Shown here: piece after piece, positions 1-64,000 of the stretch
Layout of the letters: the number at the start of each line of letters is the position of its first letter
How positions within the stretch are numbered: position 1 is the stretch's first letter
NCBI GenBank assembly: GCA_964570175.1
Contig: CAZMXG010000007.1
Coordinates: 2,109 to 66,108, forward strand
Direction of reading: 5' to 3'
Length of the DNA: 64,000 nt
Source: an uncultured Heliomicrobium sp.
Lineage (GTDB): Bacteria; Acidobacteriota; Blastocatellia; RBC074
Made by a program: the position numbers and the translations under genes
Notes under the pieces: model-generated
Told to the model about the DNA's origin: nothing
Databases searched by the model: none
What the model saw: the letters and a program-made list of their open reading frames with translations, nothing else

Positions 1-50
1 CGCTTTTACTTTCGACATCAACCCCTTCGCCTGGCGGCCCCGCAGCCGGA

Positions 51-1448
51 ATGCCGCCGCAGCCGGAGGAAGTCCCTGAATTTACCAAGACTAATTGCAA
101 ATCCTGTGGCGCAGAAGCCAAACCATATTCACGATTTTGCGAAGCTTGCGGCAGCAATCTTGTTGGCACCAAGTCAAACACAGTGGAAACCGTGGCTTCC
201 ACTGTGTCGCAGCCAAGTCAGGCAGAATCATTGCCCGTAAACCGCAAAAAACCTGAGCACACCTACCAGCCTTCCCCGACAATCTTTGAGCCTCGCTCGC
301 TTTCCGAATCTGATAAAAAGCCTGCTGCACATGAGCCTAAAATGTCTGACGCCTTGAATCATCGCACAGACAGTCTTTCCTCATCAGAATTGCCAGACTC
401 TGGAAATTTGGTTCTGGAATCTGGCACGCCTGCGGCAACAATATCTGACTCTTCTGGAAAACTTGGAACCGCCACTCACTTACCGACTGTATCGGAAGAG
501 AATGGCTCGCAGCCAAAAACTGTGGTTACGCCTTTGCCTCCATTTGGTGGTGAATTTCGCACCAAACAATCAGGCGTTCTCGCCGAATCCCAAACGCATG
601 GCAAACGCGCCCTGTTACAAACTTCTGTATTTTTTGTGCTGGCTTTATTGCTCATTTTGTTTGTGTATTGGTGGTTTAATCGAGATTTCAAAGTTGGAAT
701 TGATGGTAATTCCTCATCGCAACCTTCTACGGCGCAGCCCGGAGCGTCATCCACTTCGAACACGAACAAGCTCACGGTTGCTACAAGCAAAAATGGGCTG
801 GAAAACATGGCATTCATTCCTGGCGGCAAGCTGGATATGGGACGCAATAATGGTGATGAGTATGAGACTCCGGTTCACGCTGTAACAGTCAATCCCTTTT
901 ATATGGATCGCACGGAAGTGACGAATGAAGAGTATCAATTGTTTGTCACAGCAACCGGACATAGGCCGCCTCCTCATTGGCGAGGCGGCAAGTTCCCCTT
1001 GAATGAAGCGAAACTTCCTGTCGTGAATGTTTCCTGGGATGATGCCAATGCTTATGCTCAATGGATTGGGAAACGATTGCCAACAGAAGAGGAATGGGAA
1101 TTTGCCGCTCGTGGATCAGACGGCAGAATTTATCCTTGGGGAAATTCCTGGAACACAGCCAATGCAAATGCGGGCAAGGAACCGGGTGGGAGCATTAGTA
1201 AGGTTGGAAGTTTCCCCAATGGAGCCAGTCAATTTGGAATCATGGATTTGTGCGGCAACGTTTGGGAATGGACCTCAAGCAGCTTGGTCAATTACGCGGA
1301 CCAAAAAGAAATTGCTCCCGGAAAAGTTATTCGAGGCGGCGCTTACGATACTCCAAGCAAGCGGGCGACAGCTACTTACAGAGGTGTATTACCATCGGAT
1401 CGGTTACGCGATAAAACAGGATTTCGTCTGGTAAAGGACGCGAAATAA
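51..1448 (+). CDS. N-terminal zinc-ribbon / single TM / C-terminal FGE-sulfatase (SUMF1-like) domain protein
   Basis: N-terminus CKSCGAEAKPYSRFCEACGSNL (CxxC...CxxC zinc ribbon). Hydrophobic helix VFFVLALLLILFVYWWF. C-terminal 250 aa has FGE/SUMF1-type motifs (MAFIPGGKLDMG..., VNVSWDDANAYAQWIGKRLPTEEEWEFAARG, RGGAY). Confidence 0.6.
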   Translation: MPPQPEEVPEFTKTNCKSCGAEAKPYSRFCEACGSNLVGTKSNTVETVASTVSQPSQAESLPVNRKKPEHTYQPSPTIFEPRSLSESDKKPAAHEPKMSDALNHRTDSLSSSELPDSGNLVLESGTPAATISDSSGKLGTATHLPTVSEENGSQPKTVVTPLPPFGGEFRTKQSGVLAESQTHGKRALLQTSVFFVLALLLILFVYWWFNRDFKVGIDGNSSSQPSTAQPGASSTSNTNKLTVATSKNGLENMAFIPGGKLDMGRNNGDEYETPVHAVTVNPFYMDRTEVTNEEYQLFVTATGHRPPPHWRGGKFPLNEAKLPVVNVSWDDANAYAQWIGKRLPTEEEWEFAARGSDGRIYPWGNSWNTANANAGKEPGGSISKVGSFPNGASQFGIMDLCGNVWEWTSSSLVNYADQKEIAPGKVIRGGAYDTPSKRATATYRGVLPSDRLRDKTGFRLVKDAK

Positions 1449-1521
1449 AAGCGATTCAACTTTCAAAACCTCACTGATTTCCGATTGATGCCCTCAGTCG
1501 GACTTTTGAAAGCGAATTATC

Positions 1522-2868
1522 ATGAACGGAGTGGGAATCTTCTATCACAAGCATCTTTCTCATTTGCTGTGTAGCATTGGACTGTTGTTGATTGCTGCCC
1601 TGGCATTTTGGCAACCGCTTTCCGCTCAGGATTCGACTGGCCGCGAGCTTCCCAAACCTACGAAGAAATCTTCCACACCTACTCCTAAGCCAACCAAAAA
1701 AGGCAACAAGCCAGCCGAGTCTAAAGTCGCAATTACTAAACCGACACCGGTTCCTGTTAGACGTCTCACCATTCTTGCGCCTCCGGGAGCTTTGATTGAA
1801 ATTGATGGCTCAACAAAAGGGTTTGCCGGGATTGATGGCAATCTTGTCGTGTTAGGAGTTGCTACTGGAAATCACCAATTAAGCGCGAGACTTACCGGTT
1901 ACGAAGATTGGAATGGACCTCTTCCTGTCGGAGCTGCTGTCACCAAATTTGAAGTTCCCATGAAGAAAAAGCCTGATCCAGGCAAGATCGCGATCATAAT
2001 CAACGAATCCGATGCATTGGTAACAGTTGATGGACTTGAAAAACTGAATCCGAAGGTTGGCCAACAGAGCTTGCTATCCGGTTTATCAACAGGAACGCAC
2101 AAGATCGTCGCCAAGAAAAAGAACTTCTATGATTGGAACGGAGAGGTTGCGGTTGAACCTGGCAAGACCAACACGGTAAAAATCGTCCTGAAACCTTTGA
2201 TTGATCCAGACATGCTGGTTATCGGAGAAGGCGTTTTTGAAATGGGCAGCGACACAGGCGATGGTGATCATCGCCCCAAGCATCAGGTTTTCGTTTCAGC
2301 GTTTGAAATTTCCAGAACTGAAATAACCAATCGGTTATACAAAAAGTTTGTTGACGAAGCGGGCCATCAGCCTCCGCAAGGATTAGGCTATGGCTGGCGC
2401 GCTAATCAATACCCTCTTGGTCATGACGACTTTCCAGTTGTTTTTGTAAGTTGGAATGACGCCGCCGCGTTTTGCAAGTGGTTGTCACAAGAAAGCGGCA
2501 GCACATATCGGTTGCCAACAGAAGCGGAGTGGGAGAAGGCGGCAAAAATACGATCAACGCCTGAAACAGCAGATCAATCCAACGAAAAATTCTTGTCGGC
2601 AGGCAGAGTTTGGGAATGGTGCTCTGATTGGTATGATCCCGGATATTACAAGCTGCGTGATCGCATCAATCCACAAGGCCCCGTCGTAGGTAAAAAAATC
2701 AAGATGATGGGCTTCGAAGGACAAACAAAATCTTTGCGTGGAGGCGGCTTTGGGAAAGGGCAAGTTTTATTGCGGGCAGCCGAACGAAATCAGTATTTTC
2801 CGGACAAAAGCCGGTTTGATATAGGCTTCCGCGTCGTGCGCGAAATCAAACAAGGAGCAAGCAAGTGA
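1522..2868 (+). CDS. Secreted PEGA-repeat + FGE-sulfatase (SUMF1-like) domain protein
   Basis: Signal peptide and Pro/Lys/Thr-rich linker. Two PEGA-like beta repeats (PPGALIEIDG..., IAIIINESDALVTVDG...). C-terminal FGE domain (GEGVFEMGSD, VVFVSWNDAAAFCKWLSQESGSTYRLPTEAEWEKAA). Stop overlaps the next gene by 4 bp. Confidence 0.6.
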   Translation: MNGVGIFYHKHLSHLLCSIGLLLIAALAFWQPLSAQDSTGRELPKPTKKSSTPTPKPTKKGNKPAESKVAITKPTPVPVRRLTILAPPGALIEIDGSTKGFAGIDGNLVVLGVATGNHQLSARLTGYEDWNGPLPVGAAVTKFEVPMKKKPDPGKIAIIINESDALVTVDGLEKLNPKVGQQSLLSGLSTGTHKIVAKKKNFYDWNGEVAVEPGKTNTVKIVLKPLIDPDMLVIGEGVFEMGSDTGDGDHRPKHQVFVSAFEISRTEITNRLYKKFVDEAGHQPPQGLGYGWRANQYPLGHDDFPVVFVSWNDAAAFCKWLSQESGSTYRLPTEAEWEKAAKIRSTPETADQSNEKFLSAGRVWEWCSDWYDPGYYKLRDRINPQGPVVGKKIKMMGFEGQTKSLRGGGFGKGQVLLRAAERNQYFPDKSRFDIGFRVVREIKQGASK

Positions 2869-3743
2869 AGAGAAAATTTTCCAGACCAATTTCCAGTCAG
2901 CTTTTGCTTTTTGCGACATTGGCAATCCTGTTTATCTCTTCATCTGCCGTGGCCCAGCAACGGCCCTTAATCACCGAAGATGTTGAGATCGTAAAGCCTG
3001 GCTCGGTCCGGTTCGAGTTCGGCTTTGATTTTTCGCAGGATAAAAACTTTACCTTGTCCGGATTGAATGGCGATCTGACCCGCTTTGGGGTCGTTTCCGC
3101 CACGTTTGGACTTGCTCCCAACGTCGAGTTTGAAACCGGCGGTGTGATCCAGAACTTTCTCAGCATTAACCGCCCGTACCGCCCGTCTGCCGTGCCATTG
3201 CAATTGAGCCAGGCGACAAATTCAACGCATGACTCTGGCGATTTTTACCTGGCCACAAAAATTAAGCTGCGACCTGAAACCAAACGACTGCCCGGTGTTG
3301 GTTTTCGCTTTGGTGCTGAGTTGCCAAACTCGAATCAATCGCGCGGAATTGGGGTGAATCAAATCAATTTTTTTGCGACAACACTGGTTGGCAAAAATTT
3401 TGGCAAACGAGTTCGCGTTGTTGGCAATCTGGGCTTGGGAATTTTGACCGCGCCGATTGATCGGTTTACGCAAAACGACGTCTTACTTTACGGCTTGGGA
3501 ATGAGTTATCTGTACAACGATCGGGTCACTTTGGTCGGGGAAGTCAACGGACGCTACAATACTCGTGGCCAAGCCCCGCTCGGCACTGAATCTGAAGGAT
3601 CTGCCAGATTGGGCGCTCGAATTCGCGCTGCCGGGTTGATCTGGGACATCGCCGGAATCAAAGGCATTCACAATAACAGTGCCCAAAGCGGAATCAGTTT
3701 TGGTGTCAGTTACGAAGCCAGTTTGTTTCAACCCGTAAAGTAG
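2865..3743 (+). CDS. Putative outer-membrane beta-barrel protein (signal peptide, alternating amphipathic strands, C-terminal aromatic)
   Basis: Signal peptide ...SSSAVAQQ. Gly/aromatic-rich alternating pattern. Ends ...GVSYEASLFQPVK. Translationally coupled to the upstream FGE protein. Confidence 0.4.
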   Translation: MKRKFSRPISSQLLLFATLAILFISSSAVAQQRPLITEDVEIVKPGSVRFEFGFDFSQDKNFTLSGLNGDLTRFGVVSATFGLAPNVEFETGGVIQNFLSINRPYRPSAVPLQLSQATNSTHDSGDFYLATKIKLRPETKRLPGVGFRFGAELPNSNQSRGIGVNQINFFATTLVGKNFGKRVRVVGNLGLGILTAPIDRFTQNDVLLYGLGMSYLYNDRVTLVGEVNGRYNTRGQAPLGTESEGSARLGARIRAAGLIWDIAGIKGIHNNSAQSGISFGVSYEASLFQPVK

Positions 3744-3952
3744 ACTGTACAGCATACGAACTTACGGCTATTATCCTTGTGCCTCGAAAGCGGCTGATTT
3801 TGTTTACCCCGTCAATCACTGAGCCGCCCTCACTACAGCCCCTAAAAAAGCACTCCCCGAAAGCCCCACGCCCCAAAAATCACTCAAGTTGGTGCCTACA
3901 GTTTCTGACTCCCGTCGTTTCGGCAAACACGCTTTAATTCCATCTGTCGTGT

Positions 3953-5212
3953 TTGGGAGCAAAGGCCATGACGCCTCTTCAACTTCTCACACGTTTTCTT
4001 GCGCCATTTTTTTCTTTGATCGCTTTGTGCGGCTTTCTGAGCTTTGGCTCAATTCAGGTTTCGGCTCAAACGACACGCATGCTAAGAGTCCAACAGTCCA
4101 TTGCTGCGCGCGGACAAAATCAGAGCGTTGTTGTCGAAATGGAAGCCGTCGGAAATGAAAATGCAGTGGGCTTCAGTTTGAATTTCGATGCCAGTCAGTT
4201 GCGGTATGTTTCGGCTTCGACTTTTGGCGGTTCGACCGGAGCGGCGATAAATATCAACACTTCAATGGTTGGTGTTGGCAAAGTGGGAATTGCGTTGGCA
4301 TTACCGGGTGGCCAGAAACTCGTCCTGGGCAAACAAGCCATCGCCATCATCACCTTTACCGTGTTGGCAACTGAAAATGTCTCAAACACATTTTTGAGTT
4401 TCGGGGATCAGCCGATTGCGCGCGAAGTCGTCGACACTTCCGCAAATGCAGTGGCAGCCAACTTTTCCGGAGCCACACTGACTTTCGCGCAACCAATGGC
4501 CGCCGTTTCAGCCGCCAGCTTCAGCAATGCCAAATTGTCCGGCGATTCGATTGCCACGGCTTTTGGCAATCGCTTGGCGACAAAAACGCAAGCCGCGACT
4601 TCTTTGCCGTTGCCGACTTCACTGGCTGGCTCCAGTTTGATCGTCAAAGACAGCCTGGGCACCGAACGCAATGCCCCACTCTTTTTCGTTTCTCCTACGC
4701 AAGTTAACTTTCTGATTCCAGTAGGCACAGCGACTGGCCCGGCAGCAATCATTGCCACAAATGGCGATGGCATTCTTTCAGTCACCAACACGGAAATCAC
4801 AACTGTCGCGCCATCGCTTTTTTCCGCCAGCGCCACTGGCCAAGGACTTGCCGTCGCCGTTGTGCAGCGAAGAAAGGCGAACGGCGCAATCAGTTACGAA
4901 GCAACTTCCCGTTTTGACTCAACCTTGGGCAAGCTGGTCGCAGTTCCAATTGATCTAAGCCAGCCGACAGATCAGGTCTTTTTGCTGCTTTATGGCACGG
5001 GAATCAAAAACCGCAGCAGTCTATCCAACGTGCTGGTCAAACTGGGCGGCACGAATGCGGAAGTACTTTTTGCCGGTGCCACAACAGAGTTTGCAGGTTT
5101 GGACCAGGTCAACATCCGCCTGCCGCAGACCTTAGCCGGTCGCGGCATGGTCAACATTGTGTTAACCGTTGACGGCCAATCGGCGAACTCGGTGGAGATC
5201 AGCATCAAGTAA
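3953..5212 (+). CDS. Secreted cohesin-like domain protein with Acidobacteria-type C-terminal domain (resembles TIGR03437 Soli_cterm)
   Basis: Signal peptide. N-terminal beta domain (VVVEMEAVGNENAVGFSLNFDASQLRYVSAS) is cohesin-like. C-terminal 220 aa (ATAFGNRLATKTQAATSLPLPTSLAGSSLIVKD...PLFFVSPTQVNFLIP...) is paralogous to the C-terminus of the 29465..30706 protein. Confidence 0.45.
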   Translation: MGAKAMTPLQLLTRFLAPFFSLIALCGFLSFGSIQVSAQTTRMLRVQQSIAARGQNQSVVVEMEAVGNENAVGFSLNFDASQLRYVSASTFGGSTGAAININTSMVGVGKVGIALALPGGQKLVLGKQAIAIITFTVLATENVSNTFLSFGDQPIAREVVDTSANAVAANFSGATLTFAQPMAAVSAASFSNAKLSGDSIATAFGNRLATKTQAATSLPLPTSLAGSSLIVKDSLGTERNAPLFFVSPTQVNFLIPVGTATGPAAIIATNGDGILSVTNTEITTVAPSLFSASATGQGLAVAVVQRRKANGAISYEATSRFDSTLGKLVAVPIDLSQPTDQVFLLLYGTGIKNRSSLSNVLVKLGGTNAEVLFAGATTEFAGLDQVNIRLPQTLAGRGMVNIVLTVDGQSANSVEISIK

Positions 5213-5392
5213 TTGATTATACGGTAGCGGAGCGTCACGTCACTCCGCAGATTAACTTGCCATCCCTGCACCTCGATAGTAGCATCGCGCCGCATCACGA
5301 ACCGGTGACGCCAAAGAAACTGATTTCAGGCTATCGAATCGTCACCAATCACTCATCGCTTTCACTCAACACAACCAAGGAGATCAAACCAG

Positions 5393-6775
5393 ATGGCGGT
5401 TAGCGTAGCTGACTCTTCCCTGCCTATTGCCGAACGCGCGCGGCGACGCATCACTTGGCGACTGATGCCTTTTTTGTTGCTGTTGTATTTTCTGGCTTAC
5501 ATTGACCGCACCAATGTCAGCATTACGGCGCTGAACATGAAAAAGTCTTTGGACGCGGGCGGACTCGGGTTCAACGACAACATCATTGGCTCAGGCGCGG
5601 GCATTTTCTTTATCGGTTACTTTTTGCTGGAAATTCCCGGCACGCTGATCGTTGAAAAGTGGAGCGCGCGAAAGTGGATCGCTCGCATCATGATTTCGTG
5701 GGGAATCATCGCCACCTGCATGGGCTTCATCGGCACCAAGTGGATGAATTTCAGCGACAATGTCACACAGTTTTATGTGCTGCGATTCATTCTGGGTATG
5801 GCTGAAGCCGGTTTCTTTCCTGGCATCGTGGTTTTTCTGACTCACTGGTTTCGCCCCGAAGACCGCGCAAAAGCCAAAGCCAATTTTATGATTGGGATTC
5901 CGATTGCCACCATGATTGGCTTCCCGTTGTCGCGATTGATTATGGATCACGTTCATTGGGCTGGGTATGAGGGTTGGCGCTGGGTTTTTATCCTGGAAGG
6001 GATTCCATCGGTCATTTTTGGAATCGTCACGATTTTCTATTTGACTGACTGGCCGCACGAAGCCAAGTGGTTGCCAGAAGACGAAAAGCAATGGATCACA
6101 AATGAATTGGAGCGCGAGCGAAAGGAAAAATCGGTTTCCGGCGAAGACAACATTTGGCAGGGGTTGAAATCCGGTCTGACGAATCCAAAAACTCTGCTGC
6201 TGGCAGTAATTTATATTTGTATTGTGACAGGGTTTTACGGCCTGACTTTTTTCCTGCCTTCGATTGCCAGAGAGTTGGTTCCCGGCACATCAAAGACAGA
6301 TCAGTTATTGAAGGATTATCTGATTCCCGCTGTCCCTTATTTGTTCGGGTTGGTGGGAATGCTGTTGAACAGCGCGCATTCTGACAAAACCGGCGAACGC
6401 CGTTGGCACACAGCCTGGCCGATTTTGTTTGGCGGGGTCGCGCTCGCTCTGAGCATTCTTTCCGGCAGCAATGTGATTTTTGCGTTCACGTTTTTATGCA
6501 TGGTCGGCGTAGGAGTTCACGCCTATCTGCCGGTTTTCTGGACTTGGCCGTCGCGATTTTTAGCGGCTTCGGCGGCGGCAGCAGCAGTTGGATTGATCAA
6601 TTCTTTCGGCAATCTTGGCGGATATTTCGGCCCGAAGGTTGTCGGCTGGCTGAGCGTTAAGACCGGCAACTATGCTTCTGGCCAATGGTTTTTGGTTGTC
6701 TGTATTTTGGTCGCCGGAGTGTTGGCGACGTTCTTGAAATTGCCGAAAAAACCTGGCGCTCAATCAGCTTCGTAA
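5393..6775 (+). CDS. MFS transporter (anion:cation symporter / hexuronate-type family)
   Basis: About 12 predicted TM helices. MFS motifs (LRFILGMAEAGFFPG; loop GERRWHTAWP). 460 aa. Confidence 0.75.
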   Translation: MAVSVADSSLPIAERARRRITWRLMPFLLLLYFLAYIDRTNVSITALNMKKSLDAGGLGFNDNIIGSGAGIFFIGYFLLEIPGTLIVEKWSARKWIARIMISWGIIATCMGFIGTKWMNFSDNVTQFYVLRFILGMAEAGFFPGIVVFLTHWFRPEDRAKAKANFMIGIPIATMIGFPLSRLIMDHVHWAGYEGWRWVFILEGIPSVIFGIVTIFYLTDWPHEAKWLPEDEKQWITNELERERKEKSVSGEDNIWQGLKSGLTNPKTLLLAVIYICIVTGFYGLTFFLPSIARELVPGTSKTDQLLKDYLIPAVPYLFGLVGMLLNSAHSDKTGERRWHTAWPILFGGVALALSILSGSNVIFAFTFLCMVGVGVHAYLPVFWTWPSRFLAASAAAAAVGLINSFGNLGGYFGPKVVGWLSVKTGNYASGQWFLVVCILVAGVLATFLKLPKKPGAQSAS

Positions 6776-7492
6776 ATCCGACTTTCGCCAGTCAGGGTGC
6801 AAGCGCAATGTCGGCTCGTCCGATTTTTCGACGACAACTTCAGGATAATCGCGGCGAATGAATGGCGATGACAACATCGTTTTTCGTTCGCCGTTTTTTC
6901 CATATAACACAGCTTGCGTTCCCAGGCTGTCACACTGCAAGGCTGATTCCCTGAATTCTTCTGGAGGACTGAGCAAGGAAACAAATTCGCCCGCCTCCAG
7001 GTGCAAAAATGTGTGCATCGCAAACATGGATTGCCGCAGCATTTCATCAACATTTCCCTGCTGGGCGGTTTCCAGTATGGACAGGTTCTGAACCTGTGCC
7101 GAAATTTTGAACAACTTCTCAGCAAGTTTTGATGCCAAAACTTCAATTTTTGCGACGATTTTCCGATCGAGAAACAACACGAACTCCAATCGTCTGGCCT
7201 TGATCGTCAATGGGCCCAAAACCAATTGCGGCACATTCATACGCTGCTCAATGCCATCGTCCGCCCTCAAACAGAAGAAACGAAACCGCACATCAAGCAC
7301 GGTTTGCTCGGTCCCTATCACCAGACATTCCGTTCGCATCTGCCAGTTTTCTGCCGCTCCGTAAGACTGTGGCGTCAGCATTCCAGAGTGCTGCCACTGA
7401 ACATCACCCGGCAAACGCCGCCCATGTTCGTATAGCAAATACCCTTCGTATAGCACCGCTTTGGAAATCTGGTCAAAAACCTGATCTAACAT
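6764..7492 (-). CDS. Hypothetical protein, divergent from the sigma-54 regulator
   Basis: 242-aa ORF with no motif I recognise. Shares a 100-bp divergent promoter region with the NtrC-like gene. Its start overlaps the MFS stop. Confidence 0.3.
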   Translation of the reverse strand: MLDQVFDQISKAVLYEGYLLYEHGRRLPGDVQWQHSGMLTPQSYGAAENWQMRTECLVIGTEQTVLDVRFRFFCLRADDGIEQRMNVPQLVLGPLTIKARRLEFVLFLDRKIVAKIEVLASKLAEKLFKISAQVQNLSILETAQQGNVDEMLRQSMFAMHTFLHLEAGEFVSLLSPPEEFRESALQCDSLGTQAVLYGKNGERKTMLSSPFIRRDYPEVVVEKSDEPTLRLHPDWRKSDLRS

Positions 7493-7596
7493 TTTACTTG
7501 TAGCCCTCGCGACAAACCCATAAAGAATTGATGATAATTGCCGATGAAAGCTATGATGGCAATGCTTTCCAATTTACCCGCTGGTTTGGAGAACTT

Positions 7597-9033
7597 ATGG
7601 TTAAAGAAAAAATTCTGATTGTTGATGACGACGTAAATATTCGATTCACCCTGCTTGAAGCGTTGCGCGGTTGGGGTTACGAAGCAATTGAAGCGGGCAC
7701 AATTGCTGCCGGGCGTGAGCTGTTTGACGCAGAATCGCCGCAAGTCGTTCTACAGGACGTCAATCTTCCCGACGGTTCGGGCATTGACGCATTGCAGGAA
7801 TATAAAAATCGCCAGCCCCAAGCCGTGGTGATTATGATCACCGGCAACGTTCAGCTTGAAGACACCATCGCGGCATTGCGCGGCGGCGCTTACGATTTCA
7901 TCAGCAAACCCGTCCGATTGAATGAACTGCAAGTCACAATTCGCAACGGCATAGAGGCCGGAAAATTGCGCAAGGAAGTCGTCAGCTTGCGGCGCGAACG
8001 CGCTCAACAATTCAGCTTTGACCAGATCATCGGACAATCGCCGGCAATGATGGAAACGATTCGGCTGGCGCGCAAAGTCGCCACCAGCGAAGCTTCGTCC
8101 GTTCTGTTGCAAGGCGCAAGTGGAACCGGCAAAGACATCATTGCCAAAGCCATACATTTTGGTTCATCCCGGGCAGATCAACCGTTTATTGCAATCAACT
8201 GCGCGGCAATTCCAGGCACCTTGCTGGAAAGCGAACTATTCGGCCACGAAAAAGGCGCATTCACGGACGCCAAGGTTCGCAAGGAAGGTTTGTTTGAGCA
8301 AGCGCAAGGCGGCACGTTGTTTCTGGATGAAATCGGAGAGCTTGAACTGGGGTTACAGGCAAAATTTTTACGGGTGCTGGAAGAAGGAAGGTTTCGCCGC
8401 GTTGGCGGATTGAAGGATTTGCCCCTGAACGTGCGTGTAATTGCAGCGTCGAATCGCGATTTGAAAACTGAAGGCGAAGCGGGCCACTTCAGAATAGATC
8501 TTTTCTACAGGCTTTCTGTCATTCAAATTGACCTGCCGCCGCTCAGCGAACGAGGCGACGATGTTTTACTGCTGGCCAATTACTACATCGCTCATTTCAA
8601 TGGACGTTTTCGGAAACAGGTGCGGGGATTGTCGCCGGAAGTGGAAGACATCTTTCGCCGATACGCCTGGCCTGGAAATGTTCGTGAACTACGCAACGTC
8701 ATTGAACGCGTGATGATTCTGGAAGATTCAGACAAGGTAACCACTGCCTGGCTTCCCCGCGATCTGATGAAAGGCAACGTTGAGAGAGCAAAAAATGAGG
8801 CCATTTCTTCTGCTGCCTTTGCGGCTCCCGTTCAGCCCGAAACGCCAAACCTCCCACACTTTATCCTTCCCGAAAAAGGAATTGAGCTGGAACAGGTAGA
8901 GCTGTCTTTTGTCAGACAGGCAATGGAACGCAGCGGCAGCAATCAAACTCGCGCGGCTGAGTTATTGGGAATCTCGCGGGATCAGCTTCGCTACCGATTG
9001 AAGAAAATCGAAGAATTCAGTTCGGCGGACTGA
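7597..9033 (+). CDS. Sigma-54-dependent response regulator (NtrC family: REC + AAA+ sigma54 activator + Fis-type HTH)
   Basis: REC domain (ILIVDDD...[12 protein letters not shown]). Walker [15 protein letters not shown] motif, [14 protein letters not shown]-terminal HTH ([21 protein letters not shown]). ATG at 7597 chosen over the upstream ORF start. Confidence 0.85.
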
Positions 9034-9034
9034 T

Positions 9035-9715
9035 TCAATTCTTGCCACTCGTTCCAAGCACAGAAAGAAAAGTCTTTACTCTGCCTGTTACATCAGGTTT
9101 GGTGAAAAAGTCGCTGATGTTGCCAAACGGATAAAGCGCCGAAATGACCGCGACACTGTCCGCTCCGGCGGCAATTACTTCAGCGGCACGTTCGACCGTG
9201 ATTCCTCCAATCGCCACCAGTGGACGATCCGTCAATGCTTTTGCCTGACGAACCAATTCCAGCCCAACAACCGGATCGGCGTTTTCCTTTGTTATGGTCT
9301 GAAAAACCGGGCCAACAGCAATGTAGTTTGCCGAAGTTTCCAGCGCCGCGTTGAACTGCTCCAACGAATGGGTAGAAACGCCGATGATTTTGTCTTCGCC
9401 CAAAATCTCACGGGCTTCTTCGACAGACAAATCTTCCTGCCCTAAATGAACGCCATCAGCTCCGGAAGTCAGCGCCACATCCACGCGGTCATTGATGATC
9501 AACCTGGCCCCAGCGGCTTGTGTTACGGCCCGACAGGTTCGTGCCGCGTCCAGCAATTCCTTGGCGCTGGCATCTTTGTCGCGCAACTGGATCAGCTCCG
9601 CTCCACCTGCCAACATCATTTGAACGATTTCTTCGTGCGTGCAATTGGATAACTGGCAATCCGTGATTGGATACAGTTTTGGGATTTGGAACATAAAAGG
9701 ATTATGTCCGATCAA
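9035..9715 (-). CDS. thiE: Thiamine-phosphate synthase
   Basis: LYPITD start, IQLRDKD, HLGQEDL, IIGVSTHS, IAVGPVFQT and IGGIT are characteristic ThiE/TMP-TENI motifs. 226 aa. Confidence 0.8.
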   Translation of the reverse strand: MIGHNPFMFQIPKLYPITDCQLSNCTHEEIVQMMLAGGAELIQLRDKDASAKELLDAARTCRAVTQAAGARLIINDRVDVALTSGADGVHLGQEDLSVEEAREILGEDKIIGVSTHSLEQFNAALETSANYIAVGPVFQTITKENADPVVGLELVRQAKALTDRPLVAIGGITVERAAEVIAAGADSVAVISALYPFGNISDFFTKPDVTGRVKTFLSVLGTSGKN

Positions 9716-9927
9716 TTCTTCTCTTCAAAGTCGGAAAGCGGCACAAATTTGCCGTTCGCCAATCGAAATGCAACGTGTATAATTTGCGCCGTTCTATGAC
9801 AGGATGCCGATGCGAGACGGAAGGTGTACTTGCTTCCGAGGCAACCCGACCTGAAACCAGCACTCCCCTTTGTTACAAACTGCAACTCACAATTGAAACC
9901 ACCTGAAACAGGTGAGGAGGAGGAATT

Positions 9928-10269
9928 ATGAAATCTCGTATTTTTGCTTCATCAGTATTATTTGCTGTGGCGCTTTTTTTGATGGCCTGCCCCAGTCAAA
10001 CCACAATCAATAAGCTAAATGGCGACCCGGAGCGGTATCGCGGCAAGGAAGTGATGATCGTTGGTACGGTCACGAACAGTTACGGTGCCGCAGGGTTCGG
10101 AGCTTACGAGCTAAGCGACGAAACTGGAAAGATATGGGTACTGACCAAACGCGGCACACCTAGTAAAGGCGCCAGAGTTGGCGCCGTTGGAAAATACATG
10201 CAGGGGGTAAACTGGGGCGGGCGTAATTTCGGCAGCTCCATTGAAGAGACTGACCGGAAAGTTCGATAA
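9928..10269 (+). CDS. Small lipoprotein (signal peptide with lipobox LMAC)
   Basis: MKSRIFASSVLFAVALFLMAC. Strong RBS GAGGAGG 6 bp upstream. 113 aa, Gly-rich beta protein. Confidence 0.4.
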   Translation: MKSRIFASSVLFAVALFLMACPSQTTINKLNGDPERYRGKEVMIVGTVTNSYGAAGFGAYELSDETGKIWVLTKRGTPSKGARVGAVGKYMQGVNWGGRNFGSSIEETDRKVR

Positions 10270-10291
10270 GCGGAAACAGTTTGAACAAAGT

Positions 10292-10340
10292 AAAAAGGGC
10301 GGCAAATGAAGATTAACCATCTCATTTGCCGCCCTTTTTA
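10292..10340. terminator. Bidirectional rho-independent terminator between convergent genes
   Basis: Perfect inverted repeat AAAAAGGGCGGCAAATGA / TCATTTGCCGCCCTTTTT flanked by A- and T-runs, between the + lipoprotein gene and the - 118-aa gene. Confidence 0.6.
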
Positions 10341-10347
10341 CTTTTGA

Positions 10348-10704
10348 TTAAGCCGCAGCGGCCACAGTCGCTTTTGGACGACCATGAATTTTAATAGTGT
10401 CGTAGTCTTCTGCTTCGACAGTAAATTCATAATTGCGGGCCGGTTGGTATTTGCCGATCATTTCGTTGAATTTCACAACCATCGGTTCGACAAAATCATG
10501 CATTAAAGCGCTTTCTTCAACGACTTTGTGCTGAACGTGGGCGACATCATCTTTGCTAATGCCCACATGATGCATCAAGCGGAGAGGCAAATCCTTTGCC
10601 TCTGAAATTCCGGTGTCAATGCAATAATCCTGGTTGCGAGCCTCTAGCTCCAAGAGCTGTTTATAGAATGTTTCATTGTTATTAAAAGCCAGGCTATTTT
10701 CCAT
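10348..10704 (-). CDS. Hypothetical protein (118 aa)
   Basis: ORF with a plausible RBS context. His-rich segment (LMHHVGISKDDVAHVQHKVV). No family recognised. Confidence 0.3.
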   Translation of the reverse strand: MENSLAFNNNETFYKQLLELEARNQDYCIDTGISEAKDLPLRLMHHVGISKDDVAHVQHKVVEESALMHDFVEPMVVKFNEMIGKYQPARNYEFTVEAEDYDTIKIHGRPKATVAAAA

Positions 10705-10912
10705 GATCTATCCTCCGTAAAACATTCAGCGCTGGTGCTGATGATTTTGATTTCGCTTTCCTTGGACAATCGTGCCAAAGAAAGCACGTTGAAGCATAAG
10801 CTTAGGTACGAAAGAACTGGAGAAAACACCGAATTAGTGCGCGGGGAAAATGAAATCTGACTTTTGCGTTGTTCGAGAAAAAAGGTAGTTCAGGCGGTTT
10901 GAAATGTCAATT

Positions 10913-11554
10913 TTATTGCACAGAACCTGGGCTGAGAGGCTTTTTTAACCTGCGTTCCGTGGTGGATGGATAATACTTGTTCAACACTCGATACCCCAAT
11001 AAGACAACCAGCGCCGTGCCAAAAGCCAAAGGCAAACTAACATCAACTTTGACCAGTTGATAATAATGCCAAACACCAGCAATCGCGGCGGGGAATACCA
11101 GTTTATGAAGCCGATTCCATTTTCGCCCTCCCAACCGCTTGACCATCTTGCTGGTTGAAGTCACCGCCAACGGAACCATCAGCACAAAGGCCAACATCCC
11201 TAAAAAGATAAAAGGCCGTTTCAGCGTGTCTTCGGCAATTGCGCGAAAGGCAAATCCTTTATCGAACCAAGTGTACGCCAGCAAATGCAGGCAGCCGTAA
11301 AAGAATGCGTACAGCCCCATCATCTTTCGAAACTGCACCATCCACGGCAATCCCAGAATCTTTCGCAAAGGCGTTACAGCCAACGTCAGCAAGAGAAAAA
11401 CCAGCGTCAGCGTGCCCGTCGTATGCAGTACAAATTCTTGCGGATTGGTTCCCAGCCGATGGTGAAAGGCGTCCCAAGCCAGCAAAGCAACCGGCACTGC
11501 TGCATTTACGAAGACTGCGGTTTTGGCGAATTTGATGTCTGGCATAATCTTCAA
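10913..11554 (-). CDS. msrQ: Protein-methionine-sulfoxide reductase heme-binding subunit MsrQ (YedZ, ferric-reductase-like TM domain)
   Basis: Six TM helices with conserved His. Overlaps msrP upstream by 4 bp. This is the typical msrPQ arrangement. Confidence 0.75.
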
Positions 11555-12519
11555 TAGTTCGCTTTCAAATCCATACCTGAATACAAACTGGCGACTTGAT
11601 CGCCATAACCATTGAACATCAGCGTATCGCGCAAGCCGAATTCGCCGATTCGGCGCTCGGTCGCCTGTGTCCAGCGCGGATGCGAAACTCCAGGATTGAC
11701 GTTCGAGTAAAAGCCATATTCGTCCGGCCCAACTTCGCTCCAGGTGGAAGTCGGCTGGTCCTTAACCAGCAAAATCTTGACGATGGATTTGATGCTTTTG
11801 AATCCGTATTTCCAGGGCACCACCAACCGCAGAGGAGCGCCATTTTGCGGCAGCAGCATTTTGCCGTAAAGCCCAGCCGCCAGCAGCGTCAGTGGATGCA
11901 TTGCTTCATCCAAGCGTAAGCCTTCGACATATGGCCAAGGCAACACGTCGCGGCTTTGATTGGGCATTCGTTCCGGATCAAACAGCGTGATGAATTTGAC
12001 GAAACCCGCTTCGCCCATCGGTTCGACTTGTTTCAGCAATTCAGCCAGCGGAAAGCCCATCCACGGAATGACCATTGACCAGGCTTCAACGCAGCGAAAG
12101 CGGTAAACGCGATCTTCCAGCGGAGCAAGCTTCAGAAGGTCATCCAGGTCAAAAGTCTTCGGCTTGTGAACCATCCCGGCGACTTCCACCGTCCAGGGTC
12201 GAGTGACAAAGTTTCGGGCGCGGCGCGCAACGTCCTGTTTGCTGGTCGAAAATTCGTAGAAGTTGTTGTAATTCGTGATGTCTGCGAAATCTGTGGCTGA
12301 CTGGCCTTCGGGAGTGAAATAGCCCCCTTTGGCTTGCAGCGTAGCGGAATCAGGTTTGCGGGCTTCTCGTCCAGGCGTGTTCAGCGTTCTATAAAGCAAT
12401 CCGGTTGCCGTAGTTGTAGCTGCCAGAACCCCCGCGCGAATGAAGTTACGGCGATTCCAATACGTTTTCTCATCCGTTATTTCGCTGCTCTTTATTTCTT
12501 CTGAATTTTTGATCAGCAT
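11551..12519 (-). CDS. msrP: Protein-methionine-sulfoxide reductase catalytic subunit MsrP (YedY, molybdopterin sulfite-oxidase family)
   Basis: Tat signal [18 protein letters not shown]. Oxidoreductase molybdopterin-binding fold motifs. 322 aa. Confidence 0.8.
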
Positions 12520-12690
12520 TTTTCTCCCTCATTTCGAACCGGCGACAGCTTCCGTCATCGCAACCACAAGATGAATATCACACTTCAGAAATTTTATTCC
12601 CGCTGCCGCCTTGAAGGCTTCTTCGTACAGCCAAGCTTCAAGCTATAATCCACGTTCGAAACTACGATCCTGTAAAGGACCACAGATTTC

Positions 12691-13515
12691 ATGCCATTGA
12701 TTGAGGAAATACTGCAACAATCGGTCGCTGCTTTGAAAGCCAGCTTTCTGGACAACAGCGAAGCATTGCCCAAAGGTTTGATCGAAGCATTGGAAAACGA
12801 CCAGCGGCAAGGTGCCCGCGTACTGGCAACAAGGCTTCGCACACGGCAGTCTGAAAACCGAGCCGAAGGCCAGCGATTGCGCCATTTGCTGAAATTTGAA
12901 TCCGAATTATGGCAGCAAGGATTTGAGCTAATCGCTGGCGTTGACGAAGCCGGAGTTGGCCCCCTGGCCGGGCCGGTTGTCGCCGGAACTGCAATCCTGC
13001 CGAAGAATTACAAACTGCGCGAACTGAACGATTCCAAGAAGCTCGATGAAACGACGCGCGATCAATTGGCGGAAAAAATCAAAACCGACTCTCTCGCCTG
13101 GGCAATTGGAATTGCGGAAGTCGAAGAAATTGACCAATTGAACATTTATCATGCCGGTTTGTTGGCGATGCGACGAGCGGTCGAAGCTTTAAGCATCAAC
13201 CCGGATTTCGTTCTGGTGGATGCGCGAAAGATTCCTGACTTGCCAATGCCACAACGCGGGATTGTGCGTGGAGATTCGCTTTCCGCCAGCATTGCGGCGG
13301 CTTCCGTTTTAGCAAAAACCGCGCGCGACGCAATGATGCTGGAATTGGACCAACAATTCCCTGGCTATGGATTGGCGGGGCACAAAGGTTATTCGACACC
13401 GGAACACTTCACGGCGCTCAAAAAACTGGGAGCTTCGCCGATTCATCGCCGCAGTTTTCGCCCTGTACGTGAAGCGCTGGGACTTGATCCGACCCAAGTT
13501 TCTTTGTTCGACTGA
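12691..13515 (+). CDS. rnhB: Ribonuclease HII (with about 80-aa N-terminal extension)
   Basis: [21 protein letters not shown] and DSKKL...VDA... active-site motifs typical of RNase HII. C-terminal KGYSTPEH. Confidence 0.8.
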
Positions 13516-13518
13516 AAT

Positions 13519-14764
13519 CATGGCAACGCCACAGTCAAAACTTGTGACGGGTTCGTTGGCCGATCCGCGCGATTCGATTGGATTCGTGCTGCGGCTGGGA
13601 CGCGCCTTGCATACGTATGGTTATCCTGCGCATCGGCTGGAAGAAGTGATGAGCCGCGCCGCCGACCGATTGCGCTTAACCGGTCAGTTTTTTTCTACAC
13701 CGACTTCAATCTTTGCGTCGTTCGGCAAACAGGAAGAGCAGCAAACTTTCCTGATGCGCGTCACCCCGGGCGAAGTCAATCTGGGCAAGCTGGCTGAACT
13801 GGATGATGTGACAACAGGCGTGTTGCGCGGAGCCGTCAGCGCGGCAGAAGGTTCAGAAAGCATTGAGTATATTCTGGCAGCGCCATCTCGATACGGCAGT
13901 GCACTGACGGTTATTGCATTTGGCATGGCGTCGGCAGCAGCCTCGCGCTTCCTGGGCGGAGGGCTGAAAGAAATCGGAATCTCGGCGCTGATCGGACTGA
14001 TGATCGGCCTTCTTTCTATCTTTGTGGGAAAGTATCCAACTTGGAGCCGGGTGTTTGAACCGGTTGCGGCGTTTACGGCCTCCGCACTGGCAGCCGCTTT
14101 GAGCTTTGGCATCGGCCCTTATGCGGTTTCAAATGCCACGCTGGCGGGATTGATAATTCTGATGCCCGGTTTGACACTGACAGCGGCAATGATCGAATTG
14201 TCTTCGCAGCATTTGTCTTCCGGCACTGCGCGGTTAAGCGGCGCGTTCGTCATCTTCATTGGAATGGGATTTGGCGTCGCGGTTGGCGACACGGTTTCTC
14301 AAGCGGTGTTTGGAAATCCGCAAATTGCTCGCGCCGTGCAATTGCCTGGCTGGACGGAATTGATCGCGTTGGTGACGATGCCGTTGGCACTGACCGTTTT
14401 GCTGAAAGCGCATTGGCGCGATGCAGTGTGGATCGTTATTGCCGGGGCTTTGGCTGTCGGCGGAGCAAAGCTCGGCGCAAGTTTTCTAGGGCCGGAGCTT
14501 GGCGTTTTTTTCGGCGCATTGACCGTGGGCATCGCCAGCAATTCGTATTCGCGCCTGCTGGATCATCCGGCGATCATCACGCAAGTCCCTGGCATTCTGC
14601 TGCTGGTTCCCGGCAGCGTGGGGTTTCGCGGACTGGCGGCATTGCTGGATAGACAGATCGTTTCCGGTGTAGACACCACATTCAAAATGATTTTGACGGC
14701 GATGGCTTTGGTGGCCGGGACGCTGATCGCCAACATCGTGGTTCCATCACGCAGGGAGCTTTGA
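13519..14764 (+). CDS. Threonine/serine exporter family protein (ThrE N- and C-domains)
   Basis: N-terminal cytoplasmic ThrE-like domain (LGRALHTYGYPAHRLEEVMSRAADRLRL) followed by about 10 TM helices. Start moved to the ATG at 13519 just after the rnhB stop. The ORF-track start at 13367 overlaps rnhB. Confidence 0.65.
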
Positions 14765-14859
14765 TAATCGAGCCAGTACCCGCGTGTTAGCAAGCGGGAG
14801 GCTTCGCGAATGACCCGTTCTTTTCAAGTATTGACCAAAATCACAAGGAGAACTTCACC

Positions 14860-15864
14860 ATGGCAAACAAAGTAAACCATCAATGGCGGTTGGCTGCTCG
14901 CCCGGAAGGGCTTTTCAAGGAAAGCGATTTTACCTGGACGGAAGAAGCCGTTCCGGAATTACAGGACGGTCAGATTCTGGTTCACAATCTGTATCTTTCG
15001 CTTGATCCGACAATGCGTGGATGGGCTTCGCGCGACACGTATCTTCCTGCTGTGCCAATCGGCGGCGTGATGCGCGGCGGAACCATCGGCGTCGTGGAAG
15101 AATCGCGCAATCCAAATTTCAAAATCGGCGATCATGTTTCCGGATTGCTCGGCTGGCAGGAATACGCTGTTAGCGACGGCAAAGGCGTTAACACGCTGCC
15201 GAACCTTCCTGGCGTCCCGCTAACGGCGCATTTCGGTTTATTTGGTCATATCGGAATGACAGCCTATTTCGGTTTGCTGGACATTGGCCAGCCGAAACCC
15301 GGCGAAACGCTGGTGGTATCGGCTGCTGCTGGCGCGGTGGGTTCGTTGGTTGGCCAGATCGGCAAAATCAAAGGTTGCCGCGTTGTAGGCATCGCCGGAG
15401 CCGACGACAAATGTAAATGGCTGGTGAATGAACTTGGGTTTGACGCCGCGATTAACTACAAAACTGAAAACGTTGCTGCAGCTTTGAAAAAGCACTGCCC
15501 GAACGGCATTGACATAGATTTTGAAAATGTCGGCGGGGAGATCATGGATGCTGTGTTGGCACAGATCAATTTGCGCGCTCGCATTGCTTTGTGCGGGTTG
15601 ATTTCCAGCTACAACGCCACGGAGCCAGTTCCGGGACCGTATAACTTCGGCAACATTTTGGTGAAACGCGCTCGTGTCGAAGGCTTCATCGTGATGGATT
15701 ATGCTCCGCGCGCGATGGAATGCATGACAGAACTGGGCAAATGGCTGATGGAAGGCAAGATCAAATATCGCCTTGACGAAGTTGATGGCCTGAAAAACGC
15801 GCCGACAGCTGTCAACCGTCTGTTTGAAGGAGCCAACATCGGAAAGTTAGTGGTCAAAATTTGA
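14860..15864 (+). CDS. NADP-dependent oxidoreductase (MDR/zinc-binding dehydrogenase family, YncB/CurA-like)
   Basis: AAGAVGSLVGQIGKIKGCRVVGIAG Rossmann motif. Family-typical N-terminus (WRLAARPEG). 334 aa. Confidence 0.75.
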   Translation: MANKVNHQWRLAARPEGLFKESDFTWTEEAVPELQDGQILVHNLYLSLDPTMRGWASRDTYLPAVPIGGVMRGGTIGVVEESRNPNFKIGDHVSGLLGWQEYAVSDGKGVNTLPNLPGVPLTAHFGLFGHIGMTAYFGLLDIGQPKPGETLVVSAAAGAVGSLVGQIGKIKGCRVVGIAGADDKCKWLVNELGFDAAINYKTENVAAALKKHCPNGIDIDFENVGGEIMDAVLAQINLRARIALCGLISSYNATEPVPGPYNFGNILVKRARVEGFIVMDYAPRAMECMTELGKWLMEGKIKYRLDEVDGLKNAPTAVNRLFEGANIGKLVVKI

Positions 15865-16649
15865 TGTTCATTGATTCGCACGCTCATCTGGACGTTCCGA
15901 ATTACGACGCCGATCGCGCGGAAGTGATTGCTCGCGCTCGCGCGGCTGGCGTCGAAATAATGCTGGAAATTGCCGGCAGCGATGTCGGCAAAGGCTCACT
16001 GGCGCCTGGGCTGCGACTGGCCGAAGAGTACGAATTCATTTATGCCGCTGTCGGATTGCATCCGCACGAAGCCAGTTTGTACGATGCACAGCTTGAAAAA
16101 ATGCTGCTGGATTGCAGCCATCATCCAAAAGTCATTGGATGGGGTGAAATCGGACTGGATTATCATTACGACAACAGTCCGCGTGACGTTCAGCGGCAAG
16201 TGTTTCATCGTCAATTGGAACTAGCTTTAGAGCGAGGATTGCCTGCCATCATTCACACCCGTGAAGCCGAAGAAGACACGATTGCCATCTTGCGCAAAGC
16301 CTGGTTCGAAAACCGCGGAGCCGAAATCGGTGGTATTATTCACTGTTTCACTAGCAGCCAGACACTGGCCGATGCGGCGCTTGAAATGGGGTTTCATATT
16401 TCGTTTTCCGGCGTGCTGACGTTCAAAACAGCAGAAGAGCTTCGCGATGTGGCCAGATCGGTGCCTATGGAACGATTGCTGATTGAAACCGATTGCCCTT
16501 TTCTGGCTCCGATTCCATATCGGGGCAAACGCAACGAACCGGCCTTTGTCGTGGAGACAGCAAAGAAGTTGGCGGAGTTAAAACAGACTTCAGTCGAAGA
16601 AATCGCCCGCGTCACCAACAGCAATTTTCAGCGGCTTTTTGGCTTATAA
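15861..16649 (+). CDS. tatD: TatD family metal-dependent hydrolase
   Basis: FIDSHAHLD N-terminus, HPHEA, IGEIGLDYHY, HTRE, ETDCPFLAP. These are canonical TatD motifs. Confidence 0.85.
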   Translation: MMFIDSHAHLDVPNYDADRAEVIARARAAGVEIMLEIAGSDVGKGSLAPGLRLAEEYEFIYAAVGLHPHEASLYDAQLEKMLLDCSHHPKVIGWGEIGLDYHYDNSPRDVQRQVFHRQLELALERGLPAIIHTREAEEDTIAILRKAWFENRGAEIGGIIHCFTSSQTLADAALEMGFHISFSGVLTFKTAEELRDVARSVPMERLLIETDCPFLAPIPYRGKRNEPAFVVETAKKLAELKQTSVEEIARVTNSNFQRLFGL

Positions 16650-16846
16650 TAAATTTTCTCTTCTTGACACGTCATTGACAATGGATTTGGCAACGGGTTA
16701 CAACTTTGTCCCTACCTTCTACAGAGTCACAGGCATGACAAGTGTAAATTCAAGTTCGCCGCAGTTGTGAAGATTTCCCGTCCGGTAATATCCGGTCTGT
16801 TTGAATATAACTGCACGCAAACGTGCTCTGACTAGGTTTGTGAATT

Positions 16847-17347
16847 ATGGCGCAGCAAAATACATTCGATATCGTTTCCCAGATTGAGCACACCGAAGTC
16901 GTCAATGCCGTCAATCAGGCGTTGAAAGAGGTGCAAACTCGTTTTGATTTTAAAGGCAGCAAAAGCAACATCGAACTGGAAGGACAGGAAGCAATCATTC
17001 TGACTTCGGATGATGATTACAAACTGAACAGTTTGAATGACATTTTGCAATCGAAATTCGTCAAACGCGGTGTGCCGTTGAAAGGACTGACGTACGGCAA
17101 GATTGAACAGGCGCTGGGCGGCACAGTGCGCCAGCGAGTCACCCTGCAACAAGGGATTCCGCAGGACAAAGCCAAAGAAATCGTCAAACACATCAAAGAC
17201 ACAAAGCTAAAAGTGCAGGCTTCCATTCAAGGCGATTTGGTCCGCGTCGCCGGGCGCGACCGCGATATTTTGCAGGAAGTCATCACAGCGTTGCGTTCGC
17301 ACGATTTTGGCATTGATATGCAGTTTACGAATTACAGATCGAACTGA
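16847..17347 (+). CDS. yajQ: YajQ family cyclic-di-GMP-binding / nucleotide-binding protein (UPF0234)
   Basis: MAQQNTFDIVSQIEHTEVVNAVNQALKEVQTRFDFKGS matches the YajQ N-terminus. Length 166 aa. Confidence 0.85.
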   Translation: MAQQNTFDIVSQIEHTEVVNAVNQALKEVQTRFDFKGSKSNIELEGQEAIILTSDDDYKLNSLNDILQSKFVKRGVPLKGLTYGKIEQALGGTVRQRVTLQQGIPQDKAKEIVKHIKDTKLKVQASIQGDLVRVAGRDRDILQEVITALRSHDFGIDMQFTNYRSN

Positions 17348-17432
17348 GGCGATGGTTGTTGGTCAGCGGTTTGACGCGGGTTGAAAGTTCAACCATCAAC
17401 CAAGAATCACCAGCTACCAACCACGCATAATT

Positions 17433-18446
17433 ATGGCAACACTTGTATCAGCATCTTCCTCGCGCGAAGCGACAACTGCCGGGCGCATCTTCAGCTTGAT
17501 CGCCCGTGAACTGGTGCGGTTCGAGGAAGAATTCGAGCGGCAAGCCCGCACCAACATTCAAATCATCGCGCATATCGGGCGTTATTTGCATCAGACCGGT
17601 GGAAAACGTGTGCGCCCTGCCCTGGTTATATTGGCAGCGAAAGTTTTCGGCGAAGAAGTTGATGATTCCGTCATCAAAATGGCCACTGTGATGGAGTTCC
17701 TTCACACGGCAACCCTGGTGCATGACGACGTAATTGACGGTGCCGATATGCGCCGGGGCCGTCGCGCAGTTTCCTCTCAGTGGGGCAACGAAACCGCTGT
17801 CTTGATGGGTGACTGGCTATACATGACGGCGTTTGAAACCGCCTTGCAGCAACGCAATCTGGATTTGCTGGACACGCTGACTGAAGCCACACGCAGAATG
17901 ACCGAAGGAGAACTGATTCAACTGACCCTGATCGGCAACACGCGAATCACGGAAGAGCAGCATCTGGAAATTGTCACGCGCAAAACTGCCTATCTGTTCA
18001 GCGCCAGTTGCAAAGTCGGAGCAATTTTACGCGGTGGAACCCCGGAACAACGTCGCGCACTTGCTGATTACGGATTGAACCTTGGCGTGGCCTTTCAGCT
18101 GGTTGACGATCTGCTGGATTTCACTTCAAACGTGGAAAAGCTGGGCAAACCGGTTTTGAGCGACTTGCGCGAAGGCAAAGTGACATTGCCCTTGATTCGT
18201 TTGTTGCGTTCGCAGCCGCAGTTTTTTCCGCAAGTCCGTGCCGCGATGGAAGAACCCTTAGGAGAAACTGCTCGCGCGCGCGAAGTGCTGGCCATATTGG
18301 CGGAATCCGGAGAATTGGAAAAAGCTCGCGACGAAGCTTATTCTTATGCTGTTCGCGCTCAGGAATCATTGAAGATATTCCCGGAGAATCAATTCCGGCG
18401 GGCGCTTTCTGAAATCGCGCAATACATCATTGAGCGCGATAACTGA
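17433..18446 (+). CDS. Polyprenyl diphosphate synthase (octaprenyl/heptaprenyl-type, IspB-like)
   Basis: First and second Asp-rich motifs LVHDDVIDGADMRRGR and FQLVDDLLDF. 337 aa. Confidence 0.85.
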   Translation: MATLVSASSSREATTAGRIFSLIARELVRFEEEFERQARTNIQIIAHIGRYLHQTGGKRVRPALVILAAKVFGEEVDDSVIKMATVMEFLHTATLVHDDVIDGADMRRGRRAVSSQWGNETAVLMGDWLYMTAFETALQQRNLDLLDTLTEATRRMTEGELIQLTLIGNTRITEEQHLEIVTRKTAYLFSASCKVGAILRGGTPEQRRALADYGLNLGVAFQLVDDLLDFTSNVEKLGKPVLSDLREGKVTLPLIRLLRSQPQFFPQVRAAMEEPLGETARAREVLAILAESGELEKARDEAYSYAVRAQESLKIFPENQFRRALSEIAQYIIERDN

Positions 18447-18536
18447 TTTCGGATTTTTGATTTTGGATTCGACCATCTTTATCGGACGCATTGAATTCCA
18501 TCCAAAACTAAAAACCCGAAATTCAAAACCTTTTTT

Positions 18537-19115
18537 ATGAATGACGCAGCATTGGCGGCGCTTCAACGGTCGCTAAGCGAATACCGTGAAGCAAAGCGGA
18601 AAATTCATCTCAAGCTGGCCGATCTGGAAATGGAATCGGCTTCATTGCGTTCCCAGCTTACAGAGCTTGACGCAATGATCGAGCGGAACGAGACGGCGTT
18701 GCTGCGCATGTTGCTTCCGGCCGACAAACAAATAGCATCAACCCGGACGCCGAACCTGCCCTTCGATTACAAAACCGCTGCTCACGCAAACTCGCACGAC
18801 TTCACAGATTTTCGTTCTTCCGTCGAATCCGATATCGAAGCCGAAGTTGCCAAACTGGAACAATCTGAAAAATCCAGTAACGTTCGTTTCACAGACTTCC
18901 GCATTCCGCAGGCAGCCACAATTGTTTTGCGCGAAGCTGATGGCCCATTGCACGTCAGCGAAATTTACCGCCGGATGGCTGCCGGAGGCTTTGAATTTCG
19001 CGGCCAGCACCAGTTGATTACGCTTGCCGTTTCTTTAAGCCGCAGCAAACGATTCCGCAAAGTCGCTCCCGGCACATTTGACCTAGTTCCTGAACAGTTG
19101 GCCGGAGCCGCTTGA
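18537..19115 (+). CDS. Coiled-coil protein with C-terminal HARE-HTH-like winged-helix domain
   Basis: N-terminal heptad-rich helix (LSEYREAKRKIHLKLADLEMESASLRSQLTELDAMIE). C-terminal IPQAATIVLREADGPLHVSEIYRRM...GTFDL resembles the HARE-HTH fold. Confidence 0.4.
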   Translation: MNDAALAALQRSLSEYREAKRKIHLKLADLEMESASLRSQLTELDAMIERNETALLRMLLPADKQIASTRTPNLPFDYKTAAHANSHDFTDFRSSVESDIEAEVAKLEQSEKSSNVRFTDFRIPQAATIVLREADGPLHVSEIYRRMAAGGFEFRGQHQLITLAVSLSRSKRFRKVAPGTFDLVPEQLAGAA

Positions 19116-19180
19116 TCCATTGCGGAATTCGGATTGCGAATTTGATCTCGCCGAATTTTCATCTTCCCTGAATTCTGTTT

Positions 19181-19792
19181 ATGGCTGACACCACAACCCG
19201 CAATTTAAATCCCGCAATTCGCAATCACGAGATTGAAGTCAAACTGCGTCTGGACAATGTTGATGCGCTGACAAAAGCAGGGTTCATTTTGGAAATCCAA
19301 ATGCCTCGCCATTTTGAAGACAACTGGCTGCTGGATACTGAAAAAAAGCTGTTGGGCGAAAAGCTGGCGGTCTTGCGCGTCCGGCAAACAGGCGAGAGCG
19401 GCGTATTAACACTTAAAGAAAAAGCTGCATCTGATGCACCGGCTTCCCAATTCAAACAACGGCTTGAAATCGAAACCACACTGGACGAGCCGGACAATGC
19501 GTTGCTGATTTTTGAGCGGCTCGGATTCCAGCCCTGGTTCCGGTATCAGAAATACCGCACTGTTTACCAAGCCACGCTTCCCAGCGGCGCTCGACTTCAC
19601 GTCATGGCAGACGAAACGCCCATCGGAAATTTTATCGAACTTGAAGGCGAGGAAGCAGCGATTGCAGAAGGAGTGAAGCTGCTTGGCATCAACCCCGCAG
19701 ATTACGTGCTGGAAAGCTATCTTGCGCTGCAAGCAGCAAACTGTGCGCAACAAGGAAAACCATTTGGAGACATGATATTTTTAGGTGAGTGA
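19181..19792 (+). CDS. CYTH domain protein (triphosphate tunnel metalloenzyme; class IV adenylate cyclase / triphosphatase family)
   Basis: EIEVKLRL at the N-terminus (ExExK motif), plus later acidic strands ([18 protein letters not shown]). 203 aa. Confidence 0.6.
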
Positions 19793-19829
19793 AGCCTGTT
19801 CCCTGTCACCCATCACCTATCACCTGAAT

Positions 19830-20816
19830 ATGAAAGCAATGATTCTGGCCGCGGGTTTCGGTACCCGATTGTGGCCACTGACAATAGGACGAACCAAACC
19901 GGCGATCCCATTTTTGAATCGGCCGCTGATCGGGTTCACGATTGATTACCTGCGCCGGTACGGATTTGAAGACATCATCATCAATTTGCATCACGAACCA
20001 GATTCTGTTCGACGCCAAATTGGCGATGGGTCGCAGTTTGGCGTGCGAATTCATTATTCGGTCGAAGAGCCGGAAATTCTGGGAACCTCCGGCGCGCTGG
20101 ATAATGTCCGCGATCAACTGAACAAGGAAACCTTCGTCGTTATCAACGGCAAGATTATTACAGACATTGATTTGACGGCGGCGCTTGAAACCCATCGGCA
20201 AAAAAATGCACTGGCAACGCTGGTTTTAAAACCTAACCCAAAATGCGAACGTTTCAGCGAAGTCAAAATCACCGAAGACGGCCGTATCCTGGAATTCGCA
20301 GGCTTCCCCAACTCCCAAATTCCGACTCCCAATCCTCCATTGATGTTTACAGGCATTCACCTGATGGAGCCGGAGATTTTTGAGTACATCCCGCGTCGCA
20401 TATTTTCCGATTCCGTCAGAGACGTTTATCCAAGAGCAATGGCTGACGGAAAAGTGATTGCCGCGCATATTGCACGCTCAGACGGTTCCTGGTTTGAATT
20501 GAGCACCTTGCAGCGCTATCTGGAAATCAGCCTGGAATTTCTTGCACGCGAAGGCCGCGATGTTGTGATGGATGAAGGTTGCCAGATTGCCGGCTCAGCA
20601 GAAATCGCGCGGTCAGTGTTATGGAAACGCGTTCGAGTAGAAAGCGGTGCCCGCTTAACCAACTGCGTGGTTGGTGATGATGTGACGATTCCCGCCGGAG
20701 CGGAATTTGACCACGCAGTCATTGTTCGCGCTGATTCTGCTGGTGAAGCCGACCGTCCTGAAAAGGCCTTGCCAGCCGAGGTTGTGGGCGAGAATCTTGT
20801 CGTGAAAATCGGCTGA
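19830..20816 (+). CDS. Sugar-1-phosphate nucleotidyltransferase, MurU-like N-terminus with C-terminal left-handed beta-helix
   Basis: [31 protein letters not shown]-transferase signature. C-terminal hexapeptide-like region. Start moved to the ATG at 19830 to avoid overlap with the CYTH gene. Confidence 0.6.
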
Positions 20817-20948
20817 TGCTACCATCCGCCATCGTTTCTGCTGGTTGTAAAGCTGGCGTTGCGGGCGTTCACCAAATTTGAATTTGTTTTTGCTGCGCCT
20901 ACCCCTTAACTAAAACAATCTGCCCGCCATCAGAACTGACCAAAACTT

Positions 20949-22055
20949 ATGACTGCTACCGAAACCAACAATATATCTGCGCCTGAAATGCTGCCGGGCG
21001 AAATGGCAAAAACAACCGGAGGCCTGAGCGAAAAGCGCGTGGTCATTTTTGCAGCGCGTCATTTCGGCTTGCCCGTTAACGACGTTCTGTTTCAACCATT
21101 AACACCGGACGCTTCGACTAGAAAGTATTACCGGATTGCCGCTACCACCCGCCCACAGGAAACGCTGATTGTCAGTCTGTATCCATCACCTTTTAACCCG
21201 CACGACAATACTTTTCTGGATGTCACCAGACTGTTTGAACAGGCCAACTTGCCCGCTCCCCAAATTATTGACGTTGCCGGAACTGAAGGCATCATTTTGC
21301 AGGAAGACCTGGGTGATGTCAGTCTGGCACAATGGCTGAATGAAGCCGCAGAGCGCGGCGACGTTGCGGGCGCTGAAAAGATGCTGCGCCGCTCAATTGA
21401 ACTGATTGCGCGAATCCAGGGTGCAACAATGCTCGCTTACACCATGAATTCCGTCGCCAGTCATTTGGCTTTTGACGAAGACAAACTGCTGTGGGAGCTA
21501 AATTATTTTTTCGATCATTTTTTCGGCAGCTATCGGCAGCATTCATTTGCCGACGAACAAGCCGAAGCGATCAAAAGTGATTTGCAGGCCATCGCGGCAG
21601 AACTTGGCTCCCGCCCTCGTGCGTTGACGCATCGCGACTACCACGCGATGAACCTTATGGTAGACGCCAACGGTGAGTTGCGGATCATTGACCACCAGGA
21701 TGCGAGAATGGGTCCAGCGACGTATGATCTGGTTCCGCTGTTGGTCGAGCGCCGCTTGCAGCCAGTGAAAGAAGACTGGGTTTTGGAGCGTCAAGACTTA
21801 TTCCTGAGCTTGCGTGAAAAGATGGGCTTGCCGAAAATCGAAACTGAAGATTTTCGATATGAATTTAACCTGATGACCATTCAGCGGCAATTGAAAGCAA
21901 TGGGCACATTTTCGTATCAAACTGCCGTCGTCGGTCGCGGTGTTGTTTATGAACAGTACATTGTTCCAGCAGCGACGACGGTGCTGCGAGCAATGGGCAA
22001 AGCAGGAATTAAGAAATACCCTGCGCTCAGAAATGCCCTGGAAAGCATGATCTGA
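20949..22055 (+). CDS. Aminoglycoside-phosphotransferase-fold sugar kinase, AmgK-like (anomeric MurNAc/GlcNAc kinase family)
   Basis: [38 protein letters not shown] carries the APH-fold catalytic loop and DxQDA motif as in AmgK. Confidence 0.6.
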
Positions 22056-22068
22056 AAATTGCAATTCA

Positions 22069-22611
22069 ATGAATCCACAAGCGGTCAAAATCAGTAAATT
22101 TCTCAGTCTCGTGTTGCGCCACGAGCCAGAAAGAATCGGCATAGCGCTCGATGCGGCTGGCTGGACTTCAGTGAATGAATTGTTGGCGGCTTGCCGCGCG
22201 CACGGAAATTCAATCTCGCTGGAACAACTTCAAGAGGTTGTTGCCGATAATGACAAGAAACGGTTTTCGTTTAGCGAGGACGGCAGTTTGATTCGTGCCA
22301 GTCAAGGGCATTCGGTCGAAGTCGAACTAGGTTACGAAACAGCAATACCGCCTGCCAAACTTTTTCATGGCACAGCAGAACGGTTTTTGGCATCAATCAA
22401 AGAACAAGGCTTACTCAAAAGACAGCGTCATCACGTGCATTTGTCCGCCGACATCGAAACGGCAACCAACGTCGGTCAGCGGCACGGCAAGCCAGCCGTT
22501 CTTCAGGTAGAATCTGAAAAAATGCAGCAAGACGGTTTTATCTTTTATCTTTCAACAAATGGAGTCTGGTTGACGGAACATGTGCCTGTTCCTTACCTGG
22601 TGTTTTTATGA
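22069..22611 (+). CDS. kptA: RNA 2'-phosphotransferase (Tpt1/KptA family)
   Basis: [26 protein letters not shown] and [16 protein letters not shown] are conserved KptA motifs. 180 aa. Stop overlaps asnS by 4 bp. Confidence 0.8.
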
Positions 22612-23921
22612 AGCAAACATATATCTCTGACATTTCAAAACATCTCGGCGAAGAGATCACGATCAAAGGCTGGCTGTACAACAAACGTTCCAGCGGAAAG
22701 CTGGGCTTTCTGGAAGTGCGCGACGGTTCCGGCATTATTCAAGGCGTCGTGTCCAAAAAAGACGTCAGCGAGCAAACCTGGGAAAGCACGGAAAAGGTGA
22801 CGCAGGAATCTTCAATCATAGTCACCGGCGTCCCGCGCGAGCATCCGAAAAAGCCGGGCGTGTATGAAATGGACCTGAAGACAGTTGAGATCGTCAACCT
22901 GACCGAAGAGTATCCAATCACGCCGAAAGAACACGGCGTCGAATTTTTGATGGATCATCGCCATTTGTGGCTGCGGTCGCGCAGACAGCACGCCATCCTG
23001 AAAGTTCGCCACACGATCATCAAATCCGTTCGCGACTTTTTTGACAACAACGGCTTCACGCTTTGCGACACGCCAATTTTCACGCCTGCGGCCTGCGAAG
23101 GCACTTCGACGTTGTTTGAAGTTGATTACTTCGATGACGAAAAAGCGTATCTGTCGCAATCCGGCCAGCTTTACAACGAAGCGACTGCGGCTGCGTTTGG
23201 CAAAGTCTATTGTTTCGGGCCCACCTTCCGCGCCGAAAAATCAAAAACCCGTCGTCATCTGACCGAATTCTGGATGGTTGAACCGGAAGTTGCCTATGCC
23301 AAGCTGGACGACGTGATGGAACTGGCGGAAAACTTCATCAGCTATATTGTCAGCCGTGTGCTGGAAACAAGGCAGGAAGAGTTGAAGGTGCTGGAACGCG
23401 ACATTTCAAAGCTGGAAGCCATCGTGCCGCCCTTCCCTCGCCTGCAATACGACGATGCGGCAAAAATGCTCCAACAGGCGCACGCCGAAGGAAAACTGGA
23501 AAACCGGTTTGAATGGGGCGGCGATCTTGGCGCGCCGGATGAAACCTATATTTCTTCGCAATACGACAAACCCGTGATGGTGCATCGTTACCCGGCAGAA
23601 GTGAAGGCCTTTTACATGGAACCTGACCCACAACGTGCTGACCTGGCTTTGTGCGTGGACGTGCTGGCGCCGGAAGGGTACGGCGAAGTCATCGGTGGTG
23701 GCGAACGTATGTCTTCACACGAATTGCTGCTGCAAAGAATTCATGAACACAAACTGCCGCCAGAAGCCTTCGACTGGTATCTGGATTTGCGAAAGTACGG
23801 CAGCGTTCCGCACGGCGGGTTCGGCATGGGAATCGAACGGTGTGTGACATGGCTCTGCGGCATTGAGCATGTGCGCGAAACCATTCCCTTCCCGCGAATG
23901 TTGTATCGGTTGAAACCATAA
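22608..23921 (+). CDS. asnS: Asparagine--tRNA ligase (class II aaRS)
   Basis: N-terminal OB anticodon-binding domain. Motif 2 [21 protein letters not shown] and motif 3 [11 protein letters not shown]. 437 aa, AsnRS-type. Confidence 0.85.
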
Positions 23922-24045
23922 AGTTTTGCCACAAAGATTTAAGCGCTGCCTTCAGGCGAATGGATTGACCCACAGAGTGTGCCTGAAGGCAGGCGTAAAC
24001 CGTATTCTTGCTCCCCTTGATCTTCCCCCAGAGGATCATTGCCCC

Positions 24046-24807
24046 ATGGCTGTAAAAAAAGAAGACTCACTATTGCTGGGTTCGCAGCAAGTTTCAAACA
24101 ACGAATCACCGGCGAATCCGGTAAGTCCCACAAAGAAAGCTGTGATCATTGATACCTGGCTCAGCCAGTTTGAGCAGCGTATCGCGCGGGATTTCCAGCG
24201 GCGCACGGGGCTGGATTACAAAACAACCATTGCCCAAATCATTGAAGCCGCTGAGCCGTTTCCCGGCATGCGCGTGCTGGATGCACCGACCGGAACGGGA
24301 ATTCTGGCCCGGCAGTTTGTGGGCAAAATTGGCCAGGATGGAAAGATTATCGGCGTTGATGAAACGCACGAAAAAGTCGAAGAAGCACGACTAGCTGCGC
24401 AATCAGCGAAAGCAAGCTCGAAAACTGAATGGCGCATGATGCCGCTTTCTCATCTCAAGTTTGATAACAACAGTTTTGATCTGGTCACGTCCGGAATGGC
24501 GTTTCATCGTTTGGACGGTGCGCGCTATTTGAAAGAGATTCATAGAGTCCTGGTTCCGGGTGGGCGACTGTTGATTGCGGATGAACTGGCGCCGAAAATC
24601 ACTCCTCACTCTTTGCTGCAATCGGTCAGGCGAAACTATTACCGTTATATTGCGCGGGATAACGCGGAAGCTGATGCGCATTTTCCTTCCAGCGAAGAAA
24701 TGACGCGAATGATGCATGAAGCTGGTTTCAGTCAGATTGTGTTTCGCGCTTTGCGCCAGCGCAGCAAATATGATCGCGTCTTCACATTGGTCAAAGCTGT
24801 AAAGTGA
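24046..24807 (+). CDS. Class I SAM-dependent methyltransferase (Methyltransf_11-like)
   Basis: VLDAPTGTGILARQFV is SAM-binding motif I, with VPGGRLLIAD downstream. ATG at 24046 preferred over the upstream ORF extension. Confidence 0.65.
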   Translation: MAVKKEDSLLLGSQQVSNNESPANPVSPTKKAVIIDTWLSQFEQRIARDFQRRTGLDYKTTIAQIIEAAEPFPGMRVLDAPTGTGILARQFVGKIGQDGKIIGVDETHEKVEEARLAAQSAKASSKTEWRMMPLSHLKFDNNSFDLVTSGMAFHRLDGARYLKEIHRVLVPGGRLLIADELAPKITPHSLLQSVRRNYYRYIARDNAEADAHFPSSEEMTRMMHEAGFSQIVFRALRQRSKYDRVFTLVKAVK

Positions 24808-24820
24808 TTGAGGTAAAAGC

Positions 24821-25738
24821 ATGAATCTGCAAAAAAAGGTAACGATTATCGGAGTGCTGATGGATTTGGGCGCTGATCGGCGAGGTGTTGATATGGGTCC
24901 TTCGGCAATTCGTGTCGCAGGCTTGAATGAGCGATTGGCAACGCTTGGTTACGAAGTCACGGACGCAGGCAATATCCTGGTTCGCAACCCTGAAATGCTG
25001 CCAATCAGCGACGGCAAAGCAAAGTATCTGCCTGAGATTGCTGCCGCTTGCCAAAAGCTTGCCGATCAAGTCGAAACTGCGCTGGAAACCGGTTCGACAC
25101 CGATTGTGTTGGGCGGCGATCATTCCATTGCTATCGGCAGTGTCGGCGGACTTTCGGCTTTTCATCATAAACAGGACAAGCGCGTTGGCGTAATTTGGTT
25201 TGACGCTCACGGTGACATGAACACTCCAGACACTTCTCCATCGGGAAACATTCACGGAATGCCCTTCGCGGCTATTTTGGGCAAAGGCGCAAAAGAATTG
25301 ACGAAAATCAGCGGCTTCGCGCCAAAAGTTTATCCCGAAGATTGTGTGCTGATCGGCGCGCGCAGCGTTGACCCCGACGAAGCCATCGCGCTGAAAGCGT
25401 CGGGCATTCGGGTTGTCACCATGCGCGAATTGGATGAACGCGGAATGAGCGCGGTAATGGATGAAGCAATGTGGCTGGCTTCGCGGAGGACTGCGGGTTT
25501 TCACGTTACGATGGATATGGATTTCGTGGATCCTGACTTCGCGCCCGGCGTTGGCACTCCGGTTCCGGGTGGCCCGACGTATCGCGAAAGCCACCTGGCA
25601 ATGGAAAAGGTCGCCGATTCGGGCAAGATGCTTTCGTTCGAGTTGACTGAAGTCAATCCGGTGCTGGATGTCTCAAACAAAACGGCTGAACTTGGCGTGC
25701 AACTAATCCTGTCGGCATTCGGCAAAAAAATTATGTGA
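24821..25738 (+). CDS. Arginase/agmatinase/formiminoglutamase (ureohydrolase) family protein, arginase-like
   Basis: Mn-binding motifs [35 protein letters not shown]. 305 aa. Confidence 0.75.
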
Positions 25739-25850
25739 TCCGGGTACGCATTGCTTCCAGCGTGCGAGACTTGGCGGTTCGTCTATTGCTTCCGAAGGCG
25801 CGATTTGCCGAGATGCGCGCTGGAAGCTGCGTGCACCCAGAGGAGACGGT

Positions 25851-26960
25851 TTGGAAAACAAGCTTAGGGTTGGAGTCATTTTCGGAGGGCGTTCGGGCGA
25901 ACACGAAGTTTCGTTGCGCTCAGCGGAATCCATCATCAACGCGCTGGACCGCGAAAAATACGAAGTTGTGCCGATTGCCATCACCAAAGCGGGCAAGTGG
26001 CTGGCTTCCAGCGAAGCAACAAACTTACTGCCCAGCGCGGTGATGACAAGCGCCGACCAGCACGTGGCCATCTTTGGTGATCCGACTGAAAAAGGCTTGG
26101 CGCGCTTCGATGGCCAAAACGAAACTGGCAAGCGCGATACACTGGACGTGATCTTTCCTGTGCTGCATGGAACGTATGGCGAAGACGGCACAATTCAGGG
26201 TTTGTTGGAAATGGCCGATGTGCCGTATGTCGGTTGCGGCGTTCTGGGCTCAGCCGCCGGAATGGACAAAGTGGTCATGAAGCGGCTGTTTCGCGAAGCC
26301 GGGTTGCCCATCGTCGAATTCGTTCACTTTCTGCGTTCACAATGGGAAGCCGATCCTCTATTGGTTGAATTGCGCGTGGCTGAAGAAATCGGATTTCCCT
26401 GCTTCGTCAAACCCGCCAACCTGGGTTCTTCGGTCGGAATTTCTAAAGCGACGGATGCCAAAAGCTTGAATGCAGCAATTGCCCTTGCCGCAAAATATGA
26501 CCGCAAAATTGTCGTTGAACGCGGCGTGGATGCGCGCGAAATTGAAGTTAGTGTTCTGGGTAACGATCAGCCACAAGCCAGCCTGCCCGGAGAAATCGTG
26601 CCGCAATCCGCCGATTTTTACGATTACCAGGCGAAATACATCAGCGCCGATGGTGCGCGATTGGAAATTCCCGCGAACCTGAGCGAAGCGCAAACAGCCG
26701 AAATTCAGCAATTGGCGGTTCGGGCATTCCAGGCGATTGACGGTTCAGGACTAGGCCGCGTAGATTTTTTCCTCGAAAAAGAAACCGGCAAGTTGCTGTT
26801 GAATGAAATTAACACCATGCCCGGTTTCACTTCGATCAGCATGTACCCAAAACTGTGGGAAGCCAGCGGACTTAATTATGGCCAGTTGATTGACCGGTTG
26901 ATTGAACTCGCCTTTGAACGTCACCGCGAAAAATCACGCAATGTGACCAGCTTCGGCTGA
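25851..26960 (+). CDS. ddl: D-alanine--D-alanine ligase
   Basis: [20 protein letters not shown]-terminus. ATP-grasp motifs ([24 protein letters not shown]). 369 aa. Confidence 0.85.
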
Positions 26961-26981
26961 GCTTTGGGGCGAGCAAGTTGG

Positions 26982-27020
26982 AAAAAGAAAAGGCGGCATT
27001 GAATGCCGCCTTTTCTTTTT
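26982..27020. terminator. Bidirectional rho-independent terminator
   Basis: AAAAGAAAAGGCGGCATTGAATGCCGCCTTTTCTTTT is a perfect hairpin flanked by A/T runs, between convergent ddl and the FecR-like gene. Confidence 0.6.
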
Positions 27021-27036
27021 GATTTCCGGTTCAAAC

Positions 27037-29118
27037 CTAGTTGCTGGGTTTGATCGGGCGTGGTGGTGGCGCTTCGCGCGAAGGTGGCGAAGATGGTTTG
27101 TCCGGCGCACGTTCGCTTCTGGATGGAGCCGATTCACGCGACGGCGGCGGCGACGAAGGCCGTTCCGGCGCGCGTTCGCTTCTGGACGGAGCCGATTCTC
27201 GCGAAGGCGGCGGCGATGAAGGCCGTTCAACCGGACGCGATGGTGGCGGATCGTACCGTCGCGGAGCTTCACTGCGCGAAGGCGGTTCGCTTTGCCGAGG
27301 CGTTTCGATGCGTGACGGACGATCCGCATCGCGGTTCACTTCGCGGTTTGGTGTCGAACGCGGCGTATCAACAGAATCGCGTGACGGATTGCTGCGCTCG
27401 CTTTCCGGCAAACTGCGCGTAGGAGCCGGAATACGGTCAACAGTTCTGTATTCGCTTTCACGCGGTTGACGGTCAGGGCGAACGATCTGCCCATCCTGAA
27501 TCCGGCTTGGCGATGCAGAATTACCGTCTGCGTTGCGAATCGGAGCGCTTCGATCCGGCGACACAGTCCCCCGACCATCACGAGATGGAAGCCCGCCGAC
27601 TTCTGCTCTGCCCGGAACACCCGTGCGATCCAATCCCGGCACCGGGCGGCGTTCAATCACAGGAGCTTCCAGCCGACGAGCAATTTCAGTTCGTTCGACT
27701 TTCAGTTCGCGCGTCGGCGCAGCCTGCACAGGTTTGAACTCTTCGCCGCGCAACATAGTCGGCGTAGAGGGATCTGCTGGCTGACCACCTCCGCGAGGCG
27801 GAGCAGGCGGCAAAATAATTTCATTTGGCGCTTTGATGTCATTTTGCGTGACGATCACTCGCCCGTTATCGAACTTGCGGCCATCCATGACGCTGACTCC
27901 GCCTGGAGCATTGTAATTATCCAGCGAACGCGCATTGATGATGGTCGTGTTGTTGACGATTGTGGTGGAACCTCGGCCGCCGTAATACCTGTCGCGCGGG
28001 CCCAATGGACACCAGCCGTACCAACCATATCGCCCGTCGCGATACCCGTCACGATAGCCCTGGTTGTAACCGCTGCCCCAGCCAAAAAACGCGACTTGAT
28101 GCGGTGCCCAGCCCCAGCCCACTGAAACGGTCGGCACCCAGCACCAACGGCTGCGATACCAGGCCCAGCGCCCGTAATGATAGGGAACCCATCCCCAAGG
28201 TTCGTACGAAACCCAGGTCCAGCCCCAGCCGGAATAGTGCCGCCAGTAACCGGCTCGGTAAGGTGCCCAGCCAACGGCTACGCTACGAGGCGACCAGACC
28301 CAACCGTAATCAGGGGATTCATACCATTCACCGTAAGCGTCCAGATCATAAACGCCAGGAACGGCCACAGGAATGTAACGCGCACTGCGGGAATTTTCGG
28401 CCCGCGAAGACAGATCATCATCGCGGCGGTCATTCCAACGATCCCAATCGTCTTTGTCATCCAGCCGTGCAATCTGGAAGTAATTGGCATCTCGCCCATC
28501 AACAACAATACGGCGGCCTTGTTTAACCGTCACTGCGCCAATATCACGGTTGTAAACTTCAGCCTGTCCGCGCCGGACGATCACTTCGGTGGTTCCGTCA
28601 TCCTGCACATTGATGCGGTAGCTGCCTTCTTTCAAAAACGTGACGGCGACAATCGGCGTATCGACTTCAAAATAGACCGGATCGTTTTTTCCCAGATCGT
28701 TCGCGTCAACAACACTGAATTGACGCCGATCCAAGCTGTCTACGCGAAACGTCGCATTTCCGACTGGCAAGGCAAATTGAATTGTTCCGTTGTTGAATTG
28801 TGAAAACCGCAGATTGGAATTGCGGTCAATGCGGATCAGATTGCGTCCGCTAATTTGAATTTCAGCTCGACCGCCTGGGCCGCTATAAATCTGGTCACGT
28901 TCATTTAGTGGCAGATTCAAAGAAGCGTCATACCAGTTTTGGCCATCGCCGGTGCGCTGATAACTGACTTCACCTTCAATCAAGCTGATGCGGGCAACAC
29001 GTACAGCCTGGTCTTGCGCGACAACCAGCGTGAACAGGGAGGTCAGGAAACCGATCAAAAGTGCCGCACGCATCAGGCGGCGGCTTGCAAGCAATTCTGA
29101 AGCAGTGGGAAAGAGCAT
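27037..29118 (-). CDS. Secreted FecR-domain-like protein with Trp/Tyr/Gly-rich central region and Pro/Ser-rich repetitive C-terminal tail
   Basis: Signal or anchor helix. N-terminal [13 protein letters not shown]...[19 protein letters not shown] is FecR-like. Central segment dense in W/Y/G ([50 protein letters not shown]). About 250-aa low-complexity P/S/R/E tail ending in two 21-aa repeats. Confidence 0.5.
27100..27230. repeat. Coding tandem repeat, 63-bp unit x2, encoding [18 protein letters not shown](E/D)(R/K)P
   Basis: Near-identical 63-nt units begin at about 27102 and 27165 on the + strand, inside the 3' end of the 27037..29118 gene. Confidence 0.7.
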
Positions 29119-29464
29119 CTTTTTCCTCCGCGCAAAATCGAGGTCTTTCGCCGAAACCTCGACAGTTTGTTTTCAATCTCTTCGGAAGATCGTTTGGGGT
29201 GAGCCGTTGTAACAGCAAGACTTATGCCTTGTTTTTGCCTTTTTGAGAAGCTGCTCTACCAATAATTTCAATCACTTCGGTGATAAGTTTATAACTGCGG
29301 GAAGGATTCTATACTAAATCGGTTAGCAGGACTGTATTTAGCTGACGGTTTCGTATAGCGCGAAACTTGAGAAAACGGTTGAACTTCAGGCTGAGCCGCG
29401 CTGATGGGAAAACTGGCCCAACCTGAAATTGAAAAATTCGCAGCAACCGGCAGATTCCCTGCCC

Positions 29465-30706
29465 TTATTTGATCGCCACGGTTACCGGATTGGCTTTTTG
29501 ATCATCCACCATCATCTGTACAGCGACTTCGCCAACACCACTTAATCGCCTGGGCAAACGCAGATTGATTTGATCCAAGCCGCTGAAGTCCGGCTGCGCG
29601 CCAACATAAACGACTTCTGCAATCAGATCGTTAATTCTGGCCTCGACCAGGGATGGATCGGCGTGCCGCAATCCCGTGCCGAATACGATCAGAAAAACTT
29701 GATCGGTTGGCGGGCCAAGATCAATTTCCGCCGGGACAAACTTGTTTTGCGCTGGATCAAAGCGCACAGCCGGTTCATAAGTTTGTGAACCATCGGCCTT
29801 GATCCGCAAAACAGCCGCAGCCGGAACCCCCTGTCCGTTGGCATTGGCTGTGAACAATCCGGGCGCAATCGTCAGAAGCTGAGTACGCTCCATTGCCACA
29901 TTTCCCAATGAATTGACGACCCTGACAGTCGCCAGTCCCGTCTCAACTCCCAAAGGAACCTGATAATTGACTTGGCCGGGAGAAACAAAAAACAGCGGCG
30001 CAAGCGATTCTCTCCCTGCCTCGTCTGTGATTCTCACCGTTGTTCCTGCCAGGGAAGTTGGCAACGGCAAGGTTTTGGCGATTTCCGTTGCCGTCGCCAG
30101 GTCATTGCCAAATGCCGTCACAATTGATTCATTGGCCAAGCCAGCACGTTGGTAATCTGCCGCGGAAACACTTGCCACAGAATTGCCGCAAACGGGCGGC
30201 GGGACTTCTTTGACCAGCCGCGATCCCCACGGACACCATTGATTGCCGGGAAGAAAGTGTCCGCCCGCTTCGTCCAGAAAGCTTTCCGTATACGCAATAC
30301 TTGCGTCGCAGACTTCAATCGCAGAAGCGAAAAATTCTATAGTTTGCGGATCCAGGTGATAACTCCACGGCGGGTTGTAACAAGCCGCTTCTTTGATGAT
30401 CTTTCCGGCGACATGCGGCATAGATTGATCTTTGCCGTTGATGATGTCGCGCGCTTTTTGGATTTTGACCGGATCGGTCAGTTTAATGGTGAACGTTTCT
30501 TTTCGCGGCTGGATGTCAATTAGGAAGTAAGCTTCTTCAGCAATGACATTCTGCCGCAAAGTTGAATTCAGTTTTGATGAGAGCACCTCTTTGCCTGACG
30601 ATGGCGCAATTACGCCCCACAACAGCGCCAGACACATCACAAACAGAGCAATGGATCGAATCTGTATTTTGAGTCTATTCATCATGTACTTCTCCTGATT
30701 CGTCAT
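29465..30706 (-). CDS. Secreted protein with Acidobacteria-type C-terminal domain (Soli_cterm-like), paralog of 3953..5212
   Basis: Signal peptide. C-terminal VTAFGNDLATATEIAKTLPLPTSLAGTTVRITDEAGRESLAPLFFVSPGQVNYQVPLG aligns with the C-terminus of the 3953..5212 protein. The N-terminal 200 aa is unrelated. Confidence 0.45.
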   Translation of the reverse strand: MTNQEKYMMNRLKIQIRSIALFVMCLALLWGVIAPSSGKEVLSSKLNSTLRQNVIAEEAYFLIDIQPRKETFTIKLTDPVKIQKARDIINGKDQSMPHVAGKIIKEAACYNPPWSYHLDPQTIEFFASAIEVCDASIAYTESFLDEAGGHFLPGNQWCPWGSRLVKEVPPPVCGNSVASVSAADYQRAGLANESIVTAFGNDLATATEIAKTLPLPTSLAGTTVRITDEAGRESLAPLFFVSPGQVNYQVPLGVETGLATVRVVNSLGNVAMERTQLLTIAPGLFTANANGQGVPAAAVLRIKADGSQTYEPAVRFDPAQNKFVPAEIDLGPPTDQVFLIVFGTGLRHADPSLVEARINDLIAEVVYVGAQPDFSGLDQINLRLPRRLSGVGEVAVQMMVDDQKANPVTVAIK

Positions 30707-30977
30707 CGAAGCAAAAGCGATGGTCAGACTCTCACTGACTACTGGGGAATGCTTATCCTTGCCTCGAATGCTTTAGCTTCACCGCTTTATTTTCGTGACC
30801 TGTAAACCCCATCAGTGCGGCTTCCGATGTTGGCAGGCGATTCCAGGCTGCTCTGCTGTGTATTTCCAAAGAGCAGTTTGAAGCCTTTCCTTCGATCTTT
30901 TGCCATCAACATCCAACACGATTGATCTTTGCCGCAAAAGTTTGATGGCCGCAACACGATGTGATTGGCGCTTATGT

Positions 30978-31922
30978 TCAATGTGTAAGCTTCCCGACAA
31001 AAGCCGTTAAATCCGCCGCAAATCGTTCTGGTTCTTCCCAGTGAGGCGCATGCCCTGTGCCGGAATAAACCAAAAGCGTTGTTCCTTTGATCGCCGTTGT
31101 CAGAACGTCTTGATCCTTCCGGGAACAAAACAAATCCTGATCGCCCCAAACAATCTGCGTCGGCAATTTGATGTGACTGAATTCCGATGAAAAATCCGTT
31201 TCCATCAATCCCGCTATCACAGAACGCCAGACACGCGCGGGAACTTTTGCACTCTCTTGCACGGCAGCATCCAGAAACCTCGCAGGGATGGGTTTATGCA
31301 AGGTGCTCTGTTGAAACTCCCGCACAAACTTGAAATCAACCGGGTCAGCCATTTTGCTGATTGTCGTATCCCACAGCTCTTTTACTCCCGCGTGGCCGTG
31401 AACCGTTTTGAACGCCCCAACCAGCAATAATCCCGATGCGCGTTCGGGATGATCCAGCACGAACCGCAGCGCAATCTGACTGCCCATCGAATGCCCGACA
31501 ATTGCCGCACGCTTCAGTTTCAGCGCGTCCATAAACGCCACCACGTCGGCTGAAAAATCGCTTGGGCGATAACCGGACGCTGGACGTTCGGAATCCCCAT
31601 GTCCACGTTGCGACAATGCGAACGCATGAATGTTTTTTGGCAAATGCGGCAGCACCAGTTCAAACGACCGCCATGAATCCGTGTATCCGTGCAGTAGGAT
31701 TACCGGAATGCCTGTCGCATCACCCTGCTCGACATATTGCAGCTTCACCCCTGTGCGAAGCGTGACGGATTTGACCGAAGGCTCCTTTCGGTCCTTGAAG
31801 GCTTTGGCTAATCGAATGCTGCCGGTTTCAGGCAACATAGGTTTCTGTTGTGCCGATACGCCAGAAACCAGCAGTAGCAAAACATAGGTAACGACAAATC
31901 TGATTTTCATAGGTTTCCTCAC
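30978..31922 (-). CDS. Secreted alpha/beta hydrolase
   Basis: Signal peptide. HGYTDSW (HGxxxS oxyanion region), nucleophile elbow GHSMGS, and a C-terminal His region. Confidence 0.7.
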   Translation of the reverse strand: MRKPMKIRFVVTYVLLLLVSGVSAQQKPMLPETGSIRLAKAFKDRKEPSVKSVTLRTGVKLQYVEQGDATGIPVILLHGYTDSWRSFELVLPHLPKNIHAFALSQRGHGDSERPASGYRPSDFSADVVAFMDALKLKRAAIVGHSMGSQIALRFVLDHPERASGLLLVGAFKTVHGHAGVKELWDTTISKMADPVDFKFVREFQQSTLHKPIPARFLDAAVQESAKVPARVWRSVIAGLMETDFSSEFSHIKLPTQIVWGDQDLFCSRKDQDVLTTAIKGTTLLVYSGTGHAPHWEEPERFAADLTAFVGKLTH

Positions 31923-32052
31923 ATACCCGTAAATTGCAGAATGCGTCCTTACTGCGTGCGGGCTTCTGCATAATCCTGTCTAACCAGATAGAAGCCGTGA
32001 TTGCTTGATCAGCAAGCACAGCTCCTGTTATTTGTGGCTCTCAAACGACCGG

Positions 32053-32619
32053 TTATGGTTTTGGCCTTGGCACTGGCCTGACCACAATCCGCTCTTTTTT
32101 CTTCAAGCCATCTTTGATGTCCTCAAAATCGGGCCGAGGTTTCGGAGTTGGAGCAGGTGCCGCTTGATTGGGCAACGGATTGAAGCTTGCCTGCTTGCGA
32201 ATCCCAATGGAAGATCGCGTTCCGTTATGAACAACCCGGACGATCAGGCTAACATCCGCCGAAACACGTGACGGGCCGCCAAACATCTTTTCGCGAGCTT
32301 CGTTCGATATGCCCAGCAAGCCAACTGAAACCGAACTGCTGTTTGGATTTGGCGTTTGCACCACTTTTCCTGTTTGCCCGTTCCCGCTCAATGAAACATT
32401 CAGTTCATACCCTTCGATTCTGGCGCCGGGTTTTAGACCCGTCAGTGACCAGCTCACCTTCAGAAAACTCGGTGGGCTTTTCGCCCCGACAACCGAAATC
32501 TCTGTCAAACTGAATTTGGTATCGAATCCCTGAGCTGATAACCCGGCGGGAAAGCTATCGGCGACCATGATTACCGCCAGCAAAACTATCGCTTTTGAAA
32601 CAAATTTCTTGTGAATCAT
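32053..32619 (-). CDS. Hypothetical secreted protein (Ig/FN3-like beta-rich, Pro/Lys-rich C-terminus)
   Basis: Start set at MIHKKFVSKAIVLLAVIMV (signal peptide). No catalytic motifs. Confidence 0.3.
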   Translation of the reverse strand: MIHKKFVSKAIVLLAVIMVADSFPAGLSAQGFDTKFSLTEISVVGAKSPPSFLKVSWSLTGLKPGARIEGYELNVSLSGNGQTGKVVQTPNPNSSSVSVGLLGISNEAREKMFGGPSRVSADVSLIVRVVHNGTRSSIGIRKQASFNPLPNQAAPAPTPKPRPDFEDIKDGLKKKERIVVRPVPRPKP

Positions 32620-32659
32620 TCTTGAATCCTCCTTCTGCCTTGTTGAATACAGCCGCCAG

Positions 32660-33754
32660 TTACTGCTTCTTCGCAATGTAATAGTTGTTGATGATGTCGT
32701 GCGGAAGCCGTTTCACTTCGACATTTGCAAATCCGGCATCTGCCAACATTTGCTGCGCCAGTTCTTCCCCCCAAGCCGCGCCCAGACCAGCGCCCCCCTG
32801 TGCCAGCGAAACCGTCATGCAGTGCAGGCAGGAAACTGTGTACGTAAACGTTCCCAGCGGATTTTCCAGGTTTTTGTGAACGTGGCTTGAACCGCCAATG
32901 TCCTGCATCAGAAACACACCGTCTTCGTTCAACGCACCGAGAATTGCTTTCAACACCTTTGCCGGATTCGCCTGATCGTGAATCGCGTCAAACGCTGTAA
33001 TCAGGTCAAACCGAAGCTTGCCGCCGATTTCCGCAACATCTTTCATTTCAAAACTGATATTGGTCAGGCACTTTTGCTCCACTTCCAGATTTGCGGCGGC
33101 GATGGCTTCTTCTGAAAAGTCGTAACCCGTGAAGCTGCTGTTAGGGAATTTCGCTGCCATTTGAATCAATGCTTTGCCGCGCCCACAACCGACATCCAGG
33201 ACTTCAATTCCGTTGCGGAGTTTTTCCGTCAACCCCGACACTAGCGGCAAAATGTGATCAAATAATCCGGAAATGACTGTTTGCGCGCTTTCTTCAGCCA
33301 TCACTTCGTGGAAGCGCGGATAGGCTGAATACGGCACGCCGCCGCCGTTGCGGAAACATTCTATGATTTGATCTTCGACGCCAGCCAGAACCGGAATGAA
33401 TTGCGACGTGACCGCCAGGTTATTCGGCGAAGCCGCGCGCGTCAGAAAGGTTGCGTGTTCGGCTGGAAGCCGATATGTCGCGGTCGCATTGTCGTATTCG
33501 ACGATTCGCCCGGTCGCCATTGCTCCCAACCATTCGCGCACGTACCGTTCCTTCAAATTGGCGGCTGCGGCAATTTCCAAGCTTGTGGCAGGCGGCAACG
33601 TGCTCATTGCATCAAACAATCCTGTGCGATGTCCGATGCTGGTCATCAACGCCAGAGCCGCGTTGTTCAGCACGCCAACCATTTGTGCGGCAAATTGTTC
33701 CGCTCTTGCTTCATTTAAAGTTGCCTTCGCAGGCAAAGTTCCTGTTTGTGACAT
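32660..33754 (-). CDS. Class I SAM-dependent methyltransferase with N-terminal winged-helix/dimerisation domain (Rv2258c-like)
   Basis: [15 protein letters not shown] is motif I. DFSEEAI and [11 protein letters not shown] are post-I motifs. A 150-aa N-terminal helical domain precedes them. RBS GGAG upstream of the ATG at 33754. Confidence 0.65.
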
Positions 33755-33838
33755 TGTTTTCTCCTTCTCAAAAAAAGCAGCACCGCACTTTTGATTTGCA
33801 GTGCTGCACGGTTGCAATTGTTTAGAAACAAGCCGTTG

Positions 33839-34270
33839 TCAGTACTGGTTGATCCGGCACTTACATTCCAAACCATCGAATCTGCCCAAGTGAACCACTT
33901 GCGTCTTGCCAGGTTTCAAATCCGAGCGCAGTCTTTTTACTGTTTCTGCGCCTGTGGTTTGATCAAAACTGATCTTCGTTCCCTTGGCGATTATCTGGTC
34001 GGACTGGTTGGTAATTGTGATCAGTTTGTTGCCCGCGCCCGTGTTGTTGACAGTGCAAACCAGATCGGCTTCTTTCGGGCTACTGGCATTTGCGGTGAAC
34101 GCACTGAAATTCAACAAGCCAGTTACAATCAACATCGCCAGAAATGATTTCGTGGCGACTCGCCAAGCTTTCACTTTGTTATTTGTCGTCATAAACTCCC
34201 TCCAAAAAATTATTTGTTTTCGTTTTGCGCCAGCGTTTGACGCGGGCCGAAACTTATTCACAAAGCGCAA
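33839..34270 (-). CDS. Small secreted hypothetical protein
   Basis: Signal peptide (KSFLAMLIVTGLLNFSAFTANA). 143 aa. Divergent from the CadC-like regulator. Confidence 0.3.
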   Translation of the reverse strand: MRFVNKFRPASNAGAKRKQIIFWREFMTTNNKVKAWRVATKSFLAMLIVTGLLNFSAFTANASSPKEADLVCTVNNTGAGNKLITITNQSDQIIAKGTKISFDQTTGAETVKRLRSDLKPGKTQVVHLGRFDGLECKCRINQY

Positions 34271-34275
34271 GGAAG

Positions 34276-34354
34276 TCTTGAAAACGGACTCAAACGATTC
34301 TCAAATCGTTCTCAAAGGGGATTTTCAAAACGACTTCAAACGATTTTCAAACTG
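34276..34354. promoter_or_regulatory. Array of direct repeats (TCAAACGATT[C/T]TCAAA / TTTTCAAAACGA-type half-sites) in the divergent intergenic region
   Basis: Sequence GAAAACGGACTCAAACGATTCTCAAATCGTTCTCAAAGGGGATTTTCAAAACGACTTCAAACGATTTTCAAACTG lies immediately upstream of the winged-helix regulator gene. Confidence 0.35.
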
Positions 34355-34357
34355 CTT

Positions 34358-36589
34358 ATGTCTTTGTCTGGCAAACACTTTTACGATTTTGACCGGTTTC
34401 GTATGGATGCGAACGAGCGCGTGCTGTTGGCCGACGGCGAGATCGTGACGCTGACGCAAAAAGCATTTGACGTGTTGATGGTTTTGGTGGAACGGCGCGG
34501 CCAGATTGTCAGCAAGGACGAACTAATGGAGTTAGTTTGGCCAGACACGTTTGTCGAAGAGGGGAATCTTGCCCAGAACATTTACACCCTTAGAAAAGTT
34601 CTGGGACAGACCAGCGACGGGCAGGATTTCATTAAAACGATTCCCAAACGAGGGTACAGGTTTGCTTTGGACGTCAGCGAACACCGTGATGTTCAGCCAG
34701 AGCTGACCTCTGAAAAGCCAACCGTTTTGAACTCGCCCTCAAAACCGCTGACAACAAATTCCGTAGTGGTTCAGTTTCCCACGGAACATCGCGGAATAGT
34801 TCATCAACCCACGCAGGAAAATTGGACCCAATCGCTAAGCCGTCACAAAATGTTGGTCGTGACGCTGGCTGTGCTTTTTGTCGGGTCGGTCGGCAGTTTG
34901 ATTTGGCTGGGAAACTCTTTTGGATGGAATCTGTTTTCGTCGAATTCCAGCACCAAACTGAATATCAGCAATTTGACGACGACTGGAAACGTCGCGTGTT
35001 CGGCGGTTTCTCCGGATGGAAAGTTTGTCGCTTATGCGCTGACCGAAACCGCTCAGCGAAGCAGTTTGTGGTTAATGCAATTGGCGACGATGAATGTTCA
35101 ACAGGTGATCGCTCCGGCCGAAATCCAATACCACGCGCTGACGTTTTCGCGCGATGGACAGTTCATTCATTACGTCGCCCGTGAAAATAATTCAACTCGC
35201 ACGCTGTTTCGAGTTTCGGTGCTTGGCGGCGCTTCAAAAAAATTGAGTGAAAATGTCCTGACCGCCATTTCGTTTTCTCCTGACGGCGAACGGCTCGCTT
35301 TCCGGCGATCATTTGACGAACGGCGCGAGGCTGTTCTTTTTGTCGCTAATGCTGACGGCAGCAATGAAAAACAGCTTGCTGCCGTCAAATATCCGAATTC
35401 GTTTGGCGATCCTGCCTGGTCGCCCGACGGAAACGTGATTGCCTGTGCCGCAGGCTATTCGGAAGGAGGCGCGAATATGGAAGTTGTCGCCGTTCGCGCA
35501 GATGACGGAGCGATCAAGCCGGCTTCGGCTCAAAGATTCCGCTGGATTGGCCAGCTTGCGTGGCTGCCGGATTCCAGCGGTTTGATGATGGTCGCCAGCC
35601 GCGATCCGGCAGAGCTTCGGCAGGTTTGGCGGCTGGATTATGCAACCGGCGAAACGCGCCGTGTGACCAATGACAACAACCATTACAACCGCTTGAGCCT
35701 TTCCGCTGACGGCAAGACGTTGGTGGTTTCGCAGCTCAAGCAGGTTACCAACATGTGGATGATCCCGCGTGAAGACGCGCAGCGTGCGAAGCAAATCACC
35801 TTCGGCGCGGGAGGCTACAGAGGCAGGCTTTCGTGGACGCCAGATGACAGAATTGTGTATGACTCCGAAGCGGCTAACGCCGCAACGATTTCCGTGATGA
35901 ATGCCGATGGCAGCCATCAGAAACAATTGCTTGGCGAACAACCCAATAAATCTTACGCTGGGCGCTCGTATGTTTCGCCAGATGGACGCTATGTTTTGTT
36001 CGCCTCCGATGTCACTGGAACACGCCACATCTGGCGCATGAACATAGATGGCAGCAATCCAGTTCAACTGACCAATGGTGATGGCGAAGACACGCCGCAT
36101 TGTTCCCAGGATTGCCGATGGGTGGTTTACACAAAACTCGAACGCAAGGGAGCAGATCGTCCCACAATTTGGCGTGTTTCCATTGATGGAGGAACGCCAT
36201 CGCAATTGACCGAAGATTTTACGATGTATCCGGCGATTTCGCCGGATGGAAAGATGATGGCTTGCGTGCGCTCAGCGCCGAACGAACCCGGACGGCTTGC
36301 CATTTACTCAGTTGAAGGCGGTGTGCCAATCAAAATTTTCCCGCGCCCGATAGATGGCACGCCGCTGATTCGCTGGACGCCCGATGGGCGATTTTTGACC
36401 TATGACGAAAATCCAATCGGTCCCGCCAAATTGTGGCTTCAATCCGTGGAGGGCGGCGAACCGAAATTGCTGACCGAATTCGTTTCGGATCGCATTTTCG
36501 GATTCGACTGGTCGCCTGATGGAAACCGATTGGCTGTCGTACGCGGCCTGTGGTCGGCCAACCTTGTCTTGATCAAAGGCTTTCAGTAA
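34358..36589 (+). CDS. CadC/OmpR-type winged-helix DNA-binding domain - TM - TolB-like beta-propeller transcriptional regulator
   Basis: N-terminal trans_reg_C-like domain (LTQKAFDVLMVLVERRGQIVSKDELMELVWPDTFVEEGNLAQNIYTLRKVL). One TM (VVTLAVLFVGSVGSLIWL). About 500 aa of repeated SPDG/WSPDG propeller blades. Confidence 0.65.
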   Translation: MSLSGKHFYDFDRFRMDANERVLLADGEIVTLTQKAFDVLMVLVERRGQIVSKDELMELVWPDTFVEEGNLAQNIYTLRKVLGQTSDGQDFIKTIPKRGYRFALDVSEHRDVQPELTSEKPTVLNSPSKPLTTNSVVVQFPTEHRGIVHQPTQENWTQSLSRHKMLVVTLAVLFVGSVGSLIWLGNSFGWNLFSSNSSTKLNISNLTTTGNVACSAVSPDGKFVAYALTETAQRSSLWLMQLATMNVQQVIAPAEIQYHALTFSRDGQFIHYVARENNSTRTLFRVSVLGGASKKLSENVLTAISFSPDGERLAFRRSFDERREAVLFVANADGSNEKQLAAVKYPNSFGDPAWSPDGNVIACAAGYSEGGANMEVVAVRADDGAIKPASAQRFRWIGQLAWLPDSSGLMMVASRDPAELRQVWRLDYATGETRRVTNDNNHYNRLSLSADGKTLVVSQLKQVTNMWMIPREDAQRAKQITFGAGGYRGRLSWTPDDRIVYDSEAANAATISVMNADGSHQKQLLGEQPNKSYAGRSYVSPDGRYVLFASDVTGTRHIWRMNIDGSNPVQLTNGDGEDTPHCSQDCRWVVYTKLERKGADRPTIWRVSIDGGTPSQLTEDFTMYPAISPDGKMMACVRSAPNEPGRLAIYSVEGGVPIKIFPRPIDGTPLIRWTPDGRFLTYDENPIGPAKLWLQSVEGGEPKLLTEFVSDRIFGFDWSPDGNRLAVVRGLWSANLVLIKGFQ

Positions 36590-36598
36590 CACTTTCTT

Positions 36599-37885
36599 TT
36601 AGGGACCAACCATCATCACGCCTTGCCCGTCGCTGAAAATTCCTGCGATGCAGCCGGTCATCAGCGTCGCCAGCGTCGCTGCCAGCAAGGCGCGAAACCC
36701 TAAAGCCGCCAGATCGTCTCGACGCGATGGAGCCAGTGCCGCAGTTCCTCCCACAAAAATCGCAATCGAAGCCACGTGCGTGAATCCGCACAAAGCGTAG
36801 GTCAAAATCACGACCGTGCGCGGATCGGCCAATTGGCCGCTGGCAACCATTTGCGACAAATCTTGATAGGAAACGACTTCAGTCAACAGCACGCGTTCGC
36901 CCAGCAAGCGGCCTGCTTCGGCAATGTCCGGGCGCGAAATTCCCAGCAAAGCCGCCAACGGATAAAACACCCAGCCAAGAATTTTGACGATGGAAAGCGG
37001 TTCTGAAAGCCCCAGCCAATGGCTCGGCCATCCAATGAATTTGTCCAGCAGCGCGACCATTCCCAAGCCCGCGACTAACAGCGCAGCAATTCCGGCGGCC
37101 AATTTCATGCCGTCCATCGAACCTTCAATAATGGCGCTCATCAGATTGCGGGCGTGCGGAACCTCTTCTTCTTTGGGAATGCTGGTGGCGGTTTCAGGCG
37201 TTTCTGTTTCCGGCAATAGTAACTTGGCCATGACGATTGCCGCCGGAATGGCAATGATCGAAGCCGACATCAAATGTCCGGCAATCTGCGGAAATTTGTC
37301 GCCCAGCATGATCACGTACAGCCCCAACGTGGTCGAAGCTGCCGTTCCCATTCCTGTGGCCAGCACTGTCAGCAATTCCGAGCGCGTCATTTTTTCCAGG
37401 TAAGGTCTGACCACAAGTGCCGATTCAACGCCGACAAAGATATTGGCTGCGCTGGAAAGCGATTCCGCGCCGCTAACGCCCATTGTGCGATGAAACAGTT
37501 TGGCGAACAGCCGCACGATGAATTGCAAAACGCCGAAATGGTAAAGAGCCGCCGCAAAGGCTGAAAAGAAGATGGCAATCGGCAATGCCTGAAACGCCAG
37601 AATAAAACCAAGCGGTCTTCCCTCCTGCGTTTTGCCTGTGGAAAGCGGACCCAGCAAGAAATCCGACCCGGCTTTTGACGCGTCCAGCAAGGCCATGACA
37701 CCGTCGTTCAACCATAAAAATGCCTGCCTTGATCCCGGCAATCGAAACACCAGCGCACCGATCAAAAGCTGCAAGCCCATTCCCCAGGCAATGGTTCGCC
37801 AGTTCACGTTGCGACGGTTGGCAGAAAACAACCAGGCGATGGCGGCGAAAACAAAAAAACCCGCCAGCGAGATCAGATGATTCAT
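36599..37885 (-). CDS. Concentrative nucleoside transporter (NupC/CNT family)
   Basis: 428 aa polytopic membrane protein. N-terminal and C-terminal CNT-like segments ([16 protein letters not shown]...; [21 protein letters not shown]). Confidence 0.65.
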
Positions 37886-37913
37886 CAGGTGTCCTCACTG
37901 AATTGTTATTGAG

Positions 37914-38765
37914 TTGTTTCGGATGATTTCTTGCCTGTTGCAGTCCGTTATGGGAAGCTACGACTTCCCAGACTGCTGCAAACAAAACCACAATCGAGAG
38001 GCAAAAAGCGCTGTGATTCTAAAAGTCTTCGCCGATAAAAGCCAACTTGGCCAAGCCGCCGCCGCACAAGCCGTATTCTCCATCAATCAAGCCATTGCCG
38101 AACGTGGGCAAGCGCGCATCATTGCCGCGACGGGGATGTCGCAATTTGAATTTTTGCAGGCATTGATTGCGACGTCCGGCATTGATTGGTCAAAAGTTGA
38201 AATGTTTCATCTGGATGAATACGTCAATCTTTCAATCACGCACCCGGCCAGTTTTCGCAAATACTTGCTGGAACGATTTATAGAACCTGCTGGCCTGACA
38301 AACTTTCACTTGCTGAATGGTGAAAGAGACCCCAAAGAAGTTTGCCAGGTGATCGGCGGAATGATTTCCGAAGCGCCAATTGACGTTGCGTTTGTCGGCA
38401 TTGGTGAAAATGGCCACCTGGCGTTCAACGATCCGCCTGCCGATTTTGACACTGAAGCTCCTTATATTGTCGTCAACCTGGATGAAGCCTGCCGACGGCA
38501 ACAAGTTGGCGAAGGCTGGTTTGCCGATCTGGACGAGGTTCCCAAACAGGCAATTTCGATGTCCGTTCGTCAAATTCTAAAAGCCGAAGAAATCATCTGC
38601 ATCGCTCCCGATGCCCGCAAAGCCGAAGCGATTCGCAACTGTTTCGAGCGCGAAGTTTCGCCGATGTATCCGGCTTCAGCGTTGCGCACACATTTGAACA
38701 CCACGATTTACATGGACAAGGAATCATCTGCTCTTTTATCCAATGTTATAAAAACTGACAGGTAA
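37914..38765 (+). CDS. Glucosamine-6-phosphate deaminase / 6-phosphogluconolactonase family protein (NagB-like)
   Basis: MFHLDEYV and [17 protein letters not shown] motifs. The true start is probably an internal codon near VILKVF. The ORF-track start is used here. Confidence 0.65.
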
Positions 38766-38770
38766 TCGAA

Positions 38771-39511
38771 ATGGGAACATGGGGAGTCGCTTTATTTTCA
38801 GACGATCTTGCAGCCGACGTTCGCAGCGATTTTCGTGAGTTGGTCGCTGAAAGTAATTCCGCTTCTAAAGCTACAAAGGCTTTGTCTGCGGAATATAAGG
38901 AGTCGCTTGCTGATCCGAATGAATCATCTGTCTTTTGGCTTGCTCTGGCCGCGACGCAATGGGAGTTGGGCGTTTTAGAGTTGAAGGTTAAATCCAAAGC
39001 GTTGCGCATAATTAACGATGGCACAGAGCTTGGACGGTGGGCAGAAGATAAAAAGCTGATGCAACAGCGGGCCGCAGTGTTGATAGAACTCAAAGAGAAA
39101 CTTTCATCTCCTCAGCCTGCTCCGAAAAAACTCCGCCGAGTAAGAAAGGCAGCAAGTAAACACGAAATAGGTGAGATATTATCCTATCAGCTAAAGTCCG
39201 GGCGCTTGGCCTTGTTCCGTGTGATTGGTCACCACACAGATAAAGGTGGACGATTCGATATTTGTGAATTGCTCGACTGGGTTGGAAACGACCTACCCAG
39301 CGTTGAACAAATGTCAAAGATAGGGATCAGGAGGGAAGCCAATAAGCGAGCCATTTCTCAGTTTGTGCTTGGTGAACCGCAAGGAAAAGGGAAAGACAGG
39401 CTCGTAGATTTAAACTTGAAGACGGCACCGACCCAGACTCCGGAAAGGTACACAGCCTTTCCCTGGCGATTTCTTGACCAGTTGTTGGATAACATTTTTG
39501 AGATGGATTGA
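38771..39511 (+). CDS. DUF4259-like protein
   Basis: N-terminus MGTWGVALFSDDLAADVRSDFREL resembles the MGxWGxGxFDND-AAD start of DUF4259 proteins. Confidence 0.45.
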   Translation: MGTWGVALFSDDLAADVRSDFRELVAESNSASKATKALSAEYKESLADPNESSVFWLALAATQWELGVLELKVKSKALRIINDGTELGRWAEDKKLMQQRAAVLIELKEKLSSPQPAPKKLRRVRKAASKHEIGEILSYQLKSGRLALFRVIGHHTDKGGRFDICELLDWVGNDLPSVEQMSKIGIRREANKRAISQFVLGEPQGKGKDRLVDLNLKTAPTQTPERYTAFPWRFLDQLLDNIFEMD

Positions 39512-39521
39512 GTGAAAAACT

Positions 39522-40526
39522 ATGAAAAGATTTGCCTGTTGTTTCCTGTTTTTATGCATCAGCATTTTTGCTGAAGATCTCCTTCAATTGTCTCAAGCTG
39601 AACAGAGCCAAACGACCATCAAAGTCGGCATCATCGGCACGGACACTTCGCACGTTCCGGCGTTCACGAAACTGCTGAATGATCCCAAAGAGCCCGGCTA
39701 TATTCCCGGCGCTCGTGTCGTTGCAGCGTTCAAAGGCGGCAGCGCGGATGTCGAATCCAGCCACACGCGCGTTGAACGCTTCGCCACGGAAATTCGCGAT
39801 AAATACGGTGTTGAGATTGTCGCTTCCATCGAAGAATTGCTGACCAAAGTGGATGCCGTATTACTGGAAAGCGTGGATGGCCGTCCGCATCTGGCGCAGG
39901 CTCGCCCGGTGCTGAAAGCCAAAAAACGAGTCTTTATTGATAAACCGTTCGCGGCCAGTTATGCCGATGCGAAGGAAATTGTCCGGTTGTCGCGCGAAAG
40001 CAATACTCCGTTTTTCAGTTCCTCCAGCCTGCGGTACGCGGCAGACATTGTTGCGCTGAAAAGCAAACCGGAGCTTGGCGGCATTGTCGGCGCAATGTCA
40101 TTCGGCCCTTCGCCAACCGAAGCCCATCATCCGGATTTGTTCTGGTACGGCATTCACGGCGTCGAAACTTTGTTTACGTTGATGGGCGCGGGCTGTGAAT
40201 CCGTCGCGCGAACCAATACCGCTGGAACCGATGTGGTCACCGGCAAATGGAAAGATGGCCGTATTGGCACGTTTCGCGGCATCCGCGATGGCAAACAGGA
40301 TTACGGCGCTTTCGCGTTTGGAATGAAGGCCAACGCCGGAACTACGCCGCCGATGAAGGTGGATTACCGTGACTTGCTGGTCGAAATCATGAAGTTTTTC
40401 CAGACTGGCGTGGCTCCGATTCAGCCCGAAGAAACGCTGGAGATCATGGCCTTTATGGAAGCTGCCGATTTGAGCAAAGCTCGCGGCGGCGCAACCGTAA
40501 TGCTGTCGGAAGTTCGTGGCAAGTAG
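39522..40526 (+). CDS. Gfo/Idh/MocA family oxidoreductase (secreted)
   Basis: Signal peptide. [20 protein letters not shown] is the Rossmann N-terminus typical of the family. Confidence 0.7.
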
Positions 40527-40625
40527 CACGCATGGACTTTTGCCGCAGATAAACGCAGATGCTCGCAGATCAGCGTTTATCTGCGTTGATCCGCGGCTGA
40601 AATTCTTGAATGCAGGAAATTTCTG

Positions 40626-42170
40626 TTATCGCCGCTTCCACGCAAACCATTTTTTGATAATCCGGCTGACCGTTGGTGATAACCGAGTGCGGTTATAAAC
40701 ATCGCCGATGCGACGCAGCACTTCGGCCTGCGTGGGGTAAGGATGAATGGTTGAGGAAAGCGCGCTGAGTCTCAGCCCGTGTGTGATGGCCAGCGTTAAT
40801 TCGCTGATCATTTCTCCTGCATGCCGAGCGACAATCGTTCCGCCCAGAATCTTTCCTGACTTTCGGTCGTAATGAACGCGCGCAAAACCTTCGGTTTCCC
40901 CGTCCAAAATCGCCCGGTCGTTGTCGTCAAACTGTTCTGTGATTGTCGCGACATCGAACCCAGCCGTGCAAGCGTCAGCCTCATAAAATCCCACGTGAGC
41001 AACTTCAGGATCAGTGTACGTCACCCAGGGTATCACCAATTGGCTGGCTCTCGCCCTGCCAAAAAACAGCGCATTGCGTAGTACAGTTCTGGCCGTCGCA
41101 TCTGCGGCGTGCGTGAATTTGAACCGCGAACAGACATCGCCAGCAGCGTAAATTTTCGGATTCGTCGTTCGCAAAAAATCGTCAACCGTCACGCCTTCTT
41201 TCGAGTATTCCACACCCGCCGCTTCCAGGTTCAATCTTTCCACATTCGGCACCCGGCCAGCGGCTGACAAAATCAAATCGCAAATGGCTTCGCGCTGAGT
41301 CCCGGCTTGCTCGTACACGACAACTTTCTCTTCACTGCGAACTTCGACGCGAACGATCTTCACCCGGTTTTCGATTCTCATTCCTTCGCTGACCAACTGG
41401 CGATGAATCAACTCGACTGCATCGCGGTCTTCGCGCGGCAGAACGTGCTCAACATCATTCAGCAAGGTCACAGAACAACCAAACCGCTGAAAGGCCTGCG
41501 CCAGTTCGCAGCCAATCGGGCCACCGCCGATGACAACCATCCGGTGCGGCAGTTCCGTAATCGTGAAGATATTTTCGTTCGTGTAATAGCCGGTTTCTTT
41601 CAATCCCGGAATTGGCAATTCGGCGGGCCGTCCGCCTGTCGCAATCACGGCGCGATCAAATTCCAGCCGTTGCCCATCAACTTCGATTTCCGACGGGCTG
41701 ACAAAGCGCGCATCTCCAAGGAAAACTTCGACGTTGTATTTTTCCTTCATACGCACGGCTGCGTCATTGAAGCTGATTTGCGAACGAAGCTTGCGCATCC
41801 GCTCCATTGCGGCAGCAAAATCAATTTGCGGTTCGCCGGAAAGTTCTACGCCAAATTCGCGCGCCAGCCGCAGATCGTAAACCGCACGCGCCGCGCGAAG
41901 GACGGCTTTCGACGGAACGCAGCCCGTCACCAGACAATCTCCGCCCATCAACGCGCGTTCGATGATGGCGGCTTTTGCGCCAAGTCCTCCCGCGCCGCCT
42001 GCGCTGACCAGTCCGGCTGCGCCCGCACCAATCGCCACCAGATTGTATTTTCCGTTCAGAGTTGGATTGATGTGATTCGGCGGATGACAGTTTTCGATCA
42101 TCAACCGGTCGTGAGGATCGCCGCCCAAAGTGACATGGCCGATCGCGTCATCCTCAATCAGAGTTTTCAT
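40626..42170 (-). CDS. Class I pyridine nucleotide-disulfide oxidoreductase (dihydrolipoyl dehydrogenase / mercuric-reductase-like flavoprotein)
   Basis: FAD motif VAIGAGAAGL. Redox-active disulfide GGDCLVTGCVPSK. NAD motif and dimerisation domain present. No N-terminal HMA domain or C-terminal Cys pair, so not a canonical MerA. Confidence 0.75.
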   Translation of the reverse strand: MKTLIEDDAIGHVTLGGDPHDRLMIENCHPPNHINPTLNGKYNLVAIGAGAAGLVSAGGAGGLGAKAAIIERALMGGDCLVTGCVPSKAVLRAARAVYDLRLAREFGVELSGEPQIDFAAAMERMRKLRSQISFNDAAVRMKEKYNVEVFLGDARFVSPSEIEVDGQRLEFDRAVIATGGRPAELPIPGLKETGYYTNENIFTITELPHRMVVIGGGPIGCELAQAFQRFGCSVTLLNDVEHVLPREDRDAVELIHRQLVSEGMRIENRVKIVRVEVRSEEKVVVYEQAGTQREAICDLILSAAGRVPNVERLNLEAAGVEYSKEGVTVDDFLRTTNPKIYAAGDVCSRFKFTHAADATARTVLRNALFFGRARASQLVIPWVTYTDPEVAHVGFYEADACTAGFDVATITEQFDDNDRAILDGETEGFARVHYDRKSGKILGGTIVARHAGEMISELTLAITHGLRLSALSSTIHPYPTQAEVLRRIGDVYNRTRLSPTVSRIIKKWFAWKRR

Positions 42171-42194
42171 CGTGTTGAATCCTCGTAAATTCTG

Positions 42195-42911
42195 TCAAAG
42201 GGTTTTATGTTCCGCTAAGACTTTGACGCTTTCCTGCTCGGCCTGCGCCAGGGCTTTTCTGGCAATTAGCGTCACCAGGATGACAACAGCAATAGTCGCC
42301 AGCAGACCGACAATGCGCAGCACAAGTTCCCAAATTCCCACACCGCCTGAGCTTGCGCTCAAAGCATCACGCGCCGTCGCGCCGATGTACACATACAGAA
42401 ACGTGCCCGGCAACATGCCGATCAAATTCGCCAGCACGTAAGAACCGGTCCGCACCGTCGTCAATCCAAGCAGGTAATTCAGCAGCGTAAACGGGAACAC
42501 CGGGCTGAGCCGGACCAGCAGGACCATTTTGAACCCTTCGCGGCCAATGGCGCGATCAAGCGCGGAAAACTTTGGATTGCCCGCTGCCCACAATGCGACA
42601 CGTTCACGCAGAAAAGTTCGTGTCAGCCAGAAGGCACCCAGCGCGCCCAGATTCGCGCCAATCACGACAACCGCCAGCGCTTTCCAAAAGCTGAAAATGC
42701 CTGCGGCTCCGATTGTCAGCACGCTGCCAGGGATCAACAGCAAAGTCGTCGCGACATACAGCAACACATAGCAAACCGGAGCAAACACGCCGAACTCTTT
42801 GATCGAATTTTGCAGTTCGGTCAGCCAAATGCCGACAGGCAAAAAGCGCAGCAGGATTCCGAGTGCGACAACCAACAATACTACCAGCAGCCACAGCTTC
42901 TTATTTTTCAT
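42195..42911 (-). CDS. DedA / SNARE-associated (TVP38/TMEM64) family membrane protein
   Basis: 238 aa with 5-6 TM helices. Tightly linked, with a 24-bp gap, downstream of the flavoprotein. Confidence 0.75.
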   Translation of the reverse strand: MKNKKLWLLVVLLVVALGILLRFLPVGIWLTELQNSIKEFGVFAPVCYVLLYVATTLLLIPGSVLTIGAAGIFSFWKALAVVVIGANLGALGAFWLTRTFLRERVALWAAGNPKFSALDRAIGREGFKMVLLVRLSPVFPFTLLNYLLGLTTVRTGSYVLANLIGMLPGTFLYVYIGATARDALSASSGGVGIWELVLRIVGLLATIAVVILVTLIARKALAQAEQESVKVLAEHKTL

Positions 42912-42915
42912 GGCT

Positions 42916-43809
42916 TCACCTTTCAGCCAGATTTACCAATGTCGCGCCAAGAATACGTTTCTGCCTTCGTTCCTGAACAAATGCCACTGCTTTCAAATTT
43001 CCGCGTTTCCAATCTTTGCCGAGCATGACTGTCGTTTCTGTCTCGAACGGTTTGGTCGAACTGTGGACGCTTCCCAGCGAACGCAACTCACGAACAACTG
43101 CCGTGTGGTTTAACTTCCGCCCGGTATTTTCTCCACGCACAACCTGGGAGGAAAGATTGGTTTCGGTGATGGCCACCAAGACCTCTGCAATGTCGCCAGT
43201 ACTCAGCTTCGGTAATTTTGCTACGCTGACTTTCAATTTGACGGTCGAAGGAGTTTCCGCTTGCGCAGAATCAATCGCCACTTCGGCTTTGGGAATTTTT
43301 GCCAGACGTGCAATTGCCGTCCGGGCTTTTTCGGAATTGCTGCCAATAAATTCCGCCTGCCCATCCACGACCATTTGCGGCGTGTAAACGCCGTCGTTGT
43401 TGAACACGCTGGCATAGGCACCTTGCCGCGCGCTGAATGCTTCCGACGAAAACGGATCGGACCAGCCTATGTAATTCCAGTAATCAACATGCTCGCTCAG
43501 CGCGATGATTTCCACACCGGCAATCGGTTGTGTATTTTCCAATTCCGCCAGAACCTTATCGGCGGGCGGGCAGCTTGAACAACCTTCCGAAGTGAACAGC
43601 TCAACAATGACTGGCAAGCGTTTGCCTTCAACAGAAGGCACCTCAACTTCCAAAATCTCCGCTTCCGCGTTTGCGACGGAAGACGCTGATGACCAGTGAA
43701 TTGAACTCCGAAACAATTTCGCTCCAGCCAGCAAGGCAATCAGCAGAAACAACCCCGCAGCAATCGCAATTTTCATGTACGGACTCCCTGTTGATGTAGG
43801 TTGAAACAT
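42916..43809 (-). CDS. DUF1223-like secreted thioredoxin-fold protein
   Basis: Signal peptide. FTSEGCSSCPPAD motif characteristic of DUF1223. Confidence 0.55.
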   Translation of the reverse strand: MFQPTSTGSPYMKIAIAAGLFLLIALLAGAKLFRSSIHWSSASSVANAEAEILEVEVPSVEGKRLPVIVELFTSEGCSSCPPADKVLAELENTQPIAGVEIIALSEHVDYWNYIGWSDPFSSEAFSARQGAYASVFNNDGVYTPQMVVDGQAEFIGSNSEKARTAIARLAKIPKAEVAIDSAQAETPSTVKLKVSVAKLPKLSTGDIAEVLVAITETNLSSQVVRGENTGRKLNHTAVVRELRSLGSVHSSTKPFETETTVMLGKDWKRGNLKAVAFVQERRQKRILGATLVNLAER

Positions 43810-43896
43810 GTCGGGCAGGTTACGCTGTCATTCGTTTGACGTCTGTATGACAACACTCATATGTTGCCTCCACCCGCTTGGATAACGCAGCCGGAG

Positions 43897-46070
43897 CTAT
43901 AAATATTCCCGATCTTCATAACACCAGCCCCATTCTTCACCGGGTACCAAAGATTTGATCAGCGGATGAGCCATCCGCTGATGGTGTGCAGTGGCGTGTT
44001 TATTTTTTGATGAATCGCAACAGCCGACGTGACCGCAGGTCAGGCACAATCGCAAATGCACCCAGGTGTCGCCTGAAATCAGGCATTCTTCACAGCCCCG
44101 CGCGCCGGGCACTACCGGGCGGATTTGGTCAAGGTGGGAACAAACGCTTTCTGAAACGGTTGGGGTGAACCTAACAGTCGTTTCGGTATCCACCGTAAAG
44201 CTGACGTTCTGTGGTTGCGGCAGGGAATTCCCTTCGTCGGACTTTTCTTTTCTCACCGGCATGGAGCATTGCGCCATCTTGTCCAAATGAACCTGGCAAA
44301 CGACGGGCGGTGTTTCGCCTTCTGCCGGTTGATGCAGCAAAGCGGCATATCCGCCGCTGCGAATCACTTTTTCGTTGGCTTCGATTTGTTCTGTCGGGAT
44401 TTCGTAATGCTCCATGACTTCCGTGAAAATGCGGGTGATGCTTTCCATCTCTTCGGCAATCGCACTATCCACACCGGCTTCAATCAGCGGACGCGCATCG
44501 CTGATGTAGCGCGTTCGAACGACGATCCGCATTTCCGGATTTAGCGTTTTAGCGACAGCCACAACACGATGCGTCATCGCCGGGTCGTCATCGGCAATCA
44601 CCATCATCCGTGCTCGCTCAACTCCGGCGTGTTCCAGAATGTTCCGTTTGCTATAATCGCCGCGCAACACGTTCAAGCCCGCCGCTTCGGCTTCGTTCGC
44701 GCCCCCTGGACTAAGCGTCGTGATAATGTAAGGAATGCCCGACCCGCTCAAGACGTGAACCAATCTGCGCGCCGCTTGCCCGTACCCTGCCACAATCACG
44801 TGATCATCTAAGTCCAGGAGTGGTTCTGGCAGCACGGTAGCTTCCATTCCGGCGATGATTCTGGCTGTGGTTTTCTTTTGAATCTTTCCCGCCAGCCGCG
44901 AACCGATCTGCATCAGAAACGGCGTCACAACCATCAGCACCACCGTTCCCGCGATAAACGCCTGCGAACCGGCAGCGTCCATCCCCGCAGGCGTCAACCC
45001 CACTTCACGCCCGGCACGTTCCAGCACAAAGGAAAATTCGCCAATTTGCGCCAGCATCAGCGCTGAAGCCGCCGTCACCGGCAATTTGTAGCCAAGCGCT
45101 CGCACGCTCAAACCTGTTGTTATGATCTTGATCAACAACGTCGCCGCAATGACTGCCAACGCCAATGGCAGATTCATTACCAGAAAGCGCAAATCCAACA
45201 GAATGCCGACCGAAACGAAAAAGATCGCGCTGAACAAAATCTGCAACGGCATGATTTCGCCCAAGGCGTGATGGCTGAACCGGCTTTCGCTGACCAGCAA
45301 CCCGGCAAGAAATGCGCCCAGCGATAGGCTGACTCCGGCCAAACTGGTCAAGTAAGCCGTGCCGAAACAAATGGCGATGACCGTCAACAGAAACAATTCC
45401 GGTGAACAGGTTTCGGCGACTTTTTCCAAAATCTTCGGCATCAGTTTGCGCGCAAAAAACAGCACCAGAAAAATGATGGCCAGCGCTTTGCCTAATGCCC
45501 AGACGATTCCAAGCGCCGAACCTCCTGTACCGCTGAGCATCGGAACCAGCAAGACCATGACGATGATCGCCAGGTCTTGGAAAATCAGCAGCCCCAGTCC
45601 AACCTGTCCCTGTTCGCTATTTGTTTCGCCCCGGTCGCCCAGCACTTTCAGGACGATGGCCGTGGAACTGAGTGCCACCAGAAAGCCTGTGAACAGCCCT
45701 GCGCGCCAATTGACCCCAAACAGTGTCAACAGCCCCATTGTCGCCAGCGAAGCCAGCACCACCTGAAGCCCGCCGCCGACAAAGATCAGACGCTTGATGC
45801 TGGCCAGTTTTTCCAGGCTGAATTCAATACCGATGGTGAACAGCAGCAAAATGACGCCGATTTCGGCGGCGTTATCTACCAGTTCACGATTACTGACCAA
45901 CCCCAACGCGTGGGGCCCGATCAACACACCAGCCAATAGAAAGCCGACAATCGGCACCAGCCGCAACCGAAAACTGATGTACGCGATGACTGCACCCGCA
46001 ACCATCAGGGCAACGGCATCTGTCAGGTAAGCCGGAACCGTTCCGGCTGCAAAGATTGTCGGCAAGCTCA
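43897..46070 (-). CDS. CPA2-family cation:proton antiporter (Kef-type) fused to TrkA-N/TrkA-C and a C-terminal UBP-type zinc finger
   Basis: 12-TM Na+/H+-exchanger domain. Rossmann TrkA-N (HVIVAGYGQAARRLVHVL). C-terminal zf-UBP-like CxxC...CxxCGHVGCC...H...H segment (GCEECLISGDTWVHLRLCLTCGHVGCCDSSKNKHATAHHQRMAHP). Start set at the MSLPTI ATG at 46070. Confidence 0.7.
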
Positions 46071-46324
46071 TCGTCAAAAATTTTTCCTTTGTTGAATGCG
46101 TTTGTCGTGACCGCATTCGATCATGCCTTAGCTTTCCCACGCTCGGCAACGAAGAACTCTGCCACTTCTATTGAAACACCGGCACCAACTTACGCCACAG
46201 TCCGCGCATAATCTGTACGGCAACAGACTCACCCTTTCTTGGTTTCTGATCACTGCGGACTTAAACTGCCAACGCCTCTTTGGTTCGTCAAAACCTTTCT
46301 ATTAACCATTCAGAGGGTATTTCG

Positions 46325-46819
46325 ATGTTCTATTTTTTGTGCATCCTGATGCTGTTGATGCAACAGCCTGCAAACGATGCTGCCAACTTTCAATCTGATA
46401 AAAATCCTGCTGATCTGATCGTGCTTTCCCATAGCTGGAAAATGATTCGGGAAGAAAGCCGTCCGTCAACCGCTTGGGATGAATTTGGAAATGCCCAACA
46501 CCCCGCTGCGCTATCGCCGGATTCTTATCGTTACAAATACGACGTAAAAGTCCGGAACATCGGCGCAAAAGCGATCAAGGCAGTTCAATGGCGGTATGTC
46601 TTCACTACCCGAACCGGCCAATCGTCGTTTGAAGTCTTTAGTAAAGAGAGAGTCTTACCCGGACAAAGTAAAAAACTCGGGCTTGGTCAGGTGAATCCAC
46701 CTGGGCCGCCGCGTTCCGTCAATCAAGTTGGAAAGCCTGTTCCCATAAAGGACCTCATGGAACACGTTGTGATTTTATGCATCGAATATACCGACGGGTC
46801 GGTTTGGAAAAGATTATAA
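46325..46819 (+). CDS. Small secreted hypothetical protein
   Basis: MFYFLCILMLLMQQPA signal. 164 aa. No recognised domain. Confidence 0.3.
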   Translation: MFYFLCILMLLMQQPANDAANFQSDKNPADLIVLSHSWKMIREESRPSTAWDEFGNAQHPAALSPDSYRYKYDVKVRNIGAKAIKAVQWRYVFTTRTGQSSFEVFSKERVLPGQSKKLGLGQVNPPGPPRSVNQVGKPVPIKDLMEHVVILCIEYTDGSVWKRL

Positions 46820-46822
46820 AGT

Positions 46823-47392
46823 TTAGCTGATCCGTCCGGCTCCTAAGACAATCGCGCTGTAAGCAACCGCGACATCTGCCCCTCGGTTCGCATACGAATG
46901 TTTTTGATCGCCGCGAAACACCACAACATCGCCTGGCGACAATGAATACTTTTCGCCGGACACGACCAGTTCCACGTGGCCGGATTCGCAAGCCAGATAT
47001 TCCCGTGTTCCCATTCGATGCGGAACGCCAGTCATTTGCGCGCCCGGCGGCAATTCCATGCGGTCAAGTTCCATCCCTTGCAAATAATCCGGCAGCAGTT
47101 TGCGGATCAGCACGCCTCCGCGCCGTTGTTTGGGGATGGTGTCGGCCGGATGGAGTTTCGCCTGCGCTTTCGGCGGACTGATCAATTCTTCGACAGGAAC
47201 CTGGAGTGCAGCGGCGACTTTGGCCAGCACGGACACCGTTGGGTTCGCCGTGCCTGATTCCAGATTCGACCACGTGGGCCGCGGCACTCCCGACAACCGA
47301 GAAAGCTGTTCCTGTGACAGATTCCGGCTTTGCCGCAACTGTTTGATGTTTTGCGCAATGTAACCCGCCAGCTTGTCTTCCATACCAGCCAA
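46823..47392 (-). CDS. XRE-family HTH transcriptional regulator with C-terminal cupin domain
   Basis: HTH LSQEQLSRLSGVPRPTWSNLESG. C-terminal cupin beta-barrel (GHVELVVSGEKYSLSPGDVVVF). Confidence 0.7.
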   Translation of the reverse strand: MAGMEDKLAGYIAQNIKQLRQSRNLSQEQLSRLSGVPRPTWSNLESGTANPTVSVLAKVAAALQVPVEELISPPKAQAKLHPADTIPKQRRGGVLIRKLLPDYLQGMELDRMELPPGAQMTGVPHRMGTREYLACESGHVELVVSGEKYSLSPGDVVVFRGDQKHSYANRGADVAVAYSAIVLGAGRIS

Positions 47393-47478
47393 TTAGCATT
47401 CCGATAATATATTGTCAATTTCGTCGGCATATCAGCAAAGCGCCTTTATGATCCCGCGCAGAAAAGGAGGAATTTGCA

Positions 47479-48240
47479 ATGTCAGAGTTGAATGGAAAAT
47501 CAGTGTTGATTACCGGCGGAAGCCGAGGGCTGGGAAAATCGCTGGCGCTGAAGCTGGCGGCGAAAGGCGCAAAAGTGGCCGTCGTTGCTCGGCAAAAAGT
47601 GGAACTTGACGAAGTTGTGGGAGAGATCAAATGGAACGGCGGCACGGCATTCGGCATTGTGGCCGACGTCGGAGACAAGGAAAGCATTTATCCGATTGTC
47701 GGTCAGGCGGCGGCGCTGGCCGGGCCGGTGGACATTCTGATCAACAACGCCAGCACGCTGGGGCCTGTGCCGCTGCGGCTGATTCCCGATACGGATTGCG
47801 AAGATTTTGAACGTGCGCTCGGGGTCAACACGATCGGCCCGTTTCGGCTGATGAAGGCGGTCGCAGGGCCGATGATCCTGCGGCAAGCTGGTCTGGTCAT
47901 CAACATTTCTTCGGACGCGGCGGTCGAAGCCTATCCGGCATGGGGCGTGTACGGCGCTTCCAAAGCCGCGCTGGACCATCTGACGCGGATTGCGGCGGCA
48001 GAGCTTGGTAGCGCGGGCGTTCGTTTCTTGAGCGTTGATCCGGGAGAGATGGATACGCGCATGCATGCCGACGCCATGCCGGAAACTGATCCCGCAACTT
48101 TGCAATCCCCCGAAGCTGTCGCAGATCAAATCGTATTGATGATTGAACATGCAGATGAAATTGAAAACGGATCACGGATGGTTGCCACCAACTGGTGGGA
48201 AAGGAGGCGTTATGAAAGCAGCACAGGCTCCCAGAACTGA
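47479..48240 (+). CDS. SDR-family short-chain dehydrogenase/reductase
   Basis: ITGGSRGLGKSLALKLAAKGAKV (TGxxxGxG). NNAS. YGASKAAL catalytic YxxxK. Confidence 0.8.
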   Translation: MSELNGKSVLITGGSRGLGKSLALKLAAKGAKVAVVARQKVELDEVVGEIKWNGGTAFGIVADVGDKESIYPIVGQAAALAGPVDILINNASTLGPVPLRLIPDTDCEDFERALGVNTIGPFRLMKAVAGPMILRQAGLVINISSDAAVEAYPAWGVYGASKAALDHLTRIAAAELGSAGVRFLSVDPGEMDTRMHADAMPETDPATLQSPEAVADQIVLMIEHADEIENGSRMVATNWWERRRYESSTGSQN

Positions 48241-49210
48241 AAAGAAGAACGTAAAACTGCTGGTTGTTGAAGCAGGCGAAATACAGGATGGATTGATGAA
48301 ATGCCTGCCCGATCATTTGCGCGCAGGCGATTTGCTGGTGGTCAACGACGCAGCAACCTTGCCCGCTTCGCTGCACGGACGGAATGAAAACGACCAACCA
48401 GTGGAAATTCGTCTGGCGTCGCAATTGAATGACCGAAGCTGGCAGGCGGTGGTTTTTGGCGAAGGAGATTGGCGCACGCCCACAGAACACAGGCCTACTC
48501 CGCCGCGCGTCAAGCCAGGCGAAGAGATTGCCTTTGCCGGTGATTTCAGCGCCATCGTCCTGAAGGAAAACAAACTGTCCGGCAGGTTGCTCGATCTGGA
48601 ATTCAATCGTTCTGGCGAAGATCTGTGGCAAGGCATATATCGGTACGGTAAACCGGTTCAGTACTCTTACATGACAGACGAACTGAATTTATGGTCGGTG
48701 CAAAACGTTTACGGCAGCCGGCCTTGGGCTGTGGAAATGCCCAGCGCTGGCCATGCGCTGGACTGGCAGTTGCTGCTGAAGCTGAAAGAAAAAGGGATTC
48801 AAATCGCTACGCTGACGCACGGCGCGGGCTTATCCGCCACAGGCGATGAGCAGATTGATCAGGCCTTACCACTGGCCGAACGGTTCGAGATTCCGGCGGC
48901 GACGATGGCAACTGTTCTGAGAACCAAAGCTAGCGGCGGACGAGTTGTCGCGGTGGGAACTTCTGTGGTCCGTGCCTTGGAAAGCGCGTCGCTTGGTTTG
49001 AGTGGTGTTACGACCTTGAAAATTGGCCCGGAGCATCAACTTCAGTTTGTGGACGGATTGCTGACCGGCACGCACGATGTGACGGAAAGCCATTACCAAT
49101 TGCTGCAAGCGTTTTTGCCGGAAAGTTTGCTCACCCGCATCAGCCAGCATTTGGAACAGCACCATTACCTGACGCATGAATTCGGTGATGCGTGTTTGAT
49201 TCTTGGCTGA
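48212..49210 (+). CDS. QueA-like protein (S-adenosylmethionine:tRNA ribosyltransferase-isomerase family, divergent)
   Basis: GDLLVVNDAATLPASLHG (compare QueA GDLLVFNNTRVIPARL). LTHGAGLS (QueA TLHVGAGTF). VAVGTSVVRALES (QueA VAVGTTSVRSLE). The conserved YQTVYA block is not seen. Confidence 0.55.
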   Translation: MKAAQAPRTEKKNVKLLVVEAGEIQDGLMKCLPDHLRAGDLLVVNDAATLPASLHGRNENDQPVEIRLASQLNDRSWQAVVFGEGDWRTPTEHRPTPPRVKPGEEIAFAGDFSAIVLKENKLSGRLLDLEFNRSGEDLWQGIYRYGKPVQYSYMTDELNLWSVQNVYGSRPWAVEMPSAGHALDWQLLLKLKEKGIQIATLTHGAGLSATGDEQIDQALPLAERFEIPAATMATVLRTKASGGRVVAVGTSVVRALESASLGLSGVTTLKIGPEHQLQFVDGLLTGTHDVTESHYQLLQAFLPESLLTRISQHLEQHHYLTHEFGDACLILG

Positions 49211-49319
49211 CACAGAAAAACTTCACTCGGGAATTCGCACTTTTCCCTGCTGAGAAGCGCGAATCTTGCCATTCGCCTTGCACTCGCGTTACAACTCGAA
49301 TCCGAAGGGTACGCGAACA

Positions 49320-50501
49320 ATGGGCACAAGCTGGAATAATCTTTTTCTCCGCACCCGCAACGGCTATTGGTTTGCTGTTGCGGGCATTGCGTTGGTCACA
49401 GCAGCACTTGCTCCTTTCCACAACCGCTTCAGTTCAACAACTGTGGCGTTGGCGTTGTTGATTGTTGTTTTGTTTGCCGCGACCGGATGGGGAAGCCGAC
49501 CGGCTGCACTGGCGGCGATTTTGGGCGCGGCGTGCTTTAATTTCTTTTTCCTGCCACCGGTTCACACCTTCACCATTGCCGCCCCGCAAAACTGGACAGC
49601 GCTGGCAGCATTCCTGATTACAGCCGTCACTGCCGGACAGCTTTCGGCCCGTGCCAAACGCCGCGCTGAAGAAGCAGAAGCGGGCAAAGTGGAAATTGAA
49701 CGGCTTTACCGCGAATATCAGATCGCCGAAGAGCAAGCCAAACAAGCCGAAATTTTTCGTCAAAGCGAGCAGCTAAAATCTGCGCTGCTGGATGCTGTGA
49801 CACATGATCTGCGCACGCCGCTGACTTCTATCAAAGCATCCGTGACAACCTTGATCGCCGAAGAAAGTAGCGACGATCCCGTCAAGCTGGATCACGAAAG
49901 CCGTTTTGAGCTGCTGGAAATCATCAACGAAGAAGCCGACCGGTTAAATCGCTTTGTTGAACACATGGTGGATTTGGCAAAGCTGGAAGCAGGGGAATTG
50001 CAACTTCGCCGGCGATGGGGTTCGGTGGAAGAAATCATTGCCGCAGCCAGGGAACGCGCCAGCGCGTTAACCGCCAAACATCACGTTGAAGTTTTTGTTG
50101 AAACAGAACTGCCGTCAGTTCGTGTGGATGCGACGCTGCTGGCCGAAGTGTTGTATTCGCTGATTGACAACGCCGCAAAGTATTCTCCCATTGGTTCGAC
50201 GATTAAAATTGCCGCCAATCAAGCTGAAGGCGAGATGATTACCATTTCGGTTGAAGATCAAGGTTCTGGCGTTCCGGCCGAACTACGCCAACGGATCTTC
50301 GATAAATTCTTTCGTGTGACCAATGACAGCGCGCAACATCCAAGCGGTTTGGGAATGGGGTTGGCTATCGCTCGTGGAATTGTTGAAGCGCACGGCGGAT
50401 ATATCTGGATCGAAAGCGGCGCCAACGATCGCGGCACGCGGGTGAAACTGAGAATCCCAATTGGCGACGAAGACGCTGAAGGAGCCAACAGGCATGAGTG
50501 A
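49320..50501 (+). CDS. Sensor histidine kinase, KdpD C-terminal type (4-TM DUF4118 + HisKA + HATPase_c; no KdpD N-terminal/Usp domains)
   Basis: DUF4118-like TM block (NGYWFAVAGIALV...FNFFFLPPVHTF). H-box AVTHDLRTPLTSI. N/G boxes. ATG at 49320. Confidence 0.75.
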   Translation: MGTSWNNLFLRTRNGYWFAVAGIALVTAALAPFHNRFSSTTVALALLIVVLFAATGWGSRPAALAAILGAACFNFFFLPPVHTFTIAAPQNWTALAAFLITAVTAGQLSARAKRRAEEAEAGKVEIERLYREYQIAEEQAKQAEIFRQSEQLKSALLDAVTHDLRTPLTSIKASVTTLIAEESSDDPVKLDHESRFELLEIINEEADRLNRFVEHMVDLAKLEAGELQLRRRWGSVEEIIAAARERASALTAKHHVEVFVETELPSVRVDATLLAEVLYSLIDNAAKYSPIGSTIKIAANQAEGEMITISVEDQGSGVPAELRQRIFDKFFRVTNDSAQHPSGLGMGLAIARGIVEAHGGYIWIESGANDRGTRVKLRIPIGDEDAEGANRHE

Positions 50502-51189
50502 CGCGCAACGCATTCTGGTTGTAGACGACGAAACGCAGATTGTCCGCGTGTTGCGCCGAGGTTTGTCTGCGCGCGGTTATGAAGTCCAAACCGCCAGCAA
50601 CGGGGAAGAAGCGTTGGATGTTTTTTCGCAATGGCCAGCCGATCTGGTCATCACCGATCTTTCCATGCCGCAAATGGCCGGGCTGGAGCTTTGCCGCCGT
50701 CTGCGCAAATTGTCCCCTGTGCCAATCATTGTGCTTTCGGTTAAGGGAGAAGAACGAACCAAGGTTGAAGCGCTGGATTCCGGCGCTGACGATTACATCA
50801 CCAAGCCGTTTGGCATGGACGAACTGCTGGCGCGAATTCGCGCAGCGTTGCGGCGAACTACGGCTTCGACTTCACGCGAAATGACCGAGATCGAACTTGG
50901 CGATTTTCACGTTGACCTGGAAGCCAGAAGCGTCACCGTGCGAAACAATGGCGTGCATCTGACGCCCAAAGAATACGAATTGCTGGTTTACCTGATTCGT
51001 CATGCTGGCAAAGTCTTGACTCACCGCATTTTGCTCGGGGCGATTTGGGGCGGCGACTACACCGAACAAACTGAATATCTGCGTGTTTTTATTGGCCAGC
51101 TTCGCAAAAAGATCGAACCGGATCCGGCAAACCCTCGCTATATTTTGACTGAGCCTTGGATCGGCTATCGGTTTAGTCCCGATTCCTAA
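50494..51189 (+). CDS. OmpR/KdpE-family response regulator
   Basis: REC domain (ILVVDDE...DLVITDLSMP). C-terminal trans_reg_C wHTH (LTPKEYELLVYLIRHAGKVLTHRILL). Overlaps the HK stop by 8 bp. Confidence 0.85.
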   Translation: MSDAQRILVVDDETQIVRVLRRGLSARGYEVQTASNGEEALDVFSQWPADLVITDLSMPQMAGLELCRRLRKLSPVPIIVLSVKGEERTKVEALDSGADDYITKPFGMDELLARIRAALRRTTASTSREMTEIELGDFHVDLEARSVTVRNNGVHLTPKEYELLVYLIRHAGKVLTHRILLGAIWGGDYTEQTEYLRVFIGQLRKKIEPDPANPRYILTEPWIGYRFSPDS

Positions 51190-51316
51190 ATCTTGGAACG
51201 TAGCTTTGATTCCGAGGTGCCTTTTGTCCTCAACATTTTTTCCGCAAATTTTGGAAGTTTTTGAGCGCGCCGAGCGAATACCTCATGTCAGCCGACCGGC
51301 GGACGCTACAAAAACG

Positions 51317-51940
51317 ATGAGCAACGGAACGACATTCAGCGACCATGACTTGTTGCGGCGGATGATGGCTGGCGACGAAGAAGCGTTTACCGCGCTTTAT
51401 CGGCGGCATCAGGCCAACATTTATCGTTTCGCGTTGCTGATGAGCGGTTCGGCGACAGTTGCCGACGATGTGACGCAGGAAGTCTTTCTGGCTTTGATGG
51501 GCGGCGGCCAGCGTTACGATTCGGATCGTGGCCCGCTGACGGCCTTTCTGTATGGAATTGCCCGCAACCAGGTGTTGCGATCCCGTCGCCGTGAACGCGC
51601 TTGTGATCCTTTGGAAGAAGAAACAGAAGAGGCCGAGGCCGGTATCGTTCGAAGTTTGATTTCACAAGACGACCCGCTGGCTGAGATCGTGCGCGGCGAA
51701 ATCATCAGCGCTGTTCGCCAAGCAGTTTTAACGCTGCCCGCGCGTTACCGCGAAACCGTCGTGCTGTGCGACTTTCAGGAATTAAGTTACGCAGAAGCCG
51801 CTCTGGCGCTTAATTGCGCGGTTGGCACCGTGAGTTCGCGTTTGAACCGCGCGCGCGCAATGTTGGCTGAACGCTTGCGAGCGATGAATTCAGTGGACGC
51901 CAACGCGTTTGAAACTGCACCTGTGAGGTGTTTGGTATGA
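51317..51940 (+). CDS. ECF-subfamily RNA polymerase sigma-70 factor
   Basis: Region 2 (FTALYRRHQANIYRFALLMSGSATVADDVTQEVFL). Region 4 (YRETVVLCDFQELSYAEAALALNCAVGTVSSRLNRAR). Confidence 0.8.
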   Translation: MSNGTTFSDHDLLRRMMAGDEEAFTALYRRHQANIYRFALLMSGSATVADDVTQEVFLALMGGGQRYDSDRGPLTAFLYGIARNQVLRSRRRERACDPLEEETEEAEAGIVRSLISQDDPLAEIVRGEIISAVRQAVLTLPARYRETVVLCDFQELSYAEAALALNCAVGTVSSRLNRARAMLAERLRAMNSVDANAFETAPVRCLV

Positions 51941-52728
51941 ACTGTCAGGATTTCGAAATCACCATTTTGGGAATGGCGCGATCTCAACTGTTGGATGCCT
52001 CGGCTCGCCGCCAGACGCTTGCTCATATCGCGGAGTGTGCCGCCTGCGCTGACCGGCTTGCCGAACAACAGGCGCTGACGGCTGCCGTGAACGCTACGGC
52101 GAAAAACCTTCGGTATGAAGAAGCATCGGCGCATGTTGAACAATCTTTGCGGGCAGCTTTCCGGAAACAGTCAAAAGTTCCTACAGTGTTTCGCAGCACG
52201 CCGATTCGCACACAGCAATCGTCGAAACGGATTTTCGCCACTGTAGCAGCAATTGTTTTACTGATTTTCCTAGCCAGCTTGATTCGGCAATGGAGTACCG
52301 GCGGCTCAAACCAAAAATTGGCGGAAGCGCAACCCACGCCAACTACGCCTTCAAAGAATGATCTAAGTCAGAAATATCCGCCCACCCCGTCAGAGCAGAA
52401 ATTTGTCCGCCACGTTGGCAGTGAGCGACGCCACGTCCGACGACCTTTTCCCAAAGCGACAACCGAGTTGGAAGAAGCCATCACGGGATTTATCGCTTTA
52501 AGTAATGAAAGCCAGCTTGTCCCTTTGGAAAGCGGCCAGGTGCTGCGCGTTGAGCTTCCGACTTCGACGCTGATTTCCATGGGGCTGCCGATTACTGCGG
52601 AAGACGTTAGCAAACCGATCCTGGCAGATTTGCTGGTTGGCCAAGACGGAATGGCGCGCGCCATCCGCTTTGTTCGACCGATCGAAACCAATGAAACCGG
52701 CTCGTCTCAACAATTCAATAACAAGTGA
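51937..52728 (+). CDS. Anti-sigma factor (zf-HC2-type N-terminus, single TM)
   Basis: MNCQDFE...HIAECAACADRL is a Cys/His zinc motif typical of ECF anti-sigmas. TM helix IFATVAAIVLLIFLASLI. ATGA overlap with the sigma gene. Confidence 0.6.
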   Translation: MNCQDFEITILGMARSQLLDASARRQTLAHIAECAACADRLAEQQALTAAVNATAKNLRYEEASAHVEQSLRAAFRKQSKVPTVFRSTPIRTQQSSKRIFATVAAIVLLIFLASLIRQWSTGGSNQKLAEAQPTPTTPSKNDLSQKYPPTPSEQKFVRHVGSERRHVRRPFPKATTELEEAITGFIALSNESQLVPLESGQVLRVELPTSTLISMGLPITAEDVSKPILADLLVGQDGMARAIRFVRPIETNETGSSQQFNNK

Positions 52729-52746
52729 TTAGAAAAGGAGTTTTCA

Positions 52747-53691
52747 ATGAAAAAAACTAGATTTGCAATTGCCATCTTGTTTCTCTTTTCCATCTGCGGC
52801 GTGGCCGCTTTCGCCCAGGAAACCGATCAGGAAAAAGCCATCGCCGCCAAAAAAATTGCAGTAGAAAAAGCTATCGCCCAAGGCCAAGTTGCGGAAGTGG
52901 AAGGAAGAATCAAAGCAGAATTGGTTACAGTGCTGGGAGCCAAAATCGGTTTTGAAACCAAGCTGGTCAAAGGCGCGCCGTATTCGGCGGTGGCTGTTTC
53001 CGAAACTGTTCAAACGCTGGGAGATGGCAACCGGATACGGCAAACCACCAGTACCACAATTTACCGCGACAGCACCGGGCGCACCCGGCGCGAAGTCACG
53101 CAGAAAGACGGCACCACGCAATCCATCGCCATTACCGATCCCGCAACAGGCGTTAGCTATTCGCTGAACCCGCGCAATCGAACCGCGACCAAATCGGAAT
53201 TTGGCGTAATGGTGAAAAAGTTTGATTTAGTGCGCGATGAAGAAAAGATGAGGGCAGAGCTTGAAAGAAAGAGAGCCGTGGAATTGCAAGCGATGTCCAG
53301 CGCCAATCTTCCCAGCAAGAAACAAGCCCAAACAGAATCCCTGGGACGGCAGACCATTGAAGGCGTGGAAGCCGAAGGCACGCGCACGACACTGACCATT
53401 CCTGCCGGACAGATCGGGAATGACTTGCCCATCAATGTCGTTTCGGAGCAATGGTATTCGCCGGAACTGCAACAGTTGATTATGACCAAACATAACGATC
53501 CGCGCGTTGGCGAAACCACTTACCGTTTGACCAATATCAACCGGTCAGAACCTGACCGCTCTTTGTTTGAAGTGCCTGGCGATTACACCATTCGCACGCA
53601 AGCCGAGCTGCAGAAAGTCGAACTTGATAGAAAGGCCGAACTCGAAAACAAAATACGTATCAAAGAAAGCAAACCCGAAGAGCAAAAATAA
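52747..53691 (+). CDS. Secreted hypothetical protein, Lys/Glu-rich, downstream of the ECF sigma/anti-sigma pair
   Basis: Signal peptide (AIAILFLFSICGVAAFAQ). Coiled-coil-like charged segments. No known domain. Confidence 0.35.
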   Translation: MKKTRFAIAILFLFSICGVAAFAQETDQEKAIAAKKIAVEKAIAQGQVAEVEGRIKAELVTVLGAKIGFETKLVKGAPYSAVAVSETVQTLGDGNRIRQTTSTTIYRDSTGRTRREVTQKDGTTQSIAITDPATGVSYSLNPRNRTATKSEFGVMVKKFDLVRDEEKMRAELERKRAVELQAMSSANLPSKKQAQTESLGRQTIEGVEAEGTRTTLTIPAGQIGNDLPINVVSEQWYSPELQQLIMTKHNDPRVGETTYRLTNINRSEPDRSLFEVPGDYTIRTQAELQKVELDRKAELENKIRIKESKPEEQK

Positions 53692-53700
53692 CCTTAAAAA

Positions 53701-53730
53701 CTGGGCGGAACTGGAGCCGGTTCCGCCCAG
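53701..53730. terminator. Stem-loop (possible terminator) after the secreted-protein gene
   Basis: CTGGGCGGAAC-TGGAGCCG-GTTCCGCCCAG is a perfect 11-bp inverted repeat. No strong T-tract. Confidence 0.4.
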
Positions 53731-53937
53731 ACATTTGCCCAATCAGATTTCGCGCTCAGCTTCAACAGCCTCTGGATCGCCTACCTGCTGCACATTCCTA
53801 TTGATCATTCTCGCCGCTTTCACAGCAATCAGTTTCACCGAGCCAATTGACACCACGTGACGGGCAGCTACCATGCTCATCGTTCCTGCCAATTCCGGCA
53901 GGCGTTTTTTATAAAACCTTATTTCCTATAAAACTTT

Positions 53938-55551
53938 ATGAACGTACTTCTTGCCCTTCTTTTTTTGCAGGCTCCACCGCCAGAAAGCGTGGACAGACTG
54001 CTGGATCCGATTCTGCGTCACGGTCGAGACAACATCAGCTATCTGGCTTCGATGGATGGTTTCGATTGGACGATCGTTATCATGTATTTCACCATCCTGG
54101 CGCTGCTGGCTATTTTGGGCGCTTACCGCATCCGAATGGTGTATCAGTTCTGGCGTTACCGAAACATCAAACCACACCCCAAACGCCAATTTGCCGAAAA
54201 CGAATTGCCGCACATTACGGTTCAGCTTCCGCTGTTCAACGAACTGTACGTCGTCGAACGCCTGGTGGAATCCGTCGTCAAACTGGATTACCCGCGCCAC
54301 TTGCTGGAAATCCAGGTGCTGGACGATTCGACGGATGAAACTGTCGGCATTGCGGCGGAAGTCGTCGAACGATTCAAACAACAAGGCTTCGACATTGTCC
54401 ACATTCATCGAACCGACCGAACCGGCTTCAAAGCAGGCGCACTAGACAAAGGCATGAAAGTCGCCAAAGGGAAATTGATGGCGATTTTTGACGCCGACTT
54501 TACGCCCAGGCCCGACACTTTGAGGAAGATGGTGGATTTTTTCAGCGACGAAAAAGTCGGCATGGTGCAAATGCGCTGGGGGCACATCAATGCGAATTAC
54601 TCTTTGCTGACACGCATTCAGGAAGTGTTGCTGGATGGCCATTTCGTTGTGGAACAAACTTCGCGCAATCGCACCGGCGCGTTTTTCAACTTTAACGGAA
54701 CCGCCGGAATGTGGCGACGTGAAGCCATTGATTACAGCGGCGGCTGGCAACACGACACGTTGACCGAAGACACCGACCTGAGTTTTCGCGCTCAATTGAT
54801 GGGCTGGAAGTTTGTGTATCTGCTGGATGAAGAAGTTCCGGCGGAATTGCCTGTCGAAATGAATGCGTTCAAGGCGCAGCAGCGTCGCTGGGCAAAGGGC
54901 TTGGTGCAGGTCGGCCTGAAGCTGATGCCGCGCATCTGGCATCATCCGGACCTGACCTGGCAGCAAAAGGTGGAACTTTTTTTCCGCTTGTTTGGTAACT
55001 GCGCCGCGATGTTGATGATCGTACTGAGCGTTTTGCACATTCCGGTTTTAATCGTTCGGTTCAATCAGGGAATGTTCCAGATGCTGCTGTTCGATACACC
55101 ACTGATGATTTTTGCCACGTTTTCGGTCGTCAGCTTTTACGGCACGGCCATCCGGTATCGGTATCCAAACGAAAAATGGCGGCTGTGGCTGATTCCCATG
55201 GCAATGGCAATGGGCATCGGGCTGGTTTTTTCGAATACACGCGCTGTGTTGGAAGCCTTGTTCGGTGTTGAATCCAGCTTTGTCCGCACGCCGAAATACA
55301 ACGTCGAATCGAGCAAGGACAACTGGCTGCAAGTGGCCAAGAAGTACAAACGCAAAGGCGGATTGCTGCCGTTCATTGAATTGGCTTTTGCGCTGTATTT
55401 TGTTGGCGCTGTTTATTACGCAATCCGTTCGAACATTTATGCGACAATTCCGTTTCTCATGATCTTCCTGTTGGGTTACGGGTACATGGCAATGATGTCG
55501 TTGTTTCAAGGACGGGTGCGAAAACTGCTTAACGCGTTTCGTCGCAGTTAA
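53938..55551 (+). CDS. Family 2 glycosyltransferase, processive CESA-like membrane synthase
   Basis: GT-A motifs (VLDDSTDET; FDADF; TEDTDLSFR). QRRWAKG is the QxxRW motif. N-terminal TMs and 4 C-terminal TMs. Confidence 0.75.
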   Translation: MNVLLALLFLQAPPPESVDRLLDPILRHGRDNISYLASMDGFDWTIVIMYFTILALLAILGAYRIRMVYQFWRYRNIKPHPKRQFAENELPHITVQLPLFNELYVVERLVESVVKLDYPRHLLEIQVLDDSTDETVGIAAEVVERFKQQGFDIVHIHRTDRTGFKAGALDKGMKVAKGKLMAIFDADFTPRPDTLRKMVDFFSDEKVGMVQMRWGHINANYSLLTRIQEVLLDGHFVVEQTSRNRTGAFFNFNGTAGMWRREAIDYSGGWQHDTLTEDTDLSFRAQLMGWKFVYLLDEEVPAELPVEMNAFKAQQRRWAKGLVQVGLKLMPRIWHHPDLTWQQKVELFFRLFGNCAAMLMIVLSVLHIPVLIVRFNQGMFQMLLFDTPLMIFATFSVVSFYGTAIRYRYPNEKWRLWLIPMAMAMGIGLVFSNTRAVLEALFGVESSFVRTPKYNVESSKDNWLQVAKKYKRKGGLLPFIELAFALYFVGAVYYAIRSNIYATIPFLMIFLLGYGYMAMMSLFQGRVRKLLNAFRRS

Positions 55552-55585
55552 CCCATCAAGCGGAATTCAGTTTGTGGAGTAAGTT

Positions 55586-56173
55586 ATGTTCTGTCCGAAA
55601 TGCGGGTCGAACCAGGGTGATGGCAAAAAGTTTTGCACAGTTTGCGGAACCAACTTGCTCATCGTTTCGCAGGCTTTGACAGGACAACTTGCTCCGCCGC
55701 AACCTGCATTTCACCATTTGCCACCCGCTGCCATCTTCAATAGGGAAATGGAGCGCCAGAAAGAAATGCGCTCCGGAATTACGATGGCGGTGCTAGGCGG
55801 CAGCTATCTTGTTTATCAAATCATCAATTTTATTTTTTCCGCGCCCTTTAATGGCTGGCGTTCCCCATTTGGCTTTGGCAGCTTCATTGCATTCATTGTT
55901 TGCGCAGTTGGCATTTCCAAAATTATTAGCGCGCGAGTGATTGCCGATGCGCCCTCAACGACATCCGGCTTATCCAGCGCGATGTATCCGGCGACGGAAC
56001 CCGGTCAATCACCGCTTCCATCTCCGAGCGTGTCGGCTCAGGCAGCCCTGCCCAAACCGGTTTTTTCTGCTGCCCCTCCGATGCATCCGTCTGCTCCACA
56101 TACCAATGAGCTTGATCCCGTTCAAACAACAGTAAGCGTGACGGAAGAAGAAACGAAACACTTGGGTCGCTAA
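55586..56173 (+). CDS. Zinc-ribbon membrane protein (paralog 1)
   Basis: [24 protein letters not shown] zinc ribbon. Two predicted TM helices. Pro/Ser-rich C-terminus. Confidence 0.5.
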
Positions 56174-56189
56174 ATCCAACACCAGTTCG

Positions 56190-56807
56190 GTGAAAAGGAG
56201 AACTATGTTTTGCCCAAATTGTGGAACGGAAACCCGCGAAGCGATCAAGTTTTGTAAAAAGTGCGGGACGAATTTAAAGCGGGTGCAAGGCGTGATGAGC
56301 AAAGGCGGGGCCGGGTCCAGCGCCAACCAGTCAGCCGACTGGAACCAGTGGTGGATCGAAGAGCATCAGGAAAAGCGAGAACAAAACAAGAAGAAACTGC
56401 CCGAAGAAAAACGGCTGGAAGAAATTAAAACCGGTGTCATTACCGCCAGTGTCGGCCTGGCAATATCTATTTTCCTGAATCTTTTTTTCGAAGCCATCGC
56501 CAATGCTTCAGGCGGCCCTGAAGCAATCATCCTGCAACGCATCTGGGCAGTCGGATTGATCCCGCTTTTCATTGGGCTGGCCTTTGTTTTCAATGGCCTG
56601 TTCATCAGCAAACGCATTGTTGAATTGAAAAAGCAGCATCAAGATAATATGCCGCAACCGATGTTTGCGCCGGTTCCCAATACTTCGCCGGTTGCGCAAT
56701 TGAACGAAGCGGATCAACCCCAGCTTGCTGATTACAGCATTACCGAACCGACAACGACCAGGCTGCGCGAGCCCGTGCCCGTTTCATCGCCACGCGACAC
56801 GAACTGA
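56190..56807 (+). CDS. Zinc-ribbon membrane protein (paralog 2)
   Basis: MFCPNCGTETREAIKFCKKCGTNL. Charged linker. Two TM helices. Confidence 0.5.
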   Translation: MKRRTMFCPNCGTETREAIKFCKKCGTNLKRVQGVMSKGGAGSSANQSADWNQWWIEEHQEKREQNKKKLPEEKRLEEIKTGVITASVGLAISIFLNLFFEAIANASGGPEAIILQRIWAVGLIPLFIGLAFVFNGLFISKRIVELKKQHQDNMPQPMFAPVPNTSPVAQLNEADQPQLADYSITEPTTTRLREPVPVSSPRDTN

Positions 56808-56854
56808 TAAAGTTGTAAAACTGAAATCATAGAATCCCCAGGAGGACACTGTTA

Positions 56855-57352
56855 ATGTTTTGCACCCGATGTGGTACTCAAAACCCCGATGATGCAGGTT
56901 TTTGCCGCAACTGTTCCAGTCCGCTGACGCGCCCTGTTAGCCACTCAGGGCAACAGACTGCTCCGCAATCGAACCAACCAACATCAGGCTCTTATGCCAA
57001 TCCATCTTCATCGCAATCCCCCTATCCGGGTTATCAGGGACCGCCTGTGTACCAAAGTTCATATGCCAATCAACCGATAACGCAACAAAGCGGTGCCAGC
57101 GGACGCGCAATCGCCTCCATGGTTTTAAGTATTCTTGGCTTGGTGATGTGCGGTTTCTTGACCAGTATTCCAGCGATGATTTTGGGCAAGATGGAACTGA
57201 ACGACATCAAATTGGGCAAAGCTCCCAAAGCGGGTGAAACACTGGCCAAAATTGGATTTTATGTTGGAATCGCCGGAACCGTAATTTCTTGTCTCGCTGG
57301 TATTGCGGGCGCTGCCTTGTGGATTATCGGCGCGGCCAATTCATTCAATTGA
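56855..57352 (+). CDS. Zinc-ribbon protein with C-terminal DUF4190-like two-TM domain (paralog 3)
   Basis: MFCTRCGTQNPDDAGFCRNCSSPL. Q/S/P/Y-rich linker. IASMVLSILGLVMCGFLTSIPAMILGKMELNDIKLGKAPKAGETLAKIGFYVGIAG is DUF4190-like. Confidence 0.55.
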   Translation: MFCTRCGTQNPDDAGFCRNCSSPLTRPVSHSGQQTAPQSNQPTSGSYANPSSSQSPYPGYQGPPVYQSSYANQPITQQSGASGRAIASMVLSILGLVMCGFLTSIPAMILGKMELNDIKLGKAPKAGETLAKIGFYVGIAGTVISCLAGIAGAALWIIGAANSFN

Positions 57353-57462
57353 AAACAAACCAGGAAAAGTTAAATCACGTAGTTGTCGCAACCGGCGAGT
57401 CACCTTCTGATCGTGACTCGCCGGTTGCGTTTTCGCGCAATGACCAAATCACGTATCTGGCG

Positions 57463-57855
57463 ATGACTGCGGTGGCTGGTTTCACATTGATCCTCGCCAG
57501 AATGCTTACTCCAGCGAGTGCTGGTTACGGAACTCATGAACAATTGGGTTTGCCACCTTGCCTGTTTTTCAAACTGACTGGCCTGCCTTGCCCAAACTGT
57601 GGATTGACAACCAGCTTTGCTCATTCGGCCAGATTTCATTTTTACCAGGCCTTCATCGCACAGCCCTTCGGCCTAATTGCTTTTTGCCTGACAGTTGCAA
57701 GCATTCCATCCTTCGTTTTTCTGATCCGGCGACGAATTTCATGGGCTGAATTCATCCGCGCCAAAGGCTTCGATCACCTGATTTACACTCTGATCGCAGT
57801 GTACTTGTTGGGCTGGATTTATAAGATTGCCGTGATCAAATTGACCGGAAACTGA
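57463..57855 (+). CDS. DUF2752-like membrane protein
   Basis: [13 protein letters not shown] (CPxCG motif) within a 4-TM protein. Start uncertain. The ORF-track start at 57289 overlaps the upstream gene. Confidence 0.5.
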
Positions 57856-57940
57856 AAGGCTAGAAACTTCGTCTTTCCTCTTCTACAATCCGCAACCGTT
57901 ACACGGACTTCACCAAGTACAACCCGGAGAAAACCCAATC

Positions 57941-59626
57941 ATGAAAACGGCTGCATTGCTGTTTTGCTTTTTGCTGCTGACACCCAATATCGCTATGCCA
58001 AAAACTCAAGACAACTTGCCAAAATCTCGCGCTGAACTGACCAACTACGAAGAAACCAGCCGCTACGAAGACGTCATGCGATTTATCGCCGATCTTCAAA
58101 AAATGACCGACAAGATACGCGTTGAATCCTTCGGTAAAACCGAAGAAGGCCGCGAACTGCCGCTGATGATTTTTGCCAATCCGCCGATTTCTCAACCACG
58201 CGAAGCGCGCGCCAGTGGCAAACCTGTCGTTTTCATTCAAGCAAACATTCACGCCGGGGAAGTGGAAGGGAAGGAAGCGATGCTGCATTTGTCGCGGCGC
58301 ATTGTTGCCGGCGATCTGAAACCCTTGTTGGACAAACTGGTGATTCTGGTTGCGCCAATTTACAACGCAGACGGCAACGAAAAAATCAGCGTCAATAACC
58401 GCACAGCTCAGAACGGGCCCATCGGCGGAGTCGGCACGCGCGAAAACGCCAAAGCCATGGATTTGAACCGAGATTACATGAAGCTGGAATCGCCTGAAGC
58501 CAACGCGCTGGTTGGTTTGATGAATCGCTGGGACCCGCATCTGACCGTTGATCTGCACACAACAAACGGCTCCTATCACGGTTATCATCTGACGTACGCA
58601 CCAACGCTGAATCCCAATGCTGATGCTAGGCTGATTGCCTTCGGTCGAAACAAAATGCTTCCGGCTATCACGCGCACGCTGCTGGTGAAGCACAAATTCC
58701 GCACTTACTTTTACGGCAACTTCGCAACCAAAGAGCGCATAAACCGCGAAGTGAATACTTTCGAGATGCAGCGCGAAGGCCGTGCGGCTCAACCCGCTGA
58801 CAAACCCGAAACCAAAATCTGGCGCACGTTCGATCACAAACCAATGTTCGGCAATAACTATGTTGGGTTGCGCAACCGGCTGACGATTCTTTCCGAAGCC
58901 TACAGCTATCTGGATTTCAAAGGCCGCATCGCCGTTACCGAAGCCTTTGTCGAAGAAATTTTCAAATACTCTGCGCTGCACGCCGCCGAAATCACTTCAC
59001 TGATCAACCGAGTGGATGCCGATGCTTTTCGCGGCAAGCTCCCGGCAAAAGGCGTAGCCTTTGAAATCAAACCACTGGACAAACCCGTCAGTATCCTGGT
59101 CGGCGAAGTGAAGAAGGTCAAAAATCCAAAGAACGGCAAAGATATGACCGTGATGATCGAAGACAAATTCACGCCGACGCCAATGCCGGATTATGGAGTG
59201 TTCGCTGCTACGAAAAGCAACGAAGTTCCACGAGCCTATATTTTCAAAAACGAAACCGGCTTGAAAACTATAATCGCAAAGCTGCAAGCGCACGGCATTG
59301 CCATTGAAGAGTTGACCGAGTCGCTCGACACCGAAGGTGAAAGCTTCGTCATTGATTCGGTCAACAAAGCTGCTCGCGCCTTCCAAGGCCACGCCGAAGT
59401 TAAACTCAAAGGCCACACTCAAAAAGAAACTGTCAATTTCCCTGCCGGTTCAATTCTGGTTCGCACAACCCAGCCACTAGCATCGCTGATTTTTTACCTG
59501 CTGGAAGCTGAAAGCGACGATGGATTTGTGCGTTGGAATTTTCTGGATTCGTATTTGGAAAAAGGGAAGCCCTATCCGATTTACAAACTAACAGGCGAGA
59601 TAAAAGCAGCAAGCAAATTACGCTGA
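57941..59626 (+). CDS. Secreted M14-family zinc carboxypeptidase
   Basis: Signal peptide. [10 protein letters not shown] (HxxE zinc site). Downstream His/Glu positions and overall 560-aa architecture. Confidence 0.7.
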
Positions 59627-59809
59627 GCTTGTAAGTGCCCTTGGAAAACGAAAAACACGAAAGAGCAAGCAGGACCATCTCTGGTCGCGCTGTTACTTTT
59701 CGCGCTTTCGGTTGCAGCTTCGTGGCCTAATAACTTGCGGTACCAGGCTGAGTAGTCCTCACCTGAAGGCAAAGCCGCTTGGCACAAAGAATAATCTCCA
59801 GATGAAAAG

Positions 59810-60409
59810 CTATCTGACTGGTTCACCGAGAACGTAGCCATTAACCATCACGGTAGGCTCTTTGCCAAGCTGAATAATGCATGTGTTGGAGAAACCTTCC
59901 TTGTTTTCATTCTTTGGCGTCCAAGTAATTTCCAGAGCCTCTACCGCCTTGCCAACTGCAACCGTAGTCGTCGTTTGCCCGATGCGAATCTTGTCCGAAC
60001 CCGTGCCGAGCTTATCCCCCGCCTTCTGATCAATCATTACTGCATTGCCTGCCACCTTGGATTCCGTCTCTCCAGAAGGCAGCCGATTCAACGTCACCGG
60101 CTTTATCGTAACCGTGTACTGCTTCATCTCCGCGGCAATCAGCACCTCAACCTGCGCTGTCGAATCATCTAGCCGCTGCGCGACGATGGCTACGGCATAA
60201 TGCGGCGTCAATGCTCCCAGCGCGTAATTCCGCAACGTCTCATCGCGCCATTTGGTGTAGGCAACTAATGGCGTTGTAGATATTGGCGTTATCTGTGTGC
60301 CGTTGCTCTGCTCCGCCAGAGCACCTGGGGTTGCGGCTGGTTCTTGCACTTGCGCTGATGCAGCGATAGTCGCCAATACAAACAAACTACTCAATATTAT
60401 GTTAACCAT
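59810..60409 (-). CDS. Secreted hypothetical protein
   Basis: Start set at MVNIILSSLFVLATIAASAQ (signal peptide). Beta-rich. AT-richer than the window average. Confidence 0.3.
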   Translation of the reverse strand: MVNIILSSLFVLATIAASAQVQEPAATPGALAEQSNGTQITPISTTPLVAYTKWRDETLRNYALGALTPHYAVAIVAQRLDDSTAQVEVLIAAEMKQYTVTIKPVTLNRLPSGETESKVAGNAVMIDQKAGDKLGTGSDKIRIGQTTTTVAVGKAVEALEITWTPKNENKEGFSNTCIIQLGKEPTVMVNGYVLGEPVR

Positions 60410-60476
60410 TGTTGTGTTACCTCGTGATAATATGGCTATCCTTGCTATAGGGAATTGGCTTGATTTATAGCAGTTT

Positions 60477-60806
60477 TTAGCAGTCGACAGGTTTGAGTTG
60501 AGTAAAAAAACCGTCTTTCCATAAGTAATCAACAGATGCTTTTATGTTTTCCATTGTTACTTTAGGGATAACTATAAGACCTGGCTCCGCAAAACAAGGG
60601 ATACCGCGCTTACTGTCATAGCTTAAGTCTTGCTCTAGCCTTGTAGGATCAATAAAGAAGATAGAGTATTGATTTCCATCCTCCAATCTCACTTTAATAG
60701 GCCCAACCCATCCTTTCACAACCATTTCGTCTTGTGCTCTTTTATCGAATCCTTTAGGAAACTCAAATTCTGGGTATTGCGTTATTTTTTGTAATGGCAT
60801 ATTCAC
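60477..60806 (-). CDS. Putative immunity protein for the upstream RHS toxin tip
   Basis: 109-aa ORF starting 9 bp after the RHS stop on the same strand. AT-rich like the toxin tip. No recognised domain. Confidence 0.4.
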   Translation of the reverse strand: MNMPLQKITQYPEFEFPKGFDKRAQDEMVVKGWVGPIKVRLEDGNQYSIFFIDPTRLEQDLSYDSKRGIPCFAEPGLIVIPKVTMENIKASVDYLWKDGFFTQLKPVDC

Positions 60807-60815
60807 CTTGCTTTA

Positions 60816-63800
60816 TCAAAATGGAATCAGCTTAATCAAGCTCAATAGGTCTATAAATCTTTCTAAAGTCATAGGAGATTGAGGGCCAATTTCATAATGG
60901 CCCGGAGAACCTTTCGGAAAAATCTCTAACTCAGGAGAAACTGTATTGAGGTCAATTTTATATGGCCCCCCATATTTAATAATATTTGGGTCATTTGGAT
61001 TCTGATTAACTGACATTCCTTTTCCTGGTTGAACCATCCCATTTTTAACTTTTATATCAATGCCAGGACGAGGACTATTTAGCTCCGGCCCACCTCGATA
61101 TAACGGAGGGCCATTATATTTACATTGATTATGCACCAGCACACTCAGTGTTGATACATAGTAAGTATGTGCTTCTGCCACCTCGAAGTTGTAGACTTTG
61201 AACTCACCACTTCGTCGCTTTATCGAGTCAACTTTGGCGACTGTTGTGTTCTTTGTCAGTAATTGTGAGCCCTGCTCCAATTGCCCAGCAGCGACCCATC
61301 CTTTTCCTATCACCCAAAATGGATGTTCTGGCGTTGCAGTAATGGTTTCTTTGCCAATGCGAATGTCTACAACTTCTGTAGCTGTTCGCTCAAAGACCTG
61401 CACCACCTTTTGTACACGGACAACAGATCCATTTTCTCCTTGTTCAGGATCAGAGGACAAGACTTTATCTCCGACTTTGATGTCTTCGATGCTTTTCTCG
61501 CCATCTGGTGTCTGCACTTTTGTGCCGGCGACAAAACAGTAATTGGCAGGATATCTACTACCAAACCTGCCGCCCAGAAATCCTCCTAACAATCCTCCTA
61601 GCAACCCAGCTCGTTCTATCTCGCACATTTGGTTCCAGCGTCTCAATGCTCTTGCCAACTGCACCACACCAACTACTGCTAGCGTTACGCCGATAACTGG
61701 AATTGCGACGGGAAACAGAGGCGCAAGTTCAATCATCATTAACGACATTCCGCCTGCAACATAAGCGCTTTCCGCCGCGCTTCTCCCAAATTCTCCCCAT
61801 TCCTCTCTTCCCCAACCCTGCAATCCTATGGGGTCAAACAGGTTCGTTGGGCTGTTGTAAACATAGGAGTACAGATTGGTATCTCGGCCAGCCAATCCAA
61901 TCGGGTCTTCGCTTAGGAATCGCCCTTGCTGAGGATCGTACCAGCGCGCACGATAATGCATCAGCCCAGTAGCAACATCTCGCTCTCGCCCTGTGAAGCC
62001 ATAACGTGTTCTTACACTTCCAGCGCTTGCGCCAAAAGCATCATATTGCTGTAGGGATTCAACCAGGCCCCCAGCAGCATTCGTCAATCCGAGCGTGCTT
62101 CCCAGGTGATCTTGCAAGAAGTACATCGTTCCCCAGGTTGAATCACTCTGCCTTAACTTGTCGTCAATGCTGGCCCCGTTCAGGTAATCAACTGCGCTCC
62201 CGTTAGAGCGGTCAATTACTGTTTCCAATCCATCGTACTGATAAGTCGTTGTCGTTCCATTGACCGAACTGCTAATGCGTCTTCCGGTTGCGTCATATCC
62301 ATAATCGGCGGTTTGTCCGTTGGGTAATGTTGCGCGAGTCAGTCTGCCACGAGCATCCCATTGATAGCCGGTTGTGCCTGAAGCATCTATTTTGGATGTC
62401 GTTTGCCCTTCCTGATTGAAGCTGTAATTAGCTGCTCCGAATTGCCCAATTCGATTGGCGGCATCTGCCGAGGTTGCTGTCTTGCTCTGAGGAGTTGCCA
62501 GCGCAGAAGCCAATGACGTGACTTTGTTGATTTCATTGTCCAAGTTGAATTCATACTGCAAGTCTTCCAACGTTGTGCTAGCGTTTGTATGAGTCAATCG
62601 CTTCAATCGGCTGACTTCATCATATAGGAATGCAGTGGTGACGTTATTCGGTCTTTGCAAGCTGGTTCGTCGGGAAAGCGTGTCGTAACCGTAGGTGAAG
62701 GTTTCACTTCCTTGCGAGATCGTCTGTAATCTTCCAAATGTGTCATAGCCATACGCCACGGGCAGTCGGTCTGCTGCCGTCATGGAATTCCGCTGATTGG
62801 CGTTGTTATAGCTGTAACTGACGACTCCAAGTGGGGTTGTTTCTGATGTTAGCCGGTTCGCGTTGTCGTATTGCCAGGTAATCGCACCATTCGCATCGCC
62901 GATGCTTGTGGGGCGGCCTGCCGTGTCATATTGATAAGTTACGGTGGCATCAGCATAAGTGACCGTGACAGGGCGATTGATATTGTCATAACTGACCGTT
63001 GTTCGCCGCCCCATGCGATCAGTCCTGGCAATGACGTTGCCCACAGGGTCATATTCCGCTGTCACCTTTCGCCCCAAGGGATCACTTCGGCTTGTCAGCC
63101 TGAATAACTCATCGTAGCCAAACGTCAAAGTGTTGTTGCGCTGATCTTTCAGCGAAATCACGTTTCCTCGATGGTCATAGATAAGGTTGATGATATTGCC
63201 CAACCCATCAGTGATCGTCTGCTGTTGGCCGCGAGCATCATAGCTATACCGCATTGTTCGCCCCGAAGCCGCAATCACTTTTACTAATTGATCTGCGGCA
63301 TCGTATTCCCACTTATAGGGTTTATCGTTGGATTCATTCAGTGGGCGTTTGCCAGTTACTAGATGATTCTTCGCATCATAAGTGAAAGTCCAGGTCTTCA
63401 GATTCGCATCGGTTACGCTCAGCCGGTTGTCGTTCTCATCATAGGTATAGCTGTAAGTTGGATTTCCTGTCTCATTAACCGGATCATTAACGGGCTTCCT
63501 TACATTCAAGACTCTATCCAGATTGTCATAACGCATTCTAGTCTGTCGTCCGAGCGGATCGGTTACCAACAAGAGATTACCAGCTAGGTCGTACTGAAAT
63601 GTTGTTGAATGATTGAGCGCATCGGTATGCGAAATGATGTAGCCATTCACATCGTATCCATACGATGTCGCATGGTTGAGCCCATCAGTAATGGCGGCCA
63701 GTCGCCCCAAGCTATCATAAGCATAAGCCGTCGTCTGGTTCAGCGCATTGGTGACGCTGACTAGGTTGCCTTTGGGCGTGATAGTGTTTGACGATACCGT

Positions 63801-64000
63801 GTCGTAACCGTAGCTGGTTACTTTGTTGCGCTTGTCGGTGTAACTGGTGACCTGACTGAGCACCGGATCGTAGCTGCTGGCCGGGCTGAAGGAGCGGTAC
63901 TGCCAGCTTTCGGTTTGACCCAACCGGTCTTTCACCGTCAGGACGTTGCCGCGATTGTCGTAAGTCTTTTCGGTTTCCGGACAACCGCAAGGCCCCGTAC
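60816..64000 (-). CDS. RHS / YD-repeat polymorphic toxin (partial; N-terminus beyond window end) with Hint domain and C-terminal toxin tip
   Basis: Dozens of YD repeats (YDxxGRL, TYQYDxxGN...). RHS core terminal motif DPIGLAGRDTNLYSYVYNSPTNLFDPIGL. Hydrophobic linker. Hint module CFVAGTKVQTPDG...VLVHNQ. About 105-aa tip. The listed start at 63935 is a GTG and the reading frame stays open to 63990 (KTYDNRGNVLTV...), so the gene continues upstream of the window. Confidence 0.85.
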   Translation of the reverse strand, partial: TGPCGCPETEKTYDNRGNVLTVKDRLGQTESWQYRSFSPASSYDPVLSQVTSYTDKRNKVTSYGYDTVSSNTITPKGNLVSVTNALNQTTAYAYDSLGRLAAITDGLNHATSYGYDVNGYIISHTDALNHSTTFQYDLAGNLLLVTDPLGRQTRMRYDNLDRVLNVRKPVNDPVNETGNPTYSYTYDENDNRLSVTDANLKTWTFTYDAKNHLVTGKRPLNESNDKPYKWEYDAADQLVKVIAASGRTMRYSYDARGQQQTITDGLGNIINLIYDHRGNVISLKDQRNNTLTFGYDELFRLTSRSDPLGRKVTAEYDPVGNVIARTDRMGRRTTVSYDNINRPVTVTYADATVTYQYDTAGRPTSIGDANGAITWQYDNANRLTSETTPLGVVSYSYNNANQRNSMTAADRLPVAYGYDTFGRLQTISQGSETFTYGYDTLSRRTSLQRPNNVTTAFLYDEVSRLKRLTHTNASTTLEDLQYEFNLDNEINKVTSLASALATPQSKTATSADAANRIGQFGAANYSFNQEGQTTSKIDASGTTGYQWDARGRLTRATLPNGQTADYGYDATGRRISSSVNGTTTTYQYDGLETVIDRSNGSAVDYLNGASIDDKLRQSDSTWGTMYFLQDHLGSTLGLTNAAGGLVESLQQYDAFGASAGSVRTRYGFTGRERDVATGLMHYRARWYDPQQGRFLSEDPIGLAGRDTNLYSYVYNSPTNLFDPIGLQGWGREEWGEFGRSAAESAYVAGGMSLMMIELAPLFPVAIPVIGVTLAVVGVVQLARALRRWNQMCEIERAGLLGGLLGGFLGGRFGSRYPANYCFVAGTKVQTPDGEKSIEDIKVGDKVLSSDPEQGENGSVVRVQKVVQVFERTATEVVDIRIGKETITATPEHPFWVIGKGWVAAGQLEQGSQLLTKNTTVAKVDSIKRRSGEFKVYNFEVAEAHTYYVSTLSVLVHNQCKYNGPPLYRGGPELNSPRPGIDIKVKNGMVQPGKGMSVNQNPNDPNIIKYGGPYKIDLNTVSPELEIFPKGSPGHYEIGPQSPMTLERFIDLLSLIKLIPF

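Follow-up and report, generated by a model that had tools for sequence, protein, structure and literature searches.

The FGE-sulfatase family (PF03781) includes the canonical formylglycine-generating enzyme (FGE or SUMF1; S. coelicolor 2Q17/6MUJ, human 1Y1E), which is defined by two Cu(I)-binding active-site cysteines in the motif RGGS(Y/F)xC(H)xxxCxRYR. Thousands of bacterial proteins have been labelled automatically as 'formylglycine-generating enzyme required for sulfatase activity' or 'nonheme iron enzyme' on a PF03781 match alone. The fold is also found without the catalytic cysteine pair, as in pFGE/SUMF2 (PDB 1Y4J), a single-domain human FGE paralog of the ER lumen that does not generate formylglycine. 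It also occurs in PorK/GldK and GldJ of type IX secretion and gliding, which are lipoproteins whose periplasmic, non-catalytic FGE folds are structural parts of a machine attached to the outer membrane. The Cys-less FGE domains of the Tsi3 type VI immunity proteins act by protein-protein binding, not catalysis (bioRxiv 10.1101/2021.05.21.445229). Among outer-membrane proteins, COG4313 barrels such as Pput2725 (PDB 4RL8; PF13557 Phenol_MetA_deg) form channels of 12 strands whose lumen takes up an N-terminal segment (PMC4493636), and FapF (PDB 5O65) is the polypeptide channel for the functional amyloid of Pseudomonas.

Here we analysed a 64 kb stretch of DNA (the window) from a soil acidobacterium of the class Blastocatellia, in which three neighbouring genes on the same strand, g1, g2 and g3, form a triad of real open reading frames (Table 1). 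The FGE domains of g1 and g2 are 30% identical to each other (pairwise E 2e-28), consistent with the first-pass annotation, which had read the two genes as tandem paralogs with different N-terminal modules, a zinc ribbon and TM helix in g1 and a signal peptide and PEGA repeats in g2, followed by an outer-membrane barrel gene overlapping g2 by 4 bp. The domain contents and the overlap were confirmed. A published paper that names the FGE-sulfatase domain together with PEGA was not found in the literature.

Table 1. Coordinates of the triad genes and their features within the window.
Feature	Position	Strand	Description
g1	3..1448	+	3' part of gene cut by window edge; frame open from base 3
g1 zinc ribbon CKSCG...CEACG	96..161	+	fourth of four in orthologs; PF13240 E 3.6e-4 in window copy
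g1 single TM helix	609..677	+	residues ~187-209 (from ATG at 51); Kyte-Doolittle 19-residue windows up to 2.67
g1 FGE-sulfatase fold domain	801..1436	+	no catalytic Cys pair; PF03781 E 9.5e-54
g2	1522..2868	+	secreted protein; signal peptide followed by conserved QD(S/P)TGRE.PK stretch at the N-terminus, linker rich in K and P, pair of PEGA-type beta-sandwiches and Cys-less FGE fold of reduced length
g2 signal peptide	1522..1626	+	predicted cleavage LSA/QD; hydrophobic segment residues 10-35
g2 PEGA domain (residues 87-145) and second PEGA/CarboxypepD_reg-like module (~155-225)	1780..2196	+	PF08308 E 1.9e-9; PF13620 E 1.1e-4
g2 FGE-sulfatase fold domain	2206..2844	+	PF03781 E 2.3e-37 in two stretches
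g2/g3 junction	2854..2868	+	GGAG 2854-2857, GTG start 2865, TGA stop 2866-2868 (GTGA overlap); sequence read directly
g3	2865..3743	+	predicted 12-stranded outer-membrane beta-barrel, COG4313/FapF structural class

The start of g1 had to be revised. It had been placed at position 51, whereas the residues encoded upstream of this site (LLLSTSTP) align with the interior of the orthologs, at residues ~105-115. Complete orthologs are 555-650 aa in length (579 aa at a neighbour locus with 90% identity) and carry four zinc ribbons at the N-terminus, followed by a TM helix and the FGE-sulfatase domain; all 20 complete sequences start with MFCQKCSLHYPDHLSFCRRCGQ and contain four CxxC..CxxC ribbons. 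Since g1 is cut by the window edge, only the last ribbon is kept in the window. This ribbon (residues 16-37) scores below the Pfam cut-off, whereas the full ortholog at locus L002 yielded a DZR score of 57.7 bits against a cut-off of 27.3. We infer that g1 is anchored in the inner membrane by the TM helix, with the zinc ribbons and a disordered linker on the cytoplasmic side and the Cys-less FGE domain in the periplasm. This domain is 58-61% conserved where the remaining protein can barely be aligned, and it retains the core motifs YPWG and D..CGNVWEW. A proposed link between the zinc-ribbon anchor and the ribbon array at 55-57 kb did not hold up; the array lies >50 kb from g1, and the similarity (39-45% identity, pairwise E 1e-3 to 4e-5) is limited to the 22 residues of the ribbon.

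For g2, the predicted cleavage site has no lipobox cysteine at position +1, and the protein is probably a Sec-exported, soluble component of the periplasm. Residues Q36, G40 and R41, right behind the signal segment, are nearly invariant among the orthologs. The PF13620 match in the window copy is under the family cut-off, and the precomputed architecture of the orthologs is PF08308, PF13620 and PF03781. The FGE fold of g2 lacks about 40 residues in the middle, with query residues 342-358 corresponding to residues 176-233 of the S. coelicolor FGE chain.

The best match of g1 among solved structures was to pFGE (E 1.3e-30), with which both proteins share an FGE fold devoid of the cysteine pair. 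Unlike the triad, pFGE is eukaryotic and has no zinc ribbons, TM helix, PEGA domains or barrel operon. PorK/GldK gave partial matches (PorK structures, E ~1e-11 to 1e-12; TIGR03525, 80 and 88 bits for the two proteins against a cut-off of 350). However, g1 is TM-anchored and g2 is cleaved at LSA/QD without a cysteine, so that neither is a lipoprotein; no genes for PorL/M/N or other type IX components were present in the window or the related loci. The Tsi3 genes sit in vgrG-tse3-tsi3 modules, whereas no type VI effector adjoins the triad. An RHS toxin is encoded in the window, 57 kb from the triad. FGE-type lectin folds are common variable proteins of diversity-generating retroelements (DGRs). 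We rejected this role, as there was no template/variable repeat (no repeats of at least 40 nt involving bases 1-3743 anywhere in the window) and no reverse transcriptase among the ORFs scanned; the match to TvpA was weak (E 5e-8). A role in anti-phage defence was also rejected, since PADLOC gave no match for g1-g4.

The fold of g3 was identified by structure comparison alone; searching PDB sequences with a profile built from the g3 alignment returned nothing (best E 0.79). An AF2 model based on 20 close orthologs had a pLDDT of 46.8 and was not used for the fold search, and the model used was inferred from an alignment of 135 sequences to which orthologs from Pyrinomonadaceae had been added. 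According to this model, g3 is a 12-stranded barrel of the COG4313/FapF class, in line with the barrel suggested at first pass, with a signal peptide (residues 1-30), an N-terminal segment QQRPLITEDVEIVKPGS (residues 31-47) and the barrel strands (residues 47-286). The N-terminal segment is invariant or nearly so across the 135 sequences; the pLDDT is <50 at residues 25-37, and the model is unreliable for the placement of this segment in the lumen. The periplasmic turns are predicted to be very short, which leaves little docking surface on g3 besides the N-terminal segment. The barrel architecture and the signal peptide are shared with Pput2725, but PF13557 did not match g3 in the window, and matched 8 of the 20 close and 7 of the 46 distant relatives with E 1.6e-5 or worse. 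The g3 family, with about 1,150 clusters at 50% identity, seems to be a diverged sister family to COG4313/PF13557. Sequence identity to FapF is 11-15%, and with only ~17 mature residues ahead of strand 1, g3 cannot accommodate the coiled-coil trimerisation domain and plug helix of FapF; nor are there any fapA-E genes beside g3, the neighbours of which are the FGE proteins.

Complete triads were present in 23 of 80 genome loci seeded with the barrel (barrel identity 66-88%) and in all five loci seeded with g2 (g2 identity 46-90%). The flanks vary, with lexA or a purF-type GATase gene upstream and Soli_cterm/MFS, UvrD, AAA or MscS genes downstream. Within the triad, the genes are located 0-200 nt apart; the GTGA overlap of g2 and g3 recurs at locus L084, and gaps of 24-200 nt separate these genes in more distant orthologs. 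A conserved promoter-like block was found ahead of g1 only. In many triad loci lexA is located divergently upstream, which raised the question of SOS regulation, and a search of the lexA-g1 intergenic regions with six known LexA-box patterns, including GTTC-N7-GTTC, yielded no match; the only operator-like repeats seen were three copies of GTTTCGG at the lexA promoter, away from the block preceding g1. The barrel is the most conserved of the three proteins (65-94% identity, versus 39-83% for g1 and 46-90% for g2). It also occurs without FGE genes, and equally conserved, in about 50 other loci; in Pyrinomonadaceae it is usually followed by two DedA genes. The invariant N-terminal segment and the loops are retained in these FGE-less barrels, which indicates that the core function of the barrel is independent of g1 and g2. 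At two Pyrinomonadaceae loci (L055 and L058), a TM and Cys-less FGE gene and CarboxypepD_reg-TPR genes are found beside the barrel, which may represent a second, separate co-occurrence of FGE and barrel genes. With the g2 alignment as its seed, a scan of metagenomes captured generic FGE motifs (YRLPTEAE, WEWC.DW) in unrelated FGE proteins of 24-36% identity; being blind to orthologs, it was reused as a negative control, in which none of 80 unrelated FGE-domain loci contained a g3-like barrel. All triad loci come from a single lineage, so that the gene order could partly reflect descent.

What the FGE domains do can be narrowed down from their active sites. Public annotations suggest that g1 and g2 are genuine FGEs, activating sulfatases encoded elsewhere in the genome: the orthologs are named 'formylglycine-generating enzyme required for sulfatase activity' in JGI and NCBI and, in NCBI, also 'SUMF1/EgtB/PvdO family nonheme iron enzyme', and the PF03781 matches are strong, with the WEW and RGG core motifs of the canonical enzyme in place. 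However, g1 has RGGAY---DTPSKR opposite RGGSYLCHDSYCNR of the S. coelicolor enzyme, and g2 has RGGGFGKGQ---VLLRAAERN in the position of RGGSYLCHDSYCNRYRVAARS. Neither catalytic column contained a cysteine in the window copies or in any of the 22 orthologs of each gene, in which these patterns are kept. The loss of part of the fold in g2 further argues against a preserved active site. PF00884 did not match any of the 55 large ORFs of the window, and its six frames contained neither a sulfatase signature, whether in the PROSITE form or relaxed, nor a CxPxR signature. As the first-pass annotation had proposed, the missing cysteines and the lack of a nearby sulfatase show that g1 and g2 are not classic formylglycine-generating enzymes, and sulfatase activation at a distance is highly improbable. 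A different, non-FGE activity in g1 and possibly g2, for example that of an oxidoreductase resembling PvdO in the periplasm or of some other metal-dependent modifier, with the substrate or product passing through the g3 channel, is unlikely but deserves more weight. The fold hosts PvdO, EgtB, OvoA, SenA, ToxD and CalU17, all of which appeared among the PDB or NCBIfam matches, small hydrophobic substrates have been linked to COG4313 channels, and the strong conservation of the g1 domain would suit an enzyme as well as a non-catalytic module. Yet the NCBIfam models for enzymes and PorK gave at most 111 bits for g1 and g2 against cut-offs of 350-500: 111 and 75 bits for EgtB (TIGR03440, cut-off 360) and 108 and 80 bits for SenA (cut-off 420), both confined to the C-terminal FGE part, and 51 and 68 bits for PvdO (NF051459, cut-off 500), with no pvd genes in the window. 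Neither protein has the DinB partner domain of EgtB-type enzymes according to Pfam, the ortholog alignments display no conserved cluster of His or Cys, g2 has lost some 40 residues of the fold, and the triad is not accompanied by biosynthetic or catabolic genes in the related loci.

A further question is whether the three genes share a mechanism at all. In the tentative explanation that we favour, at slightly less than even confidence, the triad is a clade-specific operon of Blastocatellia that spans the envelope and in which the FGE folds are non-catalytic binding modules that work with a COG4313/FapF-class channel. The overlap with its internal GGAG, the sole promoter-like block before g1 and the maintenance of the triad between differing flanks point in this direction; the higher conservation of the barrel, the FGE-less barrel loci, the short periplasmic turns and the restriction to one lineage point the other way. 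The FGE-less barrel loci, in which the barrel is equally conserved, would suit mere neighbours, with g1 as a TM sensor or transducer (FGE domain as input, zinc ribbons as output), g2 as its periplasmic partner and g3 as a housekeeping outer-membrane channel of Blastocatellia located downstream by chance in one lineage. Zinc ribbons, a TM helix and an extracytoplasmic domain make up a typical layout of membrane-anchored regulators, kinases and enhancer-binding proteins are known to carry FGE domains outside the cytoplasm, and the control loci lacked such barrels. Nevertheless, the related loci show no regular neighbour of the triad that encodes a sigma factor, kinase or response regulator, the genes are closely spaced or overlapping, and we consider a chance arrangement rather unlikely. 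Under the operon explanation, g1 would place its four-ribbon module and disordered linker in the cytoplasm and its Cys-less, C-type-lectin-like FGE domain in the periplasm, g2 would be an exported soluble partner in which the conserved N-terminal peptide and a long K/P-rich linker lead to the pair of PEGA beta-sandwiches and the shortened, Cys-less FGE domain, and the invariant N-terminal segment of g3 would probably reside in or under the barrel lumen. The FGE folds could then bind partners or act as scaffolds, as in pFGE, PorK/GldK and Tsi3, connecting the barrel to the periplasm and the inner membrane and holding or handing over its cargo, which might be a small hydrophobic molecule or a polypeptide in unfolded form. 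The 'envelope system' of the first-pass annotation fits such a topology, as well as the persistence of the unit between changing flanks; of its 'ligand-binding or redox' functions for the FGE domains we favour neither over the other. A more specific scheme, which we regard as quite improbable, is that g3 is a narrow, FapF-like polypeptide channel with g2 as its client, the N-terminal peptide and K/P-rich linker being threaded or exported through the translationally coupled barrel and the PEGA/FGE modules or the peptide displayed on the surface, with g1 as the inner-membrane and cytoplasmic partner.

For the annotation of Blastocatellia genomes, these results mean that the FGE label is wrong for the whole pair of orthologous groups to which g1 and g2 belong, and that Cys-less FGE folds are coupled to a COG4313/FapF-class barrel in a conserved, uncharacterised candidate operon. 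The present practical value lies mainly in better annotation and in a testable hypothesis. Blastocatellia are abundant soil bacteria with an envelope biology that has seen little experimental study. If the three proteins form one unit, the FGE fold would gain a role in the envelope besides that of PorK/GldK, and the barrel family, with its ~1,150 clusters outside Pfam coverage, would gain a first genomic entry point. If g3 exports g2, the triad would represent an undescribed two- or three-partner system for surface display or secretion in Acidobacteria.

Three genes on one strand lie at the left end of the window: g1 and g2, which encode a zinc-ribbon and a PEGA protein, respectively, that both carry an FGE-sulfatase domain (PF03781 in Pfam; E 9.5e-54 in g1 and E 2.3e-37 in g2), and g3, which encodes the barrel protein. 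The two FGE domains are 30% identical in a pairwise comparison (E 2e-28), which marks them as old paralogs. The first-pass annotation described g2 as a signal peptide followed by PEGA repeats and an FGE domain, in agreement with the signal-like N-terminal segment, the PEGA domain (E 1.9e-9) and the second, PEGA/CarboxypepD_reg-like module that we identified. The reported 4-bp overlap between g2 and g3 was also recovered: the GTG start codon of g3 and the stop codon of g2 share the sequence GTGA (2865-2868), and a GGAG motif is located eight bases upstream of the GTG. In g1, the zinc ribbon spans residues 16-37, counted from the ATG at position 51, and a single strongly hydrophobic segment is located at about residues 187-209. 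The domain order of zinc ribbon, transmembrane segment and FGE domain proposed for g1 thus stands, but not its start at position 51, since the frame is open from base 3 and the residues ahead of the ATG (LLLSTSTP...) align to approximately residues 105-115 of the orthologs. Each of the 20 complete orthologs starts with MFCQKCSLHYPDHLSFCRRCGQ and contains four CxxC..CxxC ribbons; their lengths are about 555-650 aa. The g1 protein of a 90%-identical neighbour locus is 579 aa with DZR matches, and another ortholog (locus L002) scores 57.7 bits for DZR, where the cut-off is 27.3. The gene is therefore incomplete, with only the fourth ribbon inside the window.

Features of the window and of two comparison loci
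Feature	Coordinates	Strand	Remarks
g1 ORF	51-1448	same as g2, g3	from ATG; frame open from base 3
g2 ORF	1522-2868	same as g1, g3	
g3 ORF	2865-3743	same as g1, g2	
g3 predicted loop L2	3177-3242		residues 105-126
g3 predicted loop L3	3324-3365		residues 154-167
g3 predicted loop L4	3450-3470		residues 196-202
g3 predicted loop L5	3561-3593		residues 233-243
g4	3953-5212		
Two tandem 63-nt copies, 83% identical	27083-27208		inside FecR/DUF6600 gene 27037-29118, minus strand
Kef-type Na+/H+ exchanger with TrkA_N	43897-46149	-	C-terminal zf-UBP zinc finger (E 1.6e-11)
GT2 glycosyltransferase (537 aa), three small tandem proteins, DUF2752 protein	53938-57855		Pfam
RHS-repeat protein, 1,039 aa, PT-HINT domain	59810-63935	-	Pfam
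Barrel and two VTT/DedA genes, L047	8001-10300		also at ~25 other Pyrinomonadaceae loci
Barrel and two VTT/DedA genes, L061	7989-10308		

A scan of genomes with the barrel as the seed yielded 80 loci, all from Blastocatellia or Acidobacteriota. The three genes were present in complete order at 23 of these and were interrupted by contig ends at 3 more, while 5 of 5 loci found independently via g2 homologs (46-90% identity) contained the full triad. None of the 80 loci belongs to a triad-bearing strain that can be grown in culture. The barrel is the most conserved member (65-94% identity), followed by g2 (46-90%) and g1 (39-83%). Upstream of the triad lies either lexA, in divergent orientation, or a gene for a purF-type amidotransferase, and the downstream flank consists of Soli_cterm and MFS genes, as in the window, or of UvrD, AAA ATPases or MscS. 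The three genes are thus kept together as a unit although their flanks change. In metagenomes, none of 80 loci with unrelated FGE domains (484 kb) contained a g3-like barrel. At 13 loci, the g1 start is preceded at a distance of about 65 nt by a conserved block that resembles a promoter, TTGCGN-17-TATGAT. On the lexA strand of the lexA-g1 intergenic region (L002, 4578-4834, and 12 other loci) there is a promoter-like TTGACA-17-TAAAGT site in which GTTTCGG occurs as three direct repeats with a period of 10-11 nt, perhaps the LexA operator. The gene after g3, g4, encodes a secreted protein with a Solibacter uncharacterised C-terminal domain (TIGR03437, E 6.3e-42); it adjoins the triad in the closest relatives only and is hence outside the conserved unit.

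The active-site stretch of the Streptomyces coelicolor FGE, RGGSYLCHDSYCNR, aligns to RGGAY---DTPSKR in g1 and to RGGGFGKGQ---VLLRAAERN in g2, so that both copper-binding cysteines are absent from both proteins. The pair is likewise missing in alignments of 22 orthologs of each. In g2, about 40 residues are lost from the middle of the fold, with residues 342-358 corresponding to chain residues 176-233 of the S. coelicolor enzyme. Among solved structures, the top match for g1 is pFGE/SUMF2, a naturally Cys-less paralog (E 1.3e-30). Neither protein contains a DinB domain in Pfam, and the curated NCBIfam models EgtB, SenA, OvoA, PvdO, GldK and GldJ gave partial matches only (20-111 bits versus cut-offs of 350-560). 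The sulfatase signature is absent from all frames of the 64-kb window and PF00884 from the 55 large ORFs scanned with Pfam, which are ordinary housekeeping genes, consistent with the earlier observation that there is no sulfatase gene nearby. Taken together, these results leave the public names of the orthologs, 'formylglycine-generating enzyme required for sulfatase activity' and 'SUMF1/EgtB/PvdO family nonheme iron enzyme', unsupported. Judged by their sequences, g1 and g2 are not formylglycine-generating enzymes, as previously suspected; we rejected a canonical FGE identity, which is extremely improbable given the missing Cys pair, the shortened fold of g2 and the lack of a sulfatase in 64 kb.

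The barrel protein had no match in Pfam. Blastocatellia account for most of its 5,893 homologs, of which a few bear the name 'transporter' and one has a PF13557 tag. Weak matches to PF13557 were obtained for 8 of 20 close orthologs and, among distant relatives, for 7 of 46 (best E 1.6e-5), and an exhaustive profile search gave 1,149 clusters (50% identity) at E <= 1e-3. An AF2 model from a shallow alignment had a pLDDT of 46.8, while a deeper alignment of 135 sequences (53-88% identity) raised this to 83.2 (pTM 0.72), with a signal peptide followed by 12 main strands, in support of the outer-membrane beta-barrel proposed initially. A 17-residue invariant segment, QQRPLITEDVEIVKPGS, precedes strand 1, its placement in the model being unreliable. 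COG4313 channels are 12-stranded barrels in which about 14 N-terminal residues occlude the lumen, and they are thought to import hydrophobic molecules (PMC4493636). FapF has an N-terminal coiled coil and a plug, whereas g3 has no room for either. Many invariant residues are located in the predicted extracellular loops L2-L5 (NSTHD.GDF, PNSNQ.RGIG.NQ, FTQNDVLLYG, APLGTES) across all 135 sequences, down to 53% identity, which is unusual for surface loops.

Barrels without FGE genes are found at about 50 other loci, mostly from Pyrinomonadaceae, with the cultured Pyrinomonas methylaliphatogenes K22 among them (54-72% barrel identity). Here, the barrel is usually followed by two same-strand genes for VTT/DedA-family membrane proteins, a second conserved context that hints at lipid-related transport. 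Two Pyrinomonadaceae loci, L055 and L058 (7127-13639), contain directly downstream of the barrel a gene for a 314-aa protein with a transmembrane segment and a Cys-less FGE domain, along with two CarboxypepD_reg-TPR genes, which may represent a second, separate co-occurrence. Both also have a divergent ECF sigma/anti-sigma pair upstream of the barrel.

The catalytic FGE residues are absent and the three genes form a tight conserved unit, in which g1 is predicted to be anchored in the inner membrane, g2 to be secreted and g3 to form a barrel in the outer membrane. Our tentative reading, to which we give slightly less than an even chance, is that the FGE folds would work as non-catalytic binding or scaffold modules that connect the inner membrane and the periplasm to g3 as a COG4313/FapF-class channel. 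Non-catalytic FGE folds have precedents in pFGE and in PorK/GldK of the T9SS ring, which g1 and g2 match partially, and the FGE-fold Tsi3 immunity proteins function through protein binding (bioRxiv 10.1101/2021.05.21.445229). In mature g2, the conserved N-terminus, QD(S/P)TGRE.PK, and the K/P-rich linker after it, which varies in length among orthologs, suggest an extended tether. By analogy with FapF and its clients, g3 could export or thread g2, which we consider improbable.

That the FGE fold supports a new enzymatic activity would fit how strongly the g1 domain is conserved, but seems unlikely in view of the deletion in g2 and because no His or Cys cluster is conserved. We also doubt that the FGE pair and the barrel are neighbours without a common function, with g1 as a sensor: the barrel does occur independently of FGE genes in Pyrinomonadaceae, but the triad remains intact as its flanks change and g2 is coupled to g3 by the GTGA overlap.

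The zinc ribbon of g1 was previously taken to tie it to an array at 55-57 kb, in which three tandem small proteins have an N-terminal Zn_Ribbon_1 and transmembrane regions (DUF6249, DUF4190). This link was not borne out: the similarity is confined to the 22-residue ribbon, a very common module, and the genes are more than 50 kb apart, providing no evidence of a functional connection. Elsewhere in the window, the tip of the RHS protein shows a weak Tse2-like ADP-ribosyltransferase match (E 1.6e-3), and a 240-aa ORF directly downstream, with no match in Pfam, could be its immunity gene. We know of no other bacterial fusion of a Kef-type exchanger with zf-UBP.

All the parts are of known kinds (a Cys-less FGE fold, PEGA, DZR and a COG4313/FapF-like barrel), and thousands of orthologs are already in the databases under wrong names. 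Our literature search found no paper on FGE-sulfatase joined with PEGA. The novelty lies in the operon-level combination of these parts, conserved within a single Blastocatellia clade, and in recognising the barrel as a member of a divergent family outside the reach of Pfam.

Follow-up and report, generated by a model that had tools for sequence, protein, structure and literature searches.

A candidate cell-wall sugar recycling operon of Acidobacteriota: genes for a triphosphate-tunnel enzyme, a long nucleotidyltransferase and an AmgK-family kinase upstream of asnS

Among the described systems, the closest to the locus analysed here is the AmgK/MurU shortcut, in which a sugar is converted into its 1-phosphate and then into an NDP-sugar (PMC13041923, PMC5371407), and which feeds recycled MurNAc/GlcNAc into peptidoglycan synthesis. 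Its hosts are Pseudomonas putida and P. aeruginosa, and also Tannerella forsythia, Legionella and Caulobacter. The acidobacterial locus shares with this system a gene for an APH-fold anomeric sugar kinase placed beside one for a sugar-1-phosphate nucleotidyltransferase (NTase) and, by analogy, appears to share its two-step logic. However, the order of the genes is reversed, with the NTase preceding the kinase; the NTase is ~100 aa longer than MurU and ends in a GMPP-type LbH tail; and the acidobacterial pair has a conserved gene for a triphosphate-tunnel metalloenzyme (TTM) upstream and asnS downstream.

Other known systems resemble single parts of the locus. The long non-GalU UDP-glucose pyrophosphorylase (UGPase) 8X7S and the GDP-mannose pyrophosphorylases (GMPPs) 8YRE, 7X8J, 7WHR and 7D72 combine, like the acidobacterial NTase, an N-terminal NTP_transferase domain with a C-terminal left-handed beta-helix; unlike these enzymes, which were compared by their match descriptions, where pairing with a kinase is not described, the acidobacterial NTase neighbours an AmgK-family kinase. 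LicA/LicC (a choline kinase plus a CTP:phosphocholine cytidylyltransferase) also pairs an APH-fold kinase with an enzyme of the NTP_transferase fold, but the blocks of the acidobacterial kinase are AmgK-type and not choline-kinase-type. As for the upstream gene, its product has in common with SaTTM (Saci_0718; 7NS8/7NS9), NeuTTM/CthTTM and E. coli YgiF the tunnel fold and the ExExK motif, the paired arginines and the C-terminal ExE that are needed for two-metal triphosphate hydrolysis (PMC8233210). What sets this CYTH clade apart from the known TTMs is its tight and specific linkage to a sugar NTase/kinase pair, a linkage absent from PMC8233210 and from the literature searched.

The window, i.e., the whole 64-kb stretch of DNA that was analysed, derives from an Acidobacteriota genome of the Blastocatellia type and was compared with 84 related loci, each taken as 20 kb. 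With moderate confidence, we read the locus as a conserved acidobacterial three-gene operon (TTM, long NTase and AmgK-family kinase) that lies upstream of the housekeeping gene asnS, follows an AmgK/MurU-like two-step logic and has KptA as an accessory. From the preliminary description this reading keeps the AmgK-like kinase and the linkage of the CYTH gene, and it gives up the conserved linkage of KptA.

The string of five genes proposed at the outset was recovered with the ORF list, Pfam and NCBIfam: all five ORFs are on the + strand, at the coordinates collected in Table 1, and have the domains and motifs attributed to them, including the two motifs, of 24 and 18 protein letters, that had been quoted.

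Table 1. Features of the locus, in positions of the window
Feature	Coordinates	Strand	Remarks
Upstream 192-aa protein, weak HARE-HTH match	18537..19115	+	Context, outside the core; Pfam E 0.001, below cutoff
CYTH/triphosphate-tunnel metalloenzyme, stand-alone	19181..19792	+	203 aa; Pfam CYTH E 6e-15
Sugar-1-phosphate nucleotidyltransferase (NTase)	19830..20816	+	328 aa from ATG 19830; alternative GTG 19785; Pfam NTP_transferase E 2e-36
NTase-kinase spacer, 132 nt	20817..20948	+	Blastocatellia-specific
AmgK-family APH-fold small-molecule (anomeric sugar) kinase	20949..22055	+	368 aa; Pfam APH E 9e-20
RNA 2'-phosphotransferase KptA/Tpt1	22069..22611	+	180 aa; NCBIfam NF002014 265 bits; Pfam PTS_2-RNA E 2e-52
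Asparagine--tRNA ligase asnS	22608..23921	+	437 aa; NCBIfam NF003037 570 bits
D-alanine--D-alanine ligase (ddl)	25851..26960	+	NCBIfam Ddl 479 bits, cutoff 262

The junctions of the string are close. The overlap claimed between the CYTH and NTase genes exists only when GTG 19785 is taken as the start, and ATG 19830 leaves a gap of 37 nt; the latter start is favoured because homologous NTases begin at MKAMIL, which corresponds to ATG 19830. The coupling of KptA to asnS was seen as described, as a 4-nt overlap (ATGA, 22608-22611), and the KptA start follows the kinase stop by 13 nt. Scans for promoters and terminators within the five-gene string stayed at shuffle background and gave no convincing candidate, and all five genes are probably co-transcribed in this genome. 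The spacer between NTase and kinase contains conserved blocks among close relatives; it has no Rfam match, and its predicted folding is not better than that of shuffles (z = 0.62). In acidobacterial classes other than Blastocatellia the two genes overlap.

The kinase had been called AmgK-like, and the family searches agree: AmgK is its sole strong NCBIfam match (NF045759, E 1.5e-25), the next family following at 9e-5. Its scores of 90 bits against NF045759 and 58.6 bits against NF045698 are below the equivalog cutoffs (550 and 500, respectively); these cutoffs are narrow, because the kinases of amgK-murU-type loci from Legionella (263 bits), Acinetobacter (230) and Parabacteroides (71) fail them too. 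Neisseria AmgK, which passes the curated cutoff with 574 bits, was the reference for a comparison of blocks. When aligned with it and with the Legionella, Acinetobacter and Parabacteroides kinases, the acidobacterial protein displays all of GDAS.R.Y.R, EDLGD, HRD[YF]H.RNLM, ID[FH]QDA..GP.YDL and QR.LK..G, at 22-27% identity to the reference AmgKs. The HxDxxxxN catalytic loop (H228-R229-D230...N235) and the metal-binding D248/D251 are invariant in 60 relatives.

Structure comparisons place the protein among APH-fold kinases. At E<=0.01, the sequence search of the PDB matched 3CSV (E 3e-14) and CDK5; 3CSV is also the closest fold to the AF2 model (pLDDT 87.7; TM 0.65/0.74), and the 50 best PDB fold matches are small-molecule kinases, LicA 4R77 (E 4e-7) among them. 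Of the 88 loci with an identified kinase, 80 have the NTase gene next to the kinase gene, and one protein, P0164, is a natural NTase-APH fusion. The deep nodes of the tree are weak, one clade of acidobacterial kinases standing at 20% support.

The NTase was said to start like MurU and to carry an extra C-terminal beta-helix. The helix is there, as a Pfam Hexapep_GlmU/LbH region at residues 259-315 (also LbH_EIF2B) that aligns to the LbH of GMPP. The resemblance to MurU is partial: the N-terminal G-x-G-T-R motif, quoted as 13 protein letters, and the NTP_transferase domain (PF00483) are present, but MurU is not the best family. ManC-Rv (NF052502) scores 151 bits against a cutoff of 440 and MurU (NF045761) 137 bits against a cutoff of 250, whereas three reference MurUs favour the MurU model by 66-211 bits. 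In the PDB, the long UTP--glucose-1-phosphate uridylyltransferase 8X7S (128 bits) is followed by GMPP (91) and MurU 4Y7T (88). The protein has 328 aa with its LbH domain, whereas MurU is a minimal single-domain enzyme of ~220-245 aa (218-245 aa in the reference MurUs). LicC (1JYK) is matched over the first 55 residues only (E 4e-7), whereas sugar-1-phosphate NTases are matched over the full length. In a neighbour-joining tree of the N-domain, GMPP plus UGPase are split from all kinase-partnered NTases with only 51% bootstrap.

By sequence, the NTase is equidistant from MurU, the GDP-mannose pyrophosphorylases and the long UDP-glucose pyrophosphorylase. Because ManC/UGPase are at least as close to it as MurU is, the specificity of the NTase for MurNAc/GlcNAc is something that we infer by analogy with AmgK/MurU: these sugars would be the most likely substrate of kinase and NTase.

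Might the pair activate another sugar instead? Glucose, mannose or another hexose/hexosamine could be destined for exopolysaccharide, LPS or glycoconjugates, with an NTase that is CugP/GMPP-like and not a MurU. This alternative, which we consider possible though doubtful, draws on the lead of 8X7S and ManC-Rv over MurU, on the LbH domain, common to GMPP enzymes and absent from MurU, and on a sugar-phosphate epimerase/isomerase-like TIM barrel that adjoins the kinase in one acidobacterial sub-clade; it has to face the fact that AmgKs are the only significant characterised relatives of the kinase. The preference for ManC is also variable among relatives: MurU and ManC scores are within 15 bits of each other for the long partner NTases of L068, L076 and L067 (31 bits apart in L066), and a Pyrinomonadaceae NTase (L017) scores MurU above ManC. 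Moreover, the same kinase family is partnered across phyla by long LbH NTases and by short MurU-type ones, and in L067, which belongs to another lineage, ddl directly abuts a long-NTase→kinase pair; both points argue against a different sugar.

The CYTH protein is predicted to be a TTM-type triphosphohydrolase. Its ExExK motif (E17/E19/K21), R66/R68, K79, K92, E96/E98, K124/R126, D144/E145 and E153/E155 are retained across 35 orthologues. Sequence matches to solved TTMs are marginal (best E 0.017), and the AF2 model (pLDDT 90.1) is a closed beta-barrel tunnel that superposes best on SaTTM 7NS9 (TM 0.70/0.79, rmsd 2.6 A). Class IV adenylate cyclases (CyaB) are distinguished by HFxxxxExExK, by a small residue in place of the first Arg of xxRxR and by Ala in place of the second Glu of ExE (PMC8233210). 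By these rules the protein is of the TTM type and not a CyaB, because the corresponding stretch of 11 residues lacks HF, VLRVR keeps both Arg and ELE both Glu; its score against TIGR00318 is 35 bits, with a cutoff of 58. For TTM enzymes, PPi is both a product and an inhibitor (PMC8233210). Such release of PPi, and the inhibition, are of no obvious benefit to the NTase.

How far does the association of these genes extend? The proposed linkage of CYTH to the kinase/NTase pair proved to be conserved in several acidobacterial classes when neighbourhoods were compared. The order CYTH > NTase > APH occurs in 22 of 27 loci from Acidobacteriota MAGs of unnamed class, 5 of 5 from Vicinamibacterales, 8 of 11 from Blastocatellia and the single one from Polarisedimenticolia, and look-ups centred on CYTH returned it in 4/4. 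All 4 of the latter have a 4-nt NTase-APH overlap, and in L090 and L091 both core junctions are 4-nt overlaps; measured from the CYTH stop, the first aligned codon of the NTase lies at a median of 14 nt. The genes that flank the core differ from class to class, and its conserved neighbours are housekeeping and translation genes; AnmK, MupP, NagZ and AmpG were not among them in the 64-kb window and the 20-kb loci. The 192-aa protein encoded upstream is conserved in Blastocatellia and Pyrinomonadaceae only, with 14 orthologues among the loci. Outside Acidobacteriota, the phyla sampled have the canonical amgK→murU order, and CYTH is absent beside the pair.

A second alternative, which we judge unlikely, holds that the functional module goes no further than the kinase/NTase pair, and that CYTH and asnS are housekeeping genes unrelated to it that have stayed adjacent by simple inheritance within Acidobacteriota. 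CYTH stands beside the pair in 0/14 Pyrinomonadaceae/Chloracidobacterium loci, so the pair can do without CYTH as a neighbour, and neither CYTH fusions (none among the top 120 relatives) nor a biochemical rationale tie a PPi-producing triphosphatase to the pathway. Furthermore, varied inserts break the junction with asnS, and the kinase-asnS gap of some Pyrinomonadaceae loci contains long opposite-strand ORFs of ~600 aa. Yet CYTH and NTase have remained neighbours across classes in which all the other flanking genes are replaced, and the core junctions are overlapping or nearly so. Retained adjacency and tight junctions together form a pattern typical of selection for co-expression and not of neutral retention, which favours the three-gene operon.

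The case of KptA is different. Its linkage had been proposed as conserved, but only 4 of the 10 Blastocatellia loci that could be assessed have the gene, and no other locus does; elsewhere the slot between kinase and asnS is occupied by TA-like genes, a DNA methylase, a TIM-barrel gene or nothing. The protein itself passes the NCBIfam equivalog NF002014 (cutoff 239), and a homologue with 69% identity lies in an unrelated PIN/HepT/Pol-beta context. KptA is thus a lineage-restricted accessory gene in a variable slot, outside the module. That KptA and the kinase instead erase and write an RNA 2'-phosphate on tRNA, as KptA, a proven eraser of tRNA 2'-phosphouridine, does with the kinase ArkI that writes this mark (PMC9095486), would explain the linkage to asnS and accords with the close junctions on both sides of KptA, but it is very improbable, considering that ArkI (COG2112) has HGQ/DFE motifs versus the HRD and the AmgK block DHQDARMG of this kinase, that no RNA kinase occurs among its E<=0.01 sequence matches or its 50 best PDB fold matches, and that its regular partner is the NTase, fused to it once, whereas few of the loci include KptA.

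The association with asnS is broader. The AsnRS of the window has a tRNA-synt_2 domain plus an N-terminal anticodon OB domain (Pfam) and exceeds the NF003037 cutoff of 414, while its 352 bits against the best AspRS(ND) model are just under the cutoff of 353. Genuine asnS genes (498-568 bits) occur downstream in distant acidobacterial loci as well, and in four acidobacterial groups asnS is <=2.6 kb from the kinase in 15/17, 3/4, 8/10 and 7/11 of the loci that could be assessed (0/1 in Polarisedimenticolia).

For the biology of these bacteria, the three-gene unit of TTM, NTase and kinase probably recycles a cell-wall-type sugar into nucleotide form. The kinase would phosphorylate the free sugar at C1 at the expense of ATP, and the NTase would then join the sugar-1-phosphate and an NTP into an NDP-sugar. 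The TTM is predicted to cleave a triphosphate (PPPi or NTP) into PPi and Pi, and, as its gene is tightly coupled to that of the NTase, it may act in the same pathway. There are also hints of a connection with peptidoglycan: the ddl gene that abuts the pair in L067, and the ddl of the window, a peptidoglycan-synthesis gene that has the same orientation, lies 3.8 kb downstream and is part of the Blastocatellia synteny block.

The five ORFs of the gene string, CYTH, NTase (a sugar-1-phosphate nucleotidyltransferase), kinase, KptA and asnS, are all found as the preliminary description had them, on the plus strand and with the same domains by Pfam, and the protein motifs it quoted are present in the sequence.

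Coordinates of the gene string and of neighbouring features in the window
Feature	Position	Strand	Content
192-aa protein	18537-19115		Predicted coiled-coil N-terminus; weak C-terminal HARE-HTH match
CYTH	19181-19792	+	Pfam CYTH
NTase	19785 (GTG) or 19830 (ATG) to 20816	+	Pfam NTP_transferase; C-terminal hexapeptide/LbH region
NTase-kinase spacer	20817-20948		132 nt
Kinase	20949-22055	+	Pfam APH
Kinase-asnS slot	22056-22607		Insertion hotspot
KptA	22069-22611	+	Pfam PTS_2-RNA; above NCBIfam equivalog cutoff
asnS	22608-23921	+	Pfam tRNA-synt_2 and anticodon OB domain; above NCBIfam equivalog cutoff
Methyltransferase ORF	23926-24807		Homologues of 251-254 aa, fitting ATG 24046
FecR/DUF6600-like ORF	27037-29118	-	693 aa
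Repeat in this ORF	27101-27228		63-nt unit twice, 92% identity
Degenerate repeat	34281-34351		22-nt unit, ~3 copies
743-aa ORF	from 34358

KptA and asnS, for which translational coupling had been proposed, overlap by ATGA, and KptA starts 13 nt past the kinase stop. The overlap claimed for CYTH and NTase exists only with the GTG start; with the homologue-type start MKAMIL, at the ATG, it gives way to a gap of 37 nt.

Is this arrangement a peculiarity of one genome? The kinase alignment was scanned against one genome per species, and the best 80 matches, each with flanks of at most 10 kb on either side, were searched with profiles of all window genes; Terriglobia and Holophagae are among the classes outside this set.

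Gene order around the kinase in the loci searched; a locus enters the CYTH count only if its upstream sequence is long enough
Group	NTase followed by kinase	CYTH directly upstream
Acidobacteriota MAGs, class unnamed	27/27	22/27
Vicinamibacterales	5/5	5/5
Blastocatellia	11/12	8/11
Polarisedimenticolia	1/1	1/1
Pyrinomonadaceae/Chloracidobacterium	16/17	0/14
Other phyla	kinase followed by NTase in most	0

The CYTH stop and the first NTase codon in the alignment are a median 14 nt apart (39 loci), and look-ups centred on CYTH returned CYTH, LbH-tailed NTase and APH kinase, in this order, in four of four cases: L090 and L091 have 4-nt overlaps at both junctions, while in L089 and L092 the first is a gap of 3-5 nt and the second a 4-nt overlap. 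Given these tight junctions and counts that span classes, CYTH, NTase and kinase constitute a conserved, tightly packed unit in several acidobacterial classes. The conserved linkage to the salvage pair that had been suggested for CYTH and KptA alike therefore stands for CYTH; for KptA it does not, as discussed below.

In an unbiased clustering of flanking ORFs, CYTH, NTase, kinase and asnS are the only genes common to different classes. In Blastocatellia, the string is part of a synteny block that far exceeds five genes and runs on one strand through TatD, YajQ, polyprenyl synthase, the 192-aa protein, CYTH, NTase, kinase, a variable slot, asnS, methyltransferase, arginase and ddl. Vicinamibacterales-like loci have flanks of their own, with Peptidase_M24, HtrA and Methyltransf_28 upstream and rimP-nusA-infB downstream. 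The other phyla sampled, including Nitrospirota, Nitrospinota, Bdellovibrionota, delta-proteobacterial MAGs and Spirochaetes, follow the canonical amgK-murU order with the exception of L067, where the NTase comes first, and five of their loci (L057, L061, L063, L074 and one more Nitrospinaceae locus) have no adjacent NTase. No report of a CYTH-NTase neighbourhood, and no mention of AmgK together with Acidobacteria, was found in the literature searched.

Two loci, from MAGs labelled Woeseiaceae (L058, Gammaproteobacteria) and Acidimicrobiia (L048, Actinomycetota), carry the acidobacterial type of CYTH, NTase and APH order, with asnS in L058. As the kinases of both fall within the acidobacterial ones, the contigs may be mis-binned; horizontal transfer is less likely.

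As for the CYTH protein, its sequence similarity to solved structures is marginal. The best superposition of its confident AF2 model (pLDDT 90.1) is on triphosphate-bound SaTTM (TM 0.70/0.79, rmsd 2.6 Å), with class IV cyclases close behind. The published sequence determinants that separate cyclases, triphosphate tunnel metalloenzymes (TTMs) and ThTPases (PMC8233210) were used for the call: no HF precedes ExExK, both arginines of xxRxR are kept with no Trp, and ExE is intact. These three features mark it as a TTM-type phosphohydrolase, rather than a cyclase or a ThTPase, and on them the class IV adenylate cyclase of the JGI automatic annotation was rejected. The relatives P0270-P0389 bear the label "adenylate cyclase class 2", which is probably wrong, because the determinants are of the TTM type.

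What could such an enzyme do beside an NTase? A pyrophosphatase pulling the NTase reaction forward is a weak candidate. TTMs that prefer PPi are known from plants, and these have no ExExK motif; in the ExExK type, cleavage of the beta-gamma bond yields PPi, which in turn inhibits the enzyme (PMC8233210), so that simple removal of PPi is unlikely. What small CYTH/TTM enzymes do in the cell is still described as elusive (PMC8233210).

The kinase had been described as AmgK-type, and this description holds: AmgK is its sole strong NCBIfam match (E 1.5e-25, the next family at 9e-5), and all AmgK family blocks are common to it and to the calibration references, at 22-27% identity. Its score of 90 bits is far under the cutoff of 550. 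Kinases from amgK-murU-type loci give 574 (Neisseria), 263 (Legionella), 230 (Acinetobacter) and 71 bits (Tannerellaceae-type); falling short of so narrow a cutoff therefore does not exclude membership, and equivalog cutoffs were set aside as a membership test. By sequence and fold alike, the best solved relative is the uncharacterised 3CSV, followed by ethanolamine, choline, methylthioribose and aminoglycoside kinases. We read the protein as a member of the AmgK family; its closest homologues are in MAGs of Blastocatellia and other Acidobacteriota. The representative search also returned P0164, a 581-aa protein with an N-terminal NTP_transferase fused to a C-terminal AmgK-like APH domain 38% identical to the window kinase, a natural fusion that provides Rosetta-stone support for a functional link of kinase and NTase. 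In Parabacteroides distasonis (L087 2932-4362, NZ_OY725790.1), an AmgK-like kinase of the Tannerellaceae type, upstream of a MurU-like NTase, has an extra C-terminal region matching the RapZ C-terminus; its PGAP name, "RNase adapter RapZ", is probably misleading.

The NTase is harder to place. It scores 151 bits with ManC-Rv and 137 with MurU; for the three reference MurUs, the MurU model is clearly the better match. Among PDB entries, the long UDP-glucose pyrophosphorylase (UGPase) 8X7S reaches 128 bits, GDP-mannose pyrophosphorylases (GMPPs) 91 and Pseudomonas putida MurU 88. On these scores it is equidistant from several families. The extra C-terminal beta-helix noted earlier is confirmed as a hexapeptide/LbH (left-handed beta-helix) region that aligns to the LbH of GMPP. 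Long, LbH-tailed NTases with AmgK-like kinases also occur in Spirochaetes and delta-proteobacterial MAGs, and the tail is therefore not specific to Acidobacteriota. L067 has ddl (433 bits) just 5 nt ahead of a long NTase whose ORF overlaps that of the kinase; this, and the ddl of the Blastocatellia block, hint at peptidoglycan. No specificity residues for MurU or AmgK were found in the accessible papers. Deep phylogeny was rejected as evidence: a neighbour-joining tree of the N-domain splits GMPP and UGPase from all kinase-partnered NTases with a bootstrap of just 51%, and one acidobacterial kinase clade has 20%. The conclusions are therefore based on gene architecture.

A spacer such as that between NTase and kinase occurs in Blastocatellia only (130-230 nt); in other classes the genes overlap. 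It contains conserved blocks such as TTGCGGGCG...GCGCCTACCCC...TTGCCCGCCA, and has no significant predicted structure; an internal promoter or a regulatory site is a possible role. Hidden RNA regulators were dismissed, as scans of the whole window gave no Rfam family or tRNA and the predicted folding of the spacer does not exceed that of shuffled sequence. Scans for consensus promoters and terminators remained at shuffle background and were uninformative.

Downstream of the core, distant acidobacterial loci have genuine asnS genes (498-568 bits, cutoff 414). The distance to the kinase is no more than 2.6 kb in 15/17, 3/4, 8/10 and 7/11 of the assessable loci in four groups; for Polarisedimenticolia the count is 0/1. 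Insertions make this junction a loose one: across Acidobacteriota the gap is a hotspot for them, and in some loci it is empty. Its content (compared in L002 9193-9986, L026 11033-13222, L019 11057-11671 and L043 10942-11799, among others) includes DUF5678 with an aspartyl-protease-like ORF, a 254-274-aa protein, an N6/N4 DNA methylase with a partner of 376 aa (the two may form a restriction-modification system), a protein with a cohesin domain, in one Vicinamibacterales-like sub-clade an AP_endonuc_2 TIM barrel and, in some Pyrinomonadaceae, long opposite-strand ORFs of ~600 aa. KptA occupies it only in the window, L001, L004 and L008, that is, in 4/10 assessable Blastocatellia loci and in no other loci. 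KptA-centred look-ups found kinase, KptA and asnS kept in two relatives (69-71% identity); a third KptA (L094 5001-5543, 69% identical) sits among PIN_12, HepT-like, Pol-beta NTase and DUF4365 genes. The conserved KptA linkage, the most novel claim of the preliminary description, is thus refuted: it is lineage-restricted and not obligatory. With KptA as a mere variable insert, a misleading lead on bacterial KptA function is removed.

The surroundings in L094 resemble a toxin-antitoxin or defence neighbourhood, a hint that KptA in these bacteria may be part of conflict or stress systems. An ArkI-like pair, with the kinase writing and KptA erasing RNA 2'-phosphates, was rejected: the motif is HRD here and HGQ in ArkI, KptA is rare, and there are zero RNA kinases in the PDB sequence matches or the 50 best fold matches. 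An APH-AsnRS ORF of 748-781 aa (L059 9878-12223) is probably an assembly frameshift in a long-read MAG and no Rosetta stone, its junction being like out-of-frame high-GC sequence and the conserved kinase C-terminus missing.

Other features of the window deserve mention. The 192-aa protein directly upstream of the module is conserved in Blastocatellia and Pyrinomonadaceae only, and may bind DNA. For the methyltransferase ORF after asnS, the TTG start at 23926 is probably too early. The 63-nt repeat amounts to a 21-aa in-frame duplication in an ORF that corresponds to the FecR/DUF6600-like gene of L001, and the 22-nt repeat, immediately upstream of the 743-aa ORF, may be regulatory.

How would the module work? 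Kinase and NTase would form a salvage route from a sugar, most likely MurNAc/GlcNAc, through the sugar-1-phosphate to the NDP-sugar. The TTM would take part in it, and might control the supply of NTP or PPPi to both enzymes or act on a triphosphorylated by-product. It is a tentative proposal, and in our view a rather improbable one, that acidobacterial AmgK/MurU-type sugar-nucleotide salvage includes the stand-alone TTM as a real third component.

AmgK/MurU salvage bypasses MurA and MurB, and is the basis of intrinsic fosfomycin resistance and of peptidoglycan metabolic labelling. To our knowledge, nearly all work on it concerns Proteobacteria and Tannerella. The P. putida and T. forsythia pairs have been assayed in E. 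coli, by MurNAc rescue from fosfomycin or by labelling of peptidoglycan with 2-alkyne-MurNAc (PMC5411481, PMC13041923). The putative acidobacterial version differs in its reversed gene order, its long beta-helix-tailed NTase and its dedicated TTM partner; with a distinct, conserved version of this kind, the pathway would reach into a major soil phylum. The tight multi-class operon is a concrete, testable context for a small CYTH/TTM enzyme. If the TTM is indeed a third component, a small bacterial CYTH enzyme would for the first time have a defined physiological context, and the long NTase would mark a variant of the salvage route.

Follow-up and report, generated by a model that had tools for sequence, protein, structure and literature searches.

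In anti-sigma regulators of the FecR/PupR type, a cytoplasmic anti-sigma N-terminal domain and a single transmembrane helix are combined with a periplasmic FecR beta-sandwich (PF04773) and with an STN-like subdomain (FecR_C) that contacts the transducer. Structures are available for the PupR C-terminal domain (PDB 6ovk/6ovm) and for BDI_1681 (PDB 4m0h). Our search of the literature on FecR-domain and FecR-family proteins returned classical anti-sigma work and a single Legionella secretome entry only. The FecR-like domain is also found in the 'FecR/DUF6600 domain-containing' proteins of Pfam (DUF6600, PF20245), which consist of a signal peptide, a FecR-like domain, DUF6600 and a low-complexity tail. 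This family comprises 9,108 clusters at 50% identity from several phyla, all of them diderm. A search for work on it returned no relevant paper, characterised homologue or experiment (the matches to BcpO were unrelated), and the family has neither a solved structure nor a predicted function. Here, we describe one of its genes, located in a 64-kb stretch of DNA (64,000 nucleotides, hereafter the window).

A genuine gene for an exported envelope protein

The ORF list contains a minus-strand ORF of 693 aa with an ATG start at exactly the position of the CDS in Table 1. The gene is monocistronic, and in an independent Logan assembly, L001, positions 24008-31837 of the window, CDS included, recur at 100% identity. 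The gene is genuine, and in this soil Acidobacterium of the Blastocatellia type it encodes an exported protein of the cell envelope. In agreement with the original prediction of a FecR-like protein with a possible DUF6600-type domain, Pfam profiles matched at aa 75-186 (FecR, PF04773; E 2.6e-8) and at aa 258-375 (DUF6600, PF20245; E 2e-21, 76.5 bits against a cut-off of 27, profile positions 3-101 of 102). NCBIfam holds no family for the protein, and a PDB search with its single sequence as query gave chance matches only. At least 3,850 homologues share the same FecR plus DUF6600 architecture, and Blastocatellia MAGs contain orthologues at 53-99% identity. The protein has the same signal peptide, domains and tail as the Pfam DUF6600 proteins, differs from them in nothing essential and is a full member of the group. 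The family, already catalogued by Pfam, is very large and uncharacterised, and the protein is an unexceptional member of it.

The protein had been described as secreted, and its N-terminus fits this description. The stretch ahead of the first domain is just 34-40 residues long and forms a signal peptide, with a basic, RR-containing n-region, a hydrophobic core (aa 14-33) and a VVA|QD cleavage site (V-V-A|Q at -3/-1) in the hydropathy scan. AlphaFold2 (AF2) models a helix at 14-33 that leads directly into the first strand of the FecR-like domain, and the N-termini of the family follow the same pattern, with an AxA site and then a conserved DPPxRVxRL domain start. The signal peptide has no lipobox Cys, and the hydropathy scan revealed no transmembrane segment downstream of it. 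From these features the signal peptide is predicted to be cleavable and the mature protein to be exported, soluble and not a lipoprotein. Twin-Arg export was considered, since close orthologues carry the twin Arg; however, the n-regions of distant members are of the ordinary Sec type, and we did not adopt it. Pfam detected no PEP-CTERM, T9SS CTD or autotransporter motif in the 693 aa.

Table 1. Features of the FecR-like/DUF6600 locus (positions in the window)
Feature	Position	Strand	Basis
Complete CDS, exported FecR-like/DUF6600 protein	27037..29118	-	ORF list, Pfam FecR + DUF6600, identical CDS in independent assembly
Predicted signal peptide, aa 1-34	29017..29118	-	hydropathy scan, AF2, family pattern
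FecR-like beta-sandwich, aa 41-218	28465..28998	-	
Conserved acidic/basic linker, aa 219-255	28354..28464	-	AF2 secondary structure, invariant columns
DUF6600 Trp/Tyr/Gly-rich domain, aa 256-375	27994..28353	-	
Conserved small alpha/beta extension, aa 376-440	27799..27993	-	pLDDT, conservation
Disordered Pro/Arg/Ser/Glu tail, aa 441-693 (253 residues)	27040..27798	-	pLDDT, composition, no Pfam family
Conserved tail island 1, aa 453-492	27643..27762	-	conservation profile, AF2
Conserved tail island 2, aa 538-575	27394..27507	-	alignments
Two tandem 63-bp / 21-aa units	27103..27228	-	TRF, codon comparison
Conserved leader block CTCGATTTTGCGCGGAGG	29125..29142	-	near-invariance, five orthologous upstream regions
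Putative sigma-54 (RpoN) type -24/-12 element GGCATAAGTCTTGCT (GG-N10-GC)	29214..29228	-	consensus match, conservation
Predicted bidirectional intrinsic terminator, between the gene and convergent ddl	26981..27020	.	read from sequence

Folded head, tryptophan-rich core and cationic tail

The beta-sandwich is the counterpart of the juxtamembrane subdomain in the periplasmic domain of PupR/FecR and is the only FecR anti-sigma part present. Neither the cytoplasmic anti-sigma domain nor the single transmembrane helix was found (no Pfam anti-sigma or DUF4880 match), and no Pfam match to the STN-like subdomain was obtained in the 693 aa. The protein is therefore not an iron-signalling anti-sigma factor. 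The beta-sandwich is followed by the linker, which AF2 models with a long helix (aa 224-241) and in which D223, W228 and R232 are invariant.

The DUF6600 match spans 118 aa with 19 W (16%), 15 Y and 19 G, and it includes the Trp-rich peptide, at aa 272-329, whose composition had first been flagged as exceptional. This assessment is borne out by the background: W accounts for 1.25% of residues across the window's 56 other long ORFs (binomial P ∼9e-16 for the excess), none of which exceeds 8 W per 118 aa. In most of 150 family representatives, the domain lies at about residue 210-250. Conservation of the block among orthologues, on which the original description depended, was also found, most W, G and P positions being invariant in alignments of 105 orthologues and of 134 distant relatives (W265, W275, W284, G272, P277 and H314-Y-G-R-W318 are kept in both). 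However, the idea that the block forms a beta-solenoid was not supported. AF2 builds the core from three ∼27-aa beta-hairpin repeats (aa 256-284, 285-311 and 312-340), with the motif YGxW-x5-GWxWxP, plus two further strands, and no PDB structure, solenoid or other, came out as a structural neighbour of the domain-only model. With the full model, Foldseek gave weak matches to CPAP G-box/TCP domains (E 0.026-0.23, probability ≤0.15), and no significant likeness of DUF6600 to proline-recognition modules (WW, SH3, GYF or G-box) was detected in fold or sequence. We assume, from the W-x-W pattern of the strands, that the Trp face is exposed. A Cys-His catalytic dyad (H314/C326) was discarded: the His is invariant, but the Cys is <90% conserved in the distant alignment. 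The extension behind the domain has no Pfam match; N401, P405-G407 and F416 are conserved, and pLDDT reaches ∼86-90 for aa 400-430.

The remainder of the protein is the low-complexity region of ∼250 aa noted at the outset, which AF2 leaves disordered (pLDDT <50 across nearly all of aa 493-682). It contains 20% P (enrichment P ∼5e-18), 17% R, 14% S and 9% E, with a net charge of +10 and a pI of ∼11. No Pfam domain was found in it, or in the tails of 10 of the longest or atypical family representatives. Tail sequence is not conserved across the family; however, of 104 representatives, 103 have a tail with a net positive charge (median +13.5), and in 91 the tail contains at least 10% Pro. The pattern suggests that charge and extension, rather than sequence, are under selection. 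Among orthologues, two islands stand out. P463 is invariant and R481 and R490 are nearly so in island 1, and E561, R562 and P566 are ≥90% conserved in island 2. AF2 models aa 451-470 with a short strand and a helix (pLDDT 72-79), and these residues could dock against the folded head.

Near its end, the tail carries a tandem duplication (Tandem Repeats Finder: period 63 bp, 2.0 copies at 27101-27228, 92% matches). In frame, unit 1 (27166-27228, aa 631-651) and unit 2 (27103-27165, aa 652-672) encode the same 21-aa peptide, and a degenerate third unit follows. The two repeats had been called perfect, which is true of the protein; in DNA, 58 of the 63 positions are identical, and the five differences all lie at synonymous third-codon positions, with no non-synonymous change. 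An assembly artefact, the caveat originally attached to the repeat, is ruled out, since the units are distinct in DNA, the Logan assembly has the same sequence, and orthologues at 85-99% identity from other samples likewise carry both. The repeat number had also been expected to vary between strains. Lengths do vary in this tract, the seven proteins of the same 90% cluster measuring 693-708 aa with indels concentrated there; however, the indels are sub-unit ones of 4, 6 and 7 aa, and each protein has two ∼21-aa units. The end of the tail thus evolves by small in-frame duplications and deletions.

These observations make it highly improbable that the tract is a contingency locus, in which rapid changes of the 63-bp copy number would vary the protein between strains. 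The simple, GC-rich repeat sequence and the mapping of the length differences between near-identical strains to this tract would fit such a locus. However, two units are present in all seven close strains and in orthologues down to 85% identity, and the indels around them (12-21 nt) are always in frame, with no change of copy number. Moreover, the 8% synonymous divergence between the units argues against fast slippage; since the differences are synonymous only, the duplication is old and the peptide under purifying selection.

Upstream region and gene neighbourhood

Upstream of the gene, in the sense orientation and 96-110 nt before the ATG, lies GGCATAAGTCTTGCT, the sole match to GGCAYNNNNNTTGCW (TGGCAC-N5-TTGCW) on either strand of the window. 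Orthologues with 58-99% aa identity retain the block (six Blastocatellia loci; for example, GGCACGATGCTTGCT and GGCACAAATCTTGCT). Across the family, matches of at least 10/12 to the sigma-54 consensus occur upstream of 20 of 79 loci (0.025 expected per region, ∼2 in all), and matches of at least 11/12 upstream of 8 of 79 (0.002 expected per region). The element thus precedes only about a quarter of the family genes, mainly in Acidobacteriota. Judged by this conserved consensus match, transcription of the gene appears to start from a sigma-54 promoter. Functions of the cell exterior are reported to be enriched in sigma-54 regulons (PMC3162934). A simple sigma-70 scan upstream of the gene gave nothing useful. 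Closer to the start codon, the leader block includes a Shine-Dalgarno sequence (GGAGG, 7-11 nt before the ATG). An RNA element in the 346-nt upstream region was rejected (RNAalifold -4 kcal/mol; Rfam returned terminator-like noise only). Downstream, the predicted terminator is laid out as an A-tract, a GGCGGCAT-TC-AATGCCGCC hairpin and a T-tract, and the weak Rfam matches there are all terminator-like hairpins.

No recurrent neighbour emerged from 72 related loci: after clustering of 699 ORFs from 79 loci, none exceeded 10/72. The convergent ddl accompanies the gene only in relatives at ≥85% identity. Gene calls at the syntenic loci L001 and L007-L010 comprise ddl, arginase, methyltransferases, a BP74_N protein and a hydrolase, with no ECF sigma factor or TonB receptor among them, as had been noted for the genes adjacent to the one described here; neither is conserved at the other orthologue loci, one of which has a convergent ECF sigma gene. 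Together with the missing anti-sigma and STN/FecR_C domains, the lack of a recurrent neighbour at the 72 loci upholds the earlier view that this is not a classical FecIR unit. In five Terriglobia loci, an NtrC-type sigma-54 activator and a histidine kinase are directly adjacent on the same strand; this frequency (5/79) is about the chance level for any activator within 12 kb, and the arrangement is notable only for its consistent orientation and orthology. The product of a gene neighbouring the one described here is likewise secreted.

Possible functions and relation to known systems

New here are the three 27-aa Trp-rich beta-hairpin repeats, the net-cationic tail (103/104) and the conserved sigma-54 -24/-12 element. 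Our preferred reading, which we put forward tentatively as a function inferred for the protein, is that of a sigma-54-regulated binding or tethering protein of the envelope. Synthesis would occur when needed, driven by a sigma-54 promoter that an enhancer-binding activator controls, and the protein would be exported to the periplasm or the cell surface, where its folded head would dock on an envelope target. In the head, the FecR-like sandwich could act as a protein-interaction module, and the hairpin sheet, lined with Trp, Tyr and Arg, could offer a stacking or cation-pi surface for a glycan, the membrane interface or a proline-rich peptide. The tail, long, cationic and stiffened by proline, would be a flexible tether that binds electrostatically to anionic polymers of the envelope, such as phospholipid or LPS head groups, peptidoglycan or acidic exopolysaccharide. 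Envelope layers would thereby be cross-linked or organised, rather than a signal passed to a sigma factor. It counts against this reading that no gene neighbourhood conserved across the 72 loci points to a pathway.

A signalling role is also conceivable, with the protein as a periplasmic sensor or co-sensor whose FecR-like head passes an envelope signal to an unlinked ECF sigma/anti-sigma or HK/NtrC-type pair. The other known occurrences of the FecR fold are in regulators of cell-surface signalling, and the convergent ECF sigma gene of one orthologue locus would agree with this role. So would the histidine kinase and sigma-54 response regulator that adjoin the gene at five loci, but a regulated target beside its regulator explains that arrangement equally well. 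We consider a sensor unlikely, given that a transmembrane segment after the signal peptide, an anti-sigma domain and the STN-like subdomain are all missing, that partner genes are absent from the window's locus and from most of the 72 loci, and that a disordered cationic tail of 250 aa has no precedent in such sensors. Our doubt is similar about an extracellular adhesin, which would be released from the cell by a route such as type II secretion and stick through its tail to extracellular DNA, acidic polysaccharide or mineral and soil surfaces. A signal peptide without an anchor, a polycationic tail, a soil Acidobacterium as host and a neighbouring gene whose product is also secreted would suit an adhesin, yet there is no secretion-system gene nearby, no conserved neighbour and no PEP-CTERM, T9SS CTD or autotransporter motif by Pfam. 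The type II-dependent exoproteins of Legionella pneumophila include a 'FecR domain-containing protein' (PMC12239567), a link made by annotation name alone.

The family-wide co-occurrence of an invariant Trp/Tyr-rich domain with a Pro/Arg-rich tail of free sequence would suit yet another arrangement, in which the aromatic hairpins bind the tails of other copies through contacts of the polyproline-II and cation-pi type, in the manner of WW, SH3, GYF or CPAP G-box domains, and a head-to-tail network or gel forms in the periplasm or around the cell. The weak Foldseek matches are to domains that bind proline-rich motifs, and island 1, modelled at moderate confidence, may pack on the head. We hold such a self-assembling matrix to be as improbable as the sensor and the adhesin. 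Somewhat more speculative still is a reading in which DUF6600 would be a previously unseen fold, a three-hairpin 'tryptophan ladder' for polyproline- or arginine-rich chains or for glycan strands, and would form, together with the tail, a scaffold or gel of the diderm envelope that is widespread, inducible through sigma-54 and self-associating. To our knowledge, model organisms such as E. coli may lack the DUF6600 family, and a scaffold of this kind could perhaps have been overlooked.

The locus itself is ordinary, and its value is that of an entry point to a family of >9,000 clusters (50% identity) in several diderm phyla, with a core domain that has no structural neighbour in the PDB. The 27-residue hairpin repeat, a tail conserved in charge and not in sequence, and the sigma-54 promoter predicted for the acidobacterial branch are handles for testing. 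If the envelope scaffold or tether is real, models of how the Gram-negative envelope of soil bacteria is built would gain a component.

Within the DUF6600 family, a tail of Pro/Arg/Ser/Glu composition, the duplicated 21-aa unit and the putative sigma-54 promoter are features of the Blastocatellia/Pyrinomonadaceae branch, whereas other branches have Pro/Ala/Gln or even collagen-like tails. With the FecR/PupR regulators, the domain is shared but the system is not: the window protein lacks the cytoplasmic anti-sigma domain, the transmembrane helix and a fecI- or fecA-type neighbour, and has a helix and DUF6600 in place of the STN-like subdomain. The Region I 'cell surface anchoring domain' of the ice-binding adhesin of Marinomonas primoryensis (PDB 5ix9) is only 16-19% identical and belongs to a giant RTX adhesin that is exported by type I secretion and has no Trp-rich domain or cationic tail. 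The aromatic beta-hairpin repeat modules that we set beside DUF6600 were MORN, RHS/YD, choline-binding repeats, WW domains and the CPAP G-box. For the tail, a plausible analogy is TonB, in which an N-terminal membrane helix serves as anchor and a proline-rich Glu-Pro/Lys-Pro spacer spans the periplasm ahead of a folded C-terminal domain. Both would be long, charged, proline-rich and extended segments of envelope proteins; however, the order is reversed, and the tail of the window protein ends free.

Domain architecture and family of the exported protein

The Trp-rich peptide described in the original prediction is present in the 693-aa product of the studied gene, and a Pfam check recovered both FecR and DUF6600 domains (see the table); sub-regions searched up to E 10 contained no further Pfam domain, and an NCBIfam search of the protein gave no match. 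The DUF6600 stretch (118 residues) contains 19 Trp, 15 Tyr and 19 Gly. With a Trp background of 1.25% in the 56 other long ORFs of the window, this corresponds to a binomial P of ~9e-16, and these ORFs reach at most 8 Trp per 118 residues, a value found in the protein second in Trp density, which carries an FGE-sulfatase domain. The N-terminus consists of a basic n-region and a hydrophobic core followed by V-V-A|Q-D, and contains no lipobox Cys. Family members share an AxA site placed immediately before a conserved 'DPPxRVxRL' first strand. We infer a cleavable Sec-type signal peptide, and the protein is predicted to be exported without an anchor.

In an AlphaFold2 model built with 105 orthologues, a FecR-type sandwich, found without any FecR signalling parts, is followed by a conserved Trp-rich domain of predicted hairpin repeats. 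The hairpin period is 27 residues, and profile-profile comparison of the three units (E 2e-5 to 7e-4) reveals a common motif, YGxW-x5-GWxWxP. By sequence, the family profile matched two FecR-type entries (E 5.9e-5 and 1.7e-4) and gave no match for the DUF6600 region; the Foldseek result agreed with the other fold comparison. The head of the protein has a charge near neutral, and the final 253 residues (Pro 20%, Arg 17%, Ser 14%, Glu 9%) form a polycationic tail (net charge +10, pI ~11) that is predicted to be disordered, with two islands conserved among orthologues.

A word-indexed search returned 3,850 or more homologues, of which the best 120 belong to Blastocatellia/Acidobacteria and measure 640-770 aa, save a few partial sequences; precomputed FecR and DUF6600 matches are present in nearly all, and DUF6600 alone in a few. 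With aa 245-385 as query, exhaustive HMMER searching of cluster representatives at 50% identity gave 9,108 representatives at E up to 1e-3 and 3,647 at E up to 1e-10, in which the DUF6600 domain typically starts at residue 210-250. In a genome scan, members were found in Acidobacteriota (Bryobacterales, Terriglobia, Pyrinomonadaceae), Beta-/Gammaproteobacteria (Pandoraea, Sulfuricella, Frateuria, Dyella, Lysobacteraceae), Gemmatimonadota, Verrucomicrobiia and one Spirochaetia MAG, all diderm lineages. No extra domain was detected in 10 of the longest or atypical members.

Among 104 full-length representatives, tails have a median length of 272 aa, with median Pro 17.6% and Arg 13.7% and hydrophobic residues at 14%; they are net positive in 103 (median +13.5). 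Tail sequence and even composition differ across the family, from Pro/Ala/Gln tails to the collagen-like GxP repeats of Pandoraea. Charge and extension, rather than sequence, thus look to be selected, and composition is apparently free to change between lineages.

Features of the window, of the studied protein and of other homologue-bearing loci (L numbers)
Feature	Position	Strand	Description
Studied ORF	27037..29118	-	ATG start, 693 aa
Repeat tract	27101-27228	-	63-bp unit x 2.0, 92% matches (Tandem Repeats Finder)
In-frame units 1 and 2	27166-27228, 27103-27165	-	identical 21-aa product
Repeat units of P0006	L002 about 11950-12106		more distant orthologue; SRDS in both units
Hydrophobic core	aa 14-33
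FecR	aa 75-186		Pfam, E 2.6e-8
DUF6600	aa 258-375		Pfam, E 2e-21
Beta-sandwich	aa 41-218		AlphaFold2, confident, pLDDT 90-97
Long charged helix	aa 224-241		AlphaFold2
Three beta-hairpins	aa 263-277, 290-304, 317-328		AlphaFold2
Two further strands	aa 342-347, 366-371		AlphaFold2
Small alpha/beta piece	aa 400-425		AlphaFold2
Tail islands	aa 453-492, 538-575		first modelled at pLDDT 72-79
Disorder	most of aa 493-682		AlphaFold2, pLDDT <50
Sigma-54 element	29214-29228	-	96 nt before ATG
Conserved upstream block	window		GGCATAAGTCTTGCT
Conserved upstream block	L003		GGCACGATGCTTGCT
Conserved upstream block	L005		GGCACAAATCTTGCT
Conserved upstream block	L004		GGCATAAAGCTTGCT
Conserved upstream block	L002		GGCATAAGTTTTGCT
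Ribosome-binding-site block	29125-29142	-	CTCGATTTTGCGCGGAGG, nearly invariant
Blocks upstream of sigma-54 box	about 29270-29345	-	ACGAAACCGTCAG..., CTAACCGATTTAGTATAGAATCC, conserved
Kinase/NtrC-type pair	L023 3069-5744; L086 2754-5454; L067, L081, L087 about 7964-10830		Terriglobia
Pandoraea commovens homologue	L080 5668-8472		much longer tail: collagen-like GxP triplets (GVPGQPGVPGAPGHAGVPGQPGVPGTPGVPGEPGYPG), then Gln/Pro/Arg-rich stretch
Upstream neighbour	29465-30706	-	secreted, 413 aa, BP74_N domain
Farther upstream gene	32053-32676	-	secreted, 207 aa, no Pfam match; short Pro/Lys/Arg-rich C-terminal tail (PAPTPKPRPD...RPVPRPKP)
FGE-sulfatase gene	51-1448	+	465 aa; Cys-rich zinc-ribbon-like N-terminus fused to formylglycine-generating enzyme-like domain
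Winged-helix gene	34358-36589	+	743 aa; N-terminal OmpR-type winged helix (Trans_reg_C), PD40/WD40-like beta-propeller repeats
Four consecutive small genes	55586-57855	+	three with N-terminal zinc ribbon (MFCPxCG...), then membrane-type DUFs (DUF6249, DUF4190); fourth, DUF2752
RHS gene	60816-63935	-	1,039 aa; 13 RHS repeats, PT-HINT pretoxin domain

Evolution of the 63-bp repeat

The two repeats, claimed to be perfect, are so in the protein but not in the DNA, where 5 of 63 positions differ, all synonymously. The repeat is not an assembly artefact: its units can be told apart in DNA, an independent assembly of run SRR14932609 matches window 24008-31837 without a difference, and orthologues from other samples carry the same two units. 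The expected strain variability was found in tract length but not in unit number: two units of ~21 aa are present in every member of the 90%-identity cluster (693, 694, 694, 696, 699, 700 and 708 aa). Folded parts are almost invariant in this cluster, and length varies mainly in the repeat tract through in-frame indels of 4 (ERAP), 6 and 7 aa (12-21 nt), with further indels of 1-4 residues at the C-terminus and at other tail positions. Because the units show 8% synonymous divergence and zero non-synonymous change, the repeat is a low-complexity tract that evolves slowly and is subject to purifying selection, not a contingency locus. Both window units read SRES and both P0006 units SRDS, a pattern suggestive of concerted evolution within lineages, by gene conversion or re-duplication.

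Putative promoter and gene context

When the DNA upstream of orthologous genes (58-99% identity) was aligned, a conserved block emerged that matches the sigma-54 -24/-12 consensus (TGGCAC-N5-TTGCW) with exact GG-N10-GC spacing, a conserved putative promoter of sigma-54 type. The 64-kb window has no other match on either strand, a count that is not significant on its own because 1.33 are expected by chance; the weight of the element as a candidate rests on position, orientation and conservation. When 450 nt upstream of 79 family loci were scanned on the sense strand, 20 had a match of at least 10/12 (0.025 expected per region) and 8 of at least 11/12 (0.002 expected); all Pyrinomonadaceae and Blastocatellaceae loci in this set were positive. 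Moreover, five Terriglobia loci carry, directly 5' or 3' of the DUF6600 gene and in the same orientation, genes for a histidine kinase (HisKA + HATPase_c) and for a response regulator of NtrC type (REC + Sigma54_activat + HTH_8), which may be the cognate regulator pair. The blocks upstream of the sigma-54 box may bind an activator or IHF. Searches of the leader for conserved RNA structure were negative.

The studied gene is monocistronic, with an upstream gap of 346 nt, and converges on ddl, with which it has a bidirectional hairpin terminator in common. Precomputed gene calls of the five syntenic loci (L001, L007-L010) include ddl, arginase, methyltransferases, an AsnS/AspS-type synthetase, a BP74_N secreted protein and a hydrolase, and no ECF sigma factor or TonB-dependent receptor, in agreement with the view that this is not a classical FecIR unit. 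Linkage to ddl is gone below ~85% identity, and when 699 ORFs from 79 loci were clustered, even the most widespread neighbour occurred in no more than 10 of 72 loci.

Elsewhere in the window, the winged-helix protein, whose gene is kept in L008 and L009, has what appears to be an unusual one-component regulator architecture. In L003 and L004, Zn-ribbon and DUF4190 genes resembling those of the small-gene set occur close to the studied gene's orthologues. The RHS protein is probably of polymorphic-toxin type, with its C-terminal toxin and the immunity gene expected at 60816 or beyond.

Possible role and comparison with FecR regulators

We tentatively propose a role in envelope binding or tethering. 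On this view, the target of the head would be a protein, a glycan or a membrane; the W-x-W pattern of each hairpin should turn its Trp side chains to one face of the sheet, an arrangement suited to stacking or to cation-pi contacts; the tail, cationic and stiffened by proline, would attach to anionic polymers of the envelope; and a sigma-54 activator would switch expression on. The authors of PMC3162934 argue that sigma-54 regulons centre on the bacterial exterior.

Some weight is also due to a periplasmic co-sensor, to a secreted adhesin and to a matrix that would self-assemble by binding of the aromatic domain to the Pro/Arg tail. In the Legionella pneumophila type II secretome, 'FecR domain-containing protein' 08005, linked to the family by its annotation name, is 8.3-fold higher in wild-type than in lspF-mutant supernatants (PMC12239567); were it a DUF6600 member, the family would have its first experimental localisation.

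The protein belongs to Pfam DUF6600, a catalogued but uncharacterised family for which we found no paper mentioning it, and which as a whole holds more interest than the single locus. Three of the four defining features of FecR/PupR regulators are absent from the studied protein, so the name anti-sigma factor does not suit it; what it has in common with these regulators is one domain.

Follow-up and report, generated by a model that had tools for sequence, protein, structure and literature searches.

Tandem 11-bp repeats as a probable operator for a ToxR-like transmembrane regulator of a Blastocatellia acidobacterium

A tandem array of seven 11-bp units (34279..34351, plus strand) lies immediately upstream of the gene for a transmembrane winged-helix (wHTH) regulator in the window, by which we mean the whole stretch of 64,000 nucleotides of acidobacterial DNA analyzed here, and it is very probably a protein-binding operator, a judgement that sums over two operator models. 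The model that we adopt, with moderate confidence and on the evidence of sequence comparison, gives the array a dual role, in activating the divergent small secreted-protein gene from an upstream site and in feedback on the regulator. Open reading frames and Pfam matches confirm the setting described in an earlier note on this DNA, in which the repeats separate the small secreted-protein gene (33839..34192, minus strand) from the regulator gene (34358..36589, plus strand).

Structure of the repeat array

The array is built from a single pentamer, T[C/G]AAA, held in register on the plus strand, with starts at 34279, 34290, 34301, 34312, 34325, 34336 and 34347 and spacings of 11, 11, 11, 13, 11 and 11 bp. 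The core is TGAAA at 34279 and TCAAA at the other six starts (34290 to 34347), and the unit consensus is nnGTTYTCAAA. This regularity is simpler than was first described; the four related strings then quoted are all present (CAAACGATTCTCAAA at 34291-34305, TCGTTCTCAAAGG at 34306-34318, GATTTTCAAAACGA at 34320-34333 and CAAACGATTTTCAAA at 34337-34351). The last TCAAA starts 11 nt before the regulator ATG at 34358, and the array ends 6 nt before it. In a position weight matrix (PWM) of the units the information content is approximately 1.8 bits per position for the TCAAA core, 0.5 for the preceding GTTY and 0-0.6 for the linker, and the array as a whole is poor in G.

The array is real and far above chance. 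TCAAA-N6-TCAAA has four matches in the 64-kb window, all four of them inside the array, where 0.50 are expected, and none of 100 shuffles reaches four. Tandem Repeats Finder reports a period of 11 with 5.6 copies and a period of 22 with 3.1 copies, and a PWM-pair scan of the window identified no second comparable site outside the array. A repeat search also reveals an internal duplication in which 34269-34305 resembles 34315-34351 (76% identity, a shift of 46 bp), so that the first half of the array and the box that precedes it recur, in diverged form, as the second half. The single 13-bp gap (34312-34325), which is kept in every one of the five clade-A loci, coincides with the junction of this 46-bp duplication, at which the box's second copy has decayed to GGGGATTTT.

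The transmembrane regulator

The 743-aa product of the gene to the right of the array is assigned as a transmembrane one-component regulator from Pfam matches, hydropathy and comparison with solved domains. Its N-terminal wHTH domain (aa 28-102) matches Trans_reg_C (PF00486) with 65.8 bits against a cut-off of 26.2, there is a single hydrophobic peak at approximately aa 166-184 (mean Kyte-Doolittle value 2.37 at aa 166), and the C-terminal region matches only PD40/DPPIV_N/TolB-like beta-propeller families (88.6 bits to PD40). The Pfam search found no receiver domain (Response_reg) in the protein, and at its C-terminus no periplasmic sensor of the ToxR or CadC type (ToxS partner or CadC_C1). 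The predicted topology is of a cytoplasmic wHTH domain, one transmembrane helix and an extracytoplasmic beta-propeller sensor, and there are more than 3,500 relatives of the protein in public data.

Among solved structures the DNA-binding domain is nearest to that of ToxR (7nmb, E=7e-12; 8b4b, 1.6e-11), with CadC following (5ju7, 9e-11); response regulators score 1e-8 or weaker, with OmpR domains listed and the PhoB domain at E=3e-3. The recognition helix, L71-A-Q73-N-I-Y-T-L-R-K80, aligns as LAQNIYTLRK with the LTQAISTLRK helix of ToxR, and the base-contacting glutamine (Gln78 of ToxR) is common to both. The regulator had earlier been called CadC-like, which is imprecise, as the DNA-binding domain is nearest to ToxR and the CadC sites are arranged head-to-head, not as direct repeats (PMC5430869).

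Inspection of the sequence shows no Shine-Dalgarno motif ahead of the regulator start codon (ATG, 34358). From this ATG onward the N-terminus (MS...K[H/R]FY) is conserved in the proteins of relatives. An upstream start, with the repeat being coding sequence, was rejected: the period of 11 is not a multiple of three, the TTG at 34278 is out of frame with the ATG 80 nt away, and the conserved N-terminus begins at the ATG. The context of the start is itself conserved as TCAAA-N4-TT-ATG-TC (34352-34360 in the window). Two public gene calls (P0019 and P0040) begin with 'LGSNSSQIVLKS' and 'LRSNSSQIVLKA', which is the repeat array translated in frame, and these database starts are likely to be mis-called.

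Conservation of the array in related loci

Related loci were drawn from collections of genomes and metagenomes or retrieved through searches for exact proteins. An array of this kind immediately precedes the ATG in every orthologue with the same helix type, from 92% down to 48% protein identity. The orthologue at 48% identity (L051) is syntenic with the window, sharing the small-protein, methyltransferase and hydrolase genes, and retains the array. Copy number ranges from three to approximately nine units between clades, and the spacing is almost always 11; the period is 11 in the 16 loci whose helix carries glutamine (Q class), and in 12 of these 16 the last TCAAA starts 11 nt before the ATG. 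When 12 Q-class sequences are aligned on the ATG, the TCAAA columns are invariant or nearly so and the spacer columns are variable, a pattern that points to purifying selection on the cores while the linkers drift among orthologues. In the 397 kb comprising the window and the related loci, 31 of the 32 matches to TCAAA-N6-TCAAA (0.35 expected in total, an excess of approximately 90-fold) are directly upstream of regulator orthologues, and all triple arrays in this sequence sit directly upstream of regulator orthologues. We read this pattern of conservation as the signature of a functional, position-specific cis element rather than of a product of slippage.

Exact and PWM scans of the window and approximately 400-480 kb of related loci found no further arrays. 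The motif search that the earlier note had suggested for defining a regulon thus yielded no further sites in the window or in approximately 400 kb of related loci, and for this reason the regulatory system looks local.

Repeat cores and recognition-helix residues

Paralogues of the regulator with other recognition helices are associated with other repeats. The 16 loci with Gln helices (L[A/T/S]Q) have the core TCAA[A/T] with a period of 11. Eight loci with Arg helices (L005, L011, L048, L049, L057, L053, L007 and L008) have the core [C/G]TGA[T/C/A] with a period of mostly 10, and at least three phased units are present in seven of the eight, L008 having only one CTGATT; the Arg-class arrays are at 40-150 nt from an ATG that has a Shine-Dalgarno-like sequence of its own. 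The two loci with His helices (L050 and L055) have in common a third array (TCAAT, GTTCTGAG, GTTCTCT), and L018, whose IVQNISTLRK helix is the nearest to that of ToxR, has the core CTAAAAG with a period of 11.

The repeat core thus appears to covary with the residue equivalent to ToxR Gln78 (position 73 here). This covariation is supportive rather than conclusive, because the helix classes are largely monophyletic and perhaps only four or five independent changes stand behind it; that paralogous promoters diverge anyway also counts against its weight. Direct repeats one helical turn apart are the binding mode of OmpR/PhoB/ToxR-type wHTH domains, and the proposal that these repeats are operator-like, and serve the adjacent wHTH regulator, appears well founded given that they have this arrangement, that the cores are kept while the spacers drift at identities down to 48%, and that the core changes with the helix residue.

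A class-independent box and a putative divergent promoter

The array is preceded by a box, GGAAGTCTT (34271..34279, plus strand), with the family consensus G(G/A)AAGTC(C/T)T, located approximately 14 nt before the first TCAAA. The box precedes the arrays of Gln-, Arg-, His- and Val-Gln-class paralogues, and since it is constant across the helix classes we conclude that it is not read by the recognition helix. Matches to the box pattern elsewhere are mostly in coding sequence and have no comparable context.

On the minus strand the box reads AAGACTTCC and contains a -35-like hexamer, AAGACT (34279->34274), and 17 nt downstream of this is a -10-like hexamer, TAAGTT (34251..34256; minus strand, 34256->34251). 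Together these form a putative promoter, P_div, with a predicted transcription start near 34244. The geometry is shared widely: [T/C]AnnnT is present on the minus strand at an offset of 16 or 17 after GACTT in 21 of 24 box-anchored loci (as TAnnnT in 15), and in the 24 loci this pattern is absent from all other offsets from 13 to 34; the spacer sequences between box and hexamer are unalignable between clades. AAGACT matches TTGACA at three of six positions, the GAC core only. In combination, box and hexamer resemble a promoter of the sigma70 type whose -35 is weak and which is oriented towards the divergent gene. The core of the -10-like hexamer (nAnnnT) is symmetric between the strands, and we infer the direction of P_div from the T or C at the first hexamer position and from a consistent -35 partner, which the minus strand has and the plus strand does not; read on the plus strand, the clade-A hexamers (AAACTT and similar) are poor.

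The array lies immediately upstream of the -35-like hexamer of P_div, and immediately upstream of the -35 is the standard position for an activator of the OmpR/PhoB/ToxR type. Two further features bear on the assignment. The box is conserved well beyond the needs of a -35 hexamer, and TCAAA reads towards the regulator gene, an orientation that, if pho boxes are a guide, would speak for a promoter on the side of the regulator.

Several other readings of the box or the units were considered and rejected. As an ECF/sigmaE-type promoter (GGAAC..TCAAA) the box has a spacing of 14-15 nt where 18 is needed, as a sigma54 promoter (GG-N10-GC) it has 8 nt where 10 is needed, and an IHF reading misses the consensus WATCAANNNNTTR by one position. 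The box is an inverted copy of the array unit in some Q-class loci only, and this reading fails in the Arg class.

The divergent gene and its surroundings

The product of the divergent gene (33839..34192, minus strand) is a protein of 117 aa whose N-terminus resembles a signal peptide and which matches no Pfam family. The gene, 160 bp from the regulator ATG, is preceded by a strong Shine-Dalgarno sequence, GGAGGGAG (34203->34196, minus strand), and is the likely target of P_div; homologues of the protein hold the same divergent position in L001, L002, L025 and L003. Between P_div and the small gene, in the predicted 5' leader of the latter, is a near-palindrome, GCGCCA-gcgtt-TGACGC (34227..34243), which is perfect in L001 and L025 and could be a leader hairpin or the site of another factor.

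Directly 3' of the small gene, and 5' of the Shine-Dalgarno sequence of the downstream methyltransferase gene, there is an intrinsic-terminator-like hairpin (33770..33807, minus strand) with an 11-bp stem followed by U7 (-27.8 kcal/mol, z = -2.88), which is missing from the output of the promoter and terminator scanner. Its position suggests that the small gene is transcribed separately from the methyltransferase gene, the two being separate transcription units. Pfam assigns the genes beyond the small gene as an Rv2258c-like wHTH-methyltransferase and an alpha/beta hydrolase, and members of the regulator family are repeatedly found near such a pair (30978-34192, minus strand, in the window; L051, L052, L054, L057 and L058). 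In L051 and L052 the trio of methyltransferase, hydrolase and regulator, with a small protein in addition, is found in synteny with the window. Between the methyltransferase and hydrolase genes is an open reading frame (32053-32676, minus strand) for a protein of approximately 190-207 aa with a hydrophobic N-terminus; it matches no Pfam family and overlaps the end of the methyltransferase gene by 17 nt.

The divergent genes differ from class to class of the regulator paralogues. The partner in the Arg class is a conserved protein of approximately 90-110 aa, MKKRVTIISVERERVVE...CxxC...CLNSL, without a Pfam family, encoded on the minus strand in L005 (~3540-3832), L011 (~3500-3773), L048 (~4560-4822) and L049 (~4310-4639), and it may be a conserved, uncharacterized partner or target of the Arg-class regulators. 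At two Q-class loci (L026, ~3050-3786; L052, 4066-4800; minus strand) the 117-aa type of the window is replaced by a secreted protein of approximately 245 aa with a weak, sub-threshold Dirigent-like match (E=1.8e-4).

The regulator promoter and probable autoregulation

Most relatives have a separate and good sigma70-like promoter on the plus strand, TTTGCT-N17/18-TAnAAT, located 16-80 nt farther from the regulator gene than the box; these comprise the Arg-class loci, the Q-class clade at 50-55%, L050, L051 and L054. The promoter scanner reports TTGCTA-17-TAAAAT in L048 and TTAATA-17-TATAAT in L051. With a promoter in this position the regulator transcript would run through the box and the array, and the two promoters would face each other; negative autoregulation is to be expected, because an occupied array together with polymerase at the divergent promoter should block transcription of the regulator. 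In the window's clade we found no convincing regulator promoter, as the -10 is unrecognizable, the position at the proper distance from TTTGAC (34236-34241) being taken by CACAAA, and for this reason the autoregulatory half is the weaker part of the dual role. The earlier note had called the array autoregulatory, and this is plausible in that the array covers the 80 bp before the ATG and is downstream of the sigma70-like promoter of the relatives, but it would be only half of the account, as the geometry of the minus-strand box and -10-like hexamer puts the array at the position of an activator of the divergent gene.

Other candidate promoters in and around the array were rejected. The single match of the scanner within the array (TTGAAA-18-GAAAAT, minus strand, 34350->34321) reflects the resemblance of the reverse complement of the unit to TTGACA, and it is not conserved, L001 and L002 having GAAAAC. 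On the plus strand, TTGAAA (34278) and TCAAAT (34301) separated by N17 are conserved in clade A but have C in place of the essential A at -11; a leaderless mRNA with TTCAAA as its -10 would be without both A-11 and T-7; and 'nACAAT' near the box, taken as the regulator -10, has no consistent -35 and fails in clade A.

A model for the function of the array

We propose that the array serves the adjacent membrane-anchored regulator as a tandem operator, its head-to-tail units being bound by the cytoplasmic, ToxR-like wHTH domain. Up to seven monomers would bind, one for each unit (core TCAAA, 11-bp period) and roughly on one face of the DNA, an arrangement that would suit a set of proteins approaching the DNA from the membrane. 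The array abuts what would be a conserved core promoter (AAGACT, TAAGTT), weak in its -35 and directed away from the regulator. On sensing of a signal by the periplasmic beta-propeller, the bound regulator would recruit RNA polymerase and activate the divergent small secreted-protein gene, and the same occupancy, covering the 80 bp before the regulator start codon, should damp transcription of the regulator in a negative feedback.

More tentatively, and with some doubt, we raise the possibility of a one-residue specificity code, in which Gln, Arg or His at position 73 would correspond to TCAAA, CTGAT or TCTNA, each paralogue would carry a constant promoter module, and the array would be a two-way switch between face-to-face promoters, turning the divergent target on and at the same time blocking the regulator transcript. 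In this reading the array could also hold the gene of the regulator at the membrane, which would favour co-transcriptional insertion of the protein. Were all this true, operators and local targets might be predicted from nothing but sequence for thousands of uncharacterized acidobacterial transmembrane regulators.

Alternative interpretations

The array could instead be a purely autoregulatory operator or roadblock that represses (or activates) the regulator gene only, with box and hexamer forming no divergent promoter. An end of the array just 6 nt from the ATG, the 11 nt from last TCAAA to ATG in 12 of 16 Q-class loci, the good plus-strand sigma70-like promoter upstream of the array in relatives, the lack of other sites in the window and a divergent gene that is not conserved across classes would all suit this interpretation. 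We nonetheless think it unlikely, as it leaves unexplained why a class-independent box keeps a fixed distance from the first unit and why [T/C]AnnnT on the minus strand keeps one from the box (21 of 24 loci, with unalignable spacers), and as the Arg-class arrays, at 40-150 nt from the ATG, appear tied to the box and not to the start codon.

It is less probable again that the array acts through a protein other than the adjacent regulator, or through the shape of the DNA (phased bends or a UP-like element). The class-independent box shows that at least one element of this region has a reader shared by all of the paralogues, and recognition of the ToxR type leans heavily on DNA shape (PMC10629549). 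Arg-class units (CTGATT), however, are without A-tracts, such that curvature is not the conserved property and intrinsic curvature was rejected, and the covariation with the helix and the strict co-location with the gene family point to the neighbour as the binder.

An element acting in the RNA would be either an unstructured C/A/U-rich leader, serving as a translation enhancer in place of a Shine-Dalgarno sequence, or a set of sites for an RNA-binding protein, and has little probability in our view. It would fit with the ATG at 34358 having no Shine-Dalgarno sequence while the neighbouring gene has GGAGGGAG, with the G-poor array abutting the ATG in Q-class loci and being transcribed from the upstream promoter in relatives, and with a predicted structure that is weak, as an open leader would show (fold z-scores of -0.20 for the plus strand and -0.41 for the minus strand). 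Yet a period of 10-11 nt is that of the DNA helix and has no rationale in RNA, the core covaries with a residue of the DNA-recognition helix, and the Arg-class arrays are far from the ATG of genes that have their own Shine-Dalgarno-like sequences. An Rfam search of 33700-34800 (E<=10) gave no credible match, its two sub-threshold matches both being outside the array, and with the fold z-scores this led us to reject a structured RNA or riboswitch.

Neutral, minisatellite-like slippage without function, suggested by the visible 46-bp duplication and by copy numbers of three to approximately nine between clades, is effectively refuted by the pattern of conservation, with cores kept, spacers diverged and phase held across lineages with only 48-55% protein identity, and by the approximately 90-fold excess over chance. 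The array as an operator of the adjacent regulator, with the dual role set out above, is the interpretation that we compare with known systems.

Comparison with known systems

The mechanism proposed is a familiar one, of tandem binding in the style of ToxR and PhoB, and implies no new principle; it is the regulator family that is unstudied. Our literature search found no paper on the wHTH and beta-propeller architecture or on its operators, and we know of no acidobacterial regulator of this kind with a known operator, target or signal. Transmembrane transcription regulators are common in Acidobacteria (PMC10269533). The value of the locus lies in annotation and in a clean model system, as it offers a testable operator with seven clean sites and a candidate target, the small secreted protein, in a conserved neighbourhood; the correspondence of helix residue and repeat core could serve in assigning operators throughout the family, opening a large and uncharacterized group of regulators to prediction.

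CadC of E. coli, which acts on cadBA through Cad1 and Cad2, is likewise a transmembrane wHTH one-component activator of a neighbouring operon and is the second-best solved homologue. It binds two T-T-A-x-x-x-x-T sites that form a head-to-head quasi-palindrome from -144 to -112 of the cadBA promoter (PMC5430869), whereas the repeats here are a direct array, and its sensor domain is different.

The OmpR sites F1-F3 and C1-C3 of ompF and ompC are at least three contiguous tandem sites, with approximately 10 bp for each monomer, located at about -40 to -100 of a weak promoter, and OmpR belongs to the same Pfam family as the regulator. OmpR is a cytoplasmic response regulator, however, and its sites are degenerate, of graded affinity and without a constant box.

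The pho boxes of PhoB are 11-bp direct repeats that replace the -35 element. They resemble the array in having an 11-bp unit with a conserved core and a looser linker, in head-to-tail binding of wHTH domains, as proposed here, and in abutting a promoter, putative in our case, with a poor -35. They differ in their core (TGTCA, against TCAAA here) and in orientation, since the array reads in the opposite sense relative to the putative promoter; and PhoB is a soluble, phosphorylation-controlled response regulator, whereas the regulator here has no receiver domain.

The closest solved homologue is ToxR of Vibrio cholerae, a membrane-anchored one-component protein with an N-terminal wHTH domain that acts at toxT, ompU, ompT and ctxA. 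Crystal structures show ToxR monomers bound in tandem exactly 10 bp apart, with multiple sites occupied in long regulatory regions (PMC10629549), and the proposed ToxR site is TNAAA-N5-TNAAA (PMC8517210). The array core TCAAA fits TNAAA, and tandem, multi-copy binding near the -35 is common to ToxR and the model proposed here, but the period of the array is 11 bp and that of ToxR sites is 10. The ToxR sites are also degenerate and largely read by shape, in contrast to the seven regular, strongly conserved cores and the constant box of the array. ToxR Thr77 is an alanine here, and the sensor is a PD40 beta-propeller where ToxR has a periplasmic domain paired with ToxS. Finally, the host here is a Blastocatellia acidobacterium, and the array abuts the start codon of the regulator's own gene.
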